From an uncultured Pseudomonadota bacterium (GTDB lineage: Bacteria > Bacillota > Sulfobacillia > JAUYEF01), in contig CAYQIY010000005.1 in NCBI GenBank assembly GCA_964417635.1, positions 14,070 to 78,069 of the forward strand: a stretch of 64,000 bases of DNA. Direction: 5' to 3'. Each line of letters begins with the position of its first letter. Positions within the stretch are counted from its first letter, which is position 1. The notes under the pieces were generated by a model. It had not been told where the DNA came from. It did not search any database and saw only the letters and a program-made list of their open reading frames with translations. The position numbers and the translations under genes were made by a program. Of this stretch, positions 1 to 64,000 are shown piece by piece.

Positions 1-1
1 C

Positions 2-955
2 CAGGATTCGCACGCTGCCCTGCTTTGCGCGGCGAGAAACGCCCGAGAAATGCTTTCAGCTGGCTTCACCACCGTAAGGGACTGCGGGGGAAAGAGCAAT
101 GAAGTGCTCTGCCTTCGCGATTTCATCTCAGCTGGCCAGATGGAAGGCCCGAGAATCATCGGCTGTGGCCAAGCGATTCTGGCGACGGGAGGCCACTTCA
201 CTGGCCGCGTGGCCGATGGGCCATGCGACGTGCGCAAGGCAGCACGCGAGATGGTGCACATGGGAGCCGACTTCATAAAGGTCATGGCTACCGGTGGGCT
301 GGGCAGACCCGGGGAGATGCCGGGAGCACAAGAAATGTTTCTTGATGAACTCACCGAATCTGCGCGAGTGGCGCATGCCCAGAATAGGAGAGTAGCTGCG
401 CACTGCCATGGAGCAGAGGGGATAGCCGACTCGCTGAGAGCCGGCATAGACTCTATCGAGCACGGAACATTCCTCAGCCAAACTGCTGCAGAAATGATGG
501 CAGAAAGAGGCGTGTTCTTGGTACCGACATTCGCCGCTTACAGCATCATATCCGATAGAGGAACAGACGCGGGTCTTGCACCTTATCTTGTGGAGCCTGC
601 AAGACAAGTGCTGGACGCCAAGATGTCTCGGTTTGCGTATGCGCTAAGTGCAGGAGTAAAGATTGCGTACGGCACAGACGCAGGCTCACCTCTCAATCCG
701 CACACAGACGTTTTGACCGAGGCAAAGCAGATGCAAGACGCCGGTATGTCGTCTGTGGATATAGTTGCTGCACTTACCGTTCGGTGTGCTGAACTGTTCG
801 GCGTAGAGACCAGCGTCGGATGCCTGATGCCCGGAAAAGAAGCGGATCTTGTGCTTGTCGAGGGGAATCCGCTCAAGGATTTGACCTCGCTAGCGAGAGT
901 CAGAATGGTACTTAAGCACGGAAAGATTGCCAAGAACCCAGTCAAGGAGGCGTGA
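2..955 (+). CDS. metal-dependent amidohydrolase (COG1228-like), 5' end cut by window edge
   Basis: Frame of ORF 50..955 stays open to nt 2; motifs TVRDCGG, HCHGAEG, GTDAG..NPH typical of amidohydrolase superfamily; 3-nt gap to next gene. Confidence 0.75.
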   Translation, partial: QDSHAALLCAARNAREMLSAGFTTVRDCGGKSNEVLCLRDFISAGQMEGPRIIGCGQAILATGGHFTGRVADGPCDVRKAAREMVHMGADFIKVMATGGLGRPGEMPGAQEMFLDELTESARVAHAQNRRVAAHCHGAEGIADSLRAGIDSIEHGTFLSQTAAEMMAERGVFLVPTFAAYSIISDRGTDAGLAPYLVEPARQVLDAKMSRFAYALSAGVKIAYGTDAGSPLNPHTDVLTEAKQMQDAGMSSVDIVAALTVRCAELFGVETSVGCLMPGKEADLVLVEGNPLKDLTSLARVRMVLKHGKIAKNPVKEA

Positions 956-958
956 GCG

Positions 959-1525
959 GTGGATAGGAGCAATGCTGACCAGAACCAAGCGATCAAGGAA
1001 TACGTCGACGGACTACGGCTTGAAGAGCCTGTGACCAGCGAAGACTTTAGAACTTTTGCTCGTGCGACCATTGGAGACAGGGGTTTGATGGTCTACCTCG
1101 CCTGGAAAGCGCTGAAGAAGCATCACCCAGAGATAGACGCGGAGGCAGTGTTACGCGAGGCGTGTTGGCAGTTCGGTTACATCAAGGGAGAACGTTTTGG
1201 AGACGTGGCCACACCTGCCGAATGGCTGAAGAATCTCTCGTCAAAAGCGGGTGTGCTGGCTTTTGATCAACAGTTTCTTGAGATGAACGACGAGAGAGCT
1301 GTTAAGATGTTTCGGTACTGTCCGCACGTAGAGGCGGCGCGGAGCGCAGGCGCTACGCCCGAAGAGCTCGCGCTGTTTTGCCGTGAGATCCTGATGGCTG
1401 CAGACGTTGGTACCATTGCGCCGTTTGAGGATCTTGAGATCGAGTTTCCGGGTAACACATGCGCTGAAGGCGGGCAGTGCATGATGACCGTAACCAAGAA
1501 GAGAGCGCATGCCGAGCAACCCTGA
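959..1525 (+). CDS. small conserved hypothetical protein (weak resemblance to ATC-hydrolase PF14196-like family)
   Basis: 188-aa ORF co-directional and 3 nt downstream of amidohydrolase; family assignment only from vague motif memory. Confidence 0.45.
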   Translation: MDRSNADQNQAIKEYVDGLRLEEPVTSEDFRTFARATIGDRGLMVYLAWKALKKHHPEIDAEAVLREACWQFGYIKGERFGDVATPAEWLKNLSSKAGVLAFDQQFLEMNDERAVKMFRYCPHVEAARSAGATPEELALFCREILMAADVGTIAPFEDLEIEFPGNTCAEGGQCMMTVTKKRAHAEQP

Positions 1526-1872
1526 CAGCCTCATTGTGGGTCAGGCACACTGAGTTTGTCCAAGAGACTCTGCGCAGTGCACTAGATCTGGAGGAAGCAA
1601 GCGCGTGCGCGCGGAATTCCAGAGCGGGAACCTGAGGCTCACGGAACTGTTCAGATCAAAGTGTTTGCACGCAAGAGCGCTTGCTCAAGCAGTTCAGACA
1701 GGAGGGCTCTAACCCAGTGAACACATCTACCTACGCCAAAGATCTGCTTGCAACAGCCCAAGGATGCATAGAGCAAGGAAGGTATCGCACGGCCACACGG
1801 CTTCTTGAGCAAGCGCTAAGACTAGAGCCCACACAAGAGATAGCGTGTTAGCTCGCGGTCGTAAAGGGTCTC

Positions 1873-4860
1873 TTGGGAGAGCACCTGGGCGTTATCGAGT
1901 GCCTGAAGAGTTGTGCCGAAGCAGATGAGCGTACGCCCGAGGTGAGTGCGCACATGAGCCTGGCACATTCGGCGCTCTCGCAGAGAGAACAAGCGTTCAA
2001 ATACGCTGCCCGTGCAGCATCAGGTTTTGAGTCCAAGGCTAAGTCGTCCGATGTGACTGCTGGCGCCAATCTGTCATCTTGGCTCGCAGAAGCGTCTTCT
2101 GTAATGCGAGCGCTCGGTGCATCCGGGGATCACGAAAAGGTCATGCAAGTCTTTGGTCTTGTACGTGAGAGTGCTGGCCCTGAGCAAATGTTCATAGCAG
2201 GTATTGCTGCGTGGAATCTTGGTGATTTCAAGCGTGCTTCTCAGATATGGAGAGAAGCGAGTGCGCTAAGAACAGATCTCCCAGTAGACCGGTTGGCGGC
2301 TGTTGCAGGCCTGTTGGATAGCGGACTCGTTCCGAACTTTGAACTGGATTACTGCCTGCCGAAAGATGAAGACCTTTTTGAGACGGATGAAGGAGAACAG
2401 GACGAAGACACGGCTCCAGAGTCTGCGACTCTGCATTCCATGGAGTTGGTACGCCGTTTGTATCTTGCTCTCTGCAGACCGAGCGTAGAGCGTGAGCGCC
2501 TGATATGGGAGATGGTTCTGTTCAGCGATAACTGGGGAGAGTCGCTCGCATCCAATTTGCTCAACGCGCCTGACGTGGGGTCTTCGCTGAAGACGGCAGC
2601 TGCGCAAGCTCTACTGCTGGCCGGCAAGATCGAACAGGATGAAGTCATCTGCATGAACTATCGAGGCGAAACACTCAGCGTGAGTCTTGACCGAATTGCA
2701 CTCGTAGAGCGTGACCCTATTTACGAGTCGAGAATGCTGGCGGCATTAGGCCTATTGTTGGAAGACAGGCCGCACGAAGCGCTTGTGGCTTTGGAGGACG
2801 TGGCGCCGCCCGGTGAAGCGTACCTGCCAGCTATGATCAATCGCGCGCGTCTGCTTGCGACCATGGGCTACCGAGACATGGCGAACTCGGTGCTCAAGCA
2901 TCTTGAGGATGCGCTACCGAATGAGCCAACCGTCAAGCAACTTGCGTCTGACCTGGAAGACGCGACACCGCTGCCGTATGGTATCAGTCGTTTCGGTAGA
3001 GATCATCTGAGGGGGCAGGAGGGACCGGCGTTAGAGCAACACATTGCGCTGGCGCAAGCGCTCAAGCGACAGGGATTCAGGTACATAAACGAGTTGTGTG
3101 CAGCGCACGCATTGACTGAAGCCGGTAAGAGACCGGCCAAAGAGCAGGCGCTCATGAAGATACTCTCTTCAGCAGAGCAGATTGCGACCAAACTCAGGGC
3201 TGAGACCGAGGCAGTGCTGAGAGCGGCCGAAAGCGTGTTGGATGCAGGCGGATGGATGAGATTAGACGATCTAGAACGGTTGTACGGACCGCGCGAAAAG
3301 GACGAGATATACAGGTGGTCGCCGAACGAGCAAACCACGCTGGGTCGTTTGGAAAGACTGGGGCTACTATTCAGCGGCCGGCTCTTTGCATCCAAAGATG
3401 ATGTAGCACTCGCCGTAATACCGGTTGATGTACGTGCCCATCTGGCCTCGGCGCTTGCGCTTCTTGGTAGAACCAAAAGGCAAATCGCCGAGCCTGCGCA
3501 CGTGAAAGAGCGCTCACAAGAGATCAACGAGCCAGCCTGTGTGAGGTTGCGACTTGAACTGAAGGACGTTAAGCCTACAGTGTGGAGACTACTTGAGGTG
3601 CCCGGTGACATCACGCTTCACGACCTGCACAAAGTCATTCAGATTGCAGCCGATTGGTCTGACTATCACCTGTACCGCTTCGAGATCTCCGGATTATGTT
3701 ACAGCCTGCCGAATGCTGAAGACAAGTGGCTCGGGATAGAGTGTATCAACTCCAAGAAGACGGTGCTTTCGAGCGTGCTCACAGAGGGTATGAGTTTCGA
3801 GTATGTGTACGACTTTGGAGATAACTGGGTGCACCTGCTGCAAGTGGAGCGTATCCACGTCCTAGAAGAGCCTATGAGTTGTGCAAGTTGTCTTGCGGGA
3901 GAGCGCGCATTTCCGCCCGAGGACGCTGGAGGTCTTCCGGGCTACGCAAGGCTTATGCGCATCTTGGACGATCCAGATCATCCGCAGCACGAAGAGTATA
4001 GCCTTTGGTCACAGGGCTGGGATCCCGACCACTTCAGCAATGCGGCGATAGACAAGCAACTTGCCAAGCTCACGTTGAGCCGTGGCGCAAAGGAATCGCG
4101 CAATAAGCGCAGCGCGAAGCCGAAGAGCAGTTCGCGAGATCTCGATGCACTGGCGGGGGAACCACGTGATTGGGCAGTCTTTGGCGACCCGTATGACGAG
4201 CTCTCCGCTGTGCTCCGGGAGATAGGCTGTACGACTTCGCCCCATACCTATAGAGGGCTCATTCTCGGAAGTTGCATGGCTGATCGAATGGTGCCGCTGA
4301 GTGAGATCATGCGCATCGCGTGGGAAGGCGAAGAATTTGTGTTCGAGTCACAAGAACACGTTATGAGGCTCCTCAGAGTGCTGGCAGCAGAGTGGAATAA
4401 GATTTCCTCATCTGTTCAGTCATGCAAGGTGAGCCTGTGGCCTTTCGGAAAGATCAGATCGAGCGACCATCTGATTCGCTATGCTGCCGCTCGAAAAGAT
4501 GAGATATCTGGTTTCTTGCACACATTTGAGATGGGTTCTGCGGAGTCTGGCCTCACGAACGTTGCCAAGGTATTGATTCCTAGGCTGCAAACTGTGCTTG
4601 ACTCGGTACTCAGGCTGCTCGAACACCTGCAATCATCCAAAGGTCGCGTAACGGGCTTGAGTGTGCTTGAAGATGAATTTCGGAAGATGGACCAAGTGGT
4701 CGAAAACACGCTGAACTTCATGGCAGCAGACCAAGAATTCCGGCGAACGCAGTCGGCGGTAGCAAAGAGCGGTCAAGCATCGAAAACACGCGTGGGACGC
4801 AATGAGCCTTGTCCATGCGGAAGCGGCAAGAAGTACAAACACTGCTGCGGAACAGCATGA
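1873..4860 (+). CDS. large multidomain protein: N-terminal TPR-like helices, PRiA4_ORF3 (PF07929-like) domain, C-terminal SEC-C metal-binding motif
   Basis: RLRLELKDVKPTVWRLLEVPGDITLHDLHKVIQIAADWSDYHLYRFEI and FEYVYDFGDNWVHLLQVERI match PRiA4_ORF3 signature; C-terminus NEPCPCGSGKKYKHCCG is a SEC-C motif; TTG start at 1873; in-frame TPR-like extension from GTG 1717 interrupted by TAG at 1849-1851. Confidence 0.7.
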   Translation: MGEHLGVIECLKSCAEADERTPEVSAHMSLAHSALSQREQAFKYAARAASGFESKAKSSDVTAGANLSSWLAEASSVMRALGASGDHEKVMQVFGLVRESAGPEQMFIAGIAAWNLGDFKRASQIWREASALRTDLPVDRLAAVAGLLDSGLVPNFELDYCLPKDEDLFETDEGEQDEDTAPESATLHSMELVRRLYLALCRPSVERERLIWEMVLFSDNWGESLASNLLNAPDVGSSLKTAAAQALLLAGKIEQDEVICMNYRGETLSVSLDRIALVERDPIYESRMLAALGLLLEDRPHEALVALEDVAPPGEAYLPAMINRARLLATMGYRDMANSVLKHLEDALPNEPTVKQLASDLEDATPLPYGISRFGRDHLRGQEGPALEQHIALAQALKRQGFRYINELCAAHALTEAGKRPAKEQALMKILSSAEQIATKLRAETEAVLRAAESVLDAGGWMRLDDLERLYGPREKDEIYRWSPNEQTTLGRLERLGLLFSGRLFASKDDVALAVIPVDVRAHLASALALLGRTKRQIAEPAHVKERSQEINEPACVRLRLELKDVKPTVWRLLEVPGDITLHDLHKVIQIAADWSDYHLYRFEISGLCYSLPNAEDKWLGIECINSKKTVLSSVLTEGMSFEYVYDFGDNWVHLLQVERIHVLEEPMSCASCLAGERAFPPEDAGGLPGYARLMRILDDPDHPQHEEYSLWSQGWDPDHFSNAAIDKQLAKLTLSRGAKESRNKRSAKPKSSSRDLDALAGEPRDWAVFGDPYDELSAVLREIGCTTSPHTYRGLILGSCMADRMVPLSEIMRIAWEGEEFVFESQEHVMRLLRVLAAEWNKISSSVQSCKVSLWPFGKIRSSDHLIRYAAARKDEISGFLHTFEMGSAESGLTNVAKVLIPRLQTVLDSVLRLLEHLQSSKGRVTGLSVLEDEFRKMDQVVENTLNFMAADQEFRRTQSAVAKSGQASKTRVGRNEPCPCGSGKKYKHCCGTA

Positions 4861-5008
4861 GGCGAAGCGGCGCATCTCTGGCTGCGACGCTCATGCGTGG
4901 GATGCACGAGCAGAGACGATACTTTCAAGAAGAGGCCGCAGCATGTTTGCCGCAGCCTCTCGGAATTCGGATCGGAAAGAGGGTAACTCTGAGCCAGTAG
5001 CGCGCTGT

Positions 5009-6448
5009 CTAGTGTTTTGGCAGCTGATCTAGTGGCGGTTTGGCCTCTTTCGGCATCTTGCAGACGTAGGGTTTGCCTGCAGTTGCAGTGTTGAACTCTT
5101 CGCGCGCCTTCTCAAGCACATCTGGGCTCTGCAGCAGTCTGCTTCCCGCAATCGCCATGCTCTTTGCTGCGAGAACCAGACCCTTGTGCGCTATGCTATG
5201 ACCGCTTGTGGCAACCACCTGCCATGCGTGGAAAGCCGCGCCAAGCGGAGCGCAGCAAGTGGTAATCTGTGCTGTGGGGGTTATCCAGCTCACATCAGAG
5301 ACGTCAGTCGAGCCGGCAAGCAACCTGCCCCTGTCGTAGGGCGGAGTGATCTGGTCGTCAAGGTACTTGTCGAAAAGGTTCATGGGTATGCCCCATGTGC
5401 GGAATACAGTTTCTTTCTGGCCGGGAGCGAAAGTATCGGTCAGCTCTTTAGCAAACTGGATCTCTTCTTCCGTCCACACTGGCGGGCCCACTTCTTGCAT
5501 CGCCTCATACATCAAGTCTGTCAACACCGTATTCGGCAGCATGTTGTAACAGGCCACGAGGATTTCCATCTTCATTTCGGTTTCGGTCATAAGTGCTGCG
5601 CCTTGTGCTATCTTGACTACGCGCTCGAAGATGTGGTCGACGTCTTCACGTCTTGGAGCTCTGACGTAATACCACGATTGAGCTTCGGCTGGCACAACGT
5701 TGGGCTCGCCGCCGCCCTTGGTTATGACGTAATGGATGCGTGCGTCAGAAATGACGTGTTCGCGGAGGAAGTTCACTCCTACGTTCATCAACTCTACCGC
5801 GTCAAGCGCGCTACGGCCTTGCTCAGGGTTGCCGGCCGCGTGTGCCGAACGTCCGTAGAACGTGAACTTCACCGAGTTCATTGCGTTCGAGGTGGAATAC
5901 CAACCCGTGTTGAACATCATCGGATGCCACGTGAGCGCACAGTCAAGATCGTCGAACAGACCGTCTCTTGCCATAAACACCTTGCCCACCAGAGTCTCTT
6001 CGGCAGGACAGCCGTAGAAGACTATGGTGCCCTTAAGCTTCTTTTCCTCCATCTCCTGCTTGAGGCCGATTACCGTGCCTAGCACTGCTGCGCCATACGT
6101 GTTGTGACCACAGCCATGACCCGGTGCGTCTTCTTTCACAGGTTCTTTCTTCGTAGACACTTTCTGGCTCAGATGCGGTAGAGCGTCGTACTCGGCGAGA
6201 AACCCGATCTTGGGCCTTCCTTCTCCCCAGGTTGCCACAAACGCGCTCGGCATCCCCGCCACAGCACGTTCAACCTTGAAGCCGGATTTCTCGAGTTCTT
6301 GAGCAAGCAACTCAGCAGACTTGAACTCCTGTAGACCTACTTCAGCGAATTCCCATATCTTATCGTTGATCTCGGCAAGGTATGCTTTGTTGTCTTCTAT
6401 CCACTTGGACGCAATCTTACCTCCCACTTCGTTCATCCTCCTGATCAT
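5009..6448 (-). CDS. M20 family amidohydrolase (AbgB / aminobenzoyl-glutamate hydrolase-like)
   Basis: GHGCGHNTYGAAVLG metal-binding motif, CPAEE; alternative GTG start at 6427 has better AGGAGG spacing. Confidence 0.8.
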   Translation of the reverse strand: MIRRMNEVGGKIASKWIEDNKAYLAEINDKIWEFAEVGLQEFKSAELLAQELEKSGFKVERAVAGMPSAFVATWGEGRPKIGFLAEYDALPHLSQKVSTKKEPVKEDAPGHGCGHNTYGAAVLGTVIGLKQEMEEKKLKGTIVFYGCPAEETLVGKVFMARDGLFDDLDCALTWHPMMFNTGWYSTSNAMNSVKFTFYGRSAHAAGNPEQGRSALDAVELMNVGVNFLREHVISDARIHYVITKGGGEPNVVPAEAQSWYYVRAPRREDVDHIFERVVKIAQGAALMTETEMKMEILVACYNMLPNTVLTDLMYEAMQEVGPPVWTEEEIQFAKELTDTFAPGQKETVFRTWGIPMNLFDKYLDDQITPPYDRGRLLAGSTDVSDVSWITPTAQITTCCAPLGAAFHAWQVVATSGHSIAHKGLVLAAKSMAIAGSRLLQSPDVLEKAREEFNTATAGKPYVCKMPKEAKPPLDQLPKH

Positions 6449-6778
6449 TAGGATTTTGGTACCATGGGACTATTGCTCTAGTTCCGCGAAAATCTGAGAA
6501 TTTCCTCTATACAAAATAACAATAATAGCCGCACGAAATATACGCGTCACGGAACAGCGTAACCGGGGGCTTAGTTGCAGGTTGCTAGGTATGGATATAG
6601 GTTTCGAAATGGTGTGAAGACAGGCTGAACGCAGCATCGAGATGGTGTTAGAATGAACGCTAACAGAAGATAACGCTATGATGAGAAGAGTAGGTCTACC
6701 ACACTGTAGGTGGAAGTAGGCGGAGACATCAGAACGTCTGAGCAACCCGACGGGAACACGGCGGGCTCGACGAATCTG

Positions 6779-7636
6779 TTACCTGTCTCTGTACATTGTG
6801 GGGTCGAGTGCGTCGCGCAACCCGTCGCCGAAAAGATTCAGAGAGAGTACTGTGAGCATTATTGCAAGACCAGGAAAGGTGGTAACCCACCATGCAACAC
6901 GCATGTGGGGTCTTCCGCTTGCGAGTGTCGTGCCCCAACTCGGAATCTCGGGTGGTACCCCTGCACCAAGAAAACTGAGGCTTGCTTCGGCCAGAATTGA
7001 CGAAGCCACGTAAAGGGTAGCCTGGACTATGATGGGCGCGACGCAATTGGGCAAGATGTGTCGCCACATTATTCTCGGGACAGAGGCTCCTTGCGCAACG
7101 GCTGCCTGCACAAAGTCTCTTTCTCGCACACTCAACACAGCGGAGCGCACGACCCTGGCGAATCTCGGAGCTTGGCTTACCGAGAGTGCTATAATTACGT
7201 TTGAGACTCTGGCCCCAAGCGCAGCCATGATGCCTATTGCGAGCACAATACCTGGAAACGCCATAAGGCCGTCGGCAACTCTCATGAGAATCTTATCGAA
7301 TCGTGGAAGATATCCGGCTGCTAACCCCGCTGCGATTCCGACCGCAGCGCTTACGCTCACAACAGAAACTCCTATGAACAGCGATAGGCGCGTTCCATAT
7401 AGCACGCGAGAGAACACATCGCGCCCGAGACGATCGGTGCCGAAAAGGTGCTCACGCGATGGCGGAAGTAGTCTCTTGGATCCACTTATAAGATAAGGGT
7501 CGTGAGGCGCAATCAGTGGAGCCAGAATCCCCACAACTACCAAGATGGTGAGCAGTATGCCGCCCGTTGTCGCCATCTTGTTGCGCCGTATTATGCGGAT
7601 AAAGGTTCTAGCTTGCTCAAGAGTGTTAGGCTGCAT
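6779..7636 (-). CDS. ABC transporter permease, DppC/OppC-like (peptide/nickel family)
   Basis: 6 TM, EAA-like loop, typical OppC C-terminus. Confidence 0.85.
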   Translation of the reverse strand: MQPNTLEQARTFIRIIRRNKMATTGGILLTILVVVGILAPLIAPHDPYLISGSKRLLPPSREHLFGTDRLGRDVFSRVLYGTRLSLFIGVSVVSVSAAVGIAAGLAAGYLPRFDKILMRVADGLMAFPGIVLAIGIMAALGARVSNVIIALSVSQAPRFARVVRSAVLSVRERDFVQAAVAQGASVPRIMWRHILPNCVAPIIVQATLYVASSILAEASLSFLGAGVPPEIPSWGTTLASGRPHMRVAWWVTTFPGLAIMLTVLSLNLFGDGLRDALDPTMYRDR

Positions 7637-7646
7637 CGTGTCCTCC

Positions 7647-8621
7647 TCAACTGTACCTTATCCGAGGATCAATAACTGCATATGTCAAATCAACAATCAG
7701 GTTGATGATAACGTACACAAATGCTATGAACAGCACCACACCTTGAAGGGCAGGGTAATCCCTTCGCGCAACCGAGTATATTAGAAGCATTCCGATGCCA
7801 GGGATGTTGAACACCTGTTCAGTTACTACAGCACCGCCCATCAAGCCAGCAACCGAAAATCCGATGACTGTTATCGTGGGGATGAACGCGTTTCTCAAGG
7901 CATGTTTGTATATCACCCTGCGCTCAGAAAGCCCTTTTGCCCTAGCGGTTCGCACGTAGTCCTGTCGTAGCACTTCAAGCAAATTTGCGCGCGACATACG
8001 CGCGATCGAGGCCGCAGAACTGAATCCAAGCGTGAATCCGGGTAGAATGAGAGTCCTTAACGTTGGCCAGAACCCGGGAGCCTCTAAGACGGCCACGTAT
8101 CCGGATATCGGAAATACTCCCAAAACAAGCGCAAAGAGCAATATGAGGTTTAAGCCAAGCCAGAAGTTCGGCATTGCCACTCCGAGCAGTGCAACACCCA
8201 TTGCCACGTGATCCAGCAGCTTGTTGTGATATACAGCTGCCATGGTACCCAAGGGCACTCCACATCCGATCGAAAAGCACAAAGCCATTGCAGAGAGAAG
8301 TACTGTTGGCTCGAGTCGGTCAGCAATTGCCTGTCTGACAGGCACCTTATGAAATAGCGATGAACCCATGTCGCCCTTGACCAACCGACCCAGCCAGCTC
8401 AAATACTGGACGGGTAACGGCCTATCGAGACCGAGTTCAGAGCGTAGTTGCAGCAGCTGCTCCTGGGTTGCATCTTCGCCTAGGATCATAATGGTCGGAT
8501 CACCCGGAGTCATGTGTATGATGAAAAACACTATGGTTGCTACTATAAGCATTACGGGCAGCACGTATAAGAGTCTGCGTAGCGCGTATGCGGTCAACGA
8601 GCTCACCTCGATTGGCTGCAC
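7647..8621 (-). CDS. ABC transporter permease, DppB/OppB-like
   Basis: BPD_transp_1-type permease, 10-nt gap to downstream permease. Confidence 0.85.
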   Translation of the reverse strand: MQPIEVSSLTAYALRRLLYVLPVMLIVATIVFFIIHMTPGDPTIMILGEDATQEQLLQLRSELGLDRPLPVQYLSWLGRLVKGDMGSSLFHKVPVRQAIADRLEPTVLLSAMALCFSIGCGVPLGTMAAVYHNKLLDHVAMGVALLGVAMPNFWLGLNLILLFALVLGVFPISGYVAVLEAPGFWPTLRTLILPGFTLGFSSAASIARMSRANLLEVLRQDYVRTARAKGLSERRVIYKHALRNAFIPTITVIGFSVAGLMGGAVVTEQVFNIPGIGMLLIYSVARRDYPALQGVVLFIAFVYVIINLIVDLTYAVIDPRIRYS

Positions 8622-8658
8622 CGGCAGGCGCAGTTTCGCCTACCGGTGCAGAACTGGC

Positions 8659-10260
8659 TCAGTCAGATAACCATACGTTCCAGAATATCGGGTCGGGCAT
8701 GTTGGTGTAGCCTTTTAACTTGTTGCTCAACACGTTTAGATGCGCGTAATCCCACAATCGTGCAGCCGGTACGTCTTCCCAGAATATTGCCTGCATCTCT
8801 TCCCAGATTGCGTAGCGTTTGTCAAAATCGCTCTCTCTGTTGAGTTCGGTCATCAACCGGGAGATGTCTTCGTTCTCCCACCAGCCAGGCCACGTCGGTG
8901 TGAAGATGATCATCTGTGTCGGATCGGTTCGGTACGTGTTCTCAGACGAGAAGATGTCCATTAACTCAGGTTTTGCGCGTCTTTCGGTAAGCGTAGGCCA
9001 GTCTACTATCTGTATGTCAAATTTGAATCCGAGAGGCTCCAGCTGCTGCTGGACTGCAAGAGCAACGTCATGTCGGCTGCCCTCTGTCACAAGCCACCTA
9101 ATCGGTTCGCCAGCATACCCAGACTGGGAAAGCAGCTCTTTGGCACGCTCAAGATTGTGCTCATTGTACTTCTCGCTTCCGGATTCACTGAACCACACCG
9201 ATTCTTTGGGCATCAATGACGGCTGCAACTGGCCCAATGGGCCGGGGCCAGCAACCAAGATGAGCTCGTCTAGGTCGAGCGCTGCGACAAAGGCCTGGCG
9301 TACCAGCTTGTTGCTCATCACACCCTGCTTCTTGTTGAAGACGTTCAGCACAAACCCCTTAAACGGGGTTACAACAGGCTCAATACCGGGTGCATTGTCT
9401 ATGAGATCGTATTGATCTCCCGGAACGCTGCGCCCAAAATGGTAGTCTCCCGACTGCACGCCCGCGATTCTCACATTAGAGTCGAGCACTGGAACGAACA
9501 CAATTTCGTCAAAATACGCGACCTTTTTACCTGCATAGCCGCGAGGAACGTCGTCATCGCGACCCACGCAGTCCTCGAACCTTGAGAGTTTGATCCAGCG
9601 GTCAGGAAGGTTCTCCACGAACCTGTACGGTCCAGTGCCGATAGGATGAGTTATCTCATTTCCTTCACCAACGCTGTCTAAGAGGCTTTTCGGGTATATC
9701 CCGCCTCCCTGATTCGGCATGCCAAGTATGGGGATCAATGTACCGAGTTCGTGTTTGAGTCTGAATGTCACGACGTACTTGCCGGTGGCTTCAATACTCT
9801 CAAGCGAATTTGCGAGTCCCCTGGCCACCGAACCTCGGGTCATCCATCTTTCTAGCGAAGCCACGACGTCTTCGGATGTCATCTCCTCGCCGTTGTGGAA
9901 CTTGACGCCTTCTCTTAAGTGGATGACGTATGTTAGGCCGTCATCGCTCACCGTGTAACGGTCTGCAAGCATGGGAAACATTTCATAGTTTTCGTCATGG
10001 CCAAACAGAGTCTCTACGACGTGTGTACCAATAATCATCGTGCTGACTGAGGTGCTCCAGTGCATGTCCACAGATGGCGGCACCTCATTATGTGCTACTC
10101 TAAGCACACCGCCCATCACCGGTTCTGCTGTATCCGTGGTAGGTGGAGCCGGCGCGGCCGGCTGAGGATCCTGAGGACTGCCGCATGCTGACAAGAGCGC
10201 CATCACTATTACCAGCATGCAGATAAACGGCAGACTCGCCCTTTTCTGAGATCTACTCAT
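8659..10260 (-). CDS. ABC transporter substrate-binding lipoprotein, family 5 (peptide/nickel)
   Basis: Signal peptide with lipobox LLSACGS, SBP_bac_5 architecture. Confidence 0.85.
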   Translation of the reverse strand: MSRSQKRASLPFICMLVIVMALLSACGSPQDPQPAAPAPPTTDTAEPVMGGVLRVAHNEVPPSVDMHWSTSVSTMIIGTHVVETLFGHDENYEMFPMLADRYTVSDDGLTYVIHLREGVKFHNGEEMTSEDVVASLERWMTRGSVARGLANSLESIEATGKYVVTFRLKHELGTLIPILGMPNQGGGIYPKSLLDSVGEGNEITHPIGTGPYRFVENLPDRWIKLSRFEDCVGRDDDVPRGYAGKKVAYFDEIVFVPVLDSNVRIAGVQSGDYHFGRSVPGDQYDLIDNAPGIEPVVTPFKGFVLNVFNKKQGVMSNKLVRQAFVAALDLDELILVAGPGPLGQLQPSLMPKESVWFSESGSEKYNEHNLERAKELLSQSGYAGEPIRWLVTEGSRHDVALAVQQQLEPLGFKFDIQIVDWPTLTERRAKPELMDIFSSENTYRTDPTQMIIFTPTWPGWWENEDISRLMTELNRESDFDKRYAIWEEMQAIFWEDVPAARLWDYAHLNVLSNKLKGYTNMPDPIFWNVWLSD

Positions 10261-10317
10261 TCTCTTGCCTCCTGTTCATTTTGGAAATCTCAATCAAACA
10301 TACGTCCAAATCTGGTG

Positions 10318-11898
10318 CTACGTCTTTCTAAGCACCTTACCGCCGAGATGCCCAGTGTGATTACCGTCAACAACTGTGATCGTGCCGTTCACAACAACGT
10401 GCAGTATGCCTTCGGGATATTGATGAGGGTTGCTGAACGTTGCTGTATCGCGCACCAATTCGGGTGAAAACACCACTATGTCGGCGTACGCGCCTTCTCG
10501 CAACAAGCCTCGGTCGCTGAGTCCCAGTCTCTCGGCAGGCATACCGGTCATTTTGTGCACCGCTGTCTCGAGGCCGAATATGCGCCGTCTTCGCCAGTAC
10601 TCGGCCAGGACTCGGGGAAAGTTTCCGTAGCTACGCGGATGCGGTTTTCCTCTGCTAAGCGCGCCGTCAGCTCGTAAGGCGCGGCCATCGGATCCGATCA
10701 TGCTGAACGGGCTCTTCATTACCATCTCTACGTCCTGTTCGCATGTCGCAAAGATACACATTTGCACATTTCCGTCGGCGGATATCAGCATGTCAAATGC
10801 GGTGTCAAACGGATCGGCATGCAGTTTGTGTGCTATCTCCGAAACCATCATGCCCTCAAACGACTGGTCTGGTGTGTAGCTTACTACCATGATGTTTTCC
10901 CAGCCGGTGCCGTTAAGCCGACCCGACCACCCGGGCAATCCCTCAACCATCTGCGTGCGCAGTCTGTCTCGGATGGACGCGTCTTCTAATCGTTTCAGCA
11001 GATGCTTTCTGCCTCCATCGTGAATCCACGGCGGCAAGAGCGAAATCATGCCTGTGCTTCCCGCGGTGTAGGCGTACGCGTCAACAGTGACGTCGGAACC
11101 CGTATCGTTCGCAGTCTCGATCATCGCAAGTGTGTCTGAGACTCTTCCCCAGTTGTGTTTGCCCATACACTTGTGGTGGCTTATCTGAAGAGGGATTCCG
11201 GTTTCGCGGGAAATGTAGATTGCCTCCTCAACCGCATCTACTAAAGTGTCGCCTTCCCCTCGCAGATGGGTTGCGTGGAATCCGCCTGCCGCATGAACTG
11301 GCCTGCACAGTTCGATTATCTCGTCTGTCTCAGCGAAGCAGCCAGGGGTGTAAACAAGACCTGTTGATAACCCGACGGCCCCTTGCTCCATCGCCTGTAT
11401 GACAAGGCGCTTCATGATTTGGAGTTCTCTTGCGGTGGGAGGACGTCGATCATAGCCCATCACATTTGCCCGAACGGAACCATGTCCAACAAGTGCCATA
11501 ACGTTAACCGCAACGCCCTGTTCTTCCAGCGCGCCAAAGTAGTCGGCTATCGAAGGCCAACTGCCCTTTTCGAAGCCGTCTCTATCAGATGTGGCGTATG
11601 TCGCAGAACTGCCACAGTTGCCTACGACCTCCAGCGTTACACCCTGGCGCACTTTGCTGTGTGCTTCTGGATCCATCCAGAGAACACGGTCTGAATGAGA
11701 ATGAATGTCTATGAACCCCGGTGACACCACGCTCTTGCTCGCGTCGATATCAACGTGTCCTCGCGATTCCACGTTACCGATACGGGAGATTTTTTCTCCG
11801 TCAATTGCTACGTCCGTTCGCCGCCCCGGTTTTCCCGAGCCGTCTACCACCAGGCCGCCGCGAATCACGACATCATGCACTAGAATGACTCCTCTCAA
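10318..11898 (-). CDS. D-aminoacylase (N-acyl-D-amino-acid deacylase) family amidohydrolase
   Basis: HDVVIRGGLVVDGSG...GFIDIHSHSD N-terminal signature; listed start is TTG at 11898; likelier GTG start at 11880, 8 nt after GAGAGGAG. Confidence 0.8.
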   Translation of the reverse strand: MRGVILVHDVVIRGGLVVDGSGKPGRRTDVAIDGEKISRIGNVESRGHVDIDASKSVVSPGFIDIHSHSDRVLWMDPEAHSKVRQGVTLEVVGNCGSSATYATSDRDGFEKGSWPSIADYFGALEEQGVAVNVMALVGHGSVRANVMGYDRRPPTARELQIMKRLVIQAMEQGAVGLSTGLVYTPGCFAETDEIIELCRPVHAAGGFHATHLRGEGDTLVDAVEEAIYISRETGIPLQISHHKCMGKHNWGRVSDTLAMIETANDTGSDVTVDAYAYTAGSTGMISLLPPWIHDGGRKHLLKRLEDASIRDRLRTQMVEGLPGWSGRLNGTGWENIMVVSYTPDQSFEGMMVSEIAHKLHADPFDTAFDMLISADGNVQMCIFATCEQDVEMVMKSPFSMIGSDGRALRADGALSRGKPHPRSYGNFPRVLAEYWRRRRIFGLETAVHKMTGMPAERLGLSDRGLLREGAYADIVVFSPELVRDTATFSNPHQYPEGILHVVVNGTITVVDGNHTGHLGGKVLRKT

Positions 11899-11932
11899 TT
11901 GGTACTCACTGGTTTGCTCTTAGATCTCATCC

Positions 11933-12841
11933 CTAACTTTGTGTGCTGTCTTTGTCCCAGAACTCGATGTAGTGGTCAATCTGCTTTTCCAGTGACTCAA
12001 TTTGCCTGAATGCCGGGAGAGTGGCGCTACCACGGTTTATCAGGATCCTTGCGCCTATGACGTTGATGAAGAACATGATGCCAACCAAAGAACTGAATGC
12101 CACGCCTTGGCTTCCAGCACAGAACACCATCGTCGAAAACGGCGTTAGCGGTGTTTCTTCGCGGTCTGTGACCAACACGACCGGAACACCCATTGCCTTG
12201 GCATGTCTTGCTATGAGTAACGATTCTTTCGAATAACGAGGAAGGTCGAACACGACAAGCACGTCATCTGGGCTTATCGCCATAAGACGGGCCATGTTGG
12301 CGAAAGTATCACCGTGTAGCTCCTCCACATTGATAAGGCAACGTCTGAGACGATGAGCCATAAACACCGCCGACGCTATGTTCAGTCCGTGGCCGAGTAC
12401 GTAAACCTTGCGTGCTTGCATGAGCAGATCGGCTAGGTGATCGACGCGCCTGGCATCGAGCCCTTCGCGGGTGTAGTGTAGGTTTGTCATGTCGACGTCG
12501 TGATGATAGTCAAGGTAGCTCTGTGCGTCGCGTGCCAGTTTCTGAGTAGCCTCGGCAAGTCTATCGCCTGGGGCCAGCTGGGACTGTACGTTATCCTGGA
12601 GCACCTGGCGCATCTCGGGCAACCCAGAGAACCCAAGCGCATTCGCCAGCCGTGTAACCGTTGATTCGCTGCATTTTGCCGCCCTGGCGATTTGCGCGAT
12701 GCTTTCGTAAGAAGCCTTCAAAGGGTTGGCCAATAAGTGCTGCACGATGCGTTTTTGCGCAGGCGAGAGGTCTGAAGCGTGCTTGTTCACCCGAGCAAGC
12801 AGTGCATCTGGTATCAAAGAAGCCACCTCCTGTTCAGACAA
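11933..12841 (-). CDS. MurR/RpiR family transcriptional regulator (HTH_6 + SIS domain)
   Basis: N-terminal HTH (IAQIARAAKCSESTVTRLANALGF), C-terminal SIS fold; first gene of minus-strand operon. Confidence 0.8.
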   Translation of the reverse strand: MSEQEVASLIPDALLARVNKHASDLSPAQKRIVQHLLANPLKASYESIAQIARAAKCSESTVTRLANALGFSGLPEMRQVLQDNVQSQLAPGDRLAEATQKLARDAQSYLDYHHDVDMTNLHYTREGLDARRVDHLADLLMQARKVYVLGHGLNIASAVFMAHRLRRCLINVEELHGDTFANMARLMAISPDDVLVVFDLPRYSKESLLIARHAKAMGVPVVLVTDREETPLTPFSTMVFCAGSQGVAFSSLVGIMFFINVIGARILINRGSATLPAFRQIESLEKQIDHYIEFWDKDSTQS

Positions 12842-13047
12842 TTACAAGAGTCTTTGCAGAGCATGAAAGGATTCTTGTATAGCCTTTTCTCTGCATGTGT
12901 TGAGATTCCTTCTGTCGCCGTAGATAATAATTTGGAGGATATTGCTTGAAAGCCCCAAATACATTCGAGGCAAGGTAGCACACACGTGGCTTGCATGCGT
13001 TTCGGTTATGCCAGCCGTGACCTAGTGAACTCCGGAAGAGGTCATAA

Positions 13048-15264
13048 TTGATGAAACAACGCCGGCCGAAACCAGAACAACGCAACACAATGACTGAGGC
13101 GCGCACAGGAAGCGTGGTTTGGCGCCGCGCTGCCCATGCCCTCTTGGGATTAACGTTGGCTGTCTGGTTCGGCACCTTATTCAGCGTGCCTCCGGCAAGT
13201 CTTCACGGCTGGCTGGTGCAGCTGGGGTTTGCGTCTTTGGCTGCTGTGGCCTCGCTTCTTCTGGGTAACCTGATAAGCACTTTGCTAAGCCTATTTCACC
13301 GCAGAGTACCTGAACTTTATCGCTGGGTGTTGTTCGGTAGTGTGTTCTTGCTGTTCAATATGCTCATGCCGATGTTTCGGCAAGCATTTAACGTGGTCGT
13401 AGTTACAGCCTACGTTGTGGTTGTCGCCTCACTGTTTGGAGCAGGTATCGGCGGGTTGAACGCTTATGCTGGCCGAAAGCGCACGGTGGCAACTGCAATG
13501 CTGGCCGTGGGCGTAGTAGGTATTATCTGCGGGATCATCTGGTGCGTATGGCCGGGCCCCTCGCAGCAACTGGCATTCAGTATTCCAACCCCTTCTGCCG
13601 AGACGCTTGGTATCGGTAACCCGATAGAAAGCGGCATGTATTCGGTTTCATACCTGACTTACGGCAGTGGTACTGACAAGCGGCGCTCAGAGTACGCGCA
13701 AGATGTTACTATCCGCACTGAGCATGTCGATGTATCGCAGATGGTAAGTGGGGGAGGGGGCGTAACGGGCTGGCTTCGCCGAACGTATTGGGGGTTTGGG
13801 CTCACACAAGCCCCGCTCAATGCGCGAGTCTGGTACCCTGAGGGCACCGGTCCGTTTGCTCTTGTGCTAATTGTGCACGGCAATCACTCCATGGACGAGT
13901 TCTCAGATCCGGGTTACGAATATCTCGGGCAATTGCTCGCAACCCGCGGTTACATAGCGGCTTCGGTAGATCAGAACTTTCTCAACGGCGCGGGCGTGGT
14001 TGAAGCTGTGCTCGGCGGCCTAAAGCACGAAGATGATGCGCGTGCGTATTTGCTGCTTGAGCACTTACGGTTATGGCACGAATGGAACGATACGCCGGGA
14101 CACCTGTTTGATTCAAAGGTAGACACAAGCAGAATAGCGCTAATCGGGCACTCGCGTGGGGGAGAGGCAGCCGCAACCGCAGCTGCGTTCAACCGCTTGC
14201 CTTCGCATCCGGATAACGCCGCGATACGCATGAACCATGGTTTCGACATCTCCACAGTCATAGCCATGGCTCCGTCAGACGGACGCTACCTGCCCAGGCA
14301 GCAGAGGACAGAACTGGTGGACGTCAACTACCTGGTGCTCCAGGGTTCTGCCGACGGTGACACACGCTCATTCTCAGGTTCGAGGCAGTACGATAGGGTC
14401 ACCTTTTTGGGCAGCAAAGACTATCATAAGGCGGCCGTCTACATCTATGGTGCCAATCACGGGCAGTTCAACACCGAGTGGGGCTTGATAGACTTGGGCG
14501 CTGCGCTCTGGTTCATAAACAGAAAACAGATTATGCCCGAAGAGGAGCAACGCGCTCTCGCCAAACTGTTCATAAGCAGCTTCTTGGAACTCACACTTGG
14601 CGGCAGGCGAGAGTATACAGCAGTGTTCAGCGACCCGATGGTCGCACAACAGTGGGTGCCGCAAACTGCATATTTTGTGCAGTACCAAGCATCGGATATG
14701 ATAATGCTTGCGTCGTTTGAAGAGGATATGAACCTTGAGACCGCAACCTACCCTGGCGCGCGAATAACAGGCGCAAACCTTACAACTTGGCGTGAAGAGC
14801 CGCCGATGCTGGGCTGGGGTGGAAGGCGTGACAGCGTAGCTGTTAGGCTCGGATGGAACGGTGAGGGCGGCTCAACGGCCTCTTACACGCTTGAGATTGC
14901 AGATGGCATCCGAATTGGCCGTGACGATGCGCTTGTGTTCGACCTTGCGAGTCTTAGCAGGCGAGACATCGCGCTTGACTTCAGCGTCAAGATAGTAGAT
15001 CGAAACGGGAGAGAGGCTTCGCTTCCGCTCAGCCATATGACGCCACTGACACCGCAACTGCCTTATCGCATGTACAAGCCACCGCTGAGAGTGTCCTTTG
15101 AATCTGAGCCTGTGTTTGCTACCTACTTGTTCAAGGCAAGCCAGTTCATGGCCGAGAATCAAGAAATCGACCTCGGCAGCATAACGCAAATAGCATTCGT
15201 GTTCGACGGTTCTCCGATCGGCGAGATTTTTGCTGACAACATAGGTGTTCTGCTCGGCCGATAG
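13048..15264 (+). CDS. membrane-anchored alpha/beta hydrolase (N-terminal polytopic TM region + GHSRGG serine-hydrolase domain)
   Basis: ~5 predicted TM helices in first 170 aa; LIVHGNHS...ALIGHSRGG nucleophile elbow. Confidence 0.6.
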   Translation: MMKQRRPKPEQRNTMTEARTGSVVWRRAAHALLGLTLAVWFGTLFSVPPASLHGWLVQLGFASLAAVASLLLGNLISTLLSLFHRRVPELYRWVLFGSVFLLFNMLMPMFRQAFNVVVVTAYVVVVASLFGAGIGGLNAYAGRKRTVATAMLAVGVVGIICGIIWCVWPGPSQQLAFSIPTPSAETLGIGNPIESGMYSVSYLTYGSGTDKRRSEYAQDVTIRTEHVDVSQMVSGGGGVTGWLRRTYWGFGLTQAPLNARVWYPEGTGPFALVLIVHGNHSMDEFSDPGYEYLGQLLATRGYIAASVDQNFLNGAGVVEAVLGGLKHEDDARAYLLLEHLRLWHEWNDTPGHLFDSKVDTSRIALIGHSRGGEAAATAAAFNRLPSHPDNAAIRMNHGFDISTVIAMAPSDGRYLPRQQRTELVDVNYLVLQGSADGDTRSFSGSRQYDRVTFLGSKDYHKAAVYIYGANHGQFNTEWGLIDLGAALWFINRKQIMPEEEQRALAKLFISSFLELTLGGRREYTAVFSDPMVAQQWVPQTAYFVQYQASDMIMLASFEEDMNLETATYPGARITGANLTTWREEPPMLGWGGRRDSVAVRLGWNGEGGSTASYTLEIADGIRIGRDDALVFDLASLSRRDIALDFSVKIVDRNGREASLPLSHMTPLTPQLPYRMYKPPLRVSFESEPVFATYLFKASQFMAENQEIDLGSITQIAFVFDGSPIGEIFADNIGVLLGR

Positions 15265-15289
15265 GTGTGACAATTTACACACCTATCGG
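15258..15289. terminator. 12-bp perfect inverted repeat overlapping stop codon of hydrolase gene (no U-tract)
   Basis: CCGATAGGTGTG-acaattta-CACACCTATCGG; lies between convergent genes. Confidence 0.3.
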
Positions 15290-15502
15290 CATCTGCGCAA
15301 TCTTCCGAGCCGGGACGCTTACCTACTCGCCAATAGGCCTCTTGAAGTAGTGCCATACCCAGCAGACGGCAACCAGTTCCCAGCCGCGTCTACCGTAATC
15401 GTTGAGTGCACGAGTGGTCGCCCCGCCAAGTCCCCAGATGAACACACATTTGTACTCGTACTTCTGCATATGGTCTCAACCCCATGTTCCGGCGCCAGCC
15501 TG

Positions 15503-15997
15503 CTATTCTCTTGCTGCTATGTAGTCATTGACGATTCTGATCACTTGTTCAGGCTTCCTGCTGGAAAAGGCTATCTCCCGAAAGCGGCCTTCAGCTAGAG
15601 ACAGCATTACCCTTGGTTCGCCAACGGTGCTGTAAACGATCCGCCACTTGCCACCTGTTCTGGCAAGCCTGATACCCCAGCCACCATAGTGCAGTGCCGG
15701 AGTCGTGTCGAGCTCGCATTGAATGACATCTTTCCACTTGATTGAGTGCTTGATGAACCCGTAGCCCACTTTGATGCCGTCAGCGGATATGTCGATGCGC
15801 AAGCGGCTGAACAGGACTCCGATCGCCGCAAACAGCAAGACCATTCCGGCGAGGAACTCGTTTGACGCGGGCCTCGTGCCTACCGGGCCGACCGTGATCT
15901 GGCGGTACATGGTGTAGCCGAGCCAGCCGACCACGACGACAAAGATACCGGCGTTGAACTTGGAGAAAACCGTCTCGCGATACGTTTTGCCGGACAA
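15503..15997 (-). CDS. small membrane protein with bacterial PH-like (YdbS/YdbT-type) domain
   Basis: Two N-terminal TM helices then ~100-aa soluble domain; weak family recall. Confidence 0.4.
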   Translation of the reverse strand: MSGKTYRETVFSKFNAGIFVVVVGWLGYTMYRQITVGPVGTRPASNEFLAGMVLLFAAIGVLFSRLRIDISADGIKVGYGFIKHSIKWKDVIQCELDTTPALHYGGWGIRLARTGGKWRIVYSTVGEPRVMLSLAEGRFREIAFSSRKPEQVIRIVNDYIAARE

Positions 15998-16222
15998 GCA
16001 AGTCCCCCCTCATAAGGATGGCAATTGATACTCCAAAGAATCTGACGCTCTCGAGTTCACAATTGTTCGTGTGTAGTTCCTTAATTCCCCAAGTATTCTC
16101 CTGAAAAACTTGATATGCTTACTTTCCCTTTCTTACACAGGGTATGTTCATCATCGCGTGGAAACAAACGGGAATCGCTTAGCCCGTGAATAAGATGTGC
16201 CCAATAACTGGAGGTGTAGCCT

Positions 16223-19075
16223 GTGTCAGCCGCTTCTGGTAAGCTGGCGCGTGTGCTGTCGGCTTGCACTATTGCACTTGTGTTGGCACTGTGCGTCAAT
16301 CCCTTTGTCGTCTTGGCTTCGCCACTCACCTTTTCAATGATAGGCGATCTCGACGTCGATGGGCAGGTAGGTATCTTGGATCTTGCACTGCTCTCATCAG
16401 AATATCTGAAGACAAGCGTGCACACTGAATGGCAGTCAGAGTTTGACCTCAACGGTGACCTCATCATAGACCTGTACGATTTCGTCGTCATATCCAAGTG
16501 GATGGGTTGTCCGGGGGCTCCTCAGCAGGTCAGCGCACAGCCGGGGGATCGTCACGTGGTGGTGAGTTTCGTACCACCTCAAAGTGACGGTGGGCACACT
16601 ATCACGGGGTACACTGTGCGGGTGTACCGTGAGGCCGTGCTCGAAGCGCATCTTGGAACCACGGAGGCATCGGGCCCGGTCAGCGTAACCGGCCTCACGA
16701 ATGGGCTGGCGTATTCTTTCGGAGTGACCGCGCACAACAGCGCAGGCCGCAGCCTTGAGTCTTATACCTCCGAGGTCACACCTGCAAGCGTACCCGATGT
16801 GCCCACCGGCGTTAGCGCAAGCGCGGGCGACGCTCAAGCGCTTGTGACGTTTGTGCCTCCAGAACAAGATGGTGGCAGTGCAATCTTGTACTATACCGTA
16901 TACGTCTACCAGACAGGTGCGCATGAGCCGCACGTGTTGGTGACAGCATCTGAGTCACCTGTGCTCATAACAGGTCTTACGAACGACGCATCGTACGTGT
17001 TCAGCGTTGCTGCGACCAACGCTATTGGAGACAGCGCGCAATCCGCTCTATCCGAGCCGGTAGTGCCCTCAAGGTATACGCTTATTCCGTTCTCGGGAAG
17101 TCTGTGCTATTGCGGTCTTCCCATTACTCACGAAGGCGCGTTTACACATACAGTCGAATTCGAAGAAGACGGCCGAACGGTGAGCGCTCTCGCCATTTTT
17201 ACGCCCGCTCAGTTGCAGCATCTTGCGATGCACCGAAACAGTGACGCTATACTAATGAACGATCTAGATTTTTCGATCTTTCCGCTTGGTAATGTTGAAG
17301 GTACTCCCATGCACGCGCTTGCATCTGCGGTCTCGGCCGGAATATCGTATTCCGGCCACTCTGTCGCGAACTTCGTGGGTGGCAATTTCGTGCCTATTGG
17401 CTCATCTTCCACGAACAGCTACACCGGCACTCTCTACGGTAACGGCAAGAGTATCTCGGGTCTCATAATAGCCGCGGAAAACGCCGCCAACGTTGGGCTC
17501 TTCGGCCACGTGACCGGTGGCGTCATAAAGGATGCGCACATAACAAGCGGGCAGGTGTCTGCCATTCCGGGCACGCTCCAGCCTATCGGTAACTGCGTCG
17601 GCAGTTTTGTTGGGTTGAGTAAGGGCGGAACGCTGCACGCGGTGAGCAACGCCGCATCGGTGAGCGGCTACTTCCGGGTGGGTGGACTTGTCGGCGAAAA
17701 CGACGCCGGGACGATCAGTGCAAGTTACAATAGCGGTGCGGTGTCCGGTACACGCGACTACATCGGAGGCATAGTGGGAAACAGCTTCAACGCTTGCAAT
17801 GTGATTGATTGCCATAATGCGGGTGAAGTCACCGGATACGAACGTGTCGGCGGTATTGTGGGATATCTCTTCGGCTATGACTACGCGAGGCCTGCGTTGA
17901 GCCTGAGTTCAAACAGCGGCCGGATAACGGCCACCCGAAACAGCGCAGGCGGTATTGTTGGGCAGAACGCCTGGGGCACAGTAGATAACAGTCATAACAG
18001 CGCCGATGTGAGCGCAAGAGCGGACGTTGGCGGTGTTATAGGTTCACACTTTGGTGTGGCAAGTGTGCTCAGCAACTCGGGATGCGTAAGTGGCTACGAC
18101 AGCGTTGGCGGTGTAGTGGGTAACCACGTCAAAGGCACCCTGGCCAACAGCTACAACACTGGTAGCGTAACGGGCACAAACTACTACACCGGAGGCGTGG
18201 TTGGCTGGAACAACGATGATGCAATCGTCGACGAGGTGTATAACGTTGGTTCGGTTCAGGGTAGATATCACGTGGGAGGAGTCGTAGGTTGGAACGCCGG
18301 AGGTGGGTGGAATACCGATGGCGGCGTCGTCAGTTTGAGCCATAACATGGGCGTTGTCACCGGAACCGGGAGTGTGGGCGGCGTAGTTGGCAACAACAGT
18401 TACGACAGCAGCTACCGAAAGGGCGGTAGTGTAAGCGGAGTGTACAACACCGGTGCTGTGTTGGCAACCTCAATCAGCGCAGGCGGAATAGTGGGCTATA
18501 ACAGCGGCCAGGTCGGCGAGAGCTACAACGCCGGTACGGTCAAGGCTACTTCATACGCCGGAGGAGTGATCGGCACAAACAGCACGACCGGCACGGTTAC
18601 GGACTGCCACTGGCTGCTAGGAACAAACCTCAGACCCGGTTCAGAAGAACTCGGTATCGGTGATGGTAGCGGTACCACCTCTACGTTTGCCGATGCACAG
18701 ATTGGTTCAATCCACGTTAGTATGTCGGATATCAGTGCGAGCGCAGGCGGAATGGCGTCAGGTGCTATAACCGGCATAGAGTTCAGCGCGTTCGCTGGTG
18801 CGAGTCCTCCCGAATTCGGAGTGCTTCAGGCGTCTTATTCGGGAACCCAAGGAGAGATAGTCATAAGCGTACACTGTGTGCCCAGCACAACACTGTCGGT
18901 GGAAACCTCGACAGACCTTCCGGCGCTTGTCAGTACCGGAGGCACTGAAGTTTTGCCTGAACCTGTCGGAGACGGCACTTACAGCATCACCGTGACTTCT
19001 GGTACATGGGTGTTGATTCGTGCTCTGGCTGAACAACCTGTACTAAGCCGTACGTACACGATATACGCGAAGTAG
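16223..19075 (+). CDS. secreted surface protein: signal peptide, type-I dockerin-like module, two fibronectin type III domains, long array of GLUG-motif repeats
   Basis: GTG start 7 nt after GGAGGTG; dockerin Ca-binding pairs DLDVDGQVGILDL and DLNGDLIIDLYDF; Fn3-like PGAPQQVSAQPGDRHVVVSF...GYTV; repeated (V/R)GG(I/V)VG...N.G segments. Confidence 0.75.
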   Translation: MSAASGKLARVLSACTIALVLALCVNPFVVLASPLTFSMIGDLDVDGQVGILDLALLSSEYLKTSVHTEWQSEFDLNGDLIIDLYDFVVISKWMGCPGAPQQVSAQPGDRHVVVSFVPPQSDGGHTITGYTVRVYREAVLEAHLGTTEASGPVSVTGLTNGLAYSFGVTAHNSAGRSLESYTSEVTPASVPDVPTGVSASAGDAQALVTFVPPEQDGGSAILYYTVYVYQTGAHEPHVLVTASESPVLITGLTNDASYVFSVAATNAIGDSAQSALSEPVVPSRYTLIPFSGSLCYCGLPITHEGAFTHTVEFEEDGRTVSALAIFTPAQLQHLAMHRNSDAILMNDLDFSIFPLGNVEGTPMHALASAVSAGISYSGHSVANFVGGNFVPIGSSSTNSYTGTLYGNGKSISGLIIAAENAANVGLFGHVTGGVIKDAHITSGQVSAIPGTLQPIGNCVGSFVGLSKGGTLHAVSNAASVSGYFRVGGLVGENDAGTISASYNSGAVSGTRDYIGGIVGNSFNACNVIDCHNAGEVTGYERVGGIVGYLFGYDYARPALSLSSNSGRITATRNSAGGIVGQNAWGTVDNSHNSADVSARADVGGVIGSHFGVASVLSNSGCVSGYDSVGGVVGNHVKGTLANSYNTGSVTGTNYYTGGVVGWNNDDAIVDEVYNVGSVQGRYHVGGVVGWNAGGGWNTDGGVVSLSHNMGVVTGTGSVGGVVGNNSYDSSYRKGGSVSGVYNTGAVLATSISAGGIVGYNSGQVGESYNAGTVKATSYAGGVIGTNSTTGTVTDCHWLLGTNLRPGSEELGIGDGSGTTSTFADAQIGSIHVSMSDISASAGGMASGAITGIEFSAFAGASPPEFGVLQASYSGTQGEIVISVHCVPSTTLSVETSTDLPALVSTGGTEVLPEPVGDGTYSITVTSGTWVLIRALAEQPVLSRTYTIYAK
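17400..18600 (+). repeat. degenerate tandem coding repeats (GLUG-motif units, ~25-30 aa period) inside surface-protein gene
   Basis: Recurrent GG(I/V)VG / SYN.G / V.G units visible in translation. Confidence 0.5.
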
Positions 19076-19119
19076 ACGAAAAGGGATAAGACACTGATTT
19101 CTGCAGACTGACCAGAATA

Positions 19120-19152
19120 GAACCCGTCTCCTGATCATCCGGAGGCGGGTTC
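19120..19152. terminator. bidirectional intrinsic terminator between surface-protein gene and bioY
   Basis: GAACCCGTCTCC-tgatcatcc-GGAGGCGGGTTC 12-bp stem (one G-U), modest U-tracts on both strands. Confidence 0.5.
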
Positions 19153-19277
19153 TGGTATCTGAGAAGTACGGCTTTCTCCGAAAGCGAAGCGAATAGCCCA
19201 GAAGTACTGGTAGGCACCGCATAATTAGCAGGAAAGATGGATAGCGCCGAACACTACGAGCGCACAATAGTAACAGC

Positions 19278-19826
19278 CTACGATTCGCGCATCAGCCTCT
19301 GAACAGAGCGTGTTGCAAGCAGCCAATAGGCGACGCTCACTTTGAGAAGGTCTCCTGGGATAAACGGGAGTACTCCCATCACGATGGCTTGTCTGATGCC
19401 GATGTCAGTGACGACAGAAAGGTGTACCGCTCCGAACGTTGCGACCACCAACACGCCTCCTACTACCAGCGCTAGCCACAGCCTCCAGCGCTTGTGATCT
19501 CTAGTCCAGAGACTGCCAGTTACCCAAGCGCCCGCGGCAAAACCGACTATATATCCTCCGGTTGGGCCGAGCAGGGTGCCAATGCCAGCCCGGCCGCCTG
19601 AGAACACCGGTAGCCCGGCTACCCCCAGCAATATGTACACGCTCATCGATGCAAGTGCTTTTGAGCGTCCCAGCACAGGGCCAACAAGCATCACTGCGAG
19701 CGATTGGCCCGAAATCGGGACGGGGCTAAAAGGAAGAGGAACAACCACATATGCCAGAACTGCGGTGAGCGCCGCAAACAGCGCAACCAGCGTAGTCGAT
19801 TTGAGAGAGCGTGTCTTGTTTGCCAT
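19278..19826 (-). CDS. bioY: biotin transporter BioY (ECF S-component)
   Basis: LVALFAALTAVLAYVVVPLPFSPVPISGQSLAVMLVG...GLPVFSGG...GPTGGYIVGF matches BioY signature. Confidence 0.85.
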   Translation of the reverse strand: MANKTRSLKSTTLVALFAALTAVLAYVVVPLPFSPVPISGQSLAVMLVGPVLGRSKALASMSVYILLGVAGLPVFSGGRAGIGTLLGPTGGYIVGFAAGAWVTGSLWTRDHKRWRLWLALVVGGVLVVATFGAVHLSVVTDIGIRQAIVMGVLPFIPGDLLKVSVAYWLLATRSVQRLMRES

Positions 19827-19947
19827 ATACGCATTGTACCAGGTTGTGCAGCGCTCTTGGAATCAGCAGTTTCTTGCTGGCTGACACAGCGTCTCTGGTA
19901 GATATGTGTTTCGTGGAGCGAAGTATTGTGTTCGTACCTCTTGCATG

Positions 19948-19957
19948 TATGTACATA
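19948..19957. promoter_or_regulatory. 10-bp perfect palindrome TATGTACATA in divergent bioY / DUF134 intergenic region
   Basis: Seen directly; candidate operator. Confidence 0.25.
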
Positions 19958-20060
19958 ACGTGAGAAACTTGATAACCACAGGAGACAATGAAGATGAAGA
20001 GTGTCTTTGCGCTACGTACCGCAGCAGGATGCTTACAAAATGAGTGTGTTGGGAGTGATT

Positions 20061-20501
20061 ATGATACCGCGCCGACCCAAACCCCGACTTGTCGAGTTCA
20101 TGCCATTGGCGACATATTTCAAGCCTGCAGGTATGCCGCTTTACTCATCGGATGAAGTCACGCTTGGAGTTGATGAACTCGAGGCGATCAGGCTGAAAGA
20201 CTGTGAAGGGCTCAACCAGGATGAATGTGCGGCTCGAATGAATCTTTCGCAAAGCGGTTTTCAGCGAGTCTTGACCGCAGGAAGACACAAAGTCGCCAGG
20301 GCGCTTGTGTTAGGGCACTCAATTCGTATAGAAGGCGGCAGTTTCGACCTGGTTCCGCCTATGCGTGTGTGCACCGACTGCGGCGCCAACTGGCGAGCTA
20401 AGTCAAGAGAACGCTTGAACGAGCAAGCACAGTGCCCCAAGTGCGGCAGCACCGCTGTTTCGTCCAGGTGTCCGCGTAAAGCTCCGCGAAGGTTCTTCTA
20501 G
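20061..20501 (+). CDS. DUF134 (UPF0251) predicted DNA-binding protein with C-terminal zinc ribbon
   Basis: MIPRRPKPRLVEF..YFKPAGMPL..LEAIRLKDCEGLNQDECAARMNLSQSGFQRVL matches DUF134 pattern; CTDC..CPKC zinc ribbon; start at internal ATG 20061 after GGGAGTG. Confidence 0.7.
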   Translation: MIPRRPKPRLVEFMPLATYFKPAGMPLYSSDEVTLGVDELEAIRLKDCEGLNQDECAARMNLSQSGFQRVLTAGRHKVARALVLGHSIRIEGGSFDLVPPMRVCTDCGANWRAKSRERLNEQAQCPKCGSTAVSSRCPRKAPRRFF

Positions 20502-20783
20502 ATTCGAGTCCAAGAACCAATATGCCGGGTGCCATCACAGAGATGCAACACAACCCTCTGATGGTATCCGGCTTTTGCCTGCCCATTGCGCTCTGAATAT
20601 ACACAAAAAGACGACTGATGATGCGGAATACGCCAAAACACTAGTGCCATTTTGATTGATATAAGACACAGTATACTTCATTTGTGGTATATAACACAAT
20701 AGATATTTATACAGCTGATTATAAGTAATATTAGTTAATAGTACAAAGGTACCCACGGCTGTTGCCACAAACCCTCACAAGCA

Positions 20784-20798
20784 TTAGCACAGTGCTAA
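20784..20798. promoter_or_regulatory. 15-bp palindrome TTAGCAC-A-GTGCTAA immediately upstream of RBS of membrane-protein operon
   Basis: Seen directly; follows an AT-rich promoter-like stretch 20590-20760. Confidence 0.35.
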
Positions 20799-20822
20799 AG
20801 AACACTTGGGAGGTGGATTGTA

Positions 20823-21575
20823 TTGGCGCAGGGTCGAGTGGGCATCTTTGTGTTTTTACTCGCTTTTCTTGCTGTCGCGTTCATATGGATGGACTCGGCA
20901 AAGAAGGGCAAGCGGCCCAAGGTCAGGCGGATCGCCGCGCTCGAGGCTATCGAGGAGGCGGCCGGACGTGCCACGGAAATGGGTCGGCCCATACATATGA
21001 CGTTTGGGAGTGGTGAACTGAGCGCGCCCGTGCTTGCAGGACTGCAGGTCTTGAGTGCAGTGGCAGGAGCGTGCGCGAGGCTCGGCACGAATCTCTACGT
21101 TTCGGTGTGTAGGTCAGAGACGTATCCGATGGCGCAAGAGATCATGAGGATAGCGTACGCTCAAGAATCCAAACTTGAAGAGTACAAGCCCGACAACGTG
21201 CGTTTCTTCTCCGAGGCACAGCAGGGCTACACGGCAGGTGTACTCGAGCTGATGGAGACGCAGAAGGTGGCGGGCAACTTCATGGTAGGCAACATGCTTG
21301 CCGAGTCCATCACGTTTGCCGAAACAGGCAACAGACTCGGGGCGATACAGCTCGGCGGCGGCGCTGCAGACGCGATGTTCTTGGCGACATGCGACTACGT
21401 GCTGCTGGGGGACGAACTGTATGCGGCCGCGGCAGACATCTCAGGTGACGCCAACCAGATGGCGTTTCTCACAGCAGAAGAAGCTGGCAAGTACTTGCTG
21501 CTGGGGTTGATCGTTCTTGGCAGTGTGATGACTACTCTGGGTAACCAAGCTCTGGTCAACCTTATCAGAAGGTAA
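20823..21575 (+). CDS. hypothetical bitopic membrane protein (N- and C-terminal TM, ~200-aa soluble domain)
   Basis: TTG start 6 nt after GGGAGGTGG; no recognised family. Confidence 0.55.
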   Translation: MAQGRVGIFVFLLAFLAVAFIWMDSAKKGKRPKVRRIAALEAIEEAAGRATEMGRPIHMTFGSGELSAPVLAGLQVLSAVAGACARLGTNLYVSVCRSETYPMAQEIMRIAYAQESKLEEYKPDNVRFFSEAQQGYTAGVLELMETQKVAGNFMVGNMLAESITFAETGNRLGAIQLGGGAADAMFLATCDYVLLGDELYAAAADISGDANQMAFLTAEEAGKYLLLGLIVLGSVMTTLGNQALVNLIRR

Positions 21576-21602
21576 CACAGCCGTTAGTAGGAGGTGGAAT
21601 GA

Positions 21603-22229
21603 TTGTTCATTAGAAAGCAGCTACCCGTTCTAGTGGGCTTTGTCGGCGGGATCATCGTGCTCGGAGGCTTCTTCTTGACCGACCCCAGTTTGCGTAAGGC
21701 CGCTTCAACGGTAGTATCATGGCGCACTACGCTCGCCGCTTTTGCACTTGTACTCGGCGCGATGAACTTGGTGAAGGTGAACTGGAATCGGGCTTCGGCG
21801 GGAAAGCCAATCGATAGGCTTGCTGGCCTGGCGCTTCTGGTGCCGCTCGTAATAATGGTAGTGATCGGTCTTACTTCCGGCACCACTGCCAAAGTGTACG
21901 CTTACATGTACGATAACGTATACCGTTCTGGCGCAGCGACTGTGTTTTCTCTCAACGCGTTCTTCGTTGTGTCCGCTGCTTACCGCGCTTTTAGAATACG
22001 CAATGCCCACGCCGCTCTGTTTATGGTAGCAGGGCTCATAGCAGTGCTTGGGCCAGCTTCGATAGGCGCATACCTCTGGGGTCAGCTGCCTGTTATTGCC
22101 GACTGGGTGCTCAAAGTGCCTTCGATGGGAGCCACTCGAGGGTTTGAGATCGGGCTTGCACTCGGCATAGTGAGCATGGGCGCGAGGACTCTGCTTGGTA
22201 TCGAGCGTGGCTACTTTGGCGGGGAATAG
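21603..22229 (+). CDS. hypothetical 6-TM membrane protein
   Basis: Six hydrophobic helices; RBS AGGAGGTGG upstream; no recognised family. Confidence 0.55.
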   Translation: MFIRKQLPVLVGFVGGIIVLGGFFLTDPSLRKAASTVVSWRTTLAAFALVLGAMNLVKVNWNRASAGKPIDRLAGLALLVPLVIMVVIGLTSGTTAKVYAYMYDNVYRSGAATVFSLNAFFVVSAAYRAFRIRNAHAALFMVAGLIAVLGPASIGAYLWGQLPVIADWVLKVPSMGATRGFEIGLALGIVSMGARTLLGIERGYFGGE

Positions 22230-22259
22230 TAACTGGCTAGCACGAAGGGGGATGTACCT

Positions 22260-23099
22260 TTGGAAAAGCGAGATATATGGTCGACTCTGAGCCGGATCGA
22301 CGCAAAACTGTTATACGCACTATTGGCAGTGTTCATCATCGTTCCGCTCATAAAGCCGCTAGGATTGCCGATGTCGATACCTGCGGAAACTCGTGCGGCT
22401 TACGATTTCATCGATGCACTGCCTGACGGCTCGCTTGTGTTGTTGTCTGTTGGGACTGACCCGCAGACAGAAGCCGAGACTTGGGCTCAGGCAATTGCGA
22501 TGGGTAGACACTTGTTGTCCAAGAAATGCAATCTTGTACTGATGTCGGTCAACTCAGTGGGGCAGCCTTACGCAGAACGGCTCGCAAGTATACTGCAAGA
22601 AGAGTTCGGGCTCGAGTACGGACAGGATATATGCGTGCTCGGATTCAGGGCAGGTGAAGAGACCGCAGTCGCAGGCTTTGCGGGTGACTTCCTAACACTC
22701 TACAACGCTGATTATAAGGGCGCGCCCGTAAAAGAATTGCCCATGCTAAAAGGCGTGAGTTCTGCGGCAGATTTCAAACTCATCATCGACTACCAGTACA
22801 AGGCGTCCGCGATTTGGTTCGCCAGACACGTCGGCGGGCCCCACAAAGTTCCGGTAATCGCCGGAAGCCGCGCCTCAAGCGCGCCCAATATGATGCCGTA
22901 TTACGCATCAGGTGACTTTAAAGGAGTGCTACCCGGCATTCAGGGTGGTGCGGCATACGAACGTCTACTCCAGAGGCCTGACCAGGCCACAAAGGGTCTG
23001 GATGCTCAGTCCATGGGCCTCATACTTGTAATCTTGAGTGTGCTTATAGGAAACGTAGCAACGGTGATGGGTGCGCAGGCCAAGTCCAAGAAAGCCTGA
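22260..23099 (+). CDS. hypothetical bitopic membrane protein (N-terminal TM, ~220-aa soluble domain, C-terminal TM)
   Basis: Same architecture class as 20823..21575; RBS GAAGGGGGA. Confidence 0.55.
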   Translation: MEKRDIWSTLSRIDAKLLYALLAVFIIVPLIKPLGLPMSIPAETRAAYDFIDALPDGSLVLLSVGTDPQTEAETWAQAIAMGRHLLSKKCNLVLMSVNSVGQPYAERLASILQEEFGLEYGQDICVLGFRAGEETAVAGFAGDFLTLYNADYKGAPVKELPMLKGVSSAADFKLIIDYQYKASAIWFARHVGGPHKVPVIAGSRASSAPNMMPYYASGDFKGVLPGIQGGAAYERLLQRPDQATKGLDAQSMGLILVILSVLIGNVATVMGAQAKSKKA

Positions 23100-23133
23100 A
23101 GAGGCCATTTCCAAGTGTAGGGAGGTTTAGTAC

Positions 23134-23754
23134 TTGAACATAAGTACTGAGTTAACAGTATGGATCGCGGCGCTCATGACATTAGGTGTCTACAGTTTCG
23201 CGTTCGGGGATAACCCAGTATACAGAATCATCTCAAACCTGTTCGTCGGTGTGGCCGGCGGCCACTCAATAGTGGTTGGTTTCCTGCACCTGAGGAATGC
23301 GGCCTGGTTTCCGCTCGTACGAGACGCGCAGCTTCTGCAGCTGATACCCATCATAGGCGGAGTGCTGCTGCTCACGAGGCTACTGCCGGACAAGCGAGTG
23401 TCCGTGCTCGGCAGAGTGAGTCTTGGGTTCATGGGCGCTGTATCAGGCGTGGTATCGATGCAGGGCGCACTTGAGACAAACCTTCTCAGGCAGGTCGTGG
23501 CGACCATGAACCTCAGGTTGGACAACTTGAATAATATCATCATACTGGTTGCCACCGTGTGTACTCTTGTTTACTTCCTGTTCTTGCACCAAGGCAAGTA
23601 CAGCAAGGTGATAAACCCCATCAGTGAGGTCGGCAAATACGCGATGATGGTAAGCTTCGGCTACATATTCGGAGCAGGTATTGCCGGTACGATGACACTG
23701 CTTGTCGGCCGCATGCAGTTCTTGGTCGGGCAGTGGCTGGGGATAGGGCTGTAA
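23134..23754 (+). CDS. hypothetical 6-TM membrane protein (same architecture as 21603..22229)
   Basis: Six hydrophobic helices; RBS GGGAGG. Confidence 0.55.
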   Translation: MNISTELTVWIAALMTLGVYSFAFGDNPVYRIISNLFVGVAGGHSIVVGFLHLRNAAWFPLVRDAQLLQLIPIIGGVLLLTRLLPDKRVSVLGRVSLGFMGAVSGVVSMQGALETNLLRQVVATMNLRLDNLNNIIILVATVCTLVYFLFLHQGKYSKVINPISEVGKYAMMVSFGYIFGAGIAGTMTLLVGRMQFLVGQWLGIGL

Positions 23755-23788
23755 GCACAAGACGCTAGTGAGCATTGACTGAAAAGGA

Positions 23789-25399
23789 GTGGATCCAGTG
23801 CTTGACCGCAACAGCAAGTTGAATCGCCCACTGTTCGTGACTGAACCGGTAACACCAATGGATGTGCACACCAGAGTGTGGCGCGAGCGCGCCGAGAATG
23901 CGCCGAAAGACCCGTTCGACAGGTATGCGTTCTACACATCGCGGAGCATATTCGTAAGACACCCTGAGATTTACCTCCGCGCTGACAGGCGCTTCCACAA
24001 GCACGTGTCGAGCGTGCCGGGTTACCACAACGCGTACCTCGAGGACGATCGCGAGAGCAGAGAGTTCTTGCCACATTCGCAGTATTACCGGTCTGCCCCG
24101 TTCAGCCTAGACCTGTTCCCCTGGGATAAGACCAAGACGGTTACTTCATACTCGCGGTTGCTGCCCGATAGATATCCGTTCTTGCCTGTGCTCGACACTC
24201 GGATGCTGCCTTGTGCAACCACACTGAAGACGACCAACAAGACGGTCACCGAATTGGAAATGGCCGCAATACGCTTTCTTAAGGCGTGCGAGCAGAGCGG
24301 CTCATCCGACGACGTGTTTGTGTTGTACTCTGAAGACGGTCTTGCATGGGTGTGGCACGATAGCGCATTGTACTGTGCGGCTACAGGAAAGCAAGTCGAG
24401 GGTACCAAAGGCAAGATAATCCTCGTGATGAACGACCGTACCGCTTGGTACCCGCTCATGAAGCGAACCGAGGCAGATGCACGGCTCACGGCAGTGCTGC
24501 AAGCACTCGGACTTCGTGCCGAAGAGTGTGTGCCAAAGCTCACCCAAGAAGAACAGGCGTTGCTGCCCAAGGTCGCGAAAGCAACCGCTCTCAGCAGCTC
24601 AAAACAGGAAGCGGCGGCGACGATAGCCGCGGTCAGAAGCACGGGCAGATACACACGCTGGTTCGAGTTCCACACGCTGTGGGATGAGATAATGCCAGCG
24701 AGCAAGGAACGAGCGTGGCAGTACTACGGTTTCATGGAGCAGTTCATGATACGCGCGAATAGCCTGAGCCCCATAGTGGCATACATGGCTTCTTGCGCAA
24801 CAAATGTTGAGGGCTACAACAAGATTCTCAGCATAGACAGGGAATGGATTGATCTTGCGGCGTTGCCTAACCGCAACTACGTGTGGGGGCACTTGTGGGA
24901 CGAGTGTCTGGTCGAGTATACCGTAGACGAGTCGGCTAGGATGAACGCGGCGCACTGCATGGCGCAGGCGTGTATCATAAGCGCTGTGCTTGAACTCGCA
25001 GACATAGATCATTACCTGCTTGAGGGAGAGGTTCCAGGCTCGCACCACTACGTGTTTGTGCCGGATTTCGAGTTCACCTTCGATAACGGCAAGCTGCAGT
25101 CATCGCAGAACACGATCCACTGGAACGGACCTCGGGGAAACAAGGTGATTGCCAGATTCCACTACAAGGGCAAGTTCTCTTCGCCTATTGCGGGTGGGCA
25201 TTACTCAGGTAGCTTCTCGCCTAAAGAGGCGGTCGAAGTGTTGAAGAGGCTTCAGTCGTTCTACAACGATCGCATACCTGTGTACAAGAATGGCGAGCAC
25301 GAGACCAAGAAGCCAAGGATGGACATGAACAGGATTCCTGTTACAGAGAAGTTCGAGATCTTGCTTGACGAGGAATGGGAAGAGCTGCGCTTGCCCTAG
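23789..25399 (+). CDS. hypothetical soluble protein, 536 aa, unknown family (possible Cys/His/Asp transglutaminase-like core near residues 385-420)
   Basis: 35-nt gap after membrane genes; motif AAHCMAQACIISAVLEL...SHHYVFVPDFEF is only reminiscent of TGase-like fold. Confidence 0.5.
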   Translation: MDPVLDRNSKLNRPLFVTEPVTPMDVHTRVWRERAENAPKDPFDRYAFYTSRSIFVRHPEIYLRADRRFHKHVSSVPGYHNAYLEDDRESREFLPHSQYYRSAPFSLDLFPWDKTKTVTSYSRLLPDRYPFLPVLDTRMLPCATTLKTTNKTVTELEMAAIRFLKACEQSGSSDDVFVLYSEDGLAWVWHDSALYCAATGKQVEGTKGKIILVMNDRTAWYPLMKRTEADARLTAVLQALGLRAEECVPKLTQEEQALLPKVAKATALSSSKQEAAATIAAVRSTGRYTRWFEFHTLWDEIMPASKERAWQYYGFMEQFMIRANSLSPIVAYMASCATNVEGYNKILSIDREWIDLAALPNRNYVWGHLWDECLVEYTVDESARMNAAHCMAQACIISAVLELADIDHYLLEGEVPGSHHYVFVPDFEFTFDNGKLQSSQNTIHWNGPRGNKVIARFHYKGKFSSPIAGGHYSGSFSPKEAVEVLKRLQSFYNDRIPVYKNGEHETKKPRMDMNRIPVTEKFEILLDEEWEELRLP

Positions 25400-25416
25400 G
25401 CAGAGTATCCCTGATA

Positions 25417-25444
25417 CTGAGGCCGGGTTTTTGCCCGGCCTCAG
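25417..25444 (+). terminator. 11-bp GC-rich hairpin with U-run in loop (attenuator/partial terminator)
   Basis: CTGAGGCCGGG-tttttg-CCCGGCCTCAG 17 nt after stop of 536-aa gene. Confidence 0.3.
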
Positions 25445-25477
25445 TCTAGACAAGCCGGAAAAGGGGAGATACACGTT

Positions 25478-25855
25478 TTGGATGCCACGTTAAGAGCTAT
25501 CAGGTTGAATGTTAACAAGTACGCCGAGTGTTTGGAGTTTTACCGCGACGTGCTTGGGTTCAAGTTACATTGGGGAGATGACTCGACGCTCATCGCAGAC
25601 TTCATGCTTGGCTCGACCATGCTCGCCATATGCCGGGTTGCACCGAGCGAATCTGGCGCAAGGCGCGGATCTGATGACCGCGTCACAATCGTGCTTCGTG
25701 TCGACGACTTGGACGAAGAATATGCTCGACTGAAGCAAAGAGGAGTTGAATTCGTGACAGAGCCAGAGGACATGCCCGCGTTGCACGTGAGGGGAGCAAG
25801 GTTTCGTGACCCCGAGGGCAATCTGCTGGAGATAAATGTTCGGCTTTCTGGCTAA
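25478..25855 (+). CDS. VOC (glyoxalase/bleomycin-resistance/dioxygenase) family protein
   Basis: 125-aa, paired beta-alpha-beta-beta-beta pattern, TTG start after AAAGGGGAG. Confidence 0.65.
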   Translation: MDATLRAIRLNVNKYAECLEFYRDVLGFKLHWGDDSTLIADFMLGSTMLAICRVAPSESGARRGSDDRVTIVLRVDDLDEEYARLKQRGVEFVTEPEDMPALHVRGARFRDPEGNLLEINVRLSG

Positions 25856-25882
25856 TGCTGAGTAGAGTGGAGGTGACATAAT

Positions 25883-27031
25883 ATGCTTGCGATAGTCAAC
25901 GCGCATGTGCTGCCGGTGTCAGCACCTCCGATCTCCGGCGGCACAGTACTGATTTCCGAAGGGCGTATCGTGGATGTGGGCAAACAGGTGAGCGTACCGG
26001 CATCGGCACAGCTCATAGATGCCGGAGGTCGCACTCTGACTCCTGGACTTATAGATGCACATTCGCATGTTGGGTTAACCGAGATCGGCGTAGGATGGGA
26101 AGGCGCGGACGCTCACGAGAGCGGTGCACCGGTGTCTGCAACCAACAGGGTGCTCGATGGAATAAACCCTCGAGATAACGGGTTCAGTGATCTGGTAAAG
26201 GGCGGCGTCACGTGTGCCAACGTGCTGCCCGGAAGCGCCAGCGTATTATGCGGCGTGGGCGCGGCGGTGAAGTGCACCGGTAGCGTAGCTGATGAGATGC
26301 TTCTGCTTGAGCCGACTTGCGTCAAGGCAGCACTCGGTGAAGTGCCCAAGGCGAGGTTTGGGGCAAAGGGAAGACCGCCTATGACCCGTATGGGAATAGC
26401 AGCCGTGTTGCGTGACGCGCTCTACCGGGCGAAAGAATACGCCGAGAAGAACGAAGCCAAACGAAGATACGACCGTGACACAAGTGTGTTGGCTCTTGTC
26501 ATAAGAAAACAGATTCCGCTCGCGGTGCATGCGCATCGTGCGGACGATATAGCCACGGCCATTCGACTCGCTCGCCAGTTCGACATCCGACTGACAATAG
26601 AGCACGCCACAGAAGCCGACCTTGTGCTGGACATGCTCAAGTGTTGCGGCGCGAGCGTTGCGTTTACACCGGTCGCGCGGCAGCTGATGGCCCCAGAAGC
26701 TCAAAGGCGAGGTTTTGAGGCGCCTGTTCGATGTGCCGAACACGGCATACCGTTCTGCCTTGCAACCGATCATCCTCAGTCCAATGGCAAGTACCTGAGC
26801 GTTTTGGCAGCGCTTGCAGTAGGTTGGGGTATGCAATATGAACAAGCGATACGCGCCATAACACTCGGCGCTGCAGAACACGTGGGTATTTCGGATTGGG
26901 TGGGTTCGATCGAACGCGGAAAGCATGCCGACCTGGTACTCTGGTCGGGAGACCCACTAGAATTCAGCACATTTGCCGACTACACCATCATAGACGGCAG
27001 AGTCGCGTACGCACGGGAGGTGTGCGAATGA
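25883..27031 (+). CDS. metal-dependent amidohydrolase (COG1228-type)
   Basis: GLIDAHSHVGL, HAH.AD, ATDHP motifs. Confidence 0.8.
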   Translation: MLAIVNAHVLPVSAPPISGGTVLISEGRIVDVGKQVSVPASAQLIDAGGRTLTPGLIDAHSHVGLTEIGVGWEGADAHESGAPVSATNRVLDGINPRDNGFSDLVKGGVTCANVLPGSASVLCGVGAAVKCTGSVADEMLLLEPTCVKAALGEVPKARFGAKGRPPMTRMGIAAVLRDALYRAKEYAEKNEAKRRYDRDTSVLALVIRKQIPLAVHAHRADDIATAIRLARQFDIRLTIEHATEADLVLDMLKCCGASVAFTPVARQLMAPEAQRRGFEAPVRCAEHGIPFCLATDHPQSNGKYLSVLAALAVGWGMQYEQAIRAITLGAAEHVGISDWVGSIERGKHADLVLWSGDPLEFSTFADYTIIDGRVAYAREVCE

Positions 27032-28185
27032 GCACTCTTACAGCGTATGTGCACGCAACGATCTACCCTGTAGCAGCACCACCTATATATGACGGCATCA
27101 TGCTTGTGAGAGACGGTAAGATACTGGCGGTTGGAGGAGCCGATTTGGGCATACCGGATGGCGCTGAACTCTGCGATATGAGCGGGCTGTCTGTGATGCC
27201 CGGACTCGTTGATGCGCATTCGCATGTCGGCATCATGGGAGACGGCGAGGGCCAAGCTGCAAACGATTCGAGCGAGAGCGCAGAGCCCGTCAATGCGAAG
27301 ATCCGTGTCATAGACTCGGTAAACCCGCGACAGCGCAGTTTTGCGATGGCGCGTGAAGGTGGAATTACCACCAGTTGCATAATCCCGCTCGGAAACCCCA
27401 TAGCAGGGTTGACGTGCGTGCTTAAGACGGCGGGCGACGTGTTAGACGATATGGTGCTCAAAAACCCTGCCGGACTCAAGTCTGCGCTCGGCGAAGCTCC
27501 GAAGCGTTCGTACGGCCAGAAAAGAGGGCAGCCACCGTTTACCAGGATGGGCATTGCGTGCATGGTCAGGAACTTCCTTGCACAGGCAGAAGAGTACAAC
27601 CGAAGCAAAGCCAAGTCCGGATTCAATGAGTCTCTCGAAAACGGTGCCATGCTGTTCCGCGGTGAGATCCCACTTAGGATTCATGCCCATCGTCAAGACG
27701 ACATAGTGACTGCCGTCAGGATTGCCGAAGAGTTCGGCATTGCGTATCGCATCGAACACTGTACCGAAGGCCATCTTGTTGCGGATTTTCTGGCGCGCCA
27801 CCGTGTAACCGCACACGTGGGGCCGGGCCTGTTCTGCAGGACGGCTCAGGAGTGGGCAAATGCCGATGAGCGCAACGCGGCCATACTTGAGCACACAGGT
27901 GTCAAGGTATGCCTCATAACAGACCATCCGTTCTTAGATAGCAGGTATCTTATGACGTCGGCCGCGATGGTGCACAAGTACGGCATGAGTTTTGCGGGCA
28001 CGCTTCGCTCGATAACATTATCTCCGGCCGAGTCGTTGGGGATAGAGCGTAGAGTGGGTTCGCTCGAACCCGGAAAAGACGCCGACTTTGTGGTACTTAG
28101 TGGAAGGCCGTTTAGTTACAAGAGCGTAATACTAGCAACATACATAAACGGCGTTGCTGTATACCGAAGACCTGAGCAATGCTAG
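27028..28185 (+). CDS. metal-dependent amidohydrolase, tandem paralogue
   Basis: ATGA start/stop overlap with upstream paralogue (translational coupling); GLVDAHSHVGI, ITDHP motifs; ORF-track start 26896 is an upstream extension. Confidence 0.8.
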   Translation: MSTLTAYVHATIYPVAAPPIYDGIMLVRDGKILAVGGADLGIPDGAELCDMSGLSVMPGLVDAHSHVGIMGDGEGQAANDSSESAEPVNAKIRVIDSVNPRQRSFAMAREGGITTSCIIPLGNPIAGLTCVLKTAGDVLDDMVLKNPAGLKSALGEAPKRSYGQKRGQPPFTRMGIACMVRNFLAQAEEYNRSKAKSGFNESLENGAMLFRGEIPLRIHAHRQDDIVTAVRIAEEFGIAYRIEHCTEGHLVADFLARHRVTAHVGPGLFCRTAQEWANADERNAAILEHTGVKVCLITDHPFLDSRYLMTSAAMVHKYGMSFAGTLRSITLSPAESLGIERRVGSLEPGKDADFVVLSGRPFSYKSVILATYINGVAVYRRPEQC

Positions 28186-28209
28186 GCTGCGCCAAGGGGG
28201 GGTTGGTAC

Positions 28210-29073
28210 GTGAAAGGGTACCCGAGTGTCGTACAGGCCAGCATAGTGGTAGCAGAACGTTCGCGTTACCTTAACGCAATGTGGTCAGAATTCGGTCTCT
28301 CGATGCTTCTAGAATGCGGTTACGAATCCGGAGAGACTCGAACTATACTGTTTGACACCTCAACAAGCGGAGAACTGCTGCTACGGAACTTGAAAGCACT
28401 CAACACACCTGTTGAGAGCATAGATTACGTGGTGTTGTCGCACGCGCACTACGACCATACAGGTGGGCTGGCTGACCTAATCGAAGCCGAAGGCTCGAGG
28501 TTTGTGCTTATAGCGCACCCCGAGATTTTAAGGCCTGTATACAGCGTGAGACGCGGTCTCAAATTCATCGGGCTCGAGCCGGAAGTGTTGTGCATGTTGC
28601 CTGAGTCAAGGCTTCTGCTCGCTGAAAACTCGTTTGAGATCATCCCCAAAGTCGCATTCAGCGGTACCATAAGGCGCCAGACAGATTTCGAACAACCAGA
28701 GGTGGGTGTATACACCAAGCAGCATGGCAGATTCGTTGAAGATCCAGAGCTTGACGATGTAGCGCTAGTCATTACGCTTAGTGAGGAAGAAATCGCGGTA
28801 GTGACAGGTTGCAGCCACGCCGGCGTCATAAACACGCTGCTTCATGCGCAGCAGATCTCAGGCAGACAGCGTGTAAGAACGCTTGCGGGAGGATTCCATC
28901 TAGTAGATCTCGAGCAGCACGTTCGCGACAAGACCGTGGATATTCTAGAGCAGATTAACCCTGAGAGCATATACTCTGGCCACTGCACAGGCCAAAATGC
29001 AGAGAGAATGCTAAGTAGCCGGTTCGGCGAGCGGTATACTGCGTTCTACACGGGAGATACGTTCAGGCTGTAG
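28210..29073 (+). CDS. MBL-fold metallo-hydrolase (COG1237-like)
   Basis: HAHYDHTGG zinc-binding motif; GTG start after AAGGGGGGG. Confidence 0.75.
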   Translation: MKGYPSVVQASIVVAERSRYLNAMWSEFGLSMLLECGYESGETRTILFDTSTSGELLLRNLKALNTPVESIDYVVLSHAHYDHTGGLADLIEAEGSRFVLIAHPEILRPVYSVRRGLKFIGLEPEVLCMLPESRLLLAENSFEIIPKVAFSGTIRRQTDFEQPEVGVYTKQHGRFVEDPELDDVALVITLSEEEIAVVTGCSHAGVINTLLHAQQISGRQRVRTLAGGFHLVDLEQHVRDKTVDILEQINPESIYSGHCTGQNAERMLSSRFGERYTAFYTGDTFRL

Positions 29074-29095
29074 TATTGTGTGAGCAGAAGATACT

Positions 29096-29127
29096 GAGCC
29101 TCTTTCCTGATATACGGAAAGAGGCTC
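29096..29127. terminator. bidirectional intrinsic terminator between convergent MBL gene and sensor gene
   Basis: Perfect 12-bp stem GAGCCTCTTTCC-tgatatac-GGAAAGAGGCTC abutting the sensor stop codon. Confidence 0.6.
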
Positions 29128-31587
29128 CTATTCGTGTGCGTACTCTCGCATTGAAGAGACGAAACCGGGCACAAGCCGTGGGTCGAACTGAGTGCCTGTG
29201 CATCGCTCGATTTCATCCAGAGCACCGTCGTGCGTCCTCGCGCCGCGGAACGGGCGGGGGCCAGTCATGCTGCAGAACGCATCCACCAGAGAAAACACAC
29301 GGCACTCAGTAGGTATCTCGTCACCTGCAAGACCCAGCGGATAACCGGTGCCGTCCCATCGTTCATGATGCTTGAGGATCAGATCCGCAACTTCAGCCAG
29401 GTCGGTGCAGTGAGACGCAATGCGATGCCCCTTCTCGGGGTGGGTGTGCACAAGCGCTCGCTCTGCGTTTGTGAGCGGACCTTCTTTGAAAAGCACATGG
29501 TCGGGTATAGATATGGTGCCGATATCATGCACATGTGCCAATAAGGATAGTCTGTGTACCTGTGACTCAGTCAGCCCTAGTCTACGACCCACAAAGCATG
29601 CAAGCGCGGAGAGTCTGTGCGTATTTTCAGATGAGTCGTAGTCCTTCTTCGCCATGTTCAATAACAGTGCATCGGCGATTCGTTTGTGCGCCTCGTTCCT
29701 GCGCGCAATCTTGTCTCTGTACATCAGGTCATCTGCGGTCTGCACAGCGCGGGCGATTTCGGATGGGCTTTGTGCCATCGAAAGCCCGATAGACATCACG
29801 AGCGGAATCTCGGGATTCTGCAGATTGTATTCTTCCACCCTATCTCTAAGGTGTTTTGACATTAGCTTGCCTTGTTCTTGATCTGTGCGAGGCATCAACA
29901 CAACAAACTCGTCTCCACCAAACCGCGCGAGGCTATCTTGCGGCCTGACTGCTTGGCGCAGCACATTCGCACATGCGATCAACATCTCATCGCCTTTTTG
30001 GTGACCCAGTGAGTCGTTTATGAACTTGAGAGCATCAAGGTCTACTGAGATGACGCTTACCGGGAATTCGTCGGGGCGTCTCATCGAACGCATCTGGTCT
30101 TCTAAGTATGCGCGGTTGTGCAGCCCGGTCAGCCTGTCTTCAAAACTGAGCTGCCATAGTTTGGCTTCGTGTTGCTTTCGTTGGGTGACCTCAGTGGCGA
30201 TCTCAAGCCTTACCATGCGGCCGTCGACCCATCGAATTGCCCTCGCGTGGCAGTCGAACCAACGCCCAAGCGATGTGTTGTGAAACTCCCAGTGATGCAC
30301 ACCTACTGGTTCGTTGTTGGCATCAAGCAGCTCCGAACTGATGCATGTGCTACACTCAGATGAAGCCTGAGCGTGCACCGATTCCCAGCATTTTTCGCCC
30401 ACCACTTCTCCAACCGAGTCACGTGCGCGCCTGTTTTGAAACAGCACTTCGTTTGTTGCTAGGTCGATCACATAAACGTGTGCATCCATGCTGTCCAGCA
30501 CGCTGAGCAGCATCTGGCGCGAGGCTTGAAGCTCTTGCTCTGAGTTTTTGCGTGCGGTGATGTCGTGCCCGAGAGATAATCTGCCGATGGGCGCGCGGTT
30601 CTTGCCCATAACATCGGATACCGTTACGAAGAAGTGCTTCGTATGGCTACCGGTGTTCACCGCGAGGTCAAAACTGGTCACACCGCCGTCTTGAACTGCC
30701 CTGACCCACTGCGGCCATGCGCTGAGCGCTTGTTCAACTGGTCTACCGAGCACCTTAGGAGTGAGACTTTCGTGGCCTGTGGCTAGCAACGCCACTGCGG
30801 CGGGGTTTGCATCGACGAGTCTGCCTTGCATATCGCACACGAGCACCACGTCTTTGGCGTTTTCAATCACTTGCTCTCGCGCTATCGGCCACACTTCAAG
30901 CAGACGGTAGCGGAATATTCCCCATGCTATCAGCAGGCCGGATGGGATGAACGTTATGACCGTAGATCCGTAGGGCCTAAAAGGGTGAACACCCAGGAAC
31001 AGCGCGACGTTTGCGATAAAAGGCAGCAAGAACGCGAGCAAGAACAATACTGCCTGGCTTCTGTGAAGCTTGTTTGCGCGTCTTACCGAGCGAGCCAGTA
31101 GAAAGCCTGCGGCACCAAGCAGCAGGTACGAATAGACAATGAATACCAAAAACAAGGGGTTTCGCGTTACCTGTGTGAGTGCAAATCCTTCGACCACAAC
31201 CAGGCTGACATCCCTGCGTGCGAGATAATGGAAATCGTTTGTCCATATGAGCAATAGCGCGAACACCGAAGGTAACGCCAGGAACGGTAGGTGGCTCTGT
31301 TGTAGCCTTATGCCTGTCTCATCGAATTCGATTGCAAGCCAGAGCCATACGGGTGGGGAAAGCAGTATTCCTATTTGCTGCACGTTAAGCCAGAAGATTC
31401 TCGATGCGAGTTGCTCGCTGGATATCTCGATCGTGTAGCTGAGAGACCACAGAAGCGCAAAGCCCATGAGCACGCCAAAGCAGCGAGCGCCTCTCACGCC
31501 GGTATGTCGCAGAGCATATAACGCAAGTAGCAGCGTCACTGCGATGGAAAGAAAGAGTAATGCATCGTACACAAACTTTATGTCCAT
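29128..31587 (-). CDS. membrane sensor protein: N-terminal polytopic TM domain, PAS domains, GGDEF diguanylate cyclase and HD-GYP phosphodiesterase domains
   Basis: RFGGDEFVV (GGDEF), HHERWDGTGYP (HD-GYP), ~7 N-terminal TM helices. Confidence 0.8.
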   Translation of the reverse strand: MDIKFVYDALLFLSIAVTLLLALYALRHTGVRGARCFGVLMGFALLWSLSYTIEISSEQLASRIFWLNVQQIGILLSPPVWLWLAIEFDETGIRLQQSHLPFLALPSVFALLLIWTNDFHYLARRDVSLVVVEGFALTQVTRNPLFLVFIVYSYLLLGAAGFLLARSVRRANKLHRSQAVLFLLAFLLPFIANVALFLGVHPFRPYGSTVITFIPSGLLIAWGIFRYRLLEVWPIAREQVIENAKDVVLVCDMQGRLVDANPAAVALLATGHESLTPKVLGRPVEQALSAWPQWVRAVQDGGVTSFDLAVNTGSHTKHFFVTVSDVMGKNRAPIGRLSLGHDITARKNSEQELQASRQMLLSVLDSMDAHVYVIDLATNEVLFQNRRARDSVGEVVGEKCWESVHAQASSECSTCISSELLDANNEPVGVHHWEFHNTSLGRWFDCHARAIRWVDGRMVRLEIATEVTQRKQHEAKLWQLSFEDRLTGLHNRAYLEDQMRSMRRPDEFPVSVISVDLDALKFINDSLGHQKGDEMLIACANVLRQAVRPQDSLARFGGDEFVVLMPRTDQEQGKLMSKHLRDRVEEYNLQNPEIPLVMSIGLSMAQSPSEIARAVQTADDLMYRDKIARRNEAHKRIADALLLNMAKKDYDSSENTHRLSALACFVGRRLGLTESQVHRLSLLAHVHDIGTISIPDHVLFKEGPLTNAERALVHTHPEKGHRIASHCTDLAEVADLILKHHERWDGTGYPLGLAGDEIPTECRVFSLVDAFCSMTGPRPFRGARTHDGALDEIERCTGTQFDPRLVPGFVSSMREYAHE

Positions 31588-31626
31588 ACACGCATACGTC
31601 CTATGAGATACTTCTGGAACTACTGT

Positions 31627-32811
31627 TCAACCGTTTTGAGCTCTGAGATGTTCGTGCGCCGCTTTGAGCAACTCGGGCCTGGCTAAAAGGTCTAACGCCA
31701 TGAACGCCAGAATTTTTGCCGCTTTTATGGTCTGTTCAAGCGCATACTCTGTCACTGTCGAGTCAGCCATTTCTCGGGAGTGGCCTCTTGCCTCTGTTAT
31801 CTTGTAGCCTATCTGGATTGTGGGGCATACCCAGGAGACTGCACCTACGTCGCTAGTGCCGCCGCCGGACAAATCTGGTGGCTCAAGCACCTTTTCACCG
31901 AGTCCGGCAAAATGCTTATGCGCCAAGTCTTGAAGCACAGGATAGCTGAGGCACTCTTTGAAAAGCAGCTCGTGATGGCACCATTTGAGCTCTGTAAGGT
32001 TTGCATCAGCGGCAGACTGTGCGCAACGAACGATCCTGGGTATGAGCGTATTCTCTACGAACTGCCAGCTACGAGATCTAACCGTAAAACGCATCTGTGC
32101 GAACTCAGGTATTACGTTTTGAGCTTCGCCCCCGTGCGTTATAATCCCGGCAAGCCTTACATCGTCACGCAACTGGTTGCGAAGGTTTCGTATCATCGTA
32201 TAGGCGTGTACGCATGCGTCGAGCGCGTTGATTCCCTCTTGCGGATTGCCGCCAGCATGCGAGGGCTTTCCGATGAAAGTGAGCTCCACAGGGTGAGAAG
32301 CCCAGGAAGTGCCTCCGACGCCATTTCGCACACCCGGGTGCGCCAGAAACGCAGCGTCTATGTGATCGAATACTCCTCGGTCAGCCATAGCTACCTTGCC
32401 ACCGTATGACTCTTCAGCTGGCGTCCCGATAACCAACCAAGAGACTTCGTGAGATTCTGAAGGAAGAGCTCGCTTAAGCGCAATACCAGCGGCGAGAGAA
32501 GCTGCCGCTATCAGGTTGTGGCCACAGCCGTGGCCTATGCCTGCAAGCGCGTCGTACTCAGCCATGAACGCGAACGCAGGTCTAGACCGGCCGGTTCTCG
32601 CGATGAACGCGGTATCAAGGCCTGCAACTGCGCGCTCAATATCCCAGCCGTCTGTCTCGAGCAGAGATGTGATCTTTCCCATCGCATAGAACTCTTTGAG
32701 TCCTATTTCTGGGTTATTGTACAGGCTGACCGCTATATCGCTGATGAGCGGTTCTAACGAATCAATGTGGCTCGACACTTGAGAGTAGTACGATTCAGCC
32801 TTGCGTTTCAC
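31627..32811 (-). CDS. M20 family peptidase/amidohydrolase (AbgB/hippurate-hydrolase-like)
   Basis: GHGCGHNLIAAASLAAGIAL motif; chosen GTG start at 32811 lies 8 nt after AAGGAGGG; ORF-track start 32904. Confidence 0.8.
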   Translation of the reverse strand: MKRKAESYYSQVSSHIDSLEPLISDIAVSLYNNPEIGLKEFYAMGKITSLLETDGWDIERAVAGLDTAFIARTGRSRPAFAFMAEYDALAGIGHGCGHNLIAAASLAAGIALKRALPSESHEVSWLVIGTPAEESYGGKVAMADRGVFDHIDAAFLAHPGVRNGVGGTSWASHPVELTFIGKPSHAGGNPQEGINALDACVHAYTMIRNLRNQLRDDVRLAGIITHGGEAQNVIPEFAQMRFTVRSRSWQFVENTLIPRIVRCAQSAADANLTELKWCHHELLFKECLSYPVLQDLAHKHFAGLGEKVLEPPDLSGGGTSDVGAVSWVCPTIQIGYKITEARGHSREMADSTVTEYALEQTIKAAKILAFMALDLLARPELLKAAHEHLRAQNG

Positions 32812-33009
32812 TAGAAAGTCCCTCCTTGCGTGGGAGCAAACGACATCAATGCATGATTCGACCAGAATACCGCTGCAACCTTGCAAATGGTTCTGTTTTT
32901 GCAACTTAGCAGTTGTGTTATACGAAGATCGGGCTGCATCATGCCAATGGAAGGTGTATTATGAAATCAGGTAACGGGTATATATGCAAATTGTGCAGGG
33001 GGGCAGGAT

Positions 33010-33348
33010 ATGTATGCTTTTGGTCCCGTGCCATCGAGAAGGCTTGGACGAAGTCTTGGTATGAGCAATGTGCCGGCAAAGCACTGTTCGTATTCGTGCA
33101 TATACTGTCAACTCGGTGGAGGATACAAGACATCCTGTGCGAGGCAAGAGTTTGGCTCGCCAGATGAGATCGTGCGTGAGGTCGAAGCATGTTTGGAACG
33201 AGCACTGCGGTCGGGCGAGCAAATTGACTATCCTACATTCGTGACTGACGGAGAGCCCACTTCTGACGCAAACCTTGGGCGCATGATCAGACGGTTCAAC
33301 GACACGGGTGTAGGCACTGCGGTTATTGCCAACGAGGTCTGCGGTTGA
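33010..33348 (+). pseudogene. radical SAM enzyme N-terminal fragment (COG0731/TYW1-like), truncated
   Basis: FGPVPSRRLGRSLG...CSYSCIYCQLG (CxxxCxxC) and GEPT motif present, but ORF ends after 112 aa; ~830 bp gene-less DNA follows. Confidence 0.55.
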
Positions 33349-34178
33349 GCGGTTCCTCGAAAGCAGTGGTGCGGCGTGGGGGTGCGTGGTGGCGCTGTTA
33401 GAAGATGCAAGACTGATGGACGCAGGATGCACAGGCCGACTATCTGAGAAGTCTCAAGAAGCGAAATCCGGGAGATGTTTTGGTACATCTGCTCTGGAAT
33501 AGGTTGACGTGAGAAGAAAACAAAGATACGACTCAAGTGGTGGGCATTTGCCCATTGCTTGGACGAAGCAGATGGGAAGCATGCCTAGGTCTAGCGGAAC
33601 ACGCCCGGACATCTCAGGACAGATGGCTGCAGGCGGCAGCGGTCATTGCATTACGCTTCTCGACGTTACTGCGACTCCGAGACGAATCGGAGGACATGCT
33701 TCTCATGCCGCTTGGGGAGCGAGACGTTCATCGATTGGGCACGGTGCTGGCGAAGACTTGGACTCCGAAGAGGTTTTGGATGAAGAAGACGGCGTCTTCA
33801 GTGCCGGTAATTCGGGCGCCATTTCGTTGAGAAATACTCTTTCTTGGAGGGCCGCAGTGCCCTCTACTTCGTTGTAGAGGACACATGTTGTCTGCTTACA
33901 ACTCTTAGTGGTGTTTGAGACTTGTGAGTACATGTTGTGGCAGCTCGTTCGAGCGTTCGTCTTTGTGTTTGCCCAGTTCACGGCGAGTAGAGGTTGCACA
34001 GTCTTTGGGTTTGAGAAACGAATATGGCACCAAACCAGTATTGGTGAACTACTTGAAATGAAAGGATAGAGCCCTGTTCAATGAATAAGAAGGCAATGCA
34101 TAGCAGCAGATAGAAAAGTCTTCTGAGATGGCGCAACACCAAAACATCTAGATTTCGGATCTCGGGAGGCGGGAACAG

Positions 34179-35147
34179 TTGCAGAACCCAAAGTACAAGG
34201 TGTTTGTCTTAGAACCGATACACAAACGTGCTCTAGCAGTGCTTGAACAACGGGCCGAAGTGGTGTTTGCAGAACGACATGATGATGAATACCTAAAGTG
34301 TGTGGCCAAGGATGTTGACGCGATCGTCAAGCGAGACAGAGGGCTCATAACACGCGAGCTAATGGCCGCTTCACCAAGGCTCAAGGTTGTCGGAAGGCAT
34401 GGAGTTGGCGTTGACTGTATAGATGTTAAGGCTGCTGAGGAACTGGGCATCTACGTCGTTAACACTCCTTACGCAAATGTAGAGGCTGTTGCAGAGCACA
34501 CACTTGGAATGATGCTGATGCTTTCGAAGAAGATGCTCGATTCAGACAAGAAAACGCGCGCCGGCGACTGGCACGTGCGTTACCGGAACATAGGCCAAGA
34601 ACTAAAGGGCAGGTCCATCGGGCTTGTCGGATTTGGCAAGATAGCCAAGAGAGTAGCTGAACTGTGCAAAGCGTTTGAGATGCAGGTTTACTACTACGAC
34701 GTTGTCGATCAGACAGAAGCCGCGAACAGACTGGGAGCCAAGAGGCTCGACCTCGACGAACTGCTTTCCAAATGCGATTATGTGAGCCTTCACGTGCCGC
34801 ACACGCCTGCGACCACGCACATGATAGCACAGCGCGAGTTCAGCCTTATGCGCAAAGACGCTTACTTTCTGAATCTCGCGCGTGGGCAGTGCGTTGATGA
34901 GGCAGCCATGATCAACGCTCTCAAGAACGCCGAAATTGCAGGCGCCGGACTTGATGTTTTTGAGGTAGAGCCGTTGACCGAAGACAACGAGTTGCTCAAC
35001 ATGGACAACGTCATAGTGCACCCGCACATGGCCGCTCATACGGACGAAGCGCTGTTTTCGATGGGGATGGTCGTGGCCGACGTCATAAGAGTGCTAGACG
35101 GACTGAATCCGGAGAACCCGGTTAACGCACCTGCTGTGCTCCGGTAG
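34179..35147 (+). CDS. D-isomer-specific 2-hydroxyacid dehydrogenase (phosphoglycerate dehydrogenase/hydroxypyruvate reductase-like)
   Basis: [16 protein letters not shown]-binding motif, catalytic R..E..H pattern. Confidence 0.85.
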
Positions 35148-35197
35148 TCAGGCATAACAGACTGTTCGCTGGAGCATGCTGCTCGATGGGAGGAGTG

Positions 35198-36184
35198 ATG
35201 GCCGAGGTGGAATCTCATGCTACTTTTGGCGGTGGATGCTTTTGGTGCATGGTGCAGCCATTCAGCAGATTGAAGGGAGTCAAAGAAGTGGTGTGTGGCT
35301 ATTCTGGCGGACACACCGAAAACCCAACGTATGAAGAGGTATGCTCTCAGCGTACAGGTCACTACGAAGTGGTAAGGCTGACGTACGACCCGTCACAGGT
35401 GTCTTATTCGGAGCTGCTCGACGTGTTCTGGGAGCAAATAGACCCCGAAGACGAAGCAGGGCAGTTCCAGGACAGAGGCGCGCAGTATAAGAGCGTCATA
35501 TTCTACCACGATGAACAGCAGAAAAAGATTGCGGAGCGCTCCAAGACTGAGATTGAGCGCTCGGGCGGGTTCGGACGGGTAGCCACACAGATTCTGCCTG
35601 CGGCACAGTTTTATCCGGCAGAAGAGTACCACCAGAATTACCACCTTAAGAACCCGGTTCACTACAGAATGTACAGCGCGCACAGGTCTTCGCATCTGGC
35701 GGACATAAGACGCAGACGCACATCGCAGAAGCCGTCCACAGATGACCTGCGCAAAAGACTTACTCCTTTGCAATACACTGTCACTCAGCAGAACGACACT
35801 GAACCTGCGTTTGCCAATGAATACTGGGACAATGACAGACAGGGTATATACGTGGATGTGGTATCAGGAGATCCGCTGTTCAGTTCGCTTGACAAGTTCG
35901 ACAGTGGCTGCGGGTGGCCGAGTTTCCGAAAACCTCTGAGCCAATCTTGCGTCACTGAGAGAGAAGACACAAGCTGCGGCATGATACGCACCGAAGTACG
36001 GAGCACGAGTGCCGACTCTCACTTAGGGCACGTGTTTTGTGATGGACCACTTCCTCTAAGGCTGAGGTACTGCATCAACTCGGCCGCTCTTAGGTTTATC
36101 CCGGTTGAACAGATTGAGGCGGAAGGTTACGGAGAATACCTGGAATTATTCGATCAAAGTCAGAAGCACAAGAAGGGCCGGTGA
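35198..36184 (+). CDS. msrAB: bifunctional peptide methionine sulfoxide reductase MsrA/MsrB fusion
   Basis: GGGCFWC MsrA active site; C-terminal CGWPSF...HLGHVF...RYCINSAAL MsrB motifs; start ATG 35198 after GGGAGGAG. Confidence 0.85.
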
Positions 36185-36195
36185 GGCCCTTCTTG
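36169..36195. terminator. bidirectional terminator hairpin between convergent msrAB and permease genes
   Basis: Perfect 11-bp stem CAAGAAGGGCC-ggtga-GGCCCTTCTTG; msrAB stop codon lies in the loop. Confidence 0.55.
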
Positions 36196-36205
36196 GTCAG
36201 TGGTA

Positions 36206-37492
36206 TTACATCACGAAGTGGATAAGTGAGATCAGCGCAAGCACGTACACGAACCAGTGCACTTCGCGTGACCTGCCTGCAGCGAGTTTCACTATGGGGT
36301 AGGCAAGGAAGCCTGCCGCAATTCCGTCGGCTATTGAAAATGCAAACGGCATGACCGCGATCGCCAAGAACGCAGGCAAAGCCTCTGTGAAGTCTTCAAA
36401 GTTGATACCCGATACAGCGCCCATCATCAGCACACCTACTATTACCAAAGCGGGCGCGGTAGCCGCACCGGGCACCAGAAGCGCAAGTGGCGTGAAGAAC
36501 AGTGCCAGCAAGAATAGCACACCGGTGGTGATAGAAGTAAGGCCCGTGCGGCCACCCTCAGAGATGCCCGCGGTGGACTCGACGTACGTGGTAACGGTGC
36601 TTGTACCAAGCAGCGCGCCAAACATGGTACCGAAAGCGTCTACTATCATGGCATTCTTCACCTTCGGCAGCCTGCCTTGTTTGTCCAAAAAGCCTGCGCG
36701 TGCGCCGGTGCCCATCAGAGTTCCCATCGTGTCAAACAGGTCGACGAACACAAGCGCGAATATGACCATGAAGCCGAGGCTGAAAGCAGCGCTCAAGTCG
36801 AGCTTGAAGGCGATCGGAGCCAGGCTTGCAGGTGACCCCATAAGGTCACCAAGACCTGCAGGTACCCGGGTGACTCCGGTGAACATGCCTATCAGTGTCG
36901 TAAGAATAATACCGATGAGCATTGCGCCCCTGACCTTCAGAGCCATGAGCACCGCTATGATTCCGAGGCCTATTGCAGCAAGTGCTGGCTCAGGCGAGGT
37001 CAGATCTCCTAGGGCCACGAGCGTGGCATCGCTGCCCACCACTATACCTGCGTTCTTAAGACCGATTAGCGCAATGAAAAGACCTATACCTGCTGCCACT
37101 GCACGTTTCAGGCTGGTAGGCACAGCTTTGTCTATCTCCTCGATAATCCCAAACACGGCGAGCAAGAAAAACACCACACCGGATATGAGCACTGCGCCCA
37201 GCGCGGCTTCCCAACCGTGTTGTGGAGCGACTACGAAGGCGAAGAAAGCGTTAAGACCCATACCTGAAGCGAGTGCGAAAGGATAGTTCGTGACGAACCC
37301 CATCAATATGGTCGTGAGACCGGCCGCAAGAATGGTTGCCGTAACCAACGCAGGCTTGTCCATACCCGTGGCGCTGAGGATATCTGGGTTAACGAAGATG
37401 ATGTAAGCCATTGTCATGAAGGTGGTAACACCGGCCACGATTTCAGTTCTGACGTCGGTGTTGTGTTCTTTGAGTCTGAAGCGGTTTAGCAA
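36206..37492 (-). CDS. NCS2 family nucleobase permease (AzgA/PbuG-like purine transporter)
   Basis: 12-TM profile, xanthine/uracil permease family motifs; TTG start after AAGGGGAGG. Confidence 0.8.
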   Translation of the reverse strand: MLNRFRLKEHNTDVRTEIVAGVTTFMTMAYIIFVNPDILSATGMDKPALVTATILAAGLTTILMGFVTNYPFALASGMGLNAFFAFVVAPQHGWEAALGAVLISGVVFFLLAVFGIIEEIDKAVPTSLKRAVAAGIGLFIALIGLKNAGIVVGSDATLVALGDLTSPEPALAAIGLGIIAVLMALKVRGAMLIGIILTTLIGMFTGVTRVPAGLGDLMGSPASLAPIAFKLDLSAAFSLGFMVIFALVFVDLFDTMGTLMGTGARAGFLDKQGRLPKVKNAMIVDAFGTMFGALLGTSTVTTYVESTAGISEGGRTGLTSITTGVLFLLALFFTPLALLVPGAATAPALVIVGVLMMGAVSGINFEDFTEALPAFLAIAVMPFAFSIADGIAAGFLAYPIVKLAAGRSREVHWFVYVLALISLIHFVM

Positions 37493-37640
37493 GACCTGTT
37501 ACCTCCCCTTGTATGCATTGACTGCAACGCGGAACCAGACTGCCTTTTGGTCTGATCACCTCCCAAAGACCGGGTGAAACCCAAAAAGCCCTGTCGAGCA
37601 GGTAACAGAAACCCGCCCGTCTGGGCTTTTATCCCTCCGG
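37493..37640 (-). promoter_or_regulatory. structured 5' leader of the NCS2 permease gene with terminator-like hairpin plus U-run
   Basis: Minus-strand RNA contains AAAGCCCAGACGGGCGGG...CUCGACAGGGCUUUUUGGGUUU upstream of the RBS; no match to purine-riboswitch consensus. Confidence 0.25.
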
Positions 37641-38631
37641 CAAAGTGTCAAATAGAACCATCCGCGTCAGCTGGACAGAGTGTATCATGCGTACTGTGCA
37701 CACTTTCGTGTTGTAGTCAGATAATTTGTGATTAATGCTATATTAATTTTAGACTAGCCGATTGATTAGACACTGTCAATACCAATACGGGCGTACGCTG
37801 ACAAGTGTGCTAGTAGGAATGGAGAAGCGCTAGCAGGAATTCCATGGTTGACTCAAACCATGACCTGATTAAGGGGGAAAACCTGCTACCATAAATAAGC
37901 TTATCTCGGCGGCTCTTGGTTTGCAAGACTTTGTGGTGTATGGATTTGAGCAATCTGGAAGTGTATGTGAGACGCATCATTTTGGCACTCCTGCCTGCCG
38001 TTTCCTTGATCCCTCAACACACTTATTGACGTTCAGCCTACCAATACGCCCATCTATCTGCTCCAACACATCCTGCATTACTTCACGGAATGACTGCTGC
38101 AATTGCTTGAAAACACTTGCCTCCAACCTGTTCGAAGGATATTTGGCTGAAATCCAGAATCTGGTTCATTGAGGGAAGTCTCGCGTTTTTTCTTCCTTTC
38201 GACAGAACCTCTATGGGATTCATGGCTTCTCACCCTGCTTTTTCCACCCACTTAAGCCACACTAGATTTGCCCATACCGGGTGTGGGTGTCTGTTAGACC
38301 GATTAAGCAGCGTATGGTAGTATGCTGTGAGACGCGTGAGCCAGGGGAAGACGGACCAATAAAGGCCATAATAGTGGGACACCGTTTCTGCCTGCACCGA
38401 CTGATGCATCGTAGGCTTCAACAGTCTCGGTTGCGATTAGCGTCTTCTGCTCTGTCGTGGACTATCGGCGTGTCACCTTCGGCACTCTGCCCCTCTGTCA
38501 TCTCTCCTCCAACTTGAGAACATATTGTCCATAATCCGTTAGGCACCAACAGACAAAGCATCGGATCTACTCCCCAATGGCAGGTGCAGGGCTTGCTCTG
38601 CTCATGGGAAAAACCAGCGTGGACGGCAAAG

Positions 38632-38660
38632 AGCCCCTCGCAAACCTGCCACGAGGGGCT
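38632..38660 (-). terminator. intrinsic terminator of minus-strand hydrolase operon
   Basis: 9-bp stem AGCCCCTCG/CGAGGGGCT with 11-nt loop, 20 nt after M20 stop; followed on minus strand by UCUUUG. Confidence 0.45.
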
Positions 38661-38680
38661 TGAACTGTTGACATATGCGT

Positions 38681-40120
38681 CTACTCAGAGCACTTTGTAG
38701 CGACCTCTGCAAGGTAATCGGCGAAGAACTGCGCAGCCAGTGGTACGCCTGCGACCTTGTCATTGCCGTGGAGTACCATGAACTCATCAGAACCGTCGCT
38801 TCCTGTGGCGCCGATACCGACTCCGCCGAGTGCGGGCACCCCGAGCTCCGAACAGAATACACCGAGTGGGGCACCTGAGCCTCGCATAGGCCATACGGTG
38901 ACCGAGTACCCGTACCTCTCATATGTGGCCCTGGCTGCATCGACAATCGCATCCTCAAGCGATGCGAGCGCCCAGTCATGAGTACCCATATCGCGGATCT
39001 GGATGTCCGAGTACCCTGCTTTGTCCAAATGCTCCCTTAGACCAGCCATCAGATTCGCGCCACGTTGGTTTGGGGAAAATCGCATATCTAAGCGGGCGAC
39101 TGCTCTTCCAGGCAGAGTGAACAGAGGAGAGTCTTCGTGGATGTAGCCAGCGCGGATCCCGTTGATGTTGAGAGTTGGGTAGTAGAGTGCGCGCACGAAT
39201 AACTCCTCGCCTTCGAGGTCGTCCGCTAGGACTTCCACTCGTCCTCTGCCCGCTACGCCTGGCACCACCTGTCTCCAGTCCTTGCCTCTGTTCGATTCCG
39301 CAATTTGCCTTAGCAGCTCGAGTTGTCTGCCTTGTGGCCGTGTGATGTCGTCATAGAAGCCCGGGATTACCACTTCCAAGCCAGCTGAACCGGGTTTTGT
39401 CAGTGTTGACAGCGCTTCTACCAGCCTCCACACCGGGCTATGAACTACTCCCTGGGCGGAGCTGTGAACGCTCTTGGTTACGGGGCCTTTGCCCGAATGA
39501 GCACCATCCGAAATGAGCTCGAAATACGCGCAACCCTTGGAGCCCAGTGAAATGCTGACAGAACCATGGCTAGACTGGACTGCTGCGGGAGATATGGCTC
39601 CAATACAGTCCTCTAGCCTGTTACTGCGCTCGTGCACCAGATGATGGTAATTCGTGCTTCCTACGAACTCTTCGCCGTCAAGGATAAGTGCTATGTTGAC
39701 TGGTATATCGTGGCCAAGCTGTTTCATGGCCCACAGCGCCCACAGAAACGTCACCAGCGGACCTTTTGTGAAGACGCCTTTTCCAAACATCACGCGCTCA
39801 TACGGCGGAAAAGCCTCTGCAACTGGTTCGAACGGTTCACGCTTCCACACGCTTGTGATCGGAGCATGGTCAAACATGGCGTACACTGCGAGGGTATGGC
39901 GCTTGCGGGCGTCCAAATACCCCCATACTCCGGGAAGTCCGGCAGTGGGCACCACTTCTGCCTCATCAAAGCCGCGTTTGCTCAGCAAGTCTGCAAGCAA
40001 AGCGGCGCACTCGTGCACTCCTCGGGCGCCCTCACTGATAGAGCGCTGAGCCAACACTGCCGCAAGGTCATTCTTGAATTCGCAGAAGCTCTGACTAACG
40101 AAGTCCCTCACATTGGTCAC
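38681..40120 (-). CDS. M20 family dipeptidase (ArgE/DapE/PepV-like)
   Basis: 479-aa M20 peptidase family by overall sequence resemblance (N-terminal catalytic and dimerisation regions; no single signature motif picked out); its RBS overlaps the stop codon of the upstream amidohydrolase gene (translational coupling). Confidence 0.75.
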   Translation of the reverse strand: MTNVRDFVSQSFCEFKNDLAAVLAQRSISEGARGVHECAALLADLLSKRGFDEAEVVPTAGLPGVWGYLDARKRHTLAVYAMFDHAPITSVWKREPFEPVAEAFPPYERVMFGKGVFTKGPLVTFLWALWAMKQLGHDIPVNIALILDGEEFVGSTNYHHLVHERSNRLEDCIGAISPAAVQSSHGSVSISLGSKGCAYFELISDGAHSGKGPVTKSVHSSAQGVVHSPVWRLVEALSTLTKPGSAGLEVVIPGFYDDITRPQGRQLELLRQIAESNRGKDWRQVVPGVAGRGRVEVLADDLEGEELFVRALYYPTLNINGIRAGYIHEDSPLFTLPGRAVARLDMRFSPNQRGANLMAGLREHLDKAGYSDIQIRDMGTHDWALASLEDAIVDAARATYERYGYSVTVWPMRGSGAPLGVFCSELGVPALGGVGIGATGSDGSDEFMVLHGNDKVAGVPLAAQFFADYLAEVATKCSE

Positions 40121-40138
40121 GTTTGGTTCACTCCTCTG

Positions 40139-41434
40139 TCAGTTCTTCGAGAGCACTGATGCGACGTCTTCGGCTTCACAGTTAGTGAACGGTAAGGGAT
40201 CATATGCTGCTCCTGTTCTGGCCCCGCGGAAGACTCTGCCGCTCTTTATGACTGCTGAAATCTTTCTCAAGGCACTGATATTCTGAAGCGGATCACTTTC
40301 TACCACAACCAGATCAGCGGCTTTTGCTTTGTGTATCGTGCCTGTACGGTCGATGACACCGATCGCTTCTGCGGCGACGGAGGTGGCGCTCATCAAAGCC
40401 TGCTCAGGAGTCATGCACGCGTGGCAGAAGAGCTCAAGCCCGGTAACGTAGTCACCAAATCTGCTAATCGCGTCCGTTCCGGCAACTACTGTAACACCGG
40501 CATCCCACATCCTCTGCAGATTCTCCAGTTTTCGCTCGAGCTTGTATCGCGAAGCGTGTGCGACCCGTTGCTCTGCCTCAGACAACGTGCGTTTGCCAGC
40601 AAAACGTTTTACCGCACCATAAGCAGTCTGTATTGTCGGTGAATAGTATATGCCTTGCGAAATCATCTTCTCAACAAGGTCTGGCCTGTAAGTTCGCGTT
40701 CCGTCAGGTTCTTGGAAGCCTGCGTGCTCAATACAGTGTATGCCACCTTCAATGGCGCGCTCGATTGACCCGGTGGCTTCGCAGTGGGCTGTGGTGAGCA
40801 TTCCGAAGTCTCTTGCGATGTCGGTCGCTGCCCTTATCTCCTCTACCGTATACGAAGGTATCTTGGGATCGGTGCCCCTTGTACCTCCGCCGCTTGCCAT
40901 CAGCTTGAAAAAGTCCGCGCCATCTTTTATGAGCTGGCGACAAGCTTTACGCACTCCCTCGACACCGTCGGCTTCTTGATTACACCACCAGAAATGGCCT
41001 CCGGTGATCGTCAGCGGCCGTGCAGAAGCGAGAATTGTAGGACCTTCTAAGAGTCCAGATGTGATGCCTCTCTTGAGCGAGACTACCACATTGTTTCGTC
41101 CGCCACAGTCTCTCAAGGTGGTGACGCCAGCCGCCATATGTGTCTGCGCGTTTCGAGCAGCACGCAACAGCATGATCTCATCGTCATCCTGGCTCATGTA
41201 ATCTTCGTACTTTCTGCCTGCGTCTCCGAAAACGAGGTGTGCATGCACGTCTATCAGGCCGGGTGCCATCCAGCCGGTGGAAAAGTCCAGATACTCTCCT
41301 TCTACTTCACCAAAATCGGCGCGCCTGCCGAGTTCATGTATGGTGTCACCTCGTATGACGATCCTTGCCTCACGAATCAGTTCGGCTTCGCGTCCCGTCC
41401 ATATAGCGCCTACATCGATTGTGAGTATCAACAT
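40139..41434 (-). CDS. metal-dependent amidohydrolase
   Basis: MAPGLIDVHAHL HxH motif; chosen start Met51 (MLILTIDVGAIWTG) at ~41434, preceded by AAAAGGGTGA; ORF-track start 41584. Confidence 0.75.
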   Translation of the reverse strand: MLILTIDVGAIWTGREAELIREARIVIRGDTIHELGRRADFGEVEGEYLDFSTGWMAPGLIDVHAHLVFGDAGRKYEDYMSQDDDEIMLLRAARNAQTHMAAGVTTLRDCGGRNNVVVSLKRGITSGLLEGPTILASARPLTITGGHFWWCNQEADGVEGVRKACRQLIKDGADFFKLMASGGGTRGTDPKIPSYTVEEIRAATDIARDFGMLTTAHCEATGSIERAIEGGIHCIEHAGFQEPDGTRTYRPDLVEKMISQGIYYSPTIQTAYGAVKRFAGKRTLSEAEQRVAHASRYKLERKLENLQRMWDAGVTVVAGTDAISRFGDYVTGLELFCHACMTPEQALMSATSVAAEAIGVIDRTGTIHKAKAADLVVVESDPLQNISALRKISAVIKSGRVFRGARTGAAYDPLPFTNCEAEDVASVLSKN

Positions 41435-41510
41435 ATCACCCTTTTCTGAACAGCAGGACAGGGCGAACGCCGCCCTATCCCGCCGTTCGGCTGTGTTTGG
41501 TTTGGGAGGG

Positions 41511-43199
41511 CTATGGATCCATCGATACCTCATTGATGAAAGCGAGCCATCCACTGCCTGATGCAAGCCGGTAGCCTTTGACATTCTTTCGGAAGGCCAT
41601 CATACCCGCCCGCCAGAACACTACCAACCCGGGAAGTTCTTCGTGAAGGATCTCCTGCATCTCCCAGTAATACTGCTGCCGCTTGTCCTGGTCTGTCTCG
41701 GCTCTGCCGAGTTCAAGAAGCTCATCCATTCTGGGATGGCTCCAGTTGTAGTAGTTGTTGTATGCCATTTCTGAAGAATGGTGTCGGCGCCACATTTCGG
41801 GGTCTGGGTCAAGAGGCATGCCCCAGTTGATGAATGTGACGTCCGGACCTTTGGCGTCGTACATAATATACATCTGCTCAGCAGAGGCACGAGTCGCAAC
41901 TTTGGCATTGATGCCGAGATGTCTTAGGTTTTCCTGGAAGATTACGTTCATGAAGGCTCGCTCCACACCCACAAACGTACCGAGCTCAAATTCGAAGGGC
42001 TCGCCCTTCTGGTTACGTAACACTCCTTTGTCGTCCAGTCTCCATCCCGCTTCGTTTAATAGCTGCATAGCCTTGCTTGGGTTGTAGGGGTATGGCTTGA
42101 TGTTTGGGTTATGTGCCCATCCCCGAACGGGCGGTATAGGTGACCATGCCACGGTCCCCAAGGGGCCGAGGTACTCGCGCACGGCTCTCTCTTTGTCAAT
42201 GCCATAGGCGATCGCCTGTCTCACCCGCTTGTCTGCCCACAGCGGGTGGTCACAGATGAACTGTATCGTGCTGTAGCCGGTGGCGGGAGTGGTGATGGCG
42301 TTAATGTCCGGATGCTCATCAAACTTGGTGAACATTTCGAGAGTGGTAACACCCATACCGTGAACCGTGCCTTTCTCGAGTTCGAGCCCCTGGACGGTGA
42401 CGTCCGGTATGATGCGGTACACCACCCCTTTGAGACCAGGTTTCCCAAGGTGATAATCGTCGAACGCCTCGTAGAATAGTGCTTCGTCCCGCTTCCACTG
42501 CACCAGCTTGAAGGGTCCCGACCCGACGGGCTTCTGGTTAAACTCTGACTGCTCCATGTTCTCGAGGTCCTTCTCCAATAGGTGTTTGGGAACAATCAGA
42601 CGCTGGACCAGCGAGATCATCAGGAATGGTGCATAAGGTTGAGAAAGCCTGAATTTCACGGTGTGTTTGTCCACTGCCACAACCGGGTTGAAGTCGCTAA
42701 ACGGGCGGGGATTCTTGGTGTCGGTGATCTCCGCATAACCCATAAGCGCCCACAACTCGGTCTTGTAGCGCGATGGTACTTTGGGGTGCATGTGTGCCAT
42801 GAAAGTGAAGACCACGTCATCGGCTGTTACTGGCGTACCGTCGTGCCACTTTGCGTTCTCATGGAGCTTCACTGTGTACTCCATTCCGTCTTCGCTTATA
42901 GTGTAGCTAGTAGCTAGTTTGGGTACGATCTGGTTGTTCTCATCCAGGTTGAAGAGGGAGTCAAACATCAGTCTGTTGTTTCTGGTGTCTTGACCTGCTT
43001 TCTCAAGGATCGGGTTTAGCCACACTGGGTCATCTCGCTCGGCAAATATGAGTGTTGCGCGCGTGTCCTTGGTCGGTTCCGCTTCCTTTGGTGCGGGAGA
43101 GGGCGCGGGCGTGGGTGTGGGCTGTGCACAGCCAGCGAGCATTGTTGCCAGAAGCAGCATTGCTATCATGAATGCGTGCTTCTTGAGCGGTGCTCTCAC
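41511..43199 (-). CDS. ABC transporter substrate-binding lipoprotein, family 5
   Basis: Lipobox LLATMLAGCA, SBP_bac_5 architecture. Confidence 0.85.
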   Translation of the reverse strand: MRAPLKKHAFMIAMLLLATMLAGCAQPTPTPAPSPAPKEAEPTKDTRATLIFAERDDPVWLNPILEKAGQDTRNNRLMFDSLFNLDENNQIVPKLATSYTISEDGMEYTVKLHENAKWHDGTPVTADDVVFTFMAHMHPKVPSRYKTELWALMGYAEITDTKNPRPFSDFNPVVAVDKHTVKFRLSQPYAPFLMISLVQRLIVPKHLLEKDLENMEQSEFNQKPVGSGPFKLVQWKRDEALFYEAFDDYHLGKPGLKGVVYRIIPDVTVQGLELEKGTVHGMGVTTLEMFTKFDEHPDINAITTPATGYSTIQFICDHPLWADKRVRQAIAYGIDKERAVREYLGPLGTVAWSPIPPVRGWAHNPNIKPYPYNPSKAMQLLNEAGWRLDDKGVLRNQKGEPFEFELGTFVGVERAFMNVIFQENLRHLGINAKVATRASAEQMYIMYDAKGPDVTFINWGMPLDPDPEMWRRHHSSEMAYNNYYNWSHPRMDELLELGRAETDQDKRQQYYWEMQEILHEELPGLVVFWRAGMMAFRKNVKGYRLASGSGWLAFINEVSMDP

Positions 43200-43297
43200 G
43201 ATATCCTCCTCCTATACTCATGATTATCAAGCATGCTTTTGCGGACGCAAGACCGGGCATTCCAGCTTGGAGTAAACCTCTGGTTTATCGCCTCCTC

Positions 43298-44152
43298 TCA
43301 TGAACCGATAAGTTTGGGATCGAGCGCGTCTCTGACGCCGTCGCCGACAAGATTGAATCCAAGCACGGTTATCAAGATTGCTAACCCAGGGTATGCCGGT
43401 GCCCACATATTGGTAGTGAGGAATCGTTGAGCATCGGCAACCATGTTGCCCCAGCTTGGAGTGGGAGGCTGGGCGCCTAGCTGCAAGTAGCTCAACCCGG
43501 CCTCATATCCTATCGCTTGACCAAGAAAGAGGCTTGCCTGGACTATTATCGGAGCGGCTATGTTGGGCAAAATGTGCTTATACACCATCCTAAGATGCGA
43601 ACAGCCGATGGCTTTGGCTGCCTCCACGTAGCCGAGCGACCGCGCTTGAAGCGCTCCGGCCCGAGCTAGCCTTGCGGTGCCCGTCCAGTTGACAAATCCG
43701 ATCACCAGTACTGTGTTGGTTAGACTAGGGCCAAACAGTGCAACAACTACGATCATCAAGAAGAGCGATGGGACTGCCATGAATATGTCTGTAATTCTCA
43801 TCAGGATAGAATCAGGCGCACCTCCGAAGATGCCAGCGGTCAGTCCGACCACCGTACCGATGCTTACTGCCAAGAAAGTCGCACTAAACCCGACCAGGCA
43901 CGAGACGCGAGTACCCATTATGATTCTTGAGAGAACGTCACGGCCGAACTCGTCAGTTCCGAGTCGGTGCTCACTGCACGGAGGCTGCAGGCGATGCTCA
44001 AGACGTTGCACCCTGTAATCATGAGGTGCGAGCCATGGCGCGAAAAGCGCGATGACGAGGAACATGATTGTAATCGCAAGTCCCACCACCGCGGCGCCGT
44101 GCTTTCTGAATCTTTTCCAGAAATCTCGCAGGCGTGGGATAATCGTAGTCAC
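43298..44152 (-). CDS. ABC transporter permease, DppC/OppC-like
   Basis: Paralogue of 6779..7636. Confidence 0.85.
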   Translation of the reverse strand: MTTIIPRLRDFWKRFRKHGAAVVGLAITIMFLVIALFAPWLAPHDYRVQRLEHRLQPPCSEHRLGTDEFGRDVLSRIIMGTRVSCLVGFSATFLAVSIGTVVGLTAGIFGGAPDSILMRITDIFMAVPSLFLMIVVVALFGPSLTNTVLVIGFVNWTGTARLARAGALQARSLGYVEAAKAIGCSHLRMVYKHILPNIAAPIIVQASLFLGQAIGYEAGLSYLQLGAQPPTPSWGNMVADAQRFLTTNMWAPAYPGLAILITVLGFNLVGDGVRDALDPKLIGS

Positions 44153-44166
44153 TGTAGGTCACCCTC

Positions 44167-45138
44167 TCAGTTGTATGTGATTCGTGGGTCAACGACTGCG
44201 TAGAGAAAGTCAACAACGATTGTGGCGAGTAGTGTAGCCACTGCTATCACCATTTGGACGGCCATTACTGTGGCGTAGTCTCTTCGCGAAATCGCAGTTA
44301 CGGCCAACCGACCGAGCCCCGGCCACGCGAAGACTGTCTCAATCAGCACTGAGCCACCGACAAGCACACGCAGAAACATGCCGATCCAAGTTACAAGCGG
44401 GATCATCGCGTTCCGTAACGCGTGCTTATAAAGCACGACGCGTTCTGTAAGACCCTTAGAGCGAGCTGTCCGAATGTAGTCTTCACGCATTACCTCGAGG
44501 ATGGCAGACCGTGTGAACCGCATGTATCGGCCTATAGACATTGTTGCGCTCGTCAAGACAGGCAAGACCAGGTATGGCAGACGGTCCACCCAAGTGACTT
44601 CTAGCGCGACCGGCCCCATGCCGGACATGGGAAGCAAGCCCAGCCATAGGGAGAACACAACTATGAGCATAACTCCGAGCCAAAACGAAGGAAAGCATAT
44701 CCCTGTGAAAGCCAGGAAGGTGAGAATCTTGTCCGCGGTTGAGTAACGCCTAACAGCACTGTAAATGCCCAGAGGGAGTCCCACCAACACAGACACTAGA
44801 AGGCTAGTTCCGCTGAGCACCGCGGTGTTGGGTAGCCTTTCGAGTACAAGAGTCATAACCCGTACGCCTCCGACGCTTGTTGTGGAAACACCGAAGTTCC
44901 CCCTAGCGGCATTAGAAAGCCATGTCCAGTACCTGACCAGAATCGGTTTGTCAAGGCCGAACTCCCTGCGTATATGCTCGACTAACTCAGGTGCGTAGCG
45001 TTGGAGGTCACCGATGACCACGTATTCAGGGCCTCCGGGCGCCATGTTCATCAGGATGAACAGAAGCAAGGATATCCCTATAAGCATGGGCACTACCATC
45101 AGCAGCCTGCGGATCATGAATTTTGACAGTCCGGACAT
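44167..45138 (-). CDS. ABC transporter permease, DppB/OppB-like
   Basis: Paralogue of 7647..8621. Confidence 0.85.
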   Translation of the reverse strand: MSGLSKFMIRRLLMVVPMLIGISLLLFILMNMAPGGPEYVVIGDLQRYAPELVEHIRREFGLDKPILVRYWTWLSNAARGNFGVSTTSVGGVRVMTLVLERLPNTAVLSGTSLLVSVLVGLPLGIYSAVRRYSTADKILTFLAFTGICFPSFWLGVMLIVVFSLWLGLLPMSGMGPVALEVTWVDRLPYLVLPVLTSATMSIGRYMRFTRSAILEVMREDYIRTARSKGLTERVVLYKHALRNAMIPLVTWIGMFLRVLVGGSVLIETVFAWPGLGRLAVTAISRRDYATVMAVQMVIAVATLLATIVVDFLYAVVDPRITYN

Positions 45139-45245
45139 GTGCCTTCCTCCTGCTTGGTGTTCAAGCGACCGAAATCAGGCTCATACAAACGATCTGAGCA
45201 CTATCTTCGCCCATCTGCTTACCGCAATGACAACACTCTTAAAGA

Positions 45246-46355
45246 CTACTCTTGACAGGCACTGATCAATGCGTCAGTGACTGTATGCATGTATTCATCG
45301 GTGATTCCGGTGAAGAAGGGCAGAGAGAGTGTTGTTGCCTCAAGCCGGTATGTCTCTGGAATGGAATCGATACCGCCGCCGGCGTACTTCAAGTAACCGG
45401 GCATGCGGAATGGGAGTTTGTAACTAGTACCGGCACGCACGCCTTGCTCGATCATCCGTTTCCTGACCTTATCTCTCGATGGAACACGGACTGTGAACAT
45501 CTGATAAGAAGACACACGGTCACGCGGAAGTGACTGCAATGTTACGCCTCTTGCAGGCGACAGCATTTGCCTGTACAACAGCGCTTTTTGGTGTCTAAGC
45601 GCAATCCACTCGTCCACGTGGTCAAGTTTGAGACGCACTGCCAGCGCATTGATCTCGTCAAGGCGACTACTCACACCGACGAAATGGGCGGGTTCACCCT
45701 CCCTATCTCTTCCATGGTCTCTCATGCGGTGGGCAATCCTGGCCACCTCCTCGTCATCTGTGACTATCGCACCACCGTCACCCATCGCGCCGTTTACCTT
45801 ACTAGGGTTAAAGCTGAAACAACCAGCGATACCGAAGCTCCCAACCGGATAGCTCTTGTAGCGAGCGCCGAACGCCTGCCCGCAACACTCAATCACATGC
45901 AGTTTATCCCCTGCCACTGCCAAGAGATCATCAAGGTCTGAGGGAAGACCGTAGGCATGCACCGCGAGAATTGCACGCGTTCGCTTGTTGACTGAGTTGA
46001 GTGCTTTCGAGGGATCAAGAGTCCAGGTGTCGGGCCTCACATCAACAAAACGCGGAATAGCGTTGTTTCGCAAGACTGTCTCTAGTACAGCCACGCAGAT
46101 GTTGGCTGGCAATAGCACTTCATCATTAGGCCTAACGCCAAGCGCCTTCAGCGCAATGTAGATCGCATCTGTCCCGCTACCGACCCCGATCGCGTATTTC
46201 CGCCCGGTGTACTCGGCGAGCGCCTTCTCTGTCCTTTCGAGTTCTTCCCCGAGTACAAGCTTCCGGCCATTTCTGACCATGTCATCGATGCCAGCTAACA
46301 GCCGCTCACGCACAATCTCATACTCATATGAAGCATTAGTTGCAGGCATAGTCAT
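45246..46355 (-). CDS. DegT/DnrJ/EryC1/StrS family PLP-dependent aminotransferase
   Basis: FSFNPSKVNGAMGDGGAIVT around the PLP lysine; start at Met83 (MTMPATNAS) 9 nt after AGGAGG; ORF-track start 46601. Confidence 0.75.
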   Translation of the reverse strand: MTMPATNASYEYEIVRERLLAGIDDMVRNGRKLVLGEELERTEKALAEYTGRKYAIGVGSGTDAIYIALKALGVRPNDEVLLPANICVAVLETVLRNNAIPRFVDVRPDTWTLDPSKALNSVNKRTRAILAVHAYGLPSDLDDLLAVAGDKLHVIECCGQAFGARYKSYPVGSFGIAGCFSFNPSKVNGAMGDGGAIVTDDEEVARIAHRMRDHGRDREGEPAHFVGVSSRLDEINALAVRLKLDHVDEWIALRHQKALLYRQMLSPARGVTLQSLPRDRVSSYQMFTVRVPSRDKVRKRMIEQGVRAGTSYKLPFRMPGYLKYAGGGIDSIPETYRLEATTLSLPFFTGITDEYMHTVTDALISACQE

Positions 46356-47045
46356 TGCTGTTTGCCTCCTGCTATCAGGAATCAACACTCCCGGAGCCAG
46401 AAGAACGACCAGACTACAACGAACTCGTTTTGTGGATGGCCTGTGCTTGGCGTGTATCGGAGATGGATTGCAGCTAGTAGTGAAGACTGACCGAATACAA
46501 TTCACTCTATGTGTATCATGTAATTGGATTTGAGGCCTCCCTTTTCCTTCGCTGGCGAGGCAAAATGTTATGAAGTTTTCAATTAGTGCTTCTACAGGCA
46601 AGATAGAATTAATAGTCTCCAGAGCATATGCAGTATCAATGAACGCGTGGGTATTGTCACAGTAGAGTGCGCAATCAGAGCGTTGCGAGTATTCCGGCGG
46701 ACTCTGCTAGGCGTGCGGTTCCAGCATTCGCAAAGTCTGGCTTCCTGCTCGTTTGGCCTCGAGCTCTTGCGTGTTCTGCTTGACACTTAAGGAAACAGGC
46801 GGGAACGGTCTTGCGTCAAGCAGTCAGCTCATGATCTGAGCAATAGTGTGTTGACCTTTTTCTGAGTCACCTAGACACACAAGTACTGCTGTTTGGGCCG
46901 CGCGTAGCGCCAATAGACTCTGGGCGATGATTCTGTCACGCTGCGGTGCATAGAAGCACTTGATCGTTTGGAGCAGGATTGGCAGATTGGCTTCAGAATA
47001 TCCCCCTATGCAATGTGTCGACTGACGTCCATGCAGGAGGGTCAC

Positions 47046-48677
47046 ATGCTTACTAATGCACAACTAATCGCTGCCGCACTCAAAGAGCAAGGTGTGCAAT
47101 ATGTTTTCGGAGTGCCTGGTGGAGAAGTGTTAGACCTCATCGAGGCGATGCAAGAGATCGGGATAAGGTTTGTGCTTGTGCGGCACGAGAGCGCCGCCGC
47201 GTTTATGGCTGATGCGCTGTTCTGCCTTACCGGGATACCTGGGGTGGTGCTGACCACACTCGGACCCGGAGCAGCTAACGCAATGCTTGGGATGGCAAAC
47301 GCCTATCTTGAGAGATCGGCCGTCATAATCCTCACGGGCAATGTGTCAACGTCGCAGCTGCCGCCGTACACCCACCAGGTAATAGACGTGGAACGCATGT
47401 TTGCACCTGTGTGCAAGTGGTCTCACACGCTGAGCGCGGAAAGCGCGGCAAGTGCCGTGCGCAACGCAGTCAACATCGCGCTTTCGGGTGTGCCTGGGCC
47501 TGTTCACCTAAACGTGCCCATGGATGTAGCCAAGAAGCCCGCAACGTCGGTGTATGCGGGCTTGTCCGGTAGAGTTGTGTCAGACACACAGATGGCTCCT
47601 GGTTCAGAACAGTGCATTGTCGAAAGACTGCGCTCTGCCAGCAGACCATTGGCAGTTGTTGGAGTCGGTGCGCTGCTTTCGGGCTCAGCGCATGAGTTAA
47701 AAGAATTCGCAGAGGCGTGGCAGGTACCGTGCGTAACCACTTATAAGGCGAAGGGAATAATCCCAGAAGACCACCCGCTGAGCCTCGGCGCTGCTGGCCT
47801 GAGCGGAGTGGTGGATAAGAAGGTGTTCGGTCTAGTTGAGCGTTCCGACCTCATCTTGACTATCGGCTTCGACGCAGTAGAGATGAGGAGCGCGTGGGTT
47901 GACTGCTGGCCTGCTGAAAAGGTCGTCAGGTTGGACGAGACAGCAGACGTACACCTTGTGTACGGCTCAGGTGTTGAAGTCGTTGCGCACTTGCCCTCGG
48001 TTCTTGCGCAGCTCACACACGCCGCGAAGAACAGAGAGTATGTGCGAGAGCCCTCGCCTCGGGCCATCTGCAGGGCACACAGAGAAGATGTTAGTTCGTG
48101 TCTTGCGGCAGCAGCCAGGTGCGGCCAAGCAGGTATGAGTCCGTATGCGGCTATAAGGGTGCTGCGCGAGGTGTTCCCCAAAGACACCATTGCGACAGCG
48201 GATACCGGTGCACACAGGATACTGCTTAACCATGCGTGGGACTGCTACCAAGCGCCCGGGCTGCTGCAGTCCACAGGACTAGGCAGCATGGGGGTGGGAA
48301 TGCCTTACGCGGTGGGCGCAAAGATTGCCTCTCCCAATAGGCCGGTGGTTGCGTTCGTGGGCGATGCGGGTCTTTTGATGTATCCGGGTGATCTTTCAGT
48401 CGCCGTAGAACTGGGGCTTGCAATAACCGTTGTTGTGTTCTCGGATAATGTGCTGAGCCTTATTGCGCTGAAGCAGCAACGCGAAGCCAAACAAGAGGCG
48501 GGAGTGCGCCTCGGGCGCACCGATTTTGTGAAGCTCGCTGAGGCTCTGGGTGGTACGGGCACTAGCGTAAGCACCGAGCACGAGCTTCGCACGGCGGCAC
48601 AACAGGCACTCAAGAGCGTCGGAGTTAACTTAATCGAGGTGCGTATTGATCCTACAGAATACGGGGCACAAGTCTAA
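47046..48677 (+). CDS. thiamine-pyrophosphate enzyme, acetolactate-synthase-like
   Basis: N-terminal GVPGGEVLDLIEAM pyrimidine-binding domain; GDAGLLM TPP-binding motif; start ATG 47046 after GGAGGG. Confidence 0.75.
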   Translation: MLTNAQLIAAALKEQGVQYVFGVPGGEVLDLIEAMQEIGIRFVLVRHESAAAFMADALFCLTGIPGVVLTTLGPGAANAMLGMANAYLERSAVIILTGNVSTSQLPPYTHQVIDVERMFAPVCKWSHTLSAESAASAVRNAVNIALSGVPGPVHLNVPMDVAKKPATSVYAGLSGRVVSDTQMAPGSEQCIVERLRSASRPLAVVGVGALLSGSAHELKEFAEAWQVPCVTTYKAKGIIPEDHPLSLGAAGLSGVVDKKVFGLVERSDLILTIGFDAVEMRSAWVDCWPAEKVVRLDETADVHLVYGSGVEVVAHLPSVLAQLTHAAKNREYVREPSPRAICRAHREDVSSCLAAAARCGQAGMSPYAAIRVLREVFPKDTIATADTGAHRILLNHAWDCYQAPGLLQSTGLGSMGVGMPYAVGAKIASPNRPVVAFVGDAGLLMYPGDLSVAVELGLAITVVVFSDNVLSLIALKQQREAKQEAGVRLGRTDFVKLAEALGGTGTSVSTEHELRTAAQQALKSVGVNLIEVRIDPTEYGAQV

Positions 48678-48692
48678 CGCGGTTCGGGAGGT

Positions 48693-49832
48693 ATGTGCGG
48701 CATGCTTTTATCCAAGAAAGAGCTGGGACTTGAGTTTCCTCTCACTAGAGAGTACGTGTACTTCAACACGGCTGCATCAGGGCTGGTGCCGCAGCGCACC
48801 ATCAGTTGCATGCAGCAATTCTGGCAAGACGCTGCGTATCCGTATAGCCTCGTAGCCAGCACGCGCTCTCGAAACGGTGAGTCCACAAGACAGAAGATGG
48901 CGCGGTTTATCGGGGCGGGAGAAGATGAAGTTACGTTTGTAACGAGCACGGCGCACGCGCTCTCTCTGGTGGCGGCGTGCCTGCCACTCGGCCCGAAAGA
49001 CGAGGTGCTCATTCCGGCCAACGAGTTTCCTGCGGTGGTGTACCCGTTTCTTCACGGCCAACAGACAAGAGGTTACAGCGTAAAAATGTTGGACTGGTCG
49101 GAGTACGGACCTTCTGTGGAACAGATAGAAAATGCTATTACTCCGCGCACTCGGGTGCTCGCACTCAGTTGGATTCAGTACCTGAACGGCTACACACATG
49201 ACCTCGCGCTGATTAGCGAGGTGTGCAAGAAAAGAGGCACTATACTTGTGGTCGACGCAATTCAAGGTCTTGGTGCGATACCTATCGATGTTAAGGCGTG
49301 CGGGATAGATGTCATGGCGGCGGGTTCGTTCAAGTGGCTGATGGCGGGTACAGGGCTCGCGACGCTCTACGTCTCCCGAGACGTGCAGCCGTTACTGAAT
49401 CCGGTGATGTACAACTATAAAGGAAACAACACAGATGCACTTGATCCAGGTTTTCGGTTGAACCTGCATCCGGATATTCGCAAGTTCGAACTTGGGTCTG
49501 AAAACCATCCGGGGCAGAGGGCGCTAGGCGCATCGGTTGCGTTCCTGGAATCGCTGGGTGTGCAGAGAATAAGTGAGCACAATAGCTCGCTTGCACAGCG
49601 TATCAGGCTTGAACTCATACAACTGGGCTATCAAGTGCGCACGAGGCAGAACGAGGTCTCGCCAATTGTGACGTTCAGCTGCGGCAGCCGTGAACAAGAT
49701 GAGCGTCTTCTTGCAGAACTCGAAGAGCACAATGTGCTCACATGCCTAAGGGGGCTCGGCATCAGGATTGCGCCGCATCTCTATTCAACGCAAGAAGATG
49801 TGGACAGACTTGTTGAGGTGCTCACACGCTAA
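48693..49832 (+). CDS. class V aminotransferase (cysteine desulfurase/selenocysteine-lyase-like)
   Basis: AAT_V fold, conserved SFKWLMAGTG lysine region; alternative ATG at 48702. Confidence 0.75.
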   Translation: MCGMLLSKKELGLEFPLTREYVYFNTAASGLVPQRTISCMQQFWQDAAYPYSLVASTRSRNGESTRQKMARFIGAGEDEVTFVTSTAHALSLVAACLPLGPKDEVLIPANEFPAVVYPFLHGQQTRGYSVKMLDWSEYGPSVEQIENAITPRTRVLALSWIQYLNGYTHDLALISEVCKKRGTILVVDAIQGLGAIPIDVKACGIDVMAAGSFKWLMAGTGLATLYVSRDVQPLLNPVMYNYKGNNTDALDPGFRLNLHPDIRKFELGSENHPGQRALGASVAFLESLGVQRISEHNSSLAQRIRLELIQLGYQVRTRQNEVSPIVTFSCGSREQDERLLAELEEHNVLTCLRGLGIRIAPHLYSTQEDVDRLVEVLTR

Positions 49833-49846
49833 GGTGCAAGTCCATG

Positions 49847-49881
49847 ACAGGCTTGGAGTCAAACTCCCAGCCTGTTTTTTT
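49847..49881 (+). terminator. rho-independent terminator
   Basis: ACAGGCTTGGAG-tcaaa-CTCCCAGCCTGT (11/12 bp) followed by six or seven T residues, 14 nt after stop. Confidence 0.8.
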
Positions 49882-50206
49882 CGAGCACACAGGTACAAGA
49901 ATTGATGCTCTTCGACACATGATGCAGGGTTTTGGAAGGAAATGGCTTGTGTTCGACGAATTACGTAAGTCAACCGAGTGCAAAGTGATGGCAGCAGCCG
50001 GCCGATTGCCTGCACAAGCAGCACCCCATAACTGCTGCAACCCATAGCATAGCCAGAATGCAGCGTGGACGACCGGGAAACAAGCAAGCCTTGGGGGTGG
50101 GCTCATGGTGGCCGGACCAAAAGACCCGGTACAGCGATGCAGCGCAAACGGCCTGCCGGAATGCACACCTCGATGTTGTGAGCTGCCGTCATGCGAAGCC
50201 TCTGGC

Positions 50207-51133
50207 ATGCGCGTCGCACGTCTGCATTATAGAGAACAGATCCTCGAAATCGCGAGCAAACTTGCGCGGCTTGGTGGCTGGGTGGTAGACCTTGCCGAAA
50301 ACCGGGTCGTGTGGTCAGACCAGACAGCAGAAATCCACGAAATGCCGCACGGATATTCTCCCAGCGTAGAACAGGGCATATCTTTTTACGCGCCTGAACA
50401 CAGGAGCAGAATAACAGAGGCGTTCAGCGCGTGCGCCAACGAAGGAAAGCGCTATGACGAAGAACTGCAGATAATCACGAGCACCGGAAGACGTGTATGG
50501 GTTCGTACTATCGGCATTCCGGTGCGAGACGATACCGGCAAGATAGTACGTGTTGAAGGCGGCTTTCAGGACATAACCGAGCGTAAGCGTATAGAAGCTG
50601 CTTTGCGCGAAAGCGAGACTTTCACACGCACCGTGCTAGATCACTTGCCTATCGGGGTTGCGGTCAACAGCGTGGGCGCGGACGGAAGGTTCTCCTATGT
50701 GAACGACAATTTCGTGAAGATATACCGCACTACAAGAGAAGCGCTATCCAGACCCGGTGCGTTCTGGGACGTGGTATACGACGATGCTGCGCTGCGAGAA
50801 CAGTTGCGAAAACGGGTTAGGGAGGACATAGCGAGCGGCGACCCATCGCGTATGGTGTGGCAAGACATCGAAATATGCCGCGAGGGAGAACCAACCACTT
50901 ACGTGAGCGCAAGGAACTACCCCATACCCAACGGGCCATGGGTTATCTCGATGGTTTGGGACGTGACGCAGCGCAAGATGGCTGAAGACAAGGTGAGAGA
51001 GCAGATCGGTGAGCTCAACAGGTGGCACCGGGTGACGCTCGGGCGTGAGGCGCGTATCCTCGAACTGAAGCGAGAAGTGAACCAGCTTCTTGAACAGCTC
51101 GGCAGACCTGCGAAGTATTCAAGCGCCGAGTAA
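50207..51133 (+). CDS. PAS-domain sensor protein without output domain
   Basis: Two PAS-like segments and C-terminal coiled coil; start chosen at Met35; weak RBS. Confidence 0.5.
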   Translation: MRVARLHYREQILEIASKLARLGGWVVDLAENRVVWSDQTAEIHEMPHGYSPSVEQGISFYAPEHRSRITEAFSACANEGKRYDEELQIITSTGRRVWVRTIGIPVRDDTGKIVRVEGGFQDITERKRIEAALRESETFTRTVLDHLPIGVAVNSVGADGRFSYVNDNFVKIYRTTREALSRPGAFWDVVYDDAALREQLRKRVREDIASGDPSRMVWQDIEICREGEPTTYVSARNYPIPNGPWVISMVWDVTQRKMAEDKVREQIGELNRWHRVTLGREARILELKREVNQLLEQLGRPAKYSSAE

Positions 51134-51143
51134 GAGAGGTGGA

Positions 51144-53441
51144 ATGAGCGTGCAGCACTCATCCAAGCACCTGAGGATGAGAGTCGAGTTTACCAGCATG
51201 CTCTTGCTGTCATGCATAATTGTGTCATGCGTGTTCTCGAGTGTTGCGCGCGCCACAGAGATACAGCCGGCAATACGCCTTACGGACGAAGAGATCGAGT
51301 GGTTGAGACAGCATCCTGTAATCAGGGTGGCACAAGATCCGAACTGGCCACCCATTGAATTCGCGTGCGAGGACGGAAGCTTCTGCGGTATGTCAAAAGA
51401 CTACCTGGAGCTGATAGAACAGCGGCTTGGGATCAAATTCGCTCGGGTAACCGGACTCACCTGGCAGCAGGCATACGATAGGCTTCGACGATTCGACATA
51501 GACATGACCACGTCCGTAAGCGTGACGCCCGAAAGGACAGAGTTCTGGGCGTTCACTCGTCCTTATATGGAAGTCCCCATAGTCATTGCCACTGCAATGG
51601 ACGTAACGTTCATTCGAAGTATGGATGAGCTTGTGGGGCGCAAGGTATCTGTGGTCGAAGGCTACTTGGTGTGCGAACTTATGCCACAAGACTATCCTGG
51701 CATCGAACTCGTGCGCGTAGAGAACACTCTCGCAGGGCTAGAGATGGTAAGCCGTGGAGAAGTGTTTGCTCACGTCGACAATATGCTCGTCATAAGCTAC
51801 TACCTTGCAAAGATGCGTTCGGTAAACCTAAAGATTGCGGGTGAGACGCCGTACGTGAACGCACAGGCGATGGCCGTACGAAATGACTGGCCAGAACTCG
51901 CACACATACTGCAAAAAGCTCTGGACTCAATTACACCCGCAGAGCATGAAGAGATTTACAGGCGATGGCTTCCCATTAGGTATGAGCAGCAACCTGACTA
52001 CGGTCTTGTGTGGCGCGTTGCTCTTTGGGCTGTAGCGGTGACGGTGGTATTGCTCTTGTGGAACCGCAGGCTTGCAGCCGAAATAAGGGTGCGTCGCAAA
52101 GCGGAGCACGCCTTGGAAAGAAGCGAAGCGCGCTTTAAGCTGCTGTTCGATTCGATGAGTCAGGGCGTTGTGTATCAAGATGCAGACGCAAGGGTCGTGG
52201 CCGTCAATCCGGCGGCAGAGCGCATTCTTGCGACTTCGGCCGAAGCCCTGATTGGCCAAGAACTGACTCAAGCAGAGTGCGATCAGCAGTTGGTTGACGT
52301 AAGCAGTTTCTCAAGCGACGAGCACCCCGCCGTGATCGCGCTCAAAAGCGGCAGGCCGCAGCATGCTGTCATGCGCGCCCGAAGCAGCACGGGCGAAGAG
52401 CGCTGGATCGAGATCTCGGCCAAACCCCAGTTTGAGGGTGCAAGCAGCACGCCGTATTTGGTGCTCAGTGTGCTTGGAGACATCACCGAACAGAAGCTTG
52501 CGTGGGAGCGCGTTCGAAAAGCGCAGGCTGAATCCGAAAGGCTTCTCAAGGGGGCCAATGAATCTCGTCGCGTGCTGCTCAGTTTGCTTGAAGACAAGAA
52601 CGCTGCAGAGGCAGAGATACAAAGGCTTAATCAAGAACTAGAAGACAGGGTCGAACAGCGCACCGAAGAACTGAGGCGAAGCGAGCAGCAACTCAGGAAG
52701 ACGGTTGACGAGCTAAACCAGTATTCGGCAAGGCTCGATAGGGTTAACGCTGAACTCGCGGCCGCGAACCGCGAACTCGAAGCTTTCAGCTACTCAGTAT
52801 CGCATGACCTCAAAGCGCCTCTCAGGCACATAGCGGGTTTTGCCGAGCTGCTCGACGCTGCCAACAAAGACCTGGATCCAAAATCCAGGCACTACATAAG
52901 AACAATCCTAGAAGCAGCCAAGAGAATGGGACAACTCATTGATGACCTGCTTACGTTTTCACGAATGGGTCGGGTAGAGATGCTCAGCAGGAAGGTGAAC
53001 ATGAATGAGCTGGTAAAAGAGGTAGTCTCAGAATTTGAGGAAGAGACAGCCGGGCGGAAGATTGATTGGGTTGTTCAAGAATTGCCGAGTATTTCGGGTG
53101 ACCCCTCGATGCTTCGCGTTGTGTTTGAGAACCTAATTTCCAATGCCGTCAAATTCACCAGGGCGCGCGAGAAAGCCAGGATCGAAATCGGCGGCAGAAC
53201 TGATGGCAAAGAAGCCACGTTCTACGTCAGAGATAATGGCGCCGGTTTCGACATGGCGTATGTCGACCGCATTTTCGACGTGTTTCAGCGGCTGCATTCG
53301 CGAAGCGAGTTTGAGGGCACAGGCATAGGGCTTGCCAACGTGAAGCGGGTGGTCGAACGGCACGGCGGCACGGTATGGGCACAAGGAGAACTCGATGAAG
53401 GAGCGACGTTCTACATCGCATTGCCTGTAAGAGAGGTGTGA
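51144..53441 (+). CDS. sensor histidine kinase with periplasmic family-3 solute-binding domain, TM, PAS, HisKA, HATPase_c
   Basis: Signal peptide; H-box YSVSHDLKAPLRHI; N/G-box motifs; start ATG 51144 after GAGGTGG. Confidence 0.8.
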   Translation: MSVQHSSKHLRMRVEFTSMLLLSCIIVSCVFSSVARATEIQPAIRLTDEEIEWLRQHPVIRVAQDPNWPPIEFACEDGSFCGMSKDYLELIEQRLGIKFARVTGLTWQQAYDRLRRFDIDMTTSVSVTPERTEFWAFTRPYMEVPIVIATAMDVTFIRSMDELVGRKVSVVEGYLVCELMPQDYPGIELVRVENTLAGLEMVSRGEVFAHVDNMLVISYYLAKMRSVNLKIAGETPYVNAQAMAVRNDWPELAHILQKALDSITPAEHEEIYRRWLPIRYEQQPDYGLVWRVALWAVAVTVVLLLWNRRLAAEIRVRRKAEHALERSEARFKLLFDSMSQGVVYQDADARVVAVNPAAERILATSAEALIGQELTQAECDQQLVDVSSFSSDEHPAVIALKSGRPQHAVMRARSSTGEERWIEISAKPQFEGASSTPYLVLSVLGDITEQKLAWERVRKAQAESERLLKGANESRRVLLSLLEDKNAAEAEIQRLNQELEDRVEQRTEELRRSEQQLRKTVDELNQYSARLDRVNAELAAANRELEAFSYSVSHDLKAPLRHIAGFAELLDAANKDLDPKSRHYIRTILEAAKRMGQLIDDLLTFSRMGRVEMLSRKVNMNELVKEVVSEFEEETAGRKIDWVVQELPSISGDPSMLRVVFENLISNAVKFTRAREKARIEIGGRTDGKEATFYVRDNGAGFDMAYVDRIFDVFQRLHSRSEFEGTGIGLANVKRVVERHGGTVWAQGELDEGATFYIALPVREV

Positions 53442-53446
53442 GATGC

Positions 53447-53899
53447 GTGGAGTTACTTGGAAGGATACTTCTGGTTGAGGATGACCCCAACGATGTTGAG
53501 CTCACGCTGACTGCGCTTGAGCAGCACAATCTGAGAAACGAGATCGTGGTGGCATATGATGGGGAGGAGGCGCTGGACTACCTATACCGTAGAGGTCGCT
53601 TTGTGGGCGTGCCGCCAGCGCAGCCTGCGGTGGTACTGCTTGATCTGAAGCTTCCAAAGATAAGCGGGTTTGAGGTTTTGCGTCAGATAAAGTCAGACCC
53701 GCTTCTCAAGATGATACCAGTGGTTATCCTCACTTCTTCAGGTGAGGATAAGGACCTTGCCAAATGCTATGAACTTGGCACCAGCGCTTATGTAGTCAAG
53801 CCGGTGAATTTCCACGAGTTTGTGGACGCTGTAAGAGACATAGGCGCGTTCTGGGCGGTTCTTAACGAACCGTCACCCGGTTGTGTGAAAAGAAGATGA
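53447..53899 (+). CDS. single-domain response regulator (CheY-like REC)
   Basis: LLVEDDPNDVEL...VLLDLKLPK with phospho-acceptor Asp; overlaps kinase stop. Confidence 0.8.
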   Translation: MELLGRILLVEDDPNDVELTLTALEQHNLRNEIVVAYDGEEALDYLYRRGRFVGVPPAQPAVVLLDLKLPKISGFEVLRQIKSDPLLKMIPVVILTSSGEDKDLAKCYELGTSAYVVKPVNFHEFVDAVRDIGAFWAVLNEPSPGCVKRR

Positions 53900-53921
53900 T
53901 GTATGGCGAGGAGGCGGCGTC

Positions 53922-55298
53922 ATGAAGCACAGAGTGCGCATTCTACATCTTGAAGATGACATTAACGATGCCGAACTTATCGCGGCGAAGATAGCAATGG
54001 CCGGAATTTCGGTAGAGTTCGAGCGTGTTGAAACAGAAGAGGATTTTCTCAATGCGCTCCGATACAACAAGTTTGATATCATCCTATGCGATTACGCGCT
54101 GCCATCGTACGACGGCATGGCGGCGCTAGAGGCCAAGCGCCGACTATGCCCTAACGTGCCCTTCATATTCGTCTCAGGCACCATGGGAGAAGAGCCTGCA
54201 ATTGACGCTTTGAGACTCGGAGCAACGGATTATGTGCTGAAACACAGGTTATCCCGGTTGGTGCCTGCGGTTACGCGCGCTCTGAACGAAGCTGAGATGG
54301 TACGAACGCGAATGAAGGCTGAGCAGTCTTTGCGTGAGAGCGAAGCCAAGTTCAGGGAGATATTCGACAGCATTATCGACTTGTTCTACCGTACGGACGC
54401 TGAAGGCCGTGTTCTCATAGTATCACCTTCTGCGGCGAGTGTTCTCGAGTACTCCCCCGAAGAACTGGTAGGCAAGAATTTGCTCGATTGCTTCCTCGTA
54501 GAAGAAGATCGCCAACGCTTCAAGACGATGCTCGAAGAATTCAGCGAGGTGCGCGAGTTTGAGGCGCCGATGCTCACAAAACAGCGCAAAGTGGTATGGG
54601 TTTCGACGAATGCACGGCTATATCCGGATGAACGCGGAGGAATTCTCGGCGTTCAGGGGGTTGCCAGGGATATAACCGACCGTAAGCACGCCGAAGACGA
54701 ACTTCGTTCGGTCGCACAGAAATTCAAGAAGGCACTTGACGGCAGTATCGCGGCGATGTCGGCGATAGTCGAGATGAGAGACCCGTACACTTCAGGTCAC
54801 CAGAAGCGAGTCGCCCAACTTGCAGGAACGATAGCATCTGAACTCGCGCTCTCTGGCGAGCAGATTGAGGCGGTGTACACGGCTGCAGCCATTCACGACG
54901 TTGGTAAGATCAGCGTGCCGTCAGAGATACTGAGCAAGCCGTCTAGGCTCAATCATATCGAGACAATGTTCGTGCGGCGCCATCCTCAAGAAGGCTATAG
55001 CATACTCGCAAACATCGACTTCCCTTGGCCGCTTGCAGAAATTGTGTACCAGCACCATGAACGGTTTGACGGTTCGGGTTACCCGAGAGGCCTCACCGCT
55101 GTAGATATGCTTGCGGAGTCAAGGATCATTGCGGTGGCGGATGTGGTAGAAGCAATGGCTTCGCACAGACCGTACAGGCCTGCGCTCGGAATCGAGACTG
55201 CTCTTTGTGAGATCGAAGAACACAGCGGAGAATTGTACTGTCCCGAAGTGGTTGCCGCGTGTCTGAGACTGTTCAGAGAGAAAGACTACGTGCTATAG
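53922..55298 (+). CDS. response regulator with REC, PAS and HD-GYP (c-di-GMP phosphodiesterase) domains
   Basis: ILHLEDDIND REC; HHERFDGSGYP HD-GYP motif. Confidence 0.8.
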   Translation: MKHRVRILHLEDDINDAELIAAKIAMAGISVEFERVETEEDFLNALRYNKFDIILCDYALPSYDGMAALEAKRRLCPNVPFIFVSGTMGEEPAIDALRLGATDYVLKHRLSRLVPAVTRALNEAEMVRTRMKAEQSLRESEAKFREIFDSIIDLFYRTDAEGRVLIVSPSAASVLEYSPEELVGKNLLDCFLVEEDRQRFKTMLEEFSEVREFEAPMLTKQRKVVWVSTNARLYPDERGGILGVQGVARDITDRKHAEDELRSVAQKFKKALDGSIAAMSAIVEMRDPYTSGHQKRVAQLAGTIASELALSGEQIEAVYTAAAIHDVGKISVPSEILSKPSRLNHIETMFVRRHPQEGYSILANIDFPWPLAEIVYQHHERFDGSGYPRGLTAVDMLAESRIIAVADVVEAMASHRPYRPALGIETALCEIEEHSGELYCPEVVAACLRLFREKDYVL

Positions 55299-55434
55299 GC
55301 CATCTGCTTCGCGGCTATTCTGACCTGACATATCTAGCACAAAACCTTCACAAACCTCGTACCACGTGTACACAGAATACGCACAGCTAGAAGGTAGACT
55401 TAACTCAGGTCAGATTCGGAAGGAGGTGGCTTTA

Positions 55435-55806
55435 ATGAAAAGGAGCATGATTGCGGTTATGGTCGCAGCGGCACTGTTGCTTGTGGCAGGGCAGGCGATG
55501 GCCCAGAGCGCTTCAGAAGCGAGTCGTGATTGCGTAGTGCTGCCTGAGCACAAAACGCAGGTGGCAGAGATTATCGAGGGGTTTCAAGCGCGGATGCAAG
55601 AACTAAGAGACAGAATCGCCCAACTGCGCGGAACCGGTAGCACCGATGCAATTCAGCAGATCCATGACGAGAGGGTTCTCATACACAGAGAGAAGATCGA
55701 AGCCATGGCTCCATACGTAAGAGAGGATGCGCTAGAAGCGTTCTTAGACAAGAGCCTGGCGCGCGCTAGGAGAACGGCCCAGCATACAAGGTTGCAGGCC
55801 AACTAG
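55435..55806 (+). CDS. small secreted alpha-helical protein (possible Spy/CpxP-like periplasmic protein)
   Basis: Signal peptide MKRSMIAVMVAAALLLVAGQAMA; ATG 55435 after AGGAGGTGG; family guess weak. Confidence 0.5.
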   Translation: MKRSMIAVMVAAALLLVAGQAMAQSASEASRDCVVLPEHKTQVAEIIEGFQARMQELRDRIAQLRGTGSTDAIQQIHDERVLIHREKIEAMAPYVREDALEAFLDKSLARARRTAQHTRLQAN

Positions 55807-55824
55807 CTCGACCAGACCTTTATG

Positions 55825-55853
55825 CAGGCCCCGCGTGTTGTGTGCGGGGCCTG
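55825..55853 (+). terminator. intrinsic terminator
   Basis: Perfect 10-bp stem CAGGCCCCGC-gtgttgtgt-GCGGGGCCTG then UGUGCAUGUUG. Confidence 0.55.
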
Positions 55854-55922
55854 TGTGCATGTTGCACCCTGTCCCGCACGGACTCTGCCGATGTGTTGAC
55901 GGCGCGACGAAAGTCGCATACA

Positions 55923-55944
55923 AATGAATGAACGTTCATTCATT
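55923..55944. promoter_or_regulatory. 22-bp perfect palindrome AATGAATGAACGTTCATTCATT
   Basis: Seen directly; candidate operator ~75 nt upstream of conserved element copy 1. Confidence 0.4.
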
Positions 55945-56019
55945 CTAGGAGAGATGCTGATGCGCGAGCAAGAAGACAAGAAGGAACAGATAAGGCGGGC
56001 AGCGGCGCGGGTCAACCCT

Positions 56020-56182
56020 GAGAGACGTGATAGGGTAGTCGGGAGCAAATCGGTGGGGATTCACCCTTGACGGGACCATTGTATCGCATAGATTCAACCA
56101 TATATGCAAGGTCGTAAGACTCGTAGATCAACTACGAGAACGAGAGATCTAGAGTCCTAAACTCAAAAGATGGAGATAGGAG
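56020..56182 (+). ncRNA. conserved non-coding element copy 1 (candidate structured cis-regulatory RNA / 5' UTR), ends in the SD of the cupin gene
   Basis: 5' block GAGAGACGTGATAGGGTAGTCGGGAGCAAATCGGTGGGGATTCACCCTTGACGGGAC and 3' block AACTACGAGAACGAGAGATC...ACTCAAAAGATGGAGATAGGAG also occur at 57854-58020 with the same ~165-nt spacing. Confidence 0.4.
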
Positions 56183-56191
56183 TGAGAGTAC

Positions 56192-56482
56192 GTGAAAGTA
56201 GTTGATCTGGACAACCTCAGAGTCGATGGTCGCCGCGCAATGCTCCAGAGCGCGGCAAGACACAAAGTGATTCTCGTTGAACTCGATGCAGGTGGCGAGA
56301 TCGAAAAATGTGAGATGAACTGTCACGTGCTATTCTTGGTGCTCGACGGATCGGCAGAAGTGTGGGTAGATGGTGAGAAGACGACTATCTCAAAGCACTC
56401 ATGTCTTATGACAGAGCCTGCCACTCTCGCTATGCAGTCTTCCGACGGGGTGCGTTTCGTTGGTGTGCAGATTGATGTCTAG
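56192..56482 (+). CDS. cupin-domain protein (96 aa)
   Basis: Small beta-rich protein with cupin-like motif pattern; GTG start 9 nt after GGAGATAGGAG. Confidence 0.55.
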   Translation: MKVVDLDNLRVDGRRAMLQSAARHKVILVELDAGGEIEKCEMNCHVLFLVLDGSAEVWVDGEKTTISKHSCLMTEPATLAMQSSDGVRFVGVQIDV

Positions 56483-56505
56483 CGGAAGGGGCCAATGAAC
56501 GCAAT

Positions 56506-56533
56506 CAACCAGCCGCAGGAAGGCGGCTGGTTG
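56506..56533 (+). terminator. intrinsic terminator after cupin gene
   Basis: Perfect 11-bp stem CAACCAGCCGC-aggaag-GCGGCTGGTTG then AUGUAUU. Confidence 0.5.
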
Positions 56534-56856
56534 ATGTATTGAAGGGAGTAGCTTCGCGGTTCTATCCGCAAACATGCTATCCGACTGAGACCCAGAGTGT
56601 AGAGAACGCTCAAACCAAGACCTTCGGGAACCACGTTAGTGAAACCAAACTATCCAATCCCCTGCTCTGCCTGGCGAAGCTGCTCCCTGCTATAATTATA
56701 GAATATTGCAAGAGTAAAAACAACAACAATTAGTGTGACCTGAGATGGTAATTGCTGTAGACACGTTAATGGCCTAAAGGATACACTTTAGATAGATGCA
56801 TTGCCCGAACCACTCCGGATCCCGCGATTCTCAGATAGTACAAGGGGGATATAGGC

Positions 56857-57171
56857 GTGAAACTGGTTCTGGCAGTGGTGCAGGACAAAGACTGGCCGCG
56901 GCTTCAGGCTGCGCTGACCCGACAAGGGTTTCGCGTAACAAAACTCTCAAGCACGGGAGGGTTTCTGAGGCAAGGCAACACTACCCTTTTCGTGGGAACA
57001 GAGGATAGCCGCGTGGACAGCATCATAGAAATCGTGCGCGAGACATGTAGGTCGAGAGAGCAATACGTCGATGCTTCGGTATCCGGACAAGATGCAGATA
57101 TGCCGGTGAAGGTAGTGATCGGCGGAGCTACGCTTTTTGTCGTCGCGCTTGAGCGGATGGAGAGAATCTAG
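56857..57171 (+). CDS. darA: PII-like cyclic-di-AMP receptor DarA (YaaQ/DUF970 family)
   Basis: MKLVLAVVQDKD..FRVTKLSSTGGFLRQGNTTLFVGTEDSRV...GGATLFVV closely parallels B. subtilis DarA; GTG start after AAGGGGGAT. Confidence 0.75.
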   Translation: MKLVLAVVQDKDWPRLQAALTRQGFRVTKLSSTGGFLRQGNTTLFVGTEDSRVDSIIEIVRETCRSREQYVDASVSGQDADMPVKVVIGGATLFVVALERMERI

Positions 57172-57221
57172 GAGCACCATCTGTTAGTGCGAACACTACA
57201 CCCGGTCTATTGGCGGGTGTC

Positions 57222-57249
57222 GCTGGTTCGGACCCAGCATTGACCACCA
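57222..57249 (+). other. tRNA-like 3' fragment (T-arm GCTGG-TTCGGAC-CCAGC, acceptor 3' strand and CCA) lacking a matching 5' half; possible att-site remnant
   Basis: Seen directly; T-loop non-canonical, no complementary 5' acceptor upstream. Confidence 0.3.
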
Positions 57250-57351
57250 TTCATTTGCCTAGCAGAAGCATGGGTCTTGGTGACGGACTCCTGCTTCTCT
57301 TTGCTGTGCCGTGGGGCCACGACGCGGCCTGTTGTGCTCACAAGTTTCCGA

Positions 57352-57474
57352 TGTGCCCGAAGCCATGGCGTCGAACGCCGCGGCAGCCGCCTCTTGCATG
57401 CTGGGAATCACATGTGAGTAGGTGTCCAGAGTCGTCGCAATCCCGCTCTTATGGCATGGCTTCCGGAAATCACC
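57352..57474 (-). pseudogene. C-terminal remnant of tyrosine recombinase / phage integrase
   Basis: Minus-strand translation ...CHKSGIATTLDTYSHVIPSMQEAAAAAFDAMA reproduces the integrase C-terminal catalytic-Tyr block; no upstream integrase body. Confidence 0.6.
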
Positions 57475-57853
57475 GAGCCCGATAGTCTCGTCAACGAAGA
57501 ACTCCATTTGCCGGTCATTCGAGCAGACCGGTTGCATCGGTTTAGGCACGAGGTTGGCCTGGTGCCGGTCTTCGGTCCGGTCAAGCGTCACCTGATTTGC
57601 CCTTTGGTCTGTTGGCTTCGTGTTCTATCACATGTAACTTTCACTGCTCACTTAAGTGGGCCACCTGTGTCGTGTTCTTTGTCTGAAGGCGTGTATGCCG
57701 AGTCAAGAAATCTGACACATCTCAGGCAACAACAAAACCCTCTTGGGCGGGGATGCTGTCATCCTCCATTAGGGCTTGGACCATGCAGTAAAGCATACAG
57801 CATCCCACCCGATCCCAAGAGGCAGAACGAAGGACTGTAAGGGCAAAGACCGT

Positions 57854-58020
57854 GAGAGACGTGATAGGTAGTCGAGAGCAAGCCCGTGGGGATTCACCCT
57901 TGGCGGAACTCCAACTGCAGAGACTCCAACAACTAGATACTCAGTACTGCACCTTAGGATTTGACATTTAACTACGGGATGGAGAGATCCGCAGTCGTAG
58001 ACTCAGAAGACGGAGATAGG
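57854..58020 (+). ncRNA. conserved non-coding element copy 2; its SD is followed by an 8-codon uORF (ATG 58025) and then ~250 nt before the LuxR-membrane gene
   Basis: Same conserved 5' and 3' blocks as 56020-56182; compensatory U-A to C-G change flanking the GGUG-GGGAUU-CACC hairpin. Confidence 0.4.
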
Positions 58021-58274
58021 CAGAATGGGCGTTGTGATGTGCTTGTACTGAGTAGTGCCTGCTCAAAGAGGCCATATCGCTTGGGTCTATTCCCGGTATC
58101 GCGTCTTGGGTGGATAATCTGGTCTGTGTGTTGCAGGAGGTTCTGGTAGAGCAGTGAATCTATCCCAGTGGAGAACCATATTCCGTGTTTTGAACTGTAC
58201 CGGGCAGTGCGCCGCACGCTGGCTGCGGGCGGAGACTCCGATAACAGCAGCGGCCTTACAGAGGAGAATGGGCC

Positions 58275-59648
58275 GTGAAGCGGAACCCTCAAACCTTGAT
58301 CGTACTCTCTTACGGATCGTTTCTAGGCTGGCTGCTCGCGTTTCCGTTCAGTGGGCCTATACTACATCGACTTGCAGATTCTAAGGGTATCAGTAGTATG
58401 TCGCTGGGGCTTGCGTACATAGGCACGCCCGTCCTGTTTCTTGCGCTTTTCCTCATTTCCCCCAGACGTGAAGAACGAGCCAAACAGATGATGCTTGCCG
58501 GATGTGCGGTGTGTGCCATCGGGTCTGCACTGCTCCTTCTGGCAAGCGCCGTTGTGTTACATGTGCTCATGGCGCTGATGGGCATAGCATCTGTCGTATT
58601 CATCATGGGATGGAGCTACTACTACACTGTGGATGTACCCATCGCAGACAAGATGAAAGCGATGGCACTCGTCATATTGACAGGCAACGTGATTCACTAC
58701 GTACTGACCGTGCTTGGCGAGTCGCTCCTGGTTGGGCCACTGGTCGCGCTTGCGACCATGCCCGTGGTTGCGGCATTCTACGTGAGTTTCCAGATAGCTC
58801 ACGTGCCTCAGCACCGAATTCAGTACCCGTGTGCGCCTGAGTTTCCTTTGAGCCTAATGGCAGTGGTATGCGTGTTCTTGTTCGTGTTGAACCTAAACGG
58901 CGGGCTGATGGCCGAAGCCATAGAGCCGTACTTCAGAGCAAGGGGTTTGTTTTCGGCGTACTACGGAATGATGCCGTACATTCTCACTCTGGCGTTGTAC
59001 TACCTCTGTGCGCACAGAGTACCCAGACTGTTCCCCGTGTACTTTGCCACATCACTACTAGGTCTTGCATACGTTTCGTTCAGTATGTTCGGCCATGCTG
59101 CGGCAGGATATTACCTTACCCAGACTTTTGCGCAGGCAGGCTGGGCTCTTATTGACGTGTTCTTGTGGAGTCTTCTGGGTGAGATTGCATCGATGTACGG
59201 GCGTCCGCTTACGATTTCGTCGCTAGGACTAGGCGTGAACCTAGCCGCGGTATCATTGGGTGCTATCCTGGGTGCGAGGCTTGTGCATACCTCCGACGGC
59301 AATGTCGTTGCAGTCGTGGGACTTACAGCGGTGTCCATAGTGTTCGCCACATTTTTCGTGGTGCCGTTTATGAACGCGCGTATCGAGAGAGATCTTGTTC
59401 ATAGGATGAAGAAGACTGATGCCGTATCTCGTAAGGTGTTGCTACCCGAAGGCCACAGCCTAACTCCGCGTGAACTCGAAATCACGATGCTGTTGTTCCA
59501 GGGCCACAGCAACAAGGATATCGCGAAGCGGCTTAGCATAAGTGAGAACACGTTGAAAGTGCACGCAAGGCACATCTACGCCAAACTTGGGGTGTCGAAT
59601 AAGAAAGAGTTGTTCCAGCTCGCGCTTGAGTCAACAACAAGAACGTGA
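58275..59648 (+). CDS. polytopic membrane protein fused to C-terminal LuxR-type HTH DNA-binding domain
   Basis: ~10-12 TM helices; C-terminal LTPRELEITMLLFQGHSNKDIAKRLSISENTLKVHARHIYAKLGV (GerE/LuxR HTH); GTG start after GAGGAG. Confidence 0.7.
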   Translation: MKRNPQTLIVLSYGSFLGWLLAFPFSGPILHRLADSKGISSMSLGLAYIGTPVLFLALFLISPRREERAKQMMLAGCAVCAIGSALLLLASAVVLHVLMALMGIASVVFIMGWSYYYTVDVPIADKMKAMALVILTGNVIHYVLTVLGESLLVGPLVALATMPVVAAFYVSFQIAHVPQHRIQYPCAPEFPLSLMAVVCVFLFVLNLNGGLMAEAIEPYFRARGLFSAYYGMMPYILTLALYYLCAHRVPRLFPVYFATSLLGLAYVSFSMFGHAAAGYYLTQTFAQAGWALIDVFLWSLLGEIASMYGRPLTISSLGLGVNLAAVSLGAILGARLVHTSDGNVVAVVGLTAVSIVFATFFVVPFMNARIERDLVHRMKKTDAVSRKVLLPEGHSLTPRELEITMLLFQGHSNKDIAKRLSISENTLKVHARHIYAKLGVSNKKELFQLALESTTRT

Positions 59649-59775
59649 TTATGTACGTACGGGTGAGCGATACTCTGTCCAGGACGCAAAAGATAACCCC
59701 TAGGGGTAATATGGAACTGAATATGTGCGTGTTAATATTCAGACACCATATCTTACCTAGCAGGGGGCGTGTGTC

Positions 59776-61914
59776 ATGGCCGGTGTCAGGCGTGTTTTCG
59801 TTTGTGTTGTCGTATCGCTGGCGATGCTGTTTGCTCTGCTGCCGCCCGGGGCTGCATTGGCCGAGGCGCTTCCCGAAGCGCCCTATCTAGAAGTCATAAT
59901 GCAGAGCACACCGGCCGCCAGCGCGTTTATCAACTCGTATCTTTCAGATCCGTTGTTCCGCGACTCAGATGGGATCATGCACTTAGGCCCTTCGGGCATA
60001 AGCCCGCATGACGGTCTGTATACCAGGTCTACCGACTCGGGACAGACATGGTCTCCTCGTATCAACATAACCAGGGAGGCAACTGCTTCCAAGGGCGGCA
60101 CTATCTACGTCAACAACACTACCAAAAAAGGCCTCTATATGGGTTTTTTCAACGTGTCCGGGTATAATCTCAACTACACATATGACGGAGGACTCACTTG
60201 GACCACCGGAGCATACCGCTTCATACCCGGTTCAAGCGGAGGTCTGACCTCGTACCTCTATCCTCTGGGCTCTGCCTACGATGGCGAAAACACAGTGTAT
60301 GCTGTGACGTGGAGTTCTTACTACCACTGGGGCAATGGAAAAGCAGCCATATCCAAGAGCACAGACTTAGGTACCACATGGACGTCGATGGCGGGAGTAG
60401 CGAATTCGAATACGATGTTGCTTGACTCGAACGACAGATACGCCATAGATGCAGTCGACCTGATAATCGATGCAGACGGTGTGCTGTACGTGCTGTACCT
60501 CGCGAACGATACCCAGAACAAGTGGAACCTCAAAGCGTACAACAGCGCCACATCGGTGCGCGAGACCGTAGTTCAAGATTTGGGGTACACAAGATTTGGT
60601 GTAACAGGTGTGACCGCATGGTTTGAGCAGGACGGAAAAAGCCTGAATGTGGCGTTTGTGAGAGAAACAGGGCCGAACGAAGCCTCAGCGATATACCATA
60701 CCAGAAGAGACGTCTCAGGTACCTGGAGTGAGCCCGAGATTGTGGGCACAGACGGGCTCGCGCGCAGACCTTCGCACCTGTCAAGCGCAATAGATGCCGA
60801 AGCCAATACCTACGTGATCTGGTCAAACTACGACGGAGCGCGAAACCGCATGTTCTCATCGGCGAAGCCCGCAGGAGCGGCTTGGGGGCCTGTCACCGAA
60901 GTGTTGACAGATGATCCGACGGTTAGCGCTTGGACTCCGTGGATGAGCGCGGTGGAGCCGGGCGTTGTAGAGGTGGTATTCTCTCGCGCTGTTGGCAGCG
61001 CACGTTCAGCTGGCTATGCCCAGATGCGACTTGCGAATGTGGCGCCTGCCGACGACACACCTCCTTTGATTAGCGCAGAGATCTCGGGAGTTATGGGTGA
61101 AGACGGTTGGTATGTGTCTGATGTGGTTATCATCTGGAATGTGTCTGACGAACAATCGGAGATAACTTCTATCATAGGCGGCGAGCCGATCTTCGTGACA
61201 GAAGACACCGAAGCCGCGGTGTATACATGCCAAGCCACTTCGCTAGGAGGCACGTCAGAGCTGAGTGTGGTAATCAAGAGAGATGCCACTGCGCCCGAGA
61301 TTGTTGTTGTATCACCGCTTCCCGGAGCGTATTCGACCGCAGATAGTATAGTGTTCGAGTATAGCGCATCTGACTCGATGTCGGGGCTTGCCAGCGTATC
61401 CGCCGAACTCAACGGTACAGTAGTATCTGCCGGTGACACATTCAGCCTGGCCCAGAGCGCAGGTGCCAACGTATTTACCGTTGTCGCCCAGGATGTGGCC
61501 GGCAACCAGATTACGAGCGTGGTGCACTTCGATGTGTTGTTAAGTGCAACTCTGGCGCTTGACCCAAAGACTCTTAACGTCGGGAGCCAGGCAGACAAGA
61601 ACGCTGTGACCGCATATATCGAGTTCGGTTCCGGTTACGAAGCAGACCAAGTGGACGTGACGAGTGTACGACTTCGTGTCGGAGAGCGCGAGGTTTGTGC
61701 TCAGACAAGGCCTGTGGAATTCGGTGACTATGATCGGAACGGAATCGGCGATCTTATGCTTAAGTTCAACAGGCAGGAGGTCATTTCCGCGCTCGGCACG
61801 CTCACGGGCGATGTGAGTGTGAAAGTCACAGGCAAGATGCTGGATGGAACTGCGTTTGAGTCTCATGCAAGCATAAACGTGATAAACCCGGGAGTGAAGG
61901 TTCGCACTCGCTGA
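59776..61914 (+). CDS. secreted BNR/Asp-box repeat protein (sialidase-like glycosyl hydrolase fold) with C-terminal Ig-like domains
   Basis: Signal peptide; Asp-box repeats SGQTWSPR, DGGLTWTT, TDLGTTWTS. Confidence 0.65.
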   Translation: MAGVRRVFVCVVVSLAMLFALLPPGAALAEALPEAPYLEVIMQSTPAASAFINSYLSDPLFRDSDGIMHLGPSGISPHDGLYTRSTDSGQTWSPRINITREATASKGGTIYVNNTTKKGLYMGFFNVSGYNLNYTYDGGLTWTTGAYRFIPGSSGGLTSYLYPLGSAYDGENTVYAVTWSSYYHWGNGKAAISKSTDLGTTWTSMAGVANSNTMLLDSNDRYAIDAVDLIIDADGVLYVLYLANDTQNKWNLKAYNSATSVRETVVQDLGYTRFGVTGVTAWFEQDGKSLNVAFVRETGPNEASAIYHTRRDVSGTWSEPEIVGTDGLARRPSHLSSAIDAEANTYVIWSNYDGARNRMFSSAKPAGAAWGPVTEVLTDDPTVSAWTPWMSAVEPGVVEVVFSRAVGSARSAGYAQMRLANVAPADDTPPLISAEISGVMGEDGWYVSDVVIIWNVSDEQSEITSIIGGEPIFVTEDTEAAVYTCQATSLGGTSELSVVIKRDATAPEIVVVSPLPGAYSTADSIVFEYSASDSMSGLASVSAELNGTVVSAGDTFSLAQSAGANVFTVVAQDVAGNQITSVVHFDVLLSATLALDPKTLNVGSQADKNAVTAYIEFGSGYEADQVDVTSVRLRVGEREVCAQTRPVEFGDYDRNGIGDLMLKFNRQEVISALGTLTGDVSVKVTGKMLDGTAFESHASINVINPGVKVRTR

Positions 61915-61976
61915 CCTAGCGGTTGTTGCGACAGAGCGGGCGGCTATCTCTGAAGCTGCCCGCTCTTTGAGTGTGG

Positions 61977-63275
61977 CTAGTTCTTGATTCTAACCTTGGC
62001 GTCAGGGCTGAGCTCTCTCGGCGGTGATACCACGACTGAGTCGTCTTCAGACAAACCTAAGACGATTTCTACCTGCGTATCTGTCTCTATCCCACGCACA
62101 ACGCTGCTCAGTACGGCTCTGCCGTCTCTTACGATGAACACATGGTGCTTACCGTGCATCTCAAACAGCGCCTTTGCCGGTATCAGCATTCCGTGAGACT
62201 GCCCCACCACTATGTCTACATCGACAGGGTAGCCTGCCAACACGTTCTTGGGGCGGGGGTCAGTGAGCGCTATCTCCACTCGCACCCGGCGCTGCCTGAG
62301 CCCGAGGTCAGATAGTGATTCTGTGGCTCGCGACGAAATCTTTGATATCTTGCCTAAGAGCTCTTCGCCGCCTAATGAATCGCCATGCACCAGCACTTCT
62401 TGGCCAATTGACACGAGCGGCATATCCTGTGCAAGCACTTCACACACCACCTTCAGGTCGTGCGAGTAGATGGTAGCTATGACAGACCCAGGCAAAACCA
62501 CAGCACCCTTTTTCACCTGAAGGTCGACCACTGTTCCGTCAATAGGTGAAGTCACGGATCGCTTCGTCATTTCGTGACGCAGAGTTTCGGCCTCGAGCGA
62601 GAGCGCATCTATCTGTGCCAGGTACATCCCCATACCCTCCGGAGATAGCAGCCCCATCGCTTCTCGCACGGCTGCTTCGGCGCTCTTCAGGCGCGCAGTG
62701 GCCAGTTCATAACGGTCAACTGCGGCTTCCCATTCCTTTTCCTGAACGAATCCGAGCAGGTAAAGGTTGCGTAACTCTGGTATGTCCTCAAGAGTGCGCT
62801 CATCTGACTCGAGCCACGCAAGAGAACCGATCTTCTTGCGAAGTTCGGTAACATGGTCAAGCGCTCGTTCATGCTCGATTCGTGCCGCGTCAGCCTCTGC
62901 CTCGGCTCGCTTCAGCGCAGCCGGGACTTCAAGCTGAGAAGCAGCGAAATAGCGGGCTTTGGCTGCGCTCAAGTTGGATTCGATTATCGCGAGTCGAAGC
63001 CTTAGATCTTCTGTGTCCCCGAACACAAGCACATCGCCAACCGACACTCTTGTGCCCTCTTGAACGAACACCTGCTCTACCGCAAACTGGCTCTGCGCGT
63101 AGACACGAACCTCGTTTTGTGCAACAAGATAACCGGTTTCAGATACGGTTCGAGAGATGTCGCCGCTTCGTACGCGTGCGACATGCACCTCTACGCCCGA
63201 AGACCTGTTCCACGCAAAAGCGCTAGCGAGAACAAGTATTAGTAAGACGACCAGCAGAAGTACTTTCTTTTTCAC
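61977..63275 (-). CDS. HlyD-family periplasmic adaptor (membrane fusion protein) of an efflux system
   Basis: N-terminal TM anchor, coiled-coil region, beta-barrel C-terminal domain. Confidence 0.8.
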   Translation of the reverse strand: MKKKVLLLVVLLILVLASAFAWNRSSGVEVHVARVRSGDISRTVSETGYLVAQNEVRVYAQSQFAVEQVFVQEGTRVSVGDVLVFGDTEDLRLRLAIIESNLSAAKARYFAASQLEVPAALKRAEAEADAARIEHERALDHVTELRKKIGSLAWLESDERTLEDIPELRNLYLLGFVQEKEWEAAVDRYELATARLKSAEAAVREAMGLLSPEGMGMYLAQIDALSLEAETLRHEMTKRSVTSPIDGTVVDLQVKKGAVVLPGSVIATIYSHDLKVVCEVLAQDMPLVSIGQEVLVHGDSLGGEELLGKISKISSRATESLSDLGLRQRRVRVEIALTDPRPKNVLAGYPVDVDIVVGQSHGMLIPAKALFEMHGKHHVFIVRDGRAVLSSVVRGIETDTQVEIVLGLSEDDSVVVSPPRELSPDAKVRIKN

Positions 63276-63286
63276 GGCAAAACCCC

Positions 63287-64000
63287 CTACGTGATGCGAG
63301 TCTTGAGCGCGTCCATGAACTGAAGACGGCTGATTCTACGCCAGAGTGCCATCATAACCAAGCCAAAGAAGACGACGGTGATTCCACCACACACGAAATA
63401 GGGTAACGGCAGCACGTCTTCTGGAAGAAAGTACATCTCGCTGCTGAAAGTGCGCGCAATGCCGATGCACAATCCGTAACCCAGAGGTATGCCGAGCAGC
63501 ACTCCTGACACCAGGGCGGCAAAGTTCTCTTTGGCAACCATGGCCAAAATCTCTCGTCTGTGGAAGCCTAGCACTCTCATGGTGGCGAACTCTCTTAATC
63601 GTTCGGAAAGGCTTATAGACGAGGTGGTAAACAATACGGCGAATCCAAGTGCGCAGCCGAAAAACACCATCATGCTTAGCGAATAAGTACCCATCTCCAT
63701 GAGTTCGTTGTATGCGTTAATGAGCGCGGTGGCGTTATACACCGCAAGCACTCCGGGCGCAGAGTCGAGGTCGGCGCTCACCTGGCCTTCTGTCTTAAGA
63801 GCTACGCCGTTAATAACGTTCTTTGTGCCCAAGATTCTTTCCATTTGGCCAAGCGACACGTATGCCCCTGTTCCGAGGTACTGCCTGACAACGTCTTCAA
63901 CTGCAATGTAGTGTTTTGTGTCAGGGTCTCGCGGCGATACGACTGCGATGACAGAACCTCTTTCGACGCCCAGCTGCAGTGCGATGAACTCCGAAATCAG
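63287..64000 (-). CDS. FtsX-like ABC transporter permease (MacB-type), N-terminus beyond window edge
   Basis: C-terminal FtsX 3-4 TM domain; frame stays open upstream of the listed Met (which is an in-frame GTG) to nt 64000. Confidence 0.75.
   Translation of the reverse strand: MISEFIALQLGVERGSVIAVVSPRDPDTKHYIAVEDVVRQYLGTGAYVSLGQMERILGTKNVINGVALKTEGQVSADLDSAPGVLAVYNATALINAYNELMEMGTYSLSMMVFFGCALGFAVLFTTSSISLSERLREFATMRVLGFHRREILAMVAKENFAALVSGVLLGIPLGYGLCIGIARTFSSEMYFLPEDVLPLPYFVCGGITVVFFGLVMMALWRRISRLQFMDALKTRIT

Follow-up and report, generated by a model that had tools for sequence, protein, structure and literature searches.

YecA (AscA) of E. coli is a standalone protein of ~220 aa whose metal-binding domain coordinates Zn/Fe and interacts with both SecB and ribosomes, and whose N-domain is chaperone-like (10.1101/613315; 10.1101/2020.07.21.215244). 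PRiA4_ORF3 (MM3350-like) proteins have been described as transposon passenger proteins of the ISAzba1 group (PMC3942029). The gene analyzed here, located in a 64,000-nucleotide stretch of bacterial DNA (the window), contains parts that resemble both. Its C-terminal ~220 residues share the order of YecA, in which a helical UPF0149-like bundle precedes a CXCX8CC SEC-C motif with conserved Ser and Tyr residues. In contrast to YecA, this module forms the tail of a fusion of more than 1000 aa, and its UPF0149 match lies below the Pfam cutoff (20.7 versus 25 bits). Compared with the ISAzba1-group passenger proteins, the gene has no transposase in its window and carries an additional N-terminal TPR and winged-helix-like module.

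The same module is found in standalone TPR and winged-helix-like proteins (~625-680 aa; L083 and L086-L119), which share homology with the read-through product over its residues 1-~580, the N-terminal TPR included. These proteins end with KVAVIPVELR..L and lack the PRiA4, UPF0149 and SEC-C domains; some members (L106, L108 and L109) have a SEC-C motif at the N-terminus instead. The C-terminal order of PRiA4, UPF0149 and SEC-C, on the other side of the fusion, is the same in P0018 (447 aa) and P0015 (998 aa).

An amber codon interrupts a conserved N-terminus

The reading frame opened by GTG 1717 contains 44 sense codons (VNTSTYAKDLLATAQGCIEQGRYRTATRLLEQALRLEPTQEIAC) before TAG 1849-1851, and the same frame beyond this codon remains open until TGA 4858-4860 (Table 1). 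The layout agrees with the original prediction, which described a Shine-Dalgarno (SD) site, GTG 1717, 44 codons, the TAG and a 995-aa ORF in one frame. The 995-aa product begins at TTG 1873, the earliest start codon past the TAG (22 nt downstream). This public gene call hides the amber interruption, as the true N-terminus lies 156 nt further upstream, and the gene is to be annotated as disrupted. As a reference for the SD energies, the genes of the window have a median of -9.85 kcal/mol, and -10 kcal/mol is reached by 1.5% of random positions.

Table 1. Features of the interrupted gene, in window coordinates.
Feature	Position	Strand	Basis
Shine-Dalgarno AGGAGGG of the ancestral start	1701-1707	+	duplex energy with anti-SD -10.8 kcal/mol
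Ancestral GTG 1717 start with the remaining 44 N-terminal codons (TPR repeat 1, beginning of repeat 2)	1717-1848	+	P0010 alignment, family profile, P0032 homology
Premature amber TAG, from a Ser codon (probably TCG)	1849-1851	+	L080 and L082 alignment; L085
Rest of predicted TPR-like alpha-solenoid, continuing from 1717	1852-2961	+	AF2 model; homology to ~38 standalone TPR-family ORFs
TTG, start of the 995-aa product on record	1873-1875	+	weak SD, -4.5 kcal/mol
SD-like GAGGTG (1939-1944) with ATG 1954 in frame; candidate site for internal initiation, 968-aa product	1939-1956	+	SD energy -10.2 kcal/mol
Predicted middle alpha/beta domain, winged-helix-like	3049-3462	+	AF2 pLDDT 85, pTM 0.81
PRiA4_ORF3 (MM3350-like) domain	3541-4041	+	Pfam PF07929, residues 557-723, 1.4e-53
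Predicted helical bundle, UPF0149 (YecA N-domain)-like	4198-4770	+	below-cutoff Pfam score; AF2 helical bundle
Polymorphic Ser codon 1022, TCG here and TAG in another sample of this species	4780-4782	+	L081
SEC-C / SecA-type metal-binding motif, tail CPCGSGKKYKHCC	4798-4851	+	Pfam PF02810, residues 976-993, 2.8e-10
Natural stop codon TGA	4858-4860	+	end of the frame from GTG 1717

The 44-codon segment had been predicted to be a genuine N-terminal extension that was split off by the stop, and its homologues agree with this. It aligns without gaps and start on start with residues 1-44 of P0010, the protein of the closest orthologue L080 (52% identity, E 5e-15), and it scores 16.3 bits against a profile built from the N-termini of 20 distant family members, compared with 7.0 bits for the best of 1000 shuffled sequences. 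The proposed search for a sense codon in orthologues revealed Ser at the position of the TAG, encoded by TCG in L080 and by TCT in L082, inside a conserved ACSLA motif; an in-frame UAG is thus not found at this position in the orthologues. The coding sequence of L080 shows no break there, and in the ~38 standalone relatives of the N-terminal module the region is a single open frame. Judged from these alignments, the 44 codons ahead of the TAG represent the true ancestral N-terminus.

It is almost inconceivable that the upstream frame is coincidental and that TTG 1873 is the native start, although the product on record begins at this codon and P0003 is called from the equivalent ATG. The same homologous N-terminus lies upstream of P0003, where it is broken by a TAG of its own, and this, together with the colinear, start-aligned homology to P0010 and the profile test on the 44-aa frame, refutes a coincidence. 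Orthologues with a start equivalent to 1873 and unrelated sequence upstream had been named as the sign of one; the opposite was found, as L080 begins at the equivalent of GTG 1717.

The stop codon is real and derived. Although a single base separates the TAG from a sense codon, a sequencing or assembly error in an otherwise intact gene is highly improbable: the same TAG is present in L085, a separate metagenome assembly that differs from the window by two SNPs (at 1153 and 1590), and a repeated consensus substitution error in two assemblies is unlikely. TAG is also a normal stop in this DNA, as had been stated for the ORF at 13048-15264. It ends 15 of the 34 long ORFs of the window, that one included, which makes it the commonest true terminator there, and it closes complete domains ahead of unrelated genes (Amidohydro_1 at 343/345 and FtsX at 119/120). 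Among the three causes originally offered, nonsense mutation therefore stands, whereas sequencing error is contradicted by L085, and read-through by the use of TAG as a terminator and by the lack of conservation of the stop.

Domain architecture

The architecture is a rare fusion of five modules: a TPR solenoid, a winged-helix-like domain, PRiA4_ORF3, a UPF0149-like bundle and SEC-C. The TPR assignment of the original prediction holds in part. Pfam TPR profiles give at best 22 bits on the 44-mer, under their cutoffs of 23.5-27, and 16.4 bits or less on the downstream N-terminal part, and no Pfam TPR match appears in the 995 aa at E<=1. The sequence of the window itself thus remains below the Pfam thresholds, and the assignment is carried by a homologue and by the predicted fold. 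The homologue P0032 passes the thresholds of TPR_1, TPR_2 and TPR_19, including for its first repeat, which is homologous to the 44-codon segment. The AF2 model of the solenoid consists of helical repeats throughout, and Foldseek matches it to TPR superhelices (8chy, SKI3, Ctr9 and OGT) at E~1e-4.

The middle domain, which has no Pfam match, shows weak Foldseek matches to MarR/PadR winged-helix regulators (E 0.01-0.1, TM ~0.4), and its position directly upstream of PRiA4 is kept in P0009, P0012 and P0017. The PRiA4_ORF3 domain matches profile positions 3-171 of 173 (181.6 bits versus a cutoff of 26.6). It matches PDB entry 2i1s by sequence (1e-31), and its fold can be superimposed on 2i1s_A (Foldseek E 6.5e-13, TM 0.84 normalised to the target, rmsd 2.4). 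The bundle that follows scores 20.7 bits against UPF0149 (PF03695; E 5e-4), while the orthologue P0002 and P0018 reach 39.9 and 73.2 bits, respectively. The tail CPCGSGKKYKHCC scores 40.3 bits against the SEC-C profile (cutoff 20.4) and has the CXCX8C(H/C) pattern, as defined in 10.1101/613315, with the conserved Ser and aromatic residue; its sequence matches in the PDB are the metal-binding domains of SecA and YchJ.

By analogy with YecA, the fusion would join two uncharacterised modules, PRiA4_ORF3 and the TPR/winged-helix-like part, to a ribosome/SecB-binding tail. Such a fusion may hint at a site of action of PRiA4_ORF3 proteins on or close to the translation or secretion machinery.

Sister copies, distribution and genomic context

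The domain combination had been called unusual, which applies to one part of it. PRiA4_ORF3 with UPF0149 and SEC-C is a recurrent architecture (P0018, P0015 and P0004); the addition of the TPR/winged-helix-like module is rare, and among 1.84 billion cluster representatives the full architecture is found in only two other lineages. A scan of the genome collection yielded 473 relatives, all with PRiA4-domain matches only, and no full-length orthologue. A word-index homologue search returned irrelevant matches only, the candidates probably being swamped by common SEC-C and TPR words.

As read from the assembled sequences, the known full-architecture copies are each independently broken, at different sites. 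L080, a single metagenome assembly, has an extra G that causes a 1-nt frameshift, and removal of this G restores a 1056-aa ORF. L082, also a single metagenome assembly, has a TAG at codon ~24, a deletion of ~85 aa in the middle and a C-terminal deletion, after which SEC-C is no longer in frame. A second lesion is present in the species of the window itself: L081 (Ga0334891_046799) is identical to window 4360-5963 except for C>A at 4781, which results in GQA, a stop and KTRVGRNEPCPCG... and removes SEC-C. Altogether, at least six lesions are found in three lineages, two of them TCG-to-TAG amber alleles that segregate within one species. P0032, which ends before PRiA4, was rejected as a further disruption, because this is where proteins of the standalone family naturally end.

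The original prediction suggested a search for a conserved partner gene, and none was found across 40 loci, nor any conserved synteny; the immediate downstream neighbours are heterogeneous. The absence of a conserved partner and synteny, together with the occurrence in only two other lineages, points to an accessory gene. The window contains no transposase or other mobile-element context and no flanking repeats of note, and relatives of the N-terminal module were not found in viral contigs or plasmids. Membership in a defence system (PADLOC) was rejected, as the matches are confined to the SEC-C region: E1-E2 and E2 cover residues ~969-994 only, and the longest match, PDC-S12, covers residues 934-992 (the SEC-C motif and ~40 preceding residues).

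Origin and consequences of the interruption

The interrupted gene is probably a young nonsense allele of an accessory gene that is undergoing loss. A lone C-to-A change would have converted codon 45, a TCG for Ser in a gene of 1047 codons, to the amber TAG, and ribosomes that start at the ancestral GTG 1717 would release a 44-residue peptide. The fusion of the TPR/winged-helix-like module with PRiA4_ORF3-UPF0149-SEC-C would be on its way to loss, and the lesion at codon 45 would be one among several independent knock-outs in a small gene family. The lesion appears recent, since no stop has yet closed the remaining 1002 codons and their domains still score well, and the gene was most likely caught during loss, because every known copy is independently broken. 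We infer that function has been lost under relaxed or loss-favouring selection. The premature stop is derived and falls in an ORF that runs without a break in relatives, as in a nonsense-disrupted pseudogene, and for now the core finding amounts to a young pseudogene or loss-of-function allele of an ordinary kind. It shares with young nonsense pseudogenes and lacI-type restarts one derived stop, an otherwise intact ORF and candidate restart codons shortly downstream. It differs from both in the independent lesions in all known copies and in the two amber alleles of one species, a pattern of interest should more genomes appear. Against loss, the copy in the window is undamaged over 1002 codons apart from the TAG, and since PRiA4 and SEC-C score as in relatives, function may persist.

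Restart after early nonsense codons is established in bacteria (lacI restarts), and a real nonsense mutation could have left the gene in use, through reinitiation at TTG 1873 or an independent start at ATG 1954. This is a serious but rather unlikely reading. The product of 995 or 968 aa would lack merely the first one to two TPR repeats, and the 1002 downstream codons are intact with all their domains. The SD site of ATG 1954, which lies 103 nt 3' of the TAG, has an energy like that of real genes in the window and is equalled by ~1.5% of random positions. Neither the site nor the ATG is present in L080 (residue Q) or L082 (residue A), so they could be compensatory. However, the chance occurrence of an SD site with a start codon within ~35 codons is roughly 3-5%, estimated from the background frequency, which makes them only suggestive. 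At the equivalent of TTG 1873, L082 has exactly an ATG and L080 has CTT, but in the window this codon has a weak SD site. In addition, the first TPR is conserved family-wide, so its loss probably matters. Loss also explains better than rescue that a second amber allele, in which SEC-C is cut off, segregates in this species and that neither sister lineage has an unbroken copy. A product shortened at the N-terminus may still be made, from ATG 1954 with its strong SD site or from TTG 1873.

Pyrrolysine insertion at UAG and programmed read-through share with this gene an in-frame UAG within a conserved ORF. In contrast to such recoding, the orthologues do not share the UAG of this gene, TAG serves as the main terminator here and recoding signals were not found. 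No tRNA is encoded in the 64-kb window, the sequence 3' of the TAG has no significant RNA structure (z +0.85), no Rfam element was found, and a long-range stem on the 5' side is neither significant nor conserved. Recoding of TAG was rejected because TAG is the usual terminator in the window, closes complete domains there and is accompanied by no tRNA gene. Read-through of the amber codon by near-cognate decoding or by a suppressor tRNA encoded elsewhere, which would yield some 1047-aa protein, possibly as a low-level or conditional device, is very unlikely. The nonsense lesions in the window, L081 and L082 are all TAG, both within-species lesions are TCG>TAG, a type that accounts for 4.7% of nonsense paths, and the +4 base is C, which with A is the joint-least common base at genuine TAG stops here (3/17). 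However, TAG makes up 47% of all nonsense paths anyway, and its role as the commonest true terminator, closing complete domains, means that efficient suppression would harm. Moreover, the stop positions differ between orthologues, and the frameshift and deletions in L080 and L082 are beyond repair by read-through.

It is also improbable, though somewhat less so than read-through, that the repeated recent knock-outs arose not by neutral decay but by selection for silencing a costly or toxic TPR-PRiA4-YecA-like factor, tethered to ribosomes or SecB and behaving like the product of a conflict or contingency gene. In a variant of this reading, the amber alleles may be conditionally suppressed. In contrast to the recent knock-outs, the ORF of more than 1000 codons has been preserved over ~55% sequence divergence.

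The amber codon and the ancestral N-terminus

The gene begins at GTG 1717, behind an AGGAGGG SD sequence (1701–1707), and runs for 44 sense codons to TAG 1849–1851, beyond which the frame stays open to TGA 4858–4860. This layout, given in the original prediction, held on re-inspection. The first start codon after TAG, TTG 1873, opens a 995-aa ORF, which is the product on record.

Exhaustive HMMER searching of 1.84 billion cluster representatives returned 17,510 matches, nearly all to the PRiA4 domain alone, and a few relatives reach other parts of the protein. Query residues 1–271 align to residues 46–314 of P0010, a protein from the related locus L080, which therefore has exactly 45 extra N-terminal residues. 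These align to the upstream frame without gaps, start codon on start codon (52% identity, E 5e-15). Ser45 of P0010, inside a conserved ACSLA motif, occupies the position of the TAG; the sense codon sought in orthologues is TCG in L080 and TCT in the related locus L082. An N-terminal profile made solely from 20 more distant family members rates the upstream frame at 16.3 bits, against a maximum of 7.0 over 1000 composition-matched shuffles, and none of the other frames of 1500–1900 score. The homologous first repeat of the related protein P0032 exceeds the Pfam TPR thresholds. Sequence comparison thus indicates that the upstream frame, as predicted, is a genuine part of the gene; given the homology, profile and P0032 evidence, the orthologues do not have unrelated upstream sequence, and a coincidental frame is extremely improbable.

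Locus L085 (Ga0334888_1026428), found by a metagenome scan, overlaps window positions 1–2264 and has the identical TAG, although it differs at 1153 and 1590. This makes a random consensus error unlikely, and a sequencing or assembly error of any kind is poorly supported and very improbable. TAG is an ordinary stop elsewhere in the window, as had been proposed: it closes 15 of the 34 long ORFs, and at 28183 and 63338 it follows complete Amidohydro_1 (343/345) and FtsX (119/120) domains, each with an unrelated gene next. The window holds no tRNA genes or Rfam elements, the RNA following the TAG shows no structure (z +0.85), and the TAG-C context is common to 3 of 17 genuine TAG stops. No evidence supports decoding of TAG as a sense codon, and read-through is likewise poorly supported and quite unlikely. 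With the TAG repeated in L085 and Ser in the orthologues, nonsense mutation is the cause that stands among the three originally offered. The amber codon is genuine and derived from a Ser codon, and it breaks a gene that was ancestrally continuous; barring suppression of the stop, ribosomes that start at GTG 1717 can make only 44 residues.

Domain architecture and module shuffling

Within the 995-aa product, Pfam places PRiA4_ORF3 at residues 557–723 (1.4e-53) and SEC-C at residues 976–993 (2.8e-10), and the AF2 model of the residues after the stop has a mean pLDDT of 78. The predicted TPR character stands on fold matches and on P0032; the Pfam TPR scores of the window's own sequence lie below threshold. 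The middle domain weakly resembles MarR/PadR winged helices.

Domains of the interrupted gene in window coordinates
Feature	Position	Strand	Remark
TPR-like solenoid	1717–2961	+	AF2 model matches TPR superhelices
Middle alpha/beta domain	3049–3462	+	No Pfam match; modelled alone pLDDT 85
PRiA4_ORF3	3541–4041	+	Matches 2i1s
Helical bundle, UPF0149-like	4198–4770	+	Below threshold in window, above in P0002
SEC-C motif	4798–4851	+	Pfam

The N-module (TPR-like solenoid and middle domain) also stands alone in proteins of ~460 or ~625–680 aa, the C-module (PRiA4-UPF0149-SEC-C) occurs without it in P0018, P0004 and P0015, and the middle domain directly precedes PRiA4 in P0009, P0012 and P0017. Since the modules recur alone and in other combinations, the gene fuses two modules that have been recombined in several different arrangements. 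SEC-C, reading GRN[ED]PCPCGSGKKYKKCC, lies at the N-terminus of the TPR module in three further loci (L106 2207–4351, L108 6861–9050 and L109 7410–9599), an independent case of domain shuffling that connects this SecA-type metal-binding motif with the TPR module. The domain combination had been called unusual, which is right for the five-module whole, undescribed and very rare, but not for the recurring PRiA4-UPF0149-SEC-C part. The PRiA4_ORF3 literature consists essentially of annotation mentions and a transposon-passenger association. By domain homology, the YecA-like tail hints that the protein may be tethered to ribosomes or SecB (10.1101/613315; 10.1101/2020.07.21.215244), in which case the TPR module would be a protein-interaction scaffold.

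Lesions in relatives and the fate of the gene

In L080 (Logan SRR6186653), an additional G in a G-run splits one gene into the neighbouring ORFs P0010 and P0002, and deleting it brings back the full architecture in a 1056-aa ORF; this lesion comes from a single assembly. In L082 (JGI 3300045950), the P0003 gene call starts at the ATG equivalent to window TTG 1873, and the homologous N-terminus lies upstream in frame, where a separate TAG breaks it at codon ~24. A stretch of ~85 aa is missing from the middle domain as well, and a second deletion, at the C-terminal end, shifts FGRNDPCPCGSGKKYKHCC out of frame (all three lesions from a single assembly). The same-species locus L081 (Ga0334891_046799) is identical to window 4360–5963 except for C>A at 4781, which turns codon 1022 from TCG into TAG with loss of the SEC-C motif. 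Judged by the damage in the window, L080, L082 and L081, every known full-architecture copy appears to carry at least one independent lesion. About 38 standalone N-module relatives are uninterrupted, each in one frame. Both within-species amber alleles (codons 45 and 1022) are TCG>TAG, only a mild oddity (p~0.05) since 4.7% of the gene's nonsense paths are of this type; 47% of all its nonsense paths lead to TAG. The recurrent inactivation is curious, on a base of only three lineages.

An in-frame nonsense mutation is ordinary by itself. The independent sister-lineage lesions (frameshift, deletions, ambers), the second same-species amber and the absence of synteny lead us to infer that this is probably an accessory gene in the course of loss, in which the amber codon would be one of several knock-outs. 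Production of a truncated, still-functional protein despite the TAG is less likely, and stays plausible because the ORF downstream of the TAG is intact and in-frame ATG 1954 has a strong SD (GAGGTG, 1939–1944). Its SD energy is −10.2 kcal/mol, compared with −10.8 for GTG 1717, only −4.5 for TTG 1873 and a median of −9.85 in this organism, whose SDs are strong; ~1.5% of random positions reach −10. ATG 1954 and its SD are missing from the aligned orthologous copies.

At the position of window TTG 1873–1875, L082 has ATG (183–185), so that both N-terminally amber-interrupted copies have a start codon just past the lesion, and L080, uninterrupted at the N-terminus, has CTT; the shared position could be chance or a selected restart site. 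A 17-nt inverted repeat (1676–1692/1801–1817, 16/17 complementary, 108-nt loop) flanks the SD and GTG 1717. Its stem is present in the MFE and centroid folds, the region has a z-score of only −1.06, and L080 has no counterpart. The reverse complement of the extended 5′ arm (1673–1693) would encode LLEQALL, resembling the LLEQAL encoded at 1801–1818.

Gene neighbourhood and other features

The conserved partner gene that had been envisaged did not emerge, as distant loci share no conserved neighbour. In the window the gene sits among ordinary amidohydrolase, peptidase and Opp-transporter genes, defence models match nothing outside the SEC-C tail region, and no N-module relatives were found in viral contigs or plasmids. 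In L084 (97–5110), P0007, an intact 717-aa TPR-middle-PRiA4 relative without the YecA-like tail, is flanked by a DruA (Druantia) gene and a Polbeta/NTP_transf_2 and HepT-like pair; this looks like a defence island, a setting absent around the window gene. Pseudonocardia sp. ICBG1293 has at least 14 PRiA4_ORF3 loci (L016-L018, L064, L069-L075, L077-L079) with identical match statistics, which suggests an amplified mobile element carrying the domain.

TAG is usually the rarest stop codon in bacteria; in the 34 long ORFs of the window, at ~55% GC, it is the commonest (15 TAG, 13 TGA, 6 TAA). Strong SD motifs are widespread, and longest-ORF starts are frequently GTG or TTG. The 950-aa ORF at 16223–19075 (+) has a dockerin type I domain, two fibronectin type III domains and GLUG motifs, and its protein looks secreted or cell-surface. 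The 3 kb at 55300–58300 lack any ORF of at least 150 aa and contain a complete cyclic-di-AMP receptor gene (CdAMP_rec, 56857–57168, 2.8e-35) and several short ORFs without a family match. An 819-aa signalling protein with 7TM-HisKA_7TM, PAS, GGDEF and HD-GYP-type HD_5 domains is encoded at 29128–31587 (−).

Follow-up and report, generated by a model that had tools for sequence, protein, structure and literature searches.

A duplicated non-coding element as a candidate start-masking mRNA leader in an uncultured bacterium

Two copies of a non-coding element are found on the + strand of the window (i.e., the whole stretch of 64,000 nucleotides that was analysed). Copy 1 (56015..56180, 166 nt) forms the leader of a cupin-like gene and copy 2 (57849..58020, 172 nt) is localized 255 nt 5' of the gene of a membrane-anchored LuxR-type regulator. 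The duplicated element is real and the similarity of its copies is far beyond chance. The best reading is that of a lineage-restricted translational-control leader with a start region occluded by default; the chances that the element is a cis-acting mRNA 5' leader governing translation initiation of the frame directly behind it are put at about even.

Both copies were delimited by repeat families (D5, D3 and D2 of find_repeats in the case of copy 1), alignment and nhmmer (E=1e-55 for copy 1). Each is made of a conserved 5' block (A-B-C), a variable middle and a conserved 3' block (D). The 5' blocks, 56015..56076 in copy 1 (61% purine) and 57849..57909 in copy 2, match at 54 of 62 positions (87%), with one 1-nt indel (GGG vs. 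GG) and a BLAST E-value of 3e-9. The 3' blocks, 56130..56180 and 57970..58020, match at 41 of 51 positions (80%), with a Smith-Waterman score of 52 vs. at most 22 in a shuffled window; that of copy 1 terminates in GGAGAUAGG, i.e., the Shine-Dalgarno region. The middles (56077..56129, 53 nt, and 57910..57969, 60 nt) and both outer flanks show no likeness between copies above that of shuffles. Conserved ends around unrelated middles require selection on the ends. The conserved blocks are rich in purines (61-69%). The 17-mer GTGGGGATTCACCCTTG occurs at two sites in the window, both within the element, and a two-copy nhmmer profile run on the 64 kb recovers exactly two sites, copies 1 and 2. A two-copy non-coding repeat with conserved ends and a variable middle, as described in an earlier note on this DNA, is thereby established by alignment, BLAST and nhmmer; its end blocks were called «near-identical», which overstates a similarity that is real, since the blocks match at 54/62 and 41/51 positions.

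There is also a partial copy, the third in number, of the 24 nt with which the element opens, i.e., of block A-B (GTGAGAGTACGTGAAAGTAGTTGA, 56182..56205, + strand), and it overlaps the start codon GTG 56192 of the cupin-like gene. It shares 21 identities over 25 alignment columns with the A-B of copy 2 (Smith-Waterman score of 26, reached by 0 of 38,340 shuffled windows). Motif A-B thus occurs three times, always on one strand, and its third site, right at the cupin start, ties it to translation initiation.

The element is non-coding. The 1-nt indel disrupts every reading frame shared by the two copies, as had been claimed, and a hand count of the substitutions gives no codon-position bias; coding potential was rejected for both strands in view of the indel, of stop codons and of this lack of bias. 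Each copy ends in GGAGATAGG, with start codons 5-12 nt past the 3' ends on the + strand, so that the 3' end does supply a Shine-Dalgarno sequence, again in agreement with the earlier description. In copy 1, the better-spaced one is AGGAG (56178..56182, the last AGG of the element plus AG), 9 nt before GTG 56192. This codon opens the cupin-like ORF (56192..56482, + strand, 96 aa), the start region of which is enclosed by copy 1; its matches to Cupin_2 and AraC_binding_2 (E ~1e-3) are under the Pfam cut-offs, and a same-strain protein of 99% identity is the only homologue found. In copy 2, GGAG (58012..58015) lies 9 nt before ATG 58025, the start of a putative uORF of 8 codons (MGVVMCLY*, 58025..58051, + strand) that begins 5 nt after the copy. 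Further 3' comes the membrane-anchored LuxR/GerE-type regulator (58275..59648, + strand; GerE domain, E=5e-18), which is a possible indirect target of copy 2. The cupin-like ORF and the uORF are unrelated to each other.

A terminator-like 10-bp stem (55825..55853) closes the gene upstream of copy 1. It is followed by a candidate promoter, TTGACG-17-TACAAA, and by a perfect 22-nt palindrome, AATGAATGAACGTTCATTCATT (55923..55944); this region (55896..55944, + strand), read off the sequence like the uORF and absent from the promoter-scan list, is likely to be the start of the transcript bearing copy 1. A 13-bp stem (56504..56535) stands after the cupin gene. The promoter scan gave no evident sigma-70-like promoter 5' of copy 2, and no intrinsic terminator was found within the element. 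On inspection alone, no sigma-54, ECF or alternative-sigma promoter fits the element, nor do the motif patterns of TRAP, HutP and CsrA, GGA motifs not being enriched. It must be noticed that the ORF 55960-56070, considered as a TetR remnant, has no HMM support, and this reading was rejected.

Each of the two middles contains a stretch of 10-12 nt that is the perfect complement of codons at the beginning of the ORF located after the Shine-Dalgarno sequence; the sequences of the arms differ between copies. In copy 1, the anti-start arm UAGAUCAACUAC (56124..56135, + strand), which includes the 3' end of the middle, pairs with GUAGUUGAUCUG (56198..56209, + strand), i.e., positions +7..+18 of the cupin ORF, through 11 perfect Watson-Crick pairs and one G-U (chance of 0.05-0.4%). 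The predicted pair probabilities of this 12-bp helix are ~1.0 in three sequence contexts. In copy 2, the anti-start arm (57938..57969, + strand) consists of UACUCAGUAC, which forms 10 perfect pairs, and four more segments, the last of which, CAUUU, pairs with the AUG of the uORF; the 3' arm (58023..58054, + strand) spans the start, the body and the stop of the uORF. The helices of the minimum free energy (MFE) fold are 57938-47:58045-54, 57949-52:58039-42, 57954-56:58035-37, 57958-60:58031-33 and 57965-69:58023-27, i.e., a perfect helix of 10 bp extended to 25 bp, which covers the uORF including its AUG and closes block D into a loop. The predicted probability of this helix, high within a context of 230 nt, falls to 0-0.1 in longer ones, where alternative folds win; when forced in a longer context, it lies 3.8 kcal/mol above the MFE. 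Thus, in both copies, predicted helices enclose the Shine-Dalgarno sequence and the start as an expression platform would, the sequestration being predicted at ~1.0 for copy 1 and depending on context for copy 2.

The arm duplexes reach -18 kcal/mol in each copy. Perfect complements between -200..-1 and +1..+60 are found for 0.38% (at least 11 nt) and 1.3% (at least 10 nt) of random window positions; in narrower windows these values are 0.05% and 0.5%, respectively. For the 34 other gene starts, the median length of the complement is 7 and none exceeds 10. The joint chance of both helices is ~5e-5, a value from a test that was designed post hoc, with the helices already known. The duplexes between middle and downstream region are stronger for cognate (-28.1 and -33.3) than for non-cognate combinations (-21.6 and -23.9). 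Duplex energy compared with mononucleotide shuffles gives only p ~0.06 per copy.

The change from U-A (56050-56070) to C-G (57884-57904), put forward previously as compensatory, is literally there, but compensatory pairs of this level arise by chance, and it does no better than column shuffles. In the GGUG hairpin said to be conserved, the adjoining G-C pair is broken in copy 2 (GGUG to CGUG). The consensus energy of RNAalifold (-16.5) lies within the range of column shuffles (-17.3 +/- 3.7), and its 4 compensatory pairs are equalled or surpassed in 36% of these shuffles. The structure conservation index (SCI) is ~0.37 and the conserved blocks, e.g., the 5' block of copy 2, fold worse than shuffles (z = +1.2); the MFE z-scores of the whole elements are unremarkable (-1.7 and 0.0). 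The argument from structure and covariation does not hold on these values, and no aptamer fold is supported by covariation, it being understood that these tests rest on two sequences and have low power. A candidate hairpin of the 5' block of copy 1, GUCGGG..CUUGAC (56038-43:56066-71), is part of the MFE fold and becomes GUCGAG..CUUGGC in copy 2 through two one-sided compatible changes. Within block D of copy 1, internal UCCUA/UAGGA and CUC/GAG pairs cover the Shine-Dalgarno sequence in the MFE fold. Blocks A-C pair with block D, or compete for the anti-start arm, no better than shuffles.

An RNA-level role of the element is thus supported, on the basis of predicted pairing: the RNA-level signal claimed earlier draws its support from the copy-specific long-range helices occluding each start region and not from the covariation invoked at the time. 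In the proposed mechanism, block D would supply the Shine-Dalgarno sequence and the middle would act as an «anti-start» segment, made to fit the ORF behind each copy and pairing with its first codons (with the whole uORF, including its AUG, in copy 2). The middles would be unrelated between copies because each must match a different coding sequence. This pairing would lock block D, the Shine-Dalgarno sequence and the start codon into a closed domain, i.e., a default-OFF state. The two conserved blocks, being purine-rich and folding poorer than shuffles, fit single-stranded binding or standby regions. They would constitute a shared, weakly structured functional surface, which most likely binds a trans-acting factor or serves the 30S subunit as a standby site, and which would decide on the use of the closed start. 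The sequence itself shows the repeat and its orientation, the arrangement of Shine-Dalgarno sequences and starts, the non-coding nature of the element, and a copy-specific complementarity in statistical excess. We infer that leader transcripts include the element, that its helices arise in living cells and hold translation down, and that an effector binds to the conserved blocks. It is unlikely that these blocks are a ligand- or protein-binding sensor of an undescribed class of cis-regulatory RNA, gating the gene-specific anti-start helix. As for the initial proposal of a riboswitch-like or protein-bound leader RNA, a translationally controlled leader is defensible on these predictions, while «riboswitch» is a guess.

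The ORF that copy 2 would protect is just 8 codons in length, with 225 nt between it and the LuxR gene, which was counted against the leader model. So were the loss of the copy 2 helix in longer contexts, the post hoc design of the helix test, the p of only ~0.06 for duplex energy, the unremarkable z-scores of the whole element and the lack of an evident promoter for copy 2.

Relatives of the element were searched for at several levels. None of the covariance models of Rfam 15 matches any part of the window at the gathering threshold, in line with the previous failure to recognize a known riboswitch class. At E up to 10, stretches of 4 kb, 311 nt and 491 nt gave matches at chance level only, to mir-1397, the P9 terminator part, a truncated frameshift element and a human lncRNA, and not one of these was located on the + strand of the element. 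The exact two-block pattern has 0 genuine matches in the GTDB species genomes. In the JGI metagenomes, the 17-mer was found at 61 loci, all of them chance or coding matches except a contig of the same strain; a TonB-receptor sequence, «QWGFTLGG», is an example of the coding matches. Three block patterns revealed no homologue in viral contigs. Eight contigs carrying the exact DarA protein of the window are 99.6-100% identical to the window, with an invariant element. The DarA relatives in GTDB, i.e., two Bacillota MAGs with 50% identity, lack the element, and so do the HD-GYP relatives examined (51% identity). Homologues of the LuxR regulator with 40-47% identity have no element upstream, among them P0003, P0004 and P0006 (43-47%), which are carried by six loci (L063-L068). 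The exact sequences of the proteins at the window edges have no database record.

Among the data searched, the element is thus found in one near-clonal population only, and it does not recur before functionally related genes in several genomes. The leader model therefore rests on two paralogues. The earlier note looked to further homologues in related genomes, and none was found; formally this goes against its proposal, and the test is a weak one because the closest sampled relatives share just ~50% protein identity. Nothing points to c-di-AMP or c-di-GMP, which had been suggested as ligands. The host belongs to a deep, poorly sampled lineage, possibly related to Bacillota.

Among the other explanations, a non-functional relic of DNA rearrangement, left by local duplication long ago or by recombination of mosaic type in intergenic DNA that is decaying, with incidental complementarities and Shine-Dalgarno sequences, is unlikely. 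The region does look degraded, with long non-coding stretches, an orphan cupin gene, a truncated-looking small ORF ending where copy 1 starts, and the vestige of an integrase C-terminus (~57364-57447, - strand, ~28 aa) that matches PHROG integrases at E=0.045 only and has no Pfam, PDB or plasmid match; the confinement of the element to one population is in agreement with this. Neutral decay would not, however, give blocks of 80-87% identity around middles of similar length without residual similarity. In each copy, moreover, block D and the start codon lie inside a predicted perfect helix of at least 10 bp; the two helices are independent and have the joint chance of ~5e-5 given above, and a Shine-Dalgarno sequence and a start codon are kept in both copies. 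A metabolite-binding riboswitch, in which the 5' and 3' blocks would form a ligand aptamer, the middle a variable peripheral stem, and the ligand would toggle the start-occluding helix, is possible but unsupported, and we consider it rather unlikely. Several features suggest it: the same-strand position in putative 5' leaders (both copies on +, starts 5-12 nt on), the bipartite conserved sequence, the alternative helix that resembles an expression platform, and a triad present in both copies, GUAGU (block B), ACUAC (5' end of block D) and GUAGU (past the start), which was likewise read from the sequence and is a candidate switch. It would be a new class, because of the lack of an Rfam match. 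It is opposed by a conserved structure not beyond chance (alifold energy, compensatory counts, SCI ~0.37, z = +1.2), by the lack of complementarity between A-C and D, by an A-C no better than shuffles at competing for the anti-start arm, and by the failure of the element to turn up in the other genomes and metagenomes searched. Moreover, paralogous riboswitches have short conserved junctions and covarying stems, and runs of 60 nt at 80-87% identity are unlike them.

The blocks could also be a DNA-level module, i.e., transcription-factor sites or a shared promoter, for instance of the adjacent LuxR-type regulator. We regard this as improbable: copy 2 does lie 5' of a LuxR-family gene that could be autoregulated, A-B is repeated three times on one strand like operators, and the blocks are conserved without RNA structure, but each copy has 0 inverted repeats at seed 6, whereas dimeric HTH proteins typically bind operators with dyad symmetry; a conserved -35/-10 pair is missing (the sole promoter-like match, 56067-56094, is not kept in copy 2), and operators are usually shorter than the conserved tracts, which span 50-60 nt. 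Such a module leaves the copy-specific helices and the Shine-Dalgarno sequence of the 3' end unexplained, and the six loci of LuxR homologues have no element upstream. Coupling by a small ORF, in which ribosomes would start at A-B, read across B, C and the middle, and thereby open the anti-start arm and turn on the next ORF, as leader peptides do in attenuation, is very improbable. It is suggested by the block A-B GTG, homologous to the cupin start codon in a motif that coincides with a real start region, by an ORF of 36 codons in copy 2 (GTG 57861 to TAA 57969-71) that traverses the 5' arm, and by the same frame of copy 1, which closes at a TAA ~9 nt before the arm. Yet the extra G breaks the ORF of copy 1 after 3 codons (GTG ATA GGG TAG), the GTG of block A has no good Shine-Dalgarno sequence in either copy, the hand count gave no codon-position bias, and peptide likeness stops where nucleotide likeness stops. 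Finally, it is barely conceivable that the copies are the ends of a mobile element, or its attachment sites (attL/attR, integron attC, MITE), on either side of the cupin-DarA segment. Direct repeats bracket a segment of 1.7 kb containing the integrase vestige, and copy 1 begins where the small ORF loses what we take to be a TetR-like N-terminal look. Against this, att sites have one core in common, not a pair of blocks with a variable middle between them, only a fragment of ~28 aa is left of the integrase, and the composition is not anomalous. RYYYAAC/GTTRRRY is absent at the ends on inspection, there are no attC-type R''/R' cores or hairpin, no inverted repeats, terminal or other, and the flanks are unrelated; 2 copies are present in 64 kb and none elsewhere in the window, viral contigs or metagenomes searched.

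The start-masking leader, as preferred here, can be compared with known systems. In the tisB +42 mRNA and in the MS2 coat model, stable structure locks the start region, and initiation depends on a single-stranded stretch that lies ~100 nt upstream (PMC7708055, PMC6690012, PMC5934652). Similarly, the starts of the element are enclosed by predicted helices of 10-12 bp, with weakly structured purine-rich blocks 110-175 nt upstream; the low predicted structure of blocks A-C may point to a standby role for them. Unlike tisB, the element has no toxin-like ORF (its ORFs being a 96-aa cupin-like frame and an 8-codon uORF), no identified antisense sRNA and no sequence relationship, and no sequence complementary to the conserved blocks was found on either strand of the window. 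With the thiM TPP riboswitch (RF00059) and the btuB cobalamin riboswitch it would share a 5' leader, a conserved sensor part and a start-pairing platform, as far as predicted folds go; it differs from them by the lack of an Rfam match, of a covariation-supported aptamer and of recurrence across taxa, and by an anti-start arm placed in a non-conserved insert between conserved blocks and not 3' of an aptamer.

The rpoS leader has an inhibitory long-range stem, which the sRNAs DsrA, RprA and ArcZ open together with Hfq. In the same manner, an upstream segment of the element is predicted to pair with the start region, giving repression by default, and a trans factor would be needed for opening; on the contrary, no sRNA partner was found in the window, and the two leaders are not similar in sequence and come from unrelated organisms. 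In translational attenuation of the ermC/cat type, short ORFs for leader peptides stand beside a helix masking the next start. The 36-codon ORF of copy 2 overlaps the masking arm in a comparable way, but it is broken in copy 1, no stalling peptide is recognisable and the downstream genes are not resistance genes. The conserved ends, variable middle, similar lengths and nearby integrase fragment recall attC and tyrosine-recombinase att sites, from which the element differs by the absence of inverse-core/core motifs, of an imperfect palindrome between the ends and of an intact integrase, and by repeats that are direct, 5' of ORFs and terminated by a Shine-Dalgarno sequence.

From the point of view of method, column-wise covariation is uninformative with two paralogues, and it is the copy-specific complementarity to each downstream ORF that revealed RNA-level selection. 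The practical weight of the model, predicted from sequence for a single uncultured population, is limited for now. If the conserved blocks were a sensor, the element would be a portable «plug-in» translational switch, the middle of which could be re-tailored to any downstream coding sequence. If the leader model is true, the variable middle of the leader would not be free to drift but would be selected to match the first codons of each gene, and the element would represent a compact and modular route for placing unrelated genes under one translational signal, which could be copied in synthetic biology.

Sequence reading of 55700-58400 and the repeat finder locate two direct repeats, both on the + strand: copy 1 at 56015-56180 (166 nt) and copy 2 at 57849-58020 (172 nt). 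Their 5' blocks (56015-76 and 57849-909) differ at 8 of 62 aligned positions, including one 1-nt indel in a G run, and carry the 17-mer GTGGGGATTCACCCTTG, absent elsewhere in the window; the 3' blocks (block D, 56130-80 and 57970-58020) are 80% identical. The similarity of the two copies is far above chance, with a BLAST E=3e-9 for the 5' block and a Smith-Waterman score of 52 for block D vs. at most 22 in the shuffled window. Between the copies, neither the middles (53 nt in copy 1, 60 nt in copy 2) nor the outer flanks on either side resemble each other more than shuffled sequence does. When the 64 kb were searched by nhmmer with a two-copy profile, copies 1 and 2 were the sole sites. The two-copy element described in the earlier note is confirmed by all these approaches. 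It is also borne out that the 1-nt indel disrupts every reading frame common to both copies, on either strand; substitutions are evenly spread across codon positions (hand count), thus the element is conserved at the nucleotide level.

Each copy is closed by GGAGATAGG, followed by a start codon. Copy 2 precedes the ATG at 58025 (+) of a uORF of 8 codons, and GGAG lies 9 nt before this ATG; copy 1 precedes the GTG at 56192 (+) of a 96-aa ORF. The proposal that the end of each copy acts as a Shine-Dalgarno (SD) agrees with this arrangement in both cases, except that the well-spaced SD of copy 1 (AGGAG, 56178-82) spans the end of the element and extends past it.

Once the folded region was extended beyond the start codons, a perfect long-range helix was predicted in each copy. 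In copy 1 (+), UAGAUCAACUAC at 56124-35 would pair with GUAGUUGAUCUG at 56198-209, i.e., +7 to +18 of the 96-aa ORF, by 11 Watson-Crick pairs and one G-U, with pair probabilities of about 1.0 in three contexts. In copy 2 (+), the predicted core joins UACUCAGUAC (57938-47) to GUACUGAGUA (58045-54); the MFE structure adds four further segments, up to CAUUU/GAAUG which pairs the uORF AUG, giving an interrupted helix of 25 bp that spans the whole uORF. In longer contexts, alternative folds displace the copy 2 helix; forcing it costs 3.8 kcal/mol relative to the MFE. For both copies, the 5' arm falls inside the non-conserved middle or at its border and the 3' arm in copy-specific downstream sequence, with block D plus the SD forming the enclosed domain of the predicted helix. 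The arm sequences of the two copies are unrelated.

Random positions of the window itself (-200 to -1 vs. +1 to +60) served as background: perfect complements reach 11 nt or more at 0.38% of them, and 10 nt or more at 1.3% (0.05% and 0.5%, respectively, with narrower windows). For 34 other gene starts, the longest perfect complement has a median length of 7 and never exceeds 10. The joint probability of both complements is about 5e-5, a value that deserves less weight, as the helices had been seen before the test was devised. Cognate duplexes between middle and downstream sequence are stronger than non-cognate ones; the p value of the duplex-energy shuffle test, taken alone, is about 0.06 for each copy.

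A third copy of the element's first 24 nt, GTGAGAGTACGTGAAAGTAGTTGA, lies directly after copy 1 (56182-56205, +). It has 21 identities in 25 alignment columns with GTGAGAGACGTGATAGGTAGTCGA of copy 2, and the score of this match is reached in 0 of 38,340 shuffled windows. Its GTG is the start codon of the 96-aa ORF and its GUAGUUGA belongs to the 3' arm. Each copy shows the order GUAGU (block B, in the 5' block), ACUAC (5' end of D) and GUAGU just past the start; competition of block B for the arm was not seen beyond chance.

The earlier note had proposed a riboswitch-like leader with a compensatory change. The U-A to C-G substitution exists, and the adjoining pair of the «conserved» hairpin is lost in copy 2. 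The RNAalifold consensus contains four compensatory pairs, but at least four occur in 36% of 300 column shuffles (conservation classes kept), and its energy (-16.5) is average among them (-17.3 +/- 3.7); covariation is thus not supported. A structure conservation index of about 0.37 was obtained, and single-copy MFEs are no better than those of shuffles (z = -0.04 and +1.0). The conserved 5' blocks (61% purine, vs. 69% for block D) fold worse than shuffles (z = +1.2). The sole local hairpin fitting both copies, GUCGGG..CUUGAC in one and GUCGAG..CUUGGC in the other, changes via two one-sided compatible substitutions. Of the proposal, the leader RNA part is supported and the riboswitch fold with covariation is not.

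Rfam has no match to the element at any threshold, the outcome of a check suggested earlier, and neither a tRNA nor another family in the whole 64 kb. The search for homologues gave no further copies: the two-block pattern has 0 matches in 185,579 GTDB species genomes, three patterns have none in viral contigs, and among 61 metagenome stretches with the 17-mer only a same-strain contig carries the element, the others being chance or coding matches. The loci examined of LuxR, HD-GYP and DarA relatives are without it. Eight contigs whose DarA is the same as that of the window match the window at 99.6-100% identity; their few SNPs all fall outside the element and its pairing partners. Close relatives of the organism are missing from the collections searched: three neighbour proteins have best matches of 47-51% identity (LuxR at most 47%, HD-GYP at most 51%, DarA 50%, the last with two «Bacillota bacterium» MAGs as only GTDB matches). 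The element is so far known in a single, poorly sampled lineage; the absence of homologues is weak evidence in either direction.

Upstream of copy 1 lies a histidine kinase/single-domain response regulator/RR-PAS-HD-GYP operon (51090-55298), syntenic with 3092-6707 of Logan contig L079 (HD-GYP 51% identical); the two loci are unrelated downstream of it. A secreted-looking 146-aa protein gene and a 10-bp terminator-like stem (55825-53) follow. A possible promoter, TTGACG-17-TACAAA, directly followed by the perfect 22-nt palindrome AATGAATGAACGTTCATTCATT (55896-55944; palindrome 55923-55944), has an operator-over-promoter look, at the likely transcript start of the 96-aa ORF. A 36-codon ORF (55960-56070), beginning MREQEDKKEQIRRAAARV, overlaps the start of copy 1; its N-terminus recalls a TetR-family HTH start, a likeness stopping exactly at 56015, and it has no match in Pfam or PHROG. 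A 1-nt insertion at 55984 in the same-strain contig L073 would frameshift it. The 96-aa ORF is cupin-like, with weak Cupin_2 and AraC_binding_2 matches only and a single homologue, from the same strain, among 5.8 billion proteins. Then come a 13-bp terminator stem (56504-35), 320 nt of non-coding DNA and the gene for DarA (c-di-AMP receptor); 56862-56873 differs from another contig (L001), giving a protein of 100 aa instead of 104 aa.

Between DarA and copy 2, about 680 nt look decayed (57172-57848). They include a stretch of about 28 aa that resembles a vestigial tyrosine integrase C-terminus (57364-57447, -; peptide ...SGIATTLDTYSHVIPSMQEAAAAAFDAM), matched only by two PHROG integrase families (E=0.045, both at C-terminal profile positions) and by nothing in Pfam, PDB or plasmid tblastn. 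They also include a perfect 10-bp stem, GGGATGCTGT/ACAGCATCCC (57750-57806, loop 37 nt), some 45 nt ahead of copy 2. After copy 2 the order is uORF, 225-nt spacer, membrane-anchored LuxR/GerE regulator and 712-aa secreted protein. The succession of regulator and large secreted protein (58275-61914) recurs at the locus of a 47%-identical homologue (L063, 528-3936), which suggests a conserved regulator-target pair. Base composition is not unusual across the region. A loose four-member family (55144, 55694, 57354, 58909; core GAAGCCATGGC, with 70-78% identity to the reference copy across 23 nt), mostly within ORFs encoding '...EAMA...', is probably due to chance.

The most economical explanation, to which we give an even chance, is a cis-acting leader RNA governing translation initiation. 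The conserved 3' block would provide the SD; the middle would vary because it must complement whichever coding sequence comes next; and the purine-rich, poorly structured conserved blocks would act either as a surface, common to both copies, that an effector recognises, or as a standby platform for 30S. A metabolite riboswitch, as a sub-case of such a leader, is without support here and improbable. A non-functional rearrangement relic is unlikely, if slightly less so; operator or promoter modules acting at the DNA level are more doubtful than either, a small-ORF coupling device is more doubtful again, and mobile-element ends are scarcely credible. Each of these rivals fails to account for at least one of the following: the pattern of blocks and middle, the arrangement of SD and start, and the paired helices.

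Occluding stems act in translational riboswitches and in the rpoS leader similarly to the helices proposed here. The closest described logic is that of the tisB mRNA and the MS2 coat model, where a sequestered RBS is combined with an upstream single-stranded standby region (PMC7708055, PMC6690012, PMC5934652). The model draws on two paralogues from a single uncultured organism, with helices and control predicted from sequence. Read as such a leader RNA, the element is a regulator of a described kind, but belongs to no known family.
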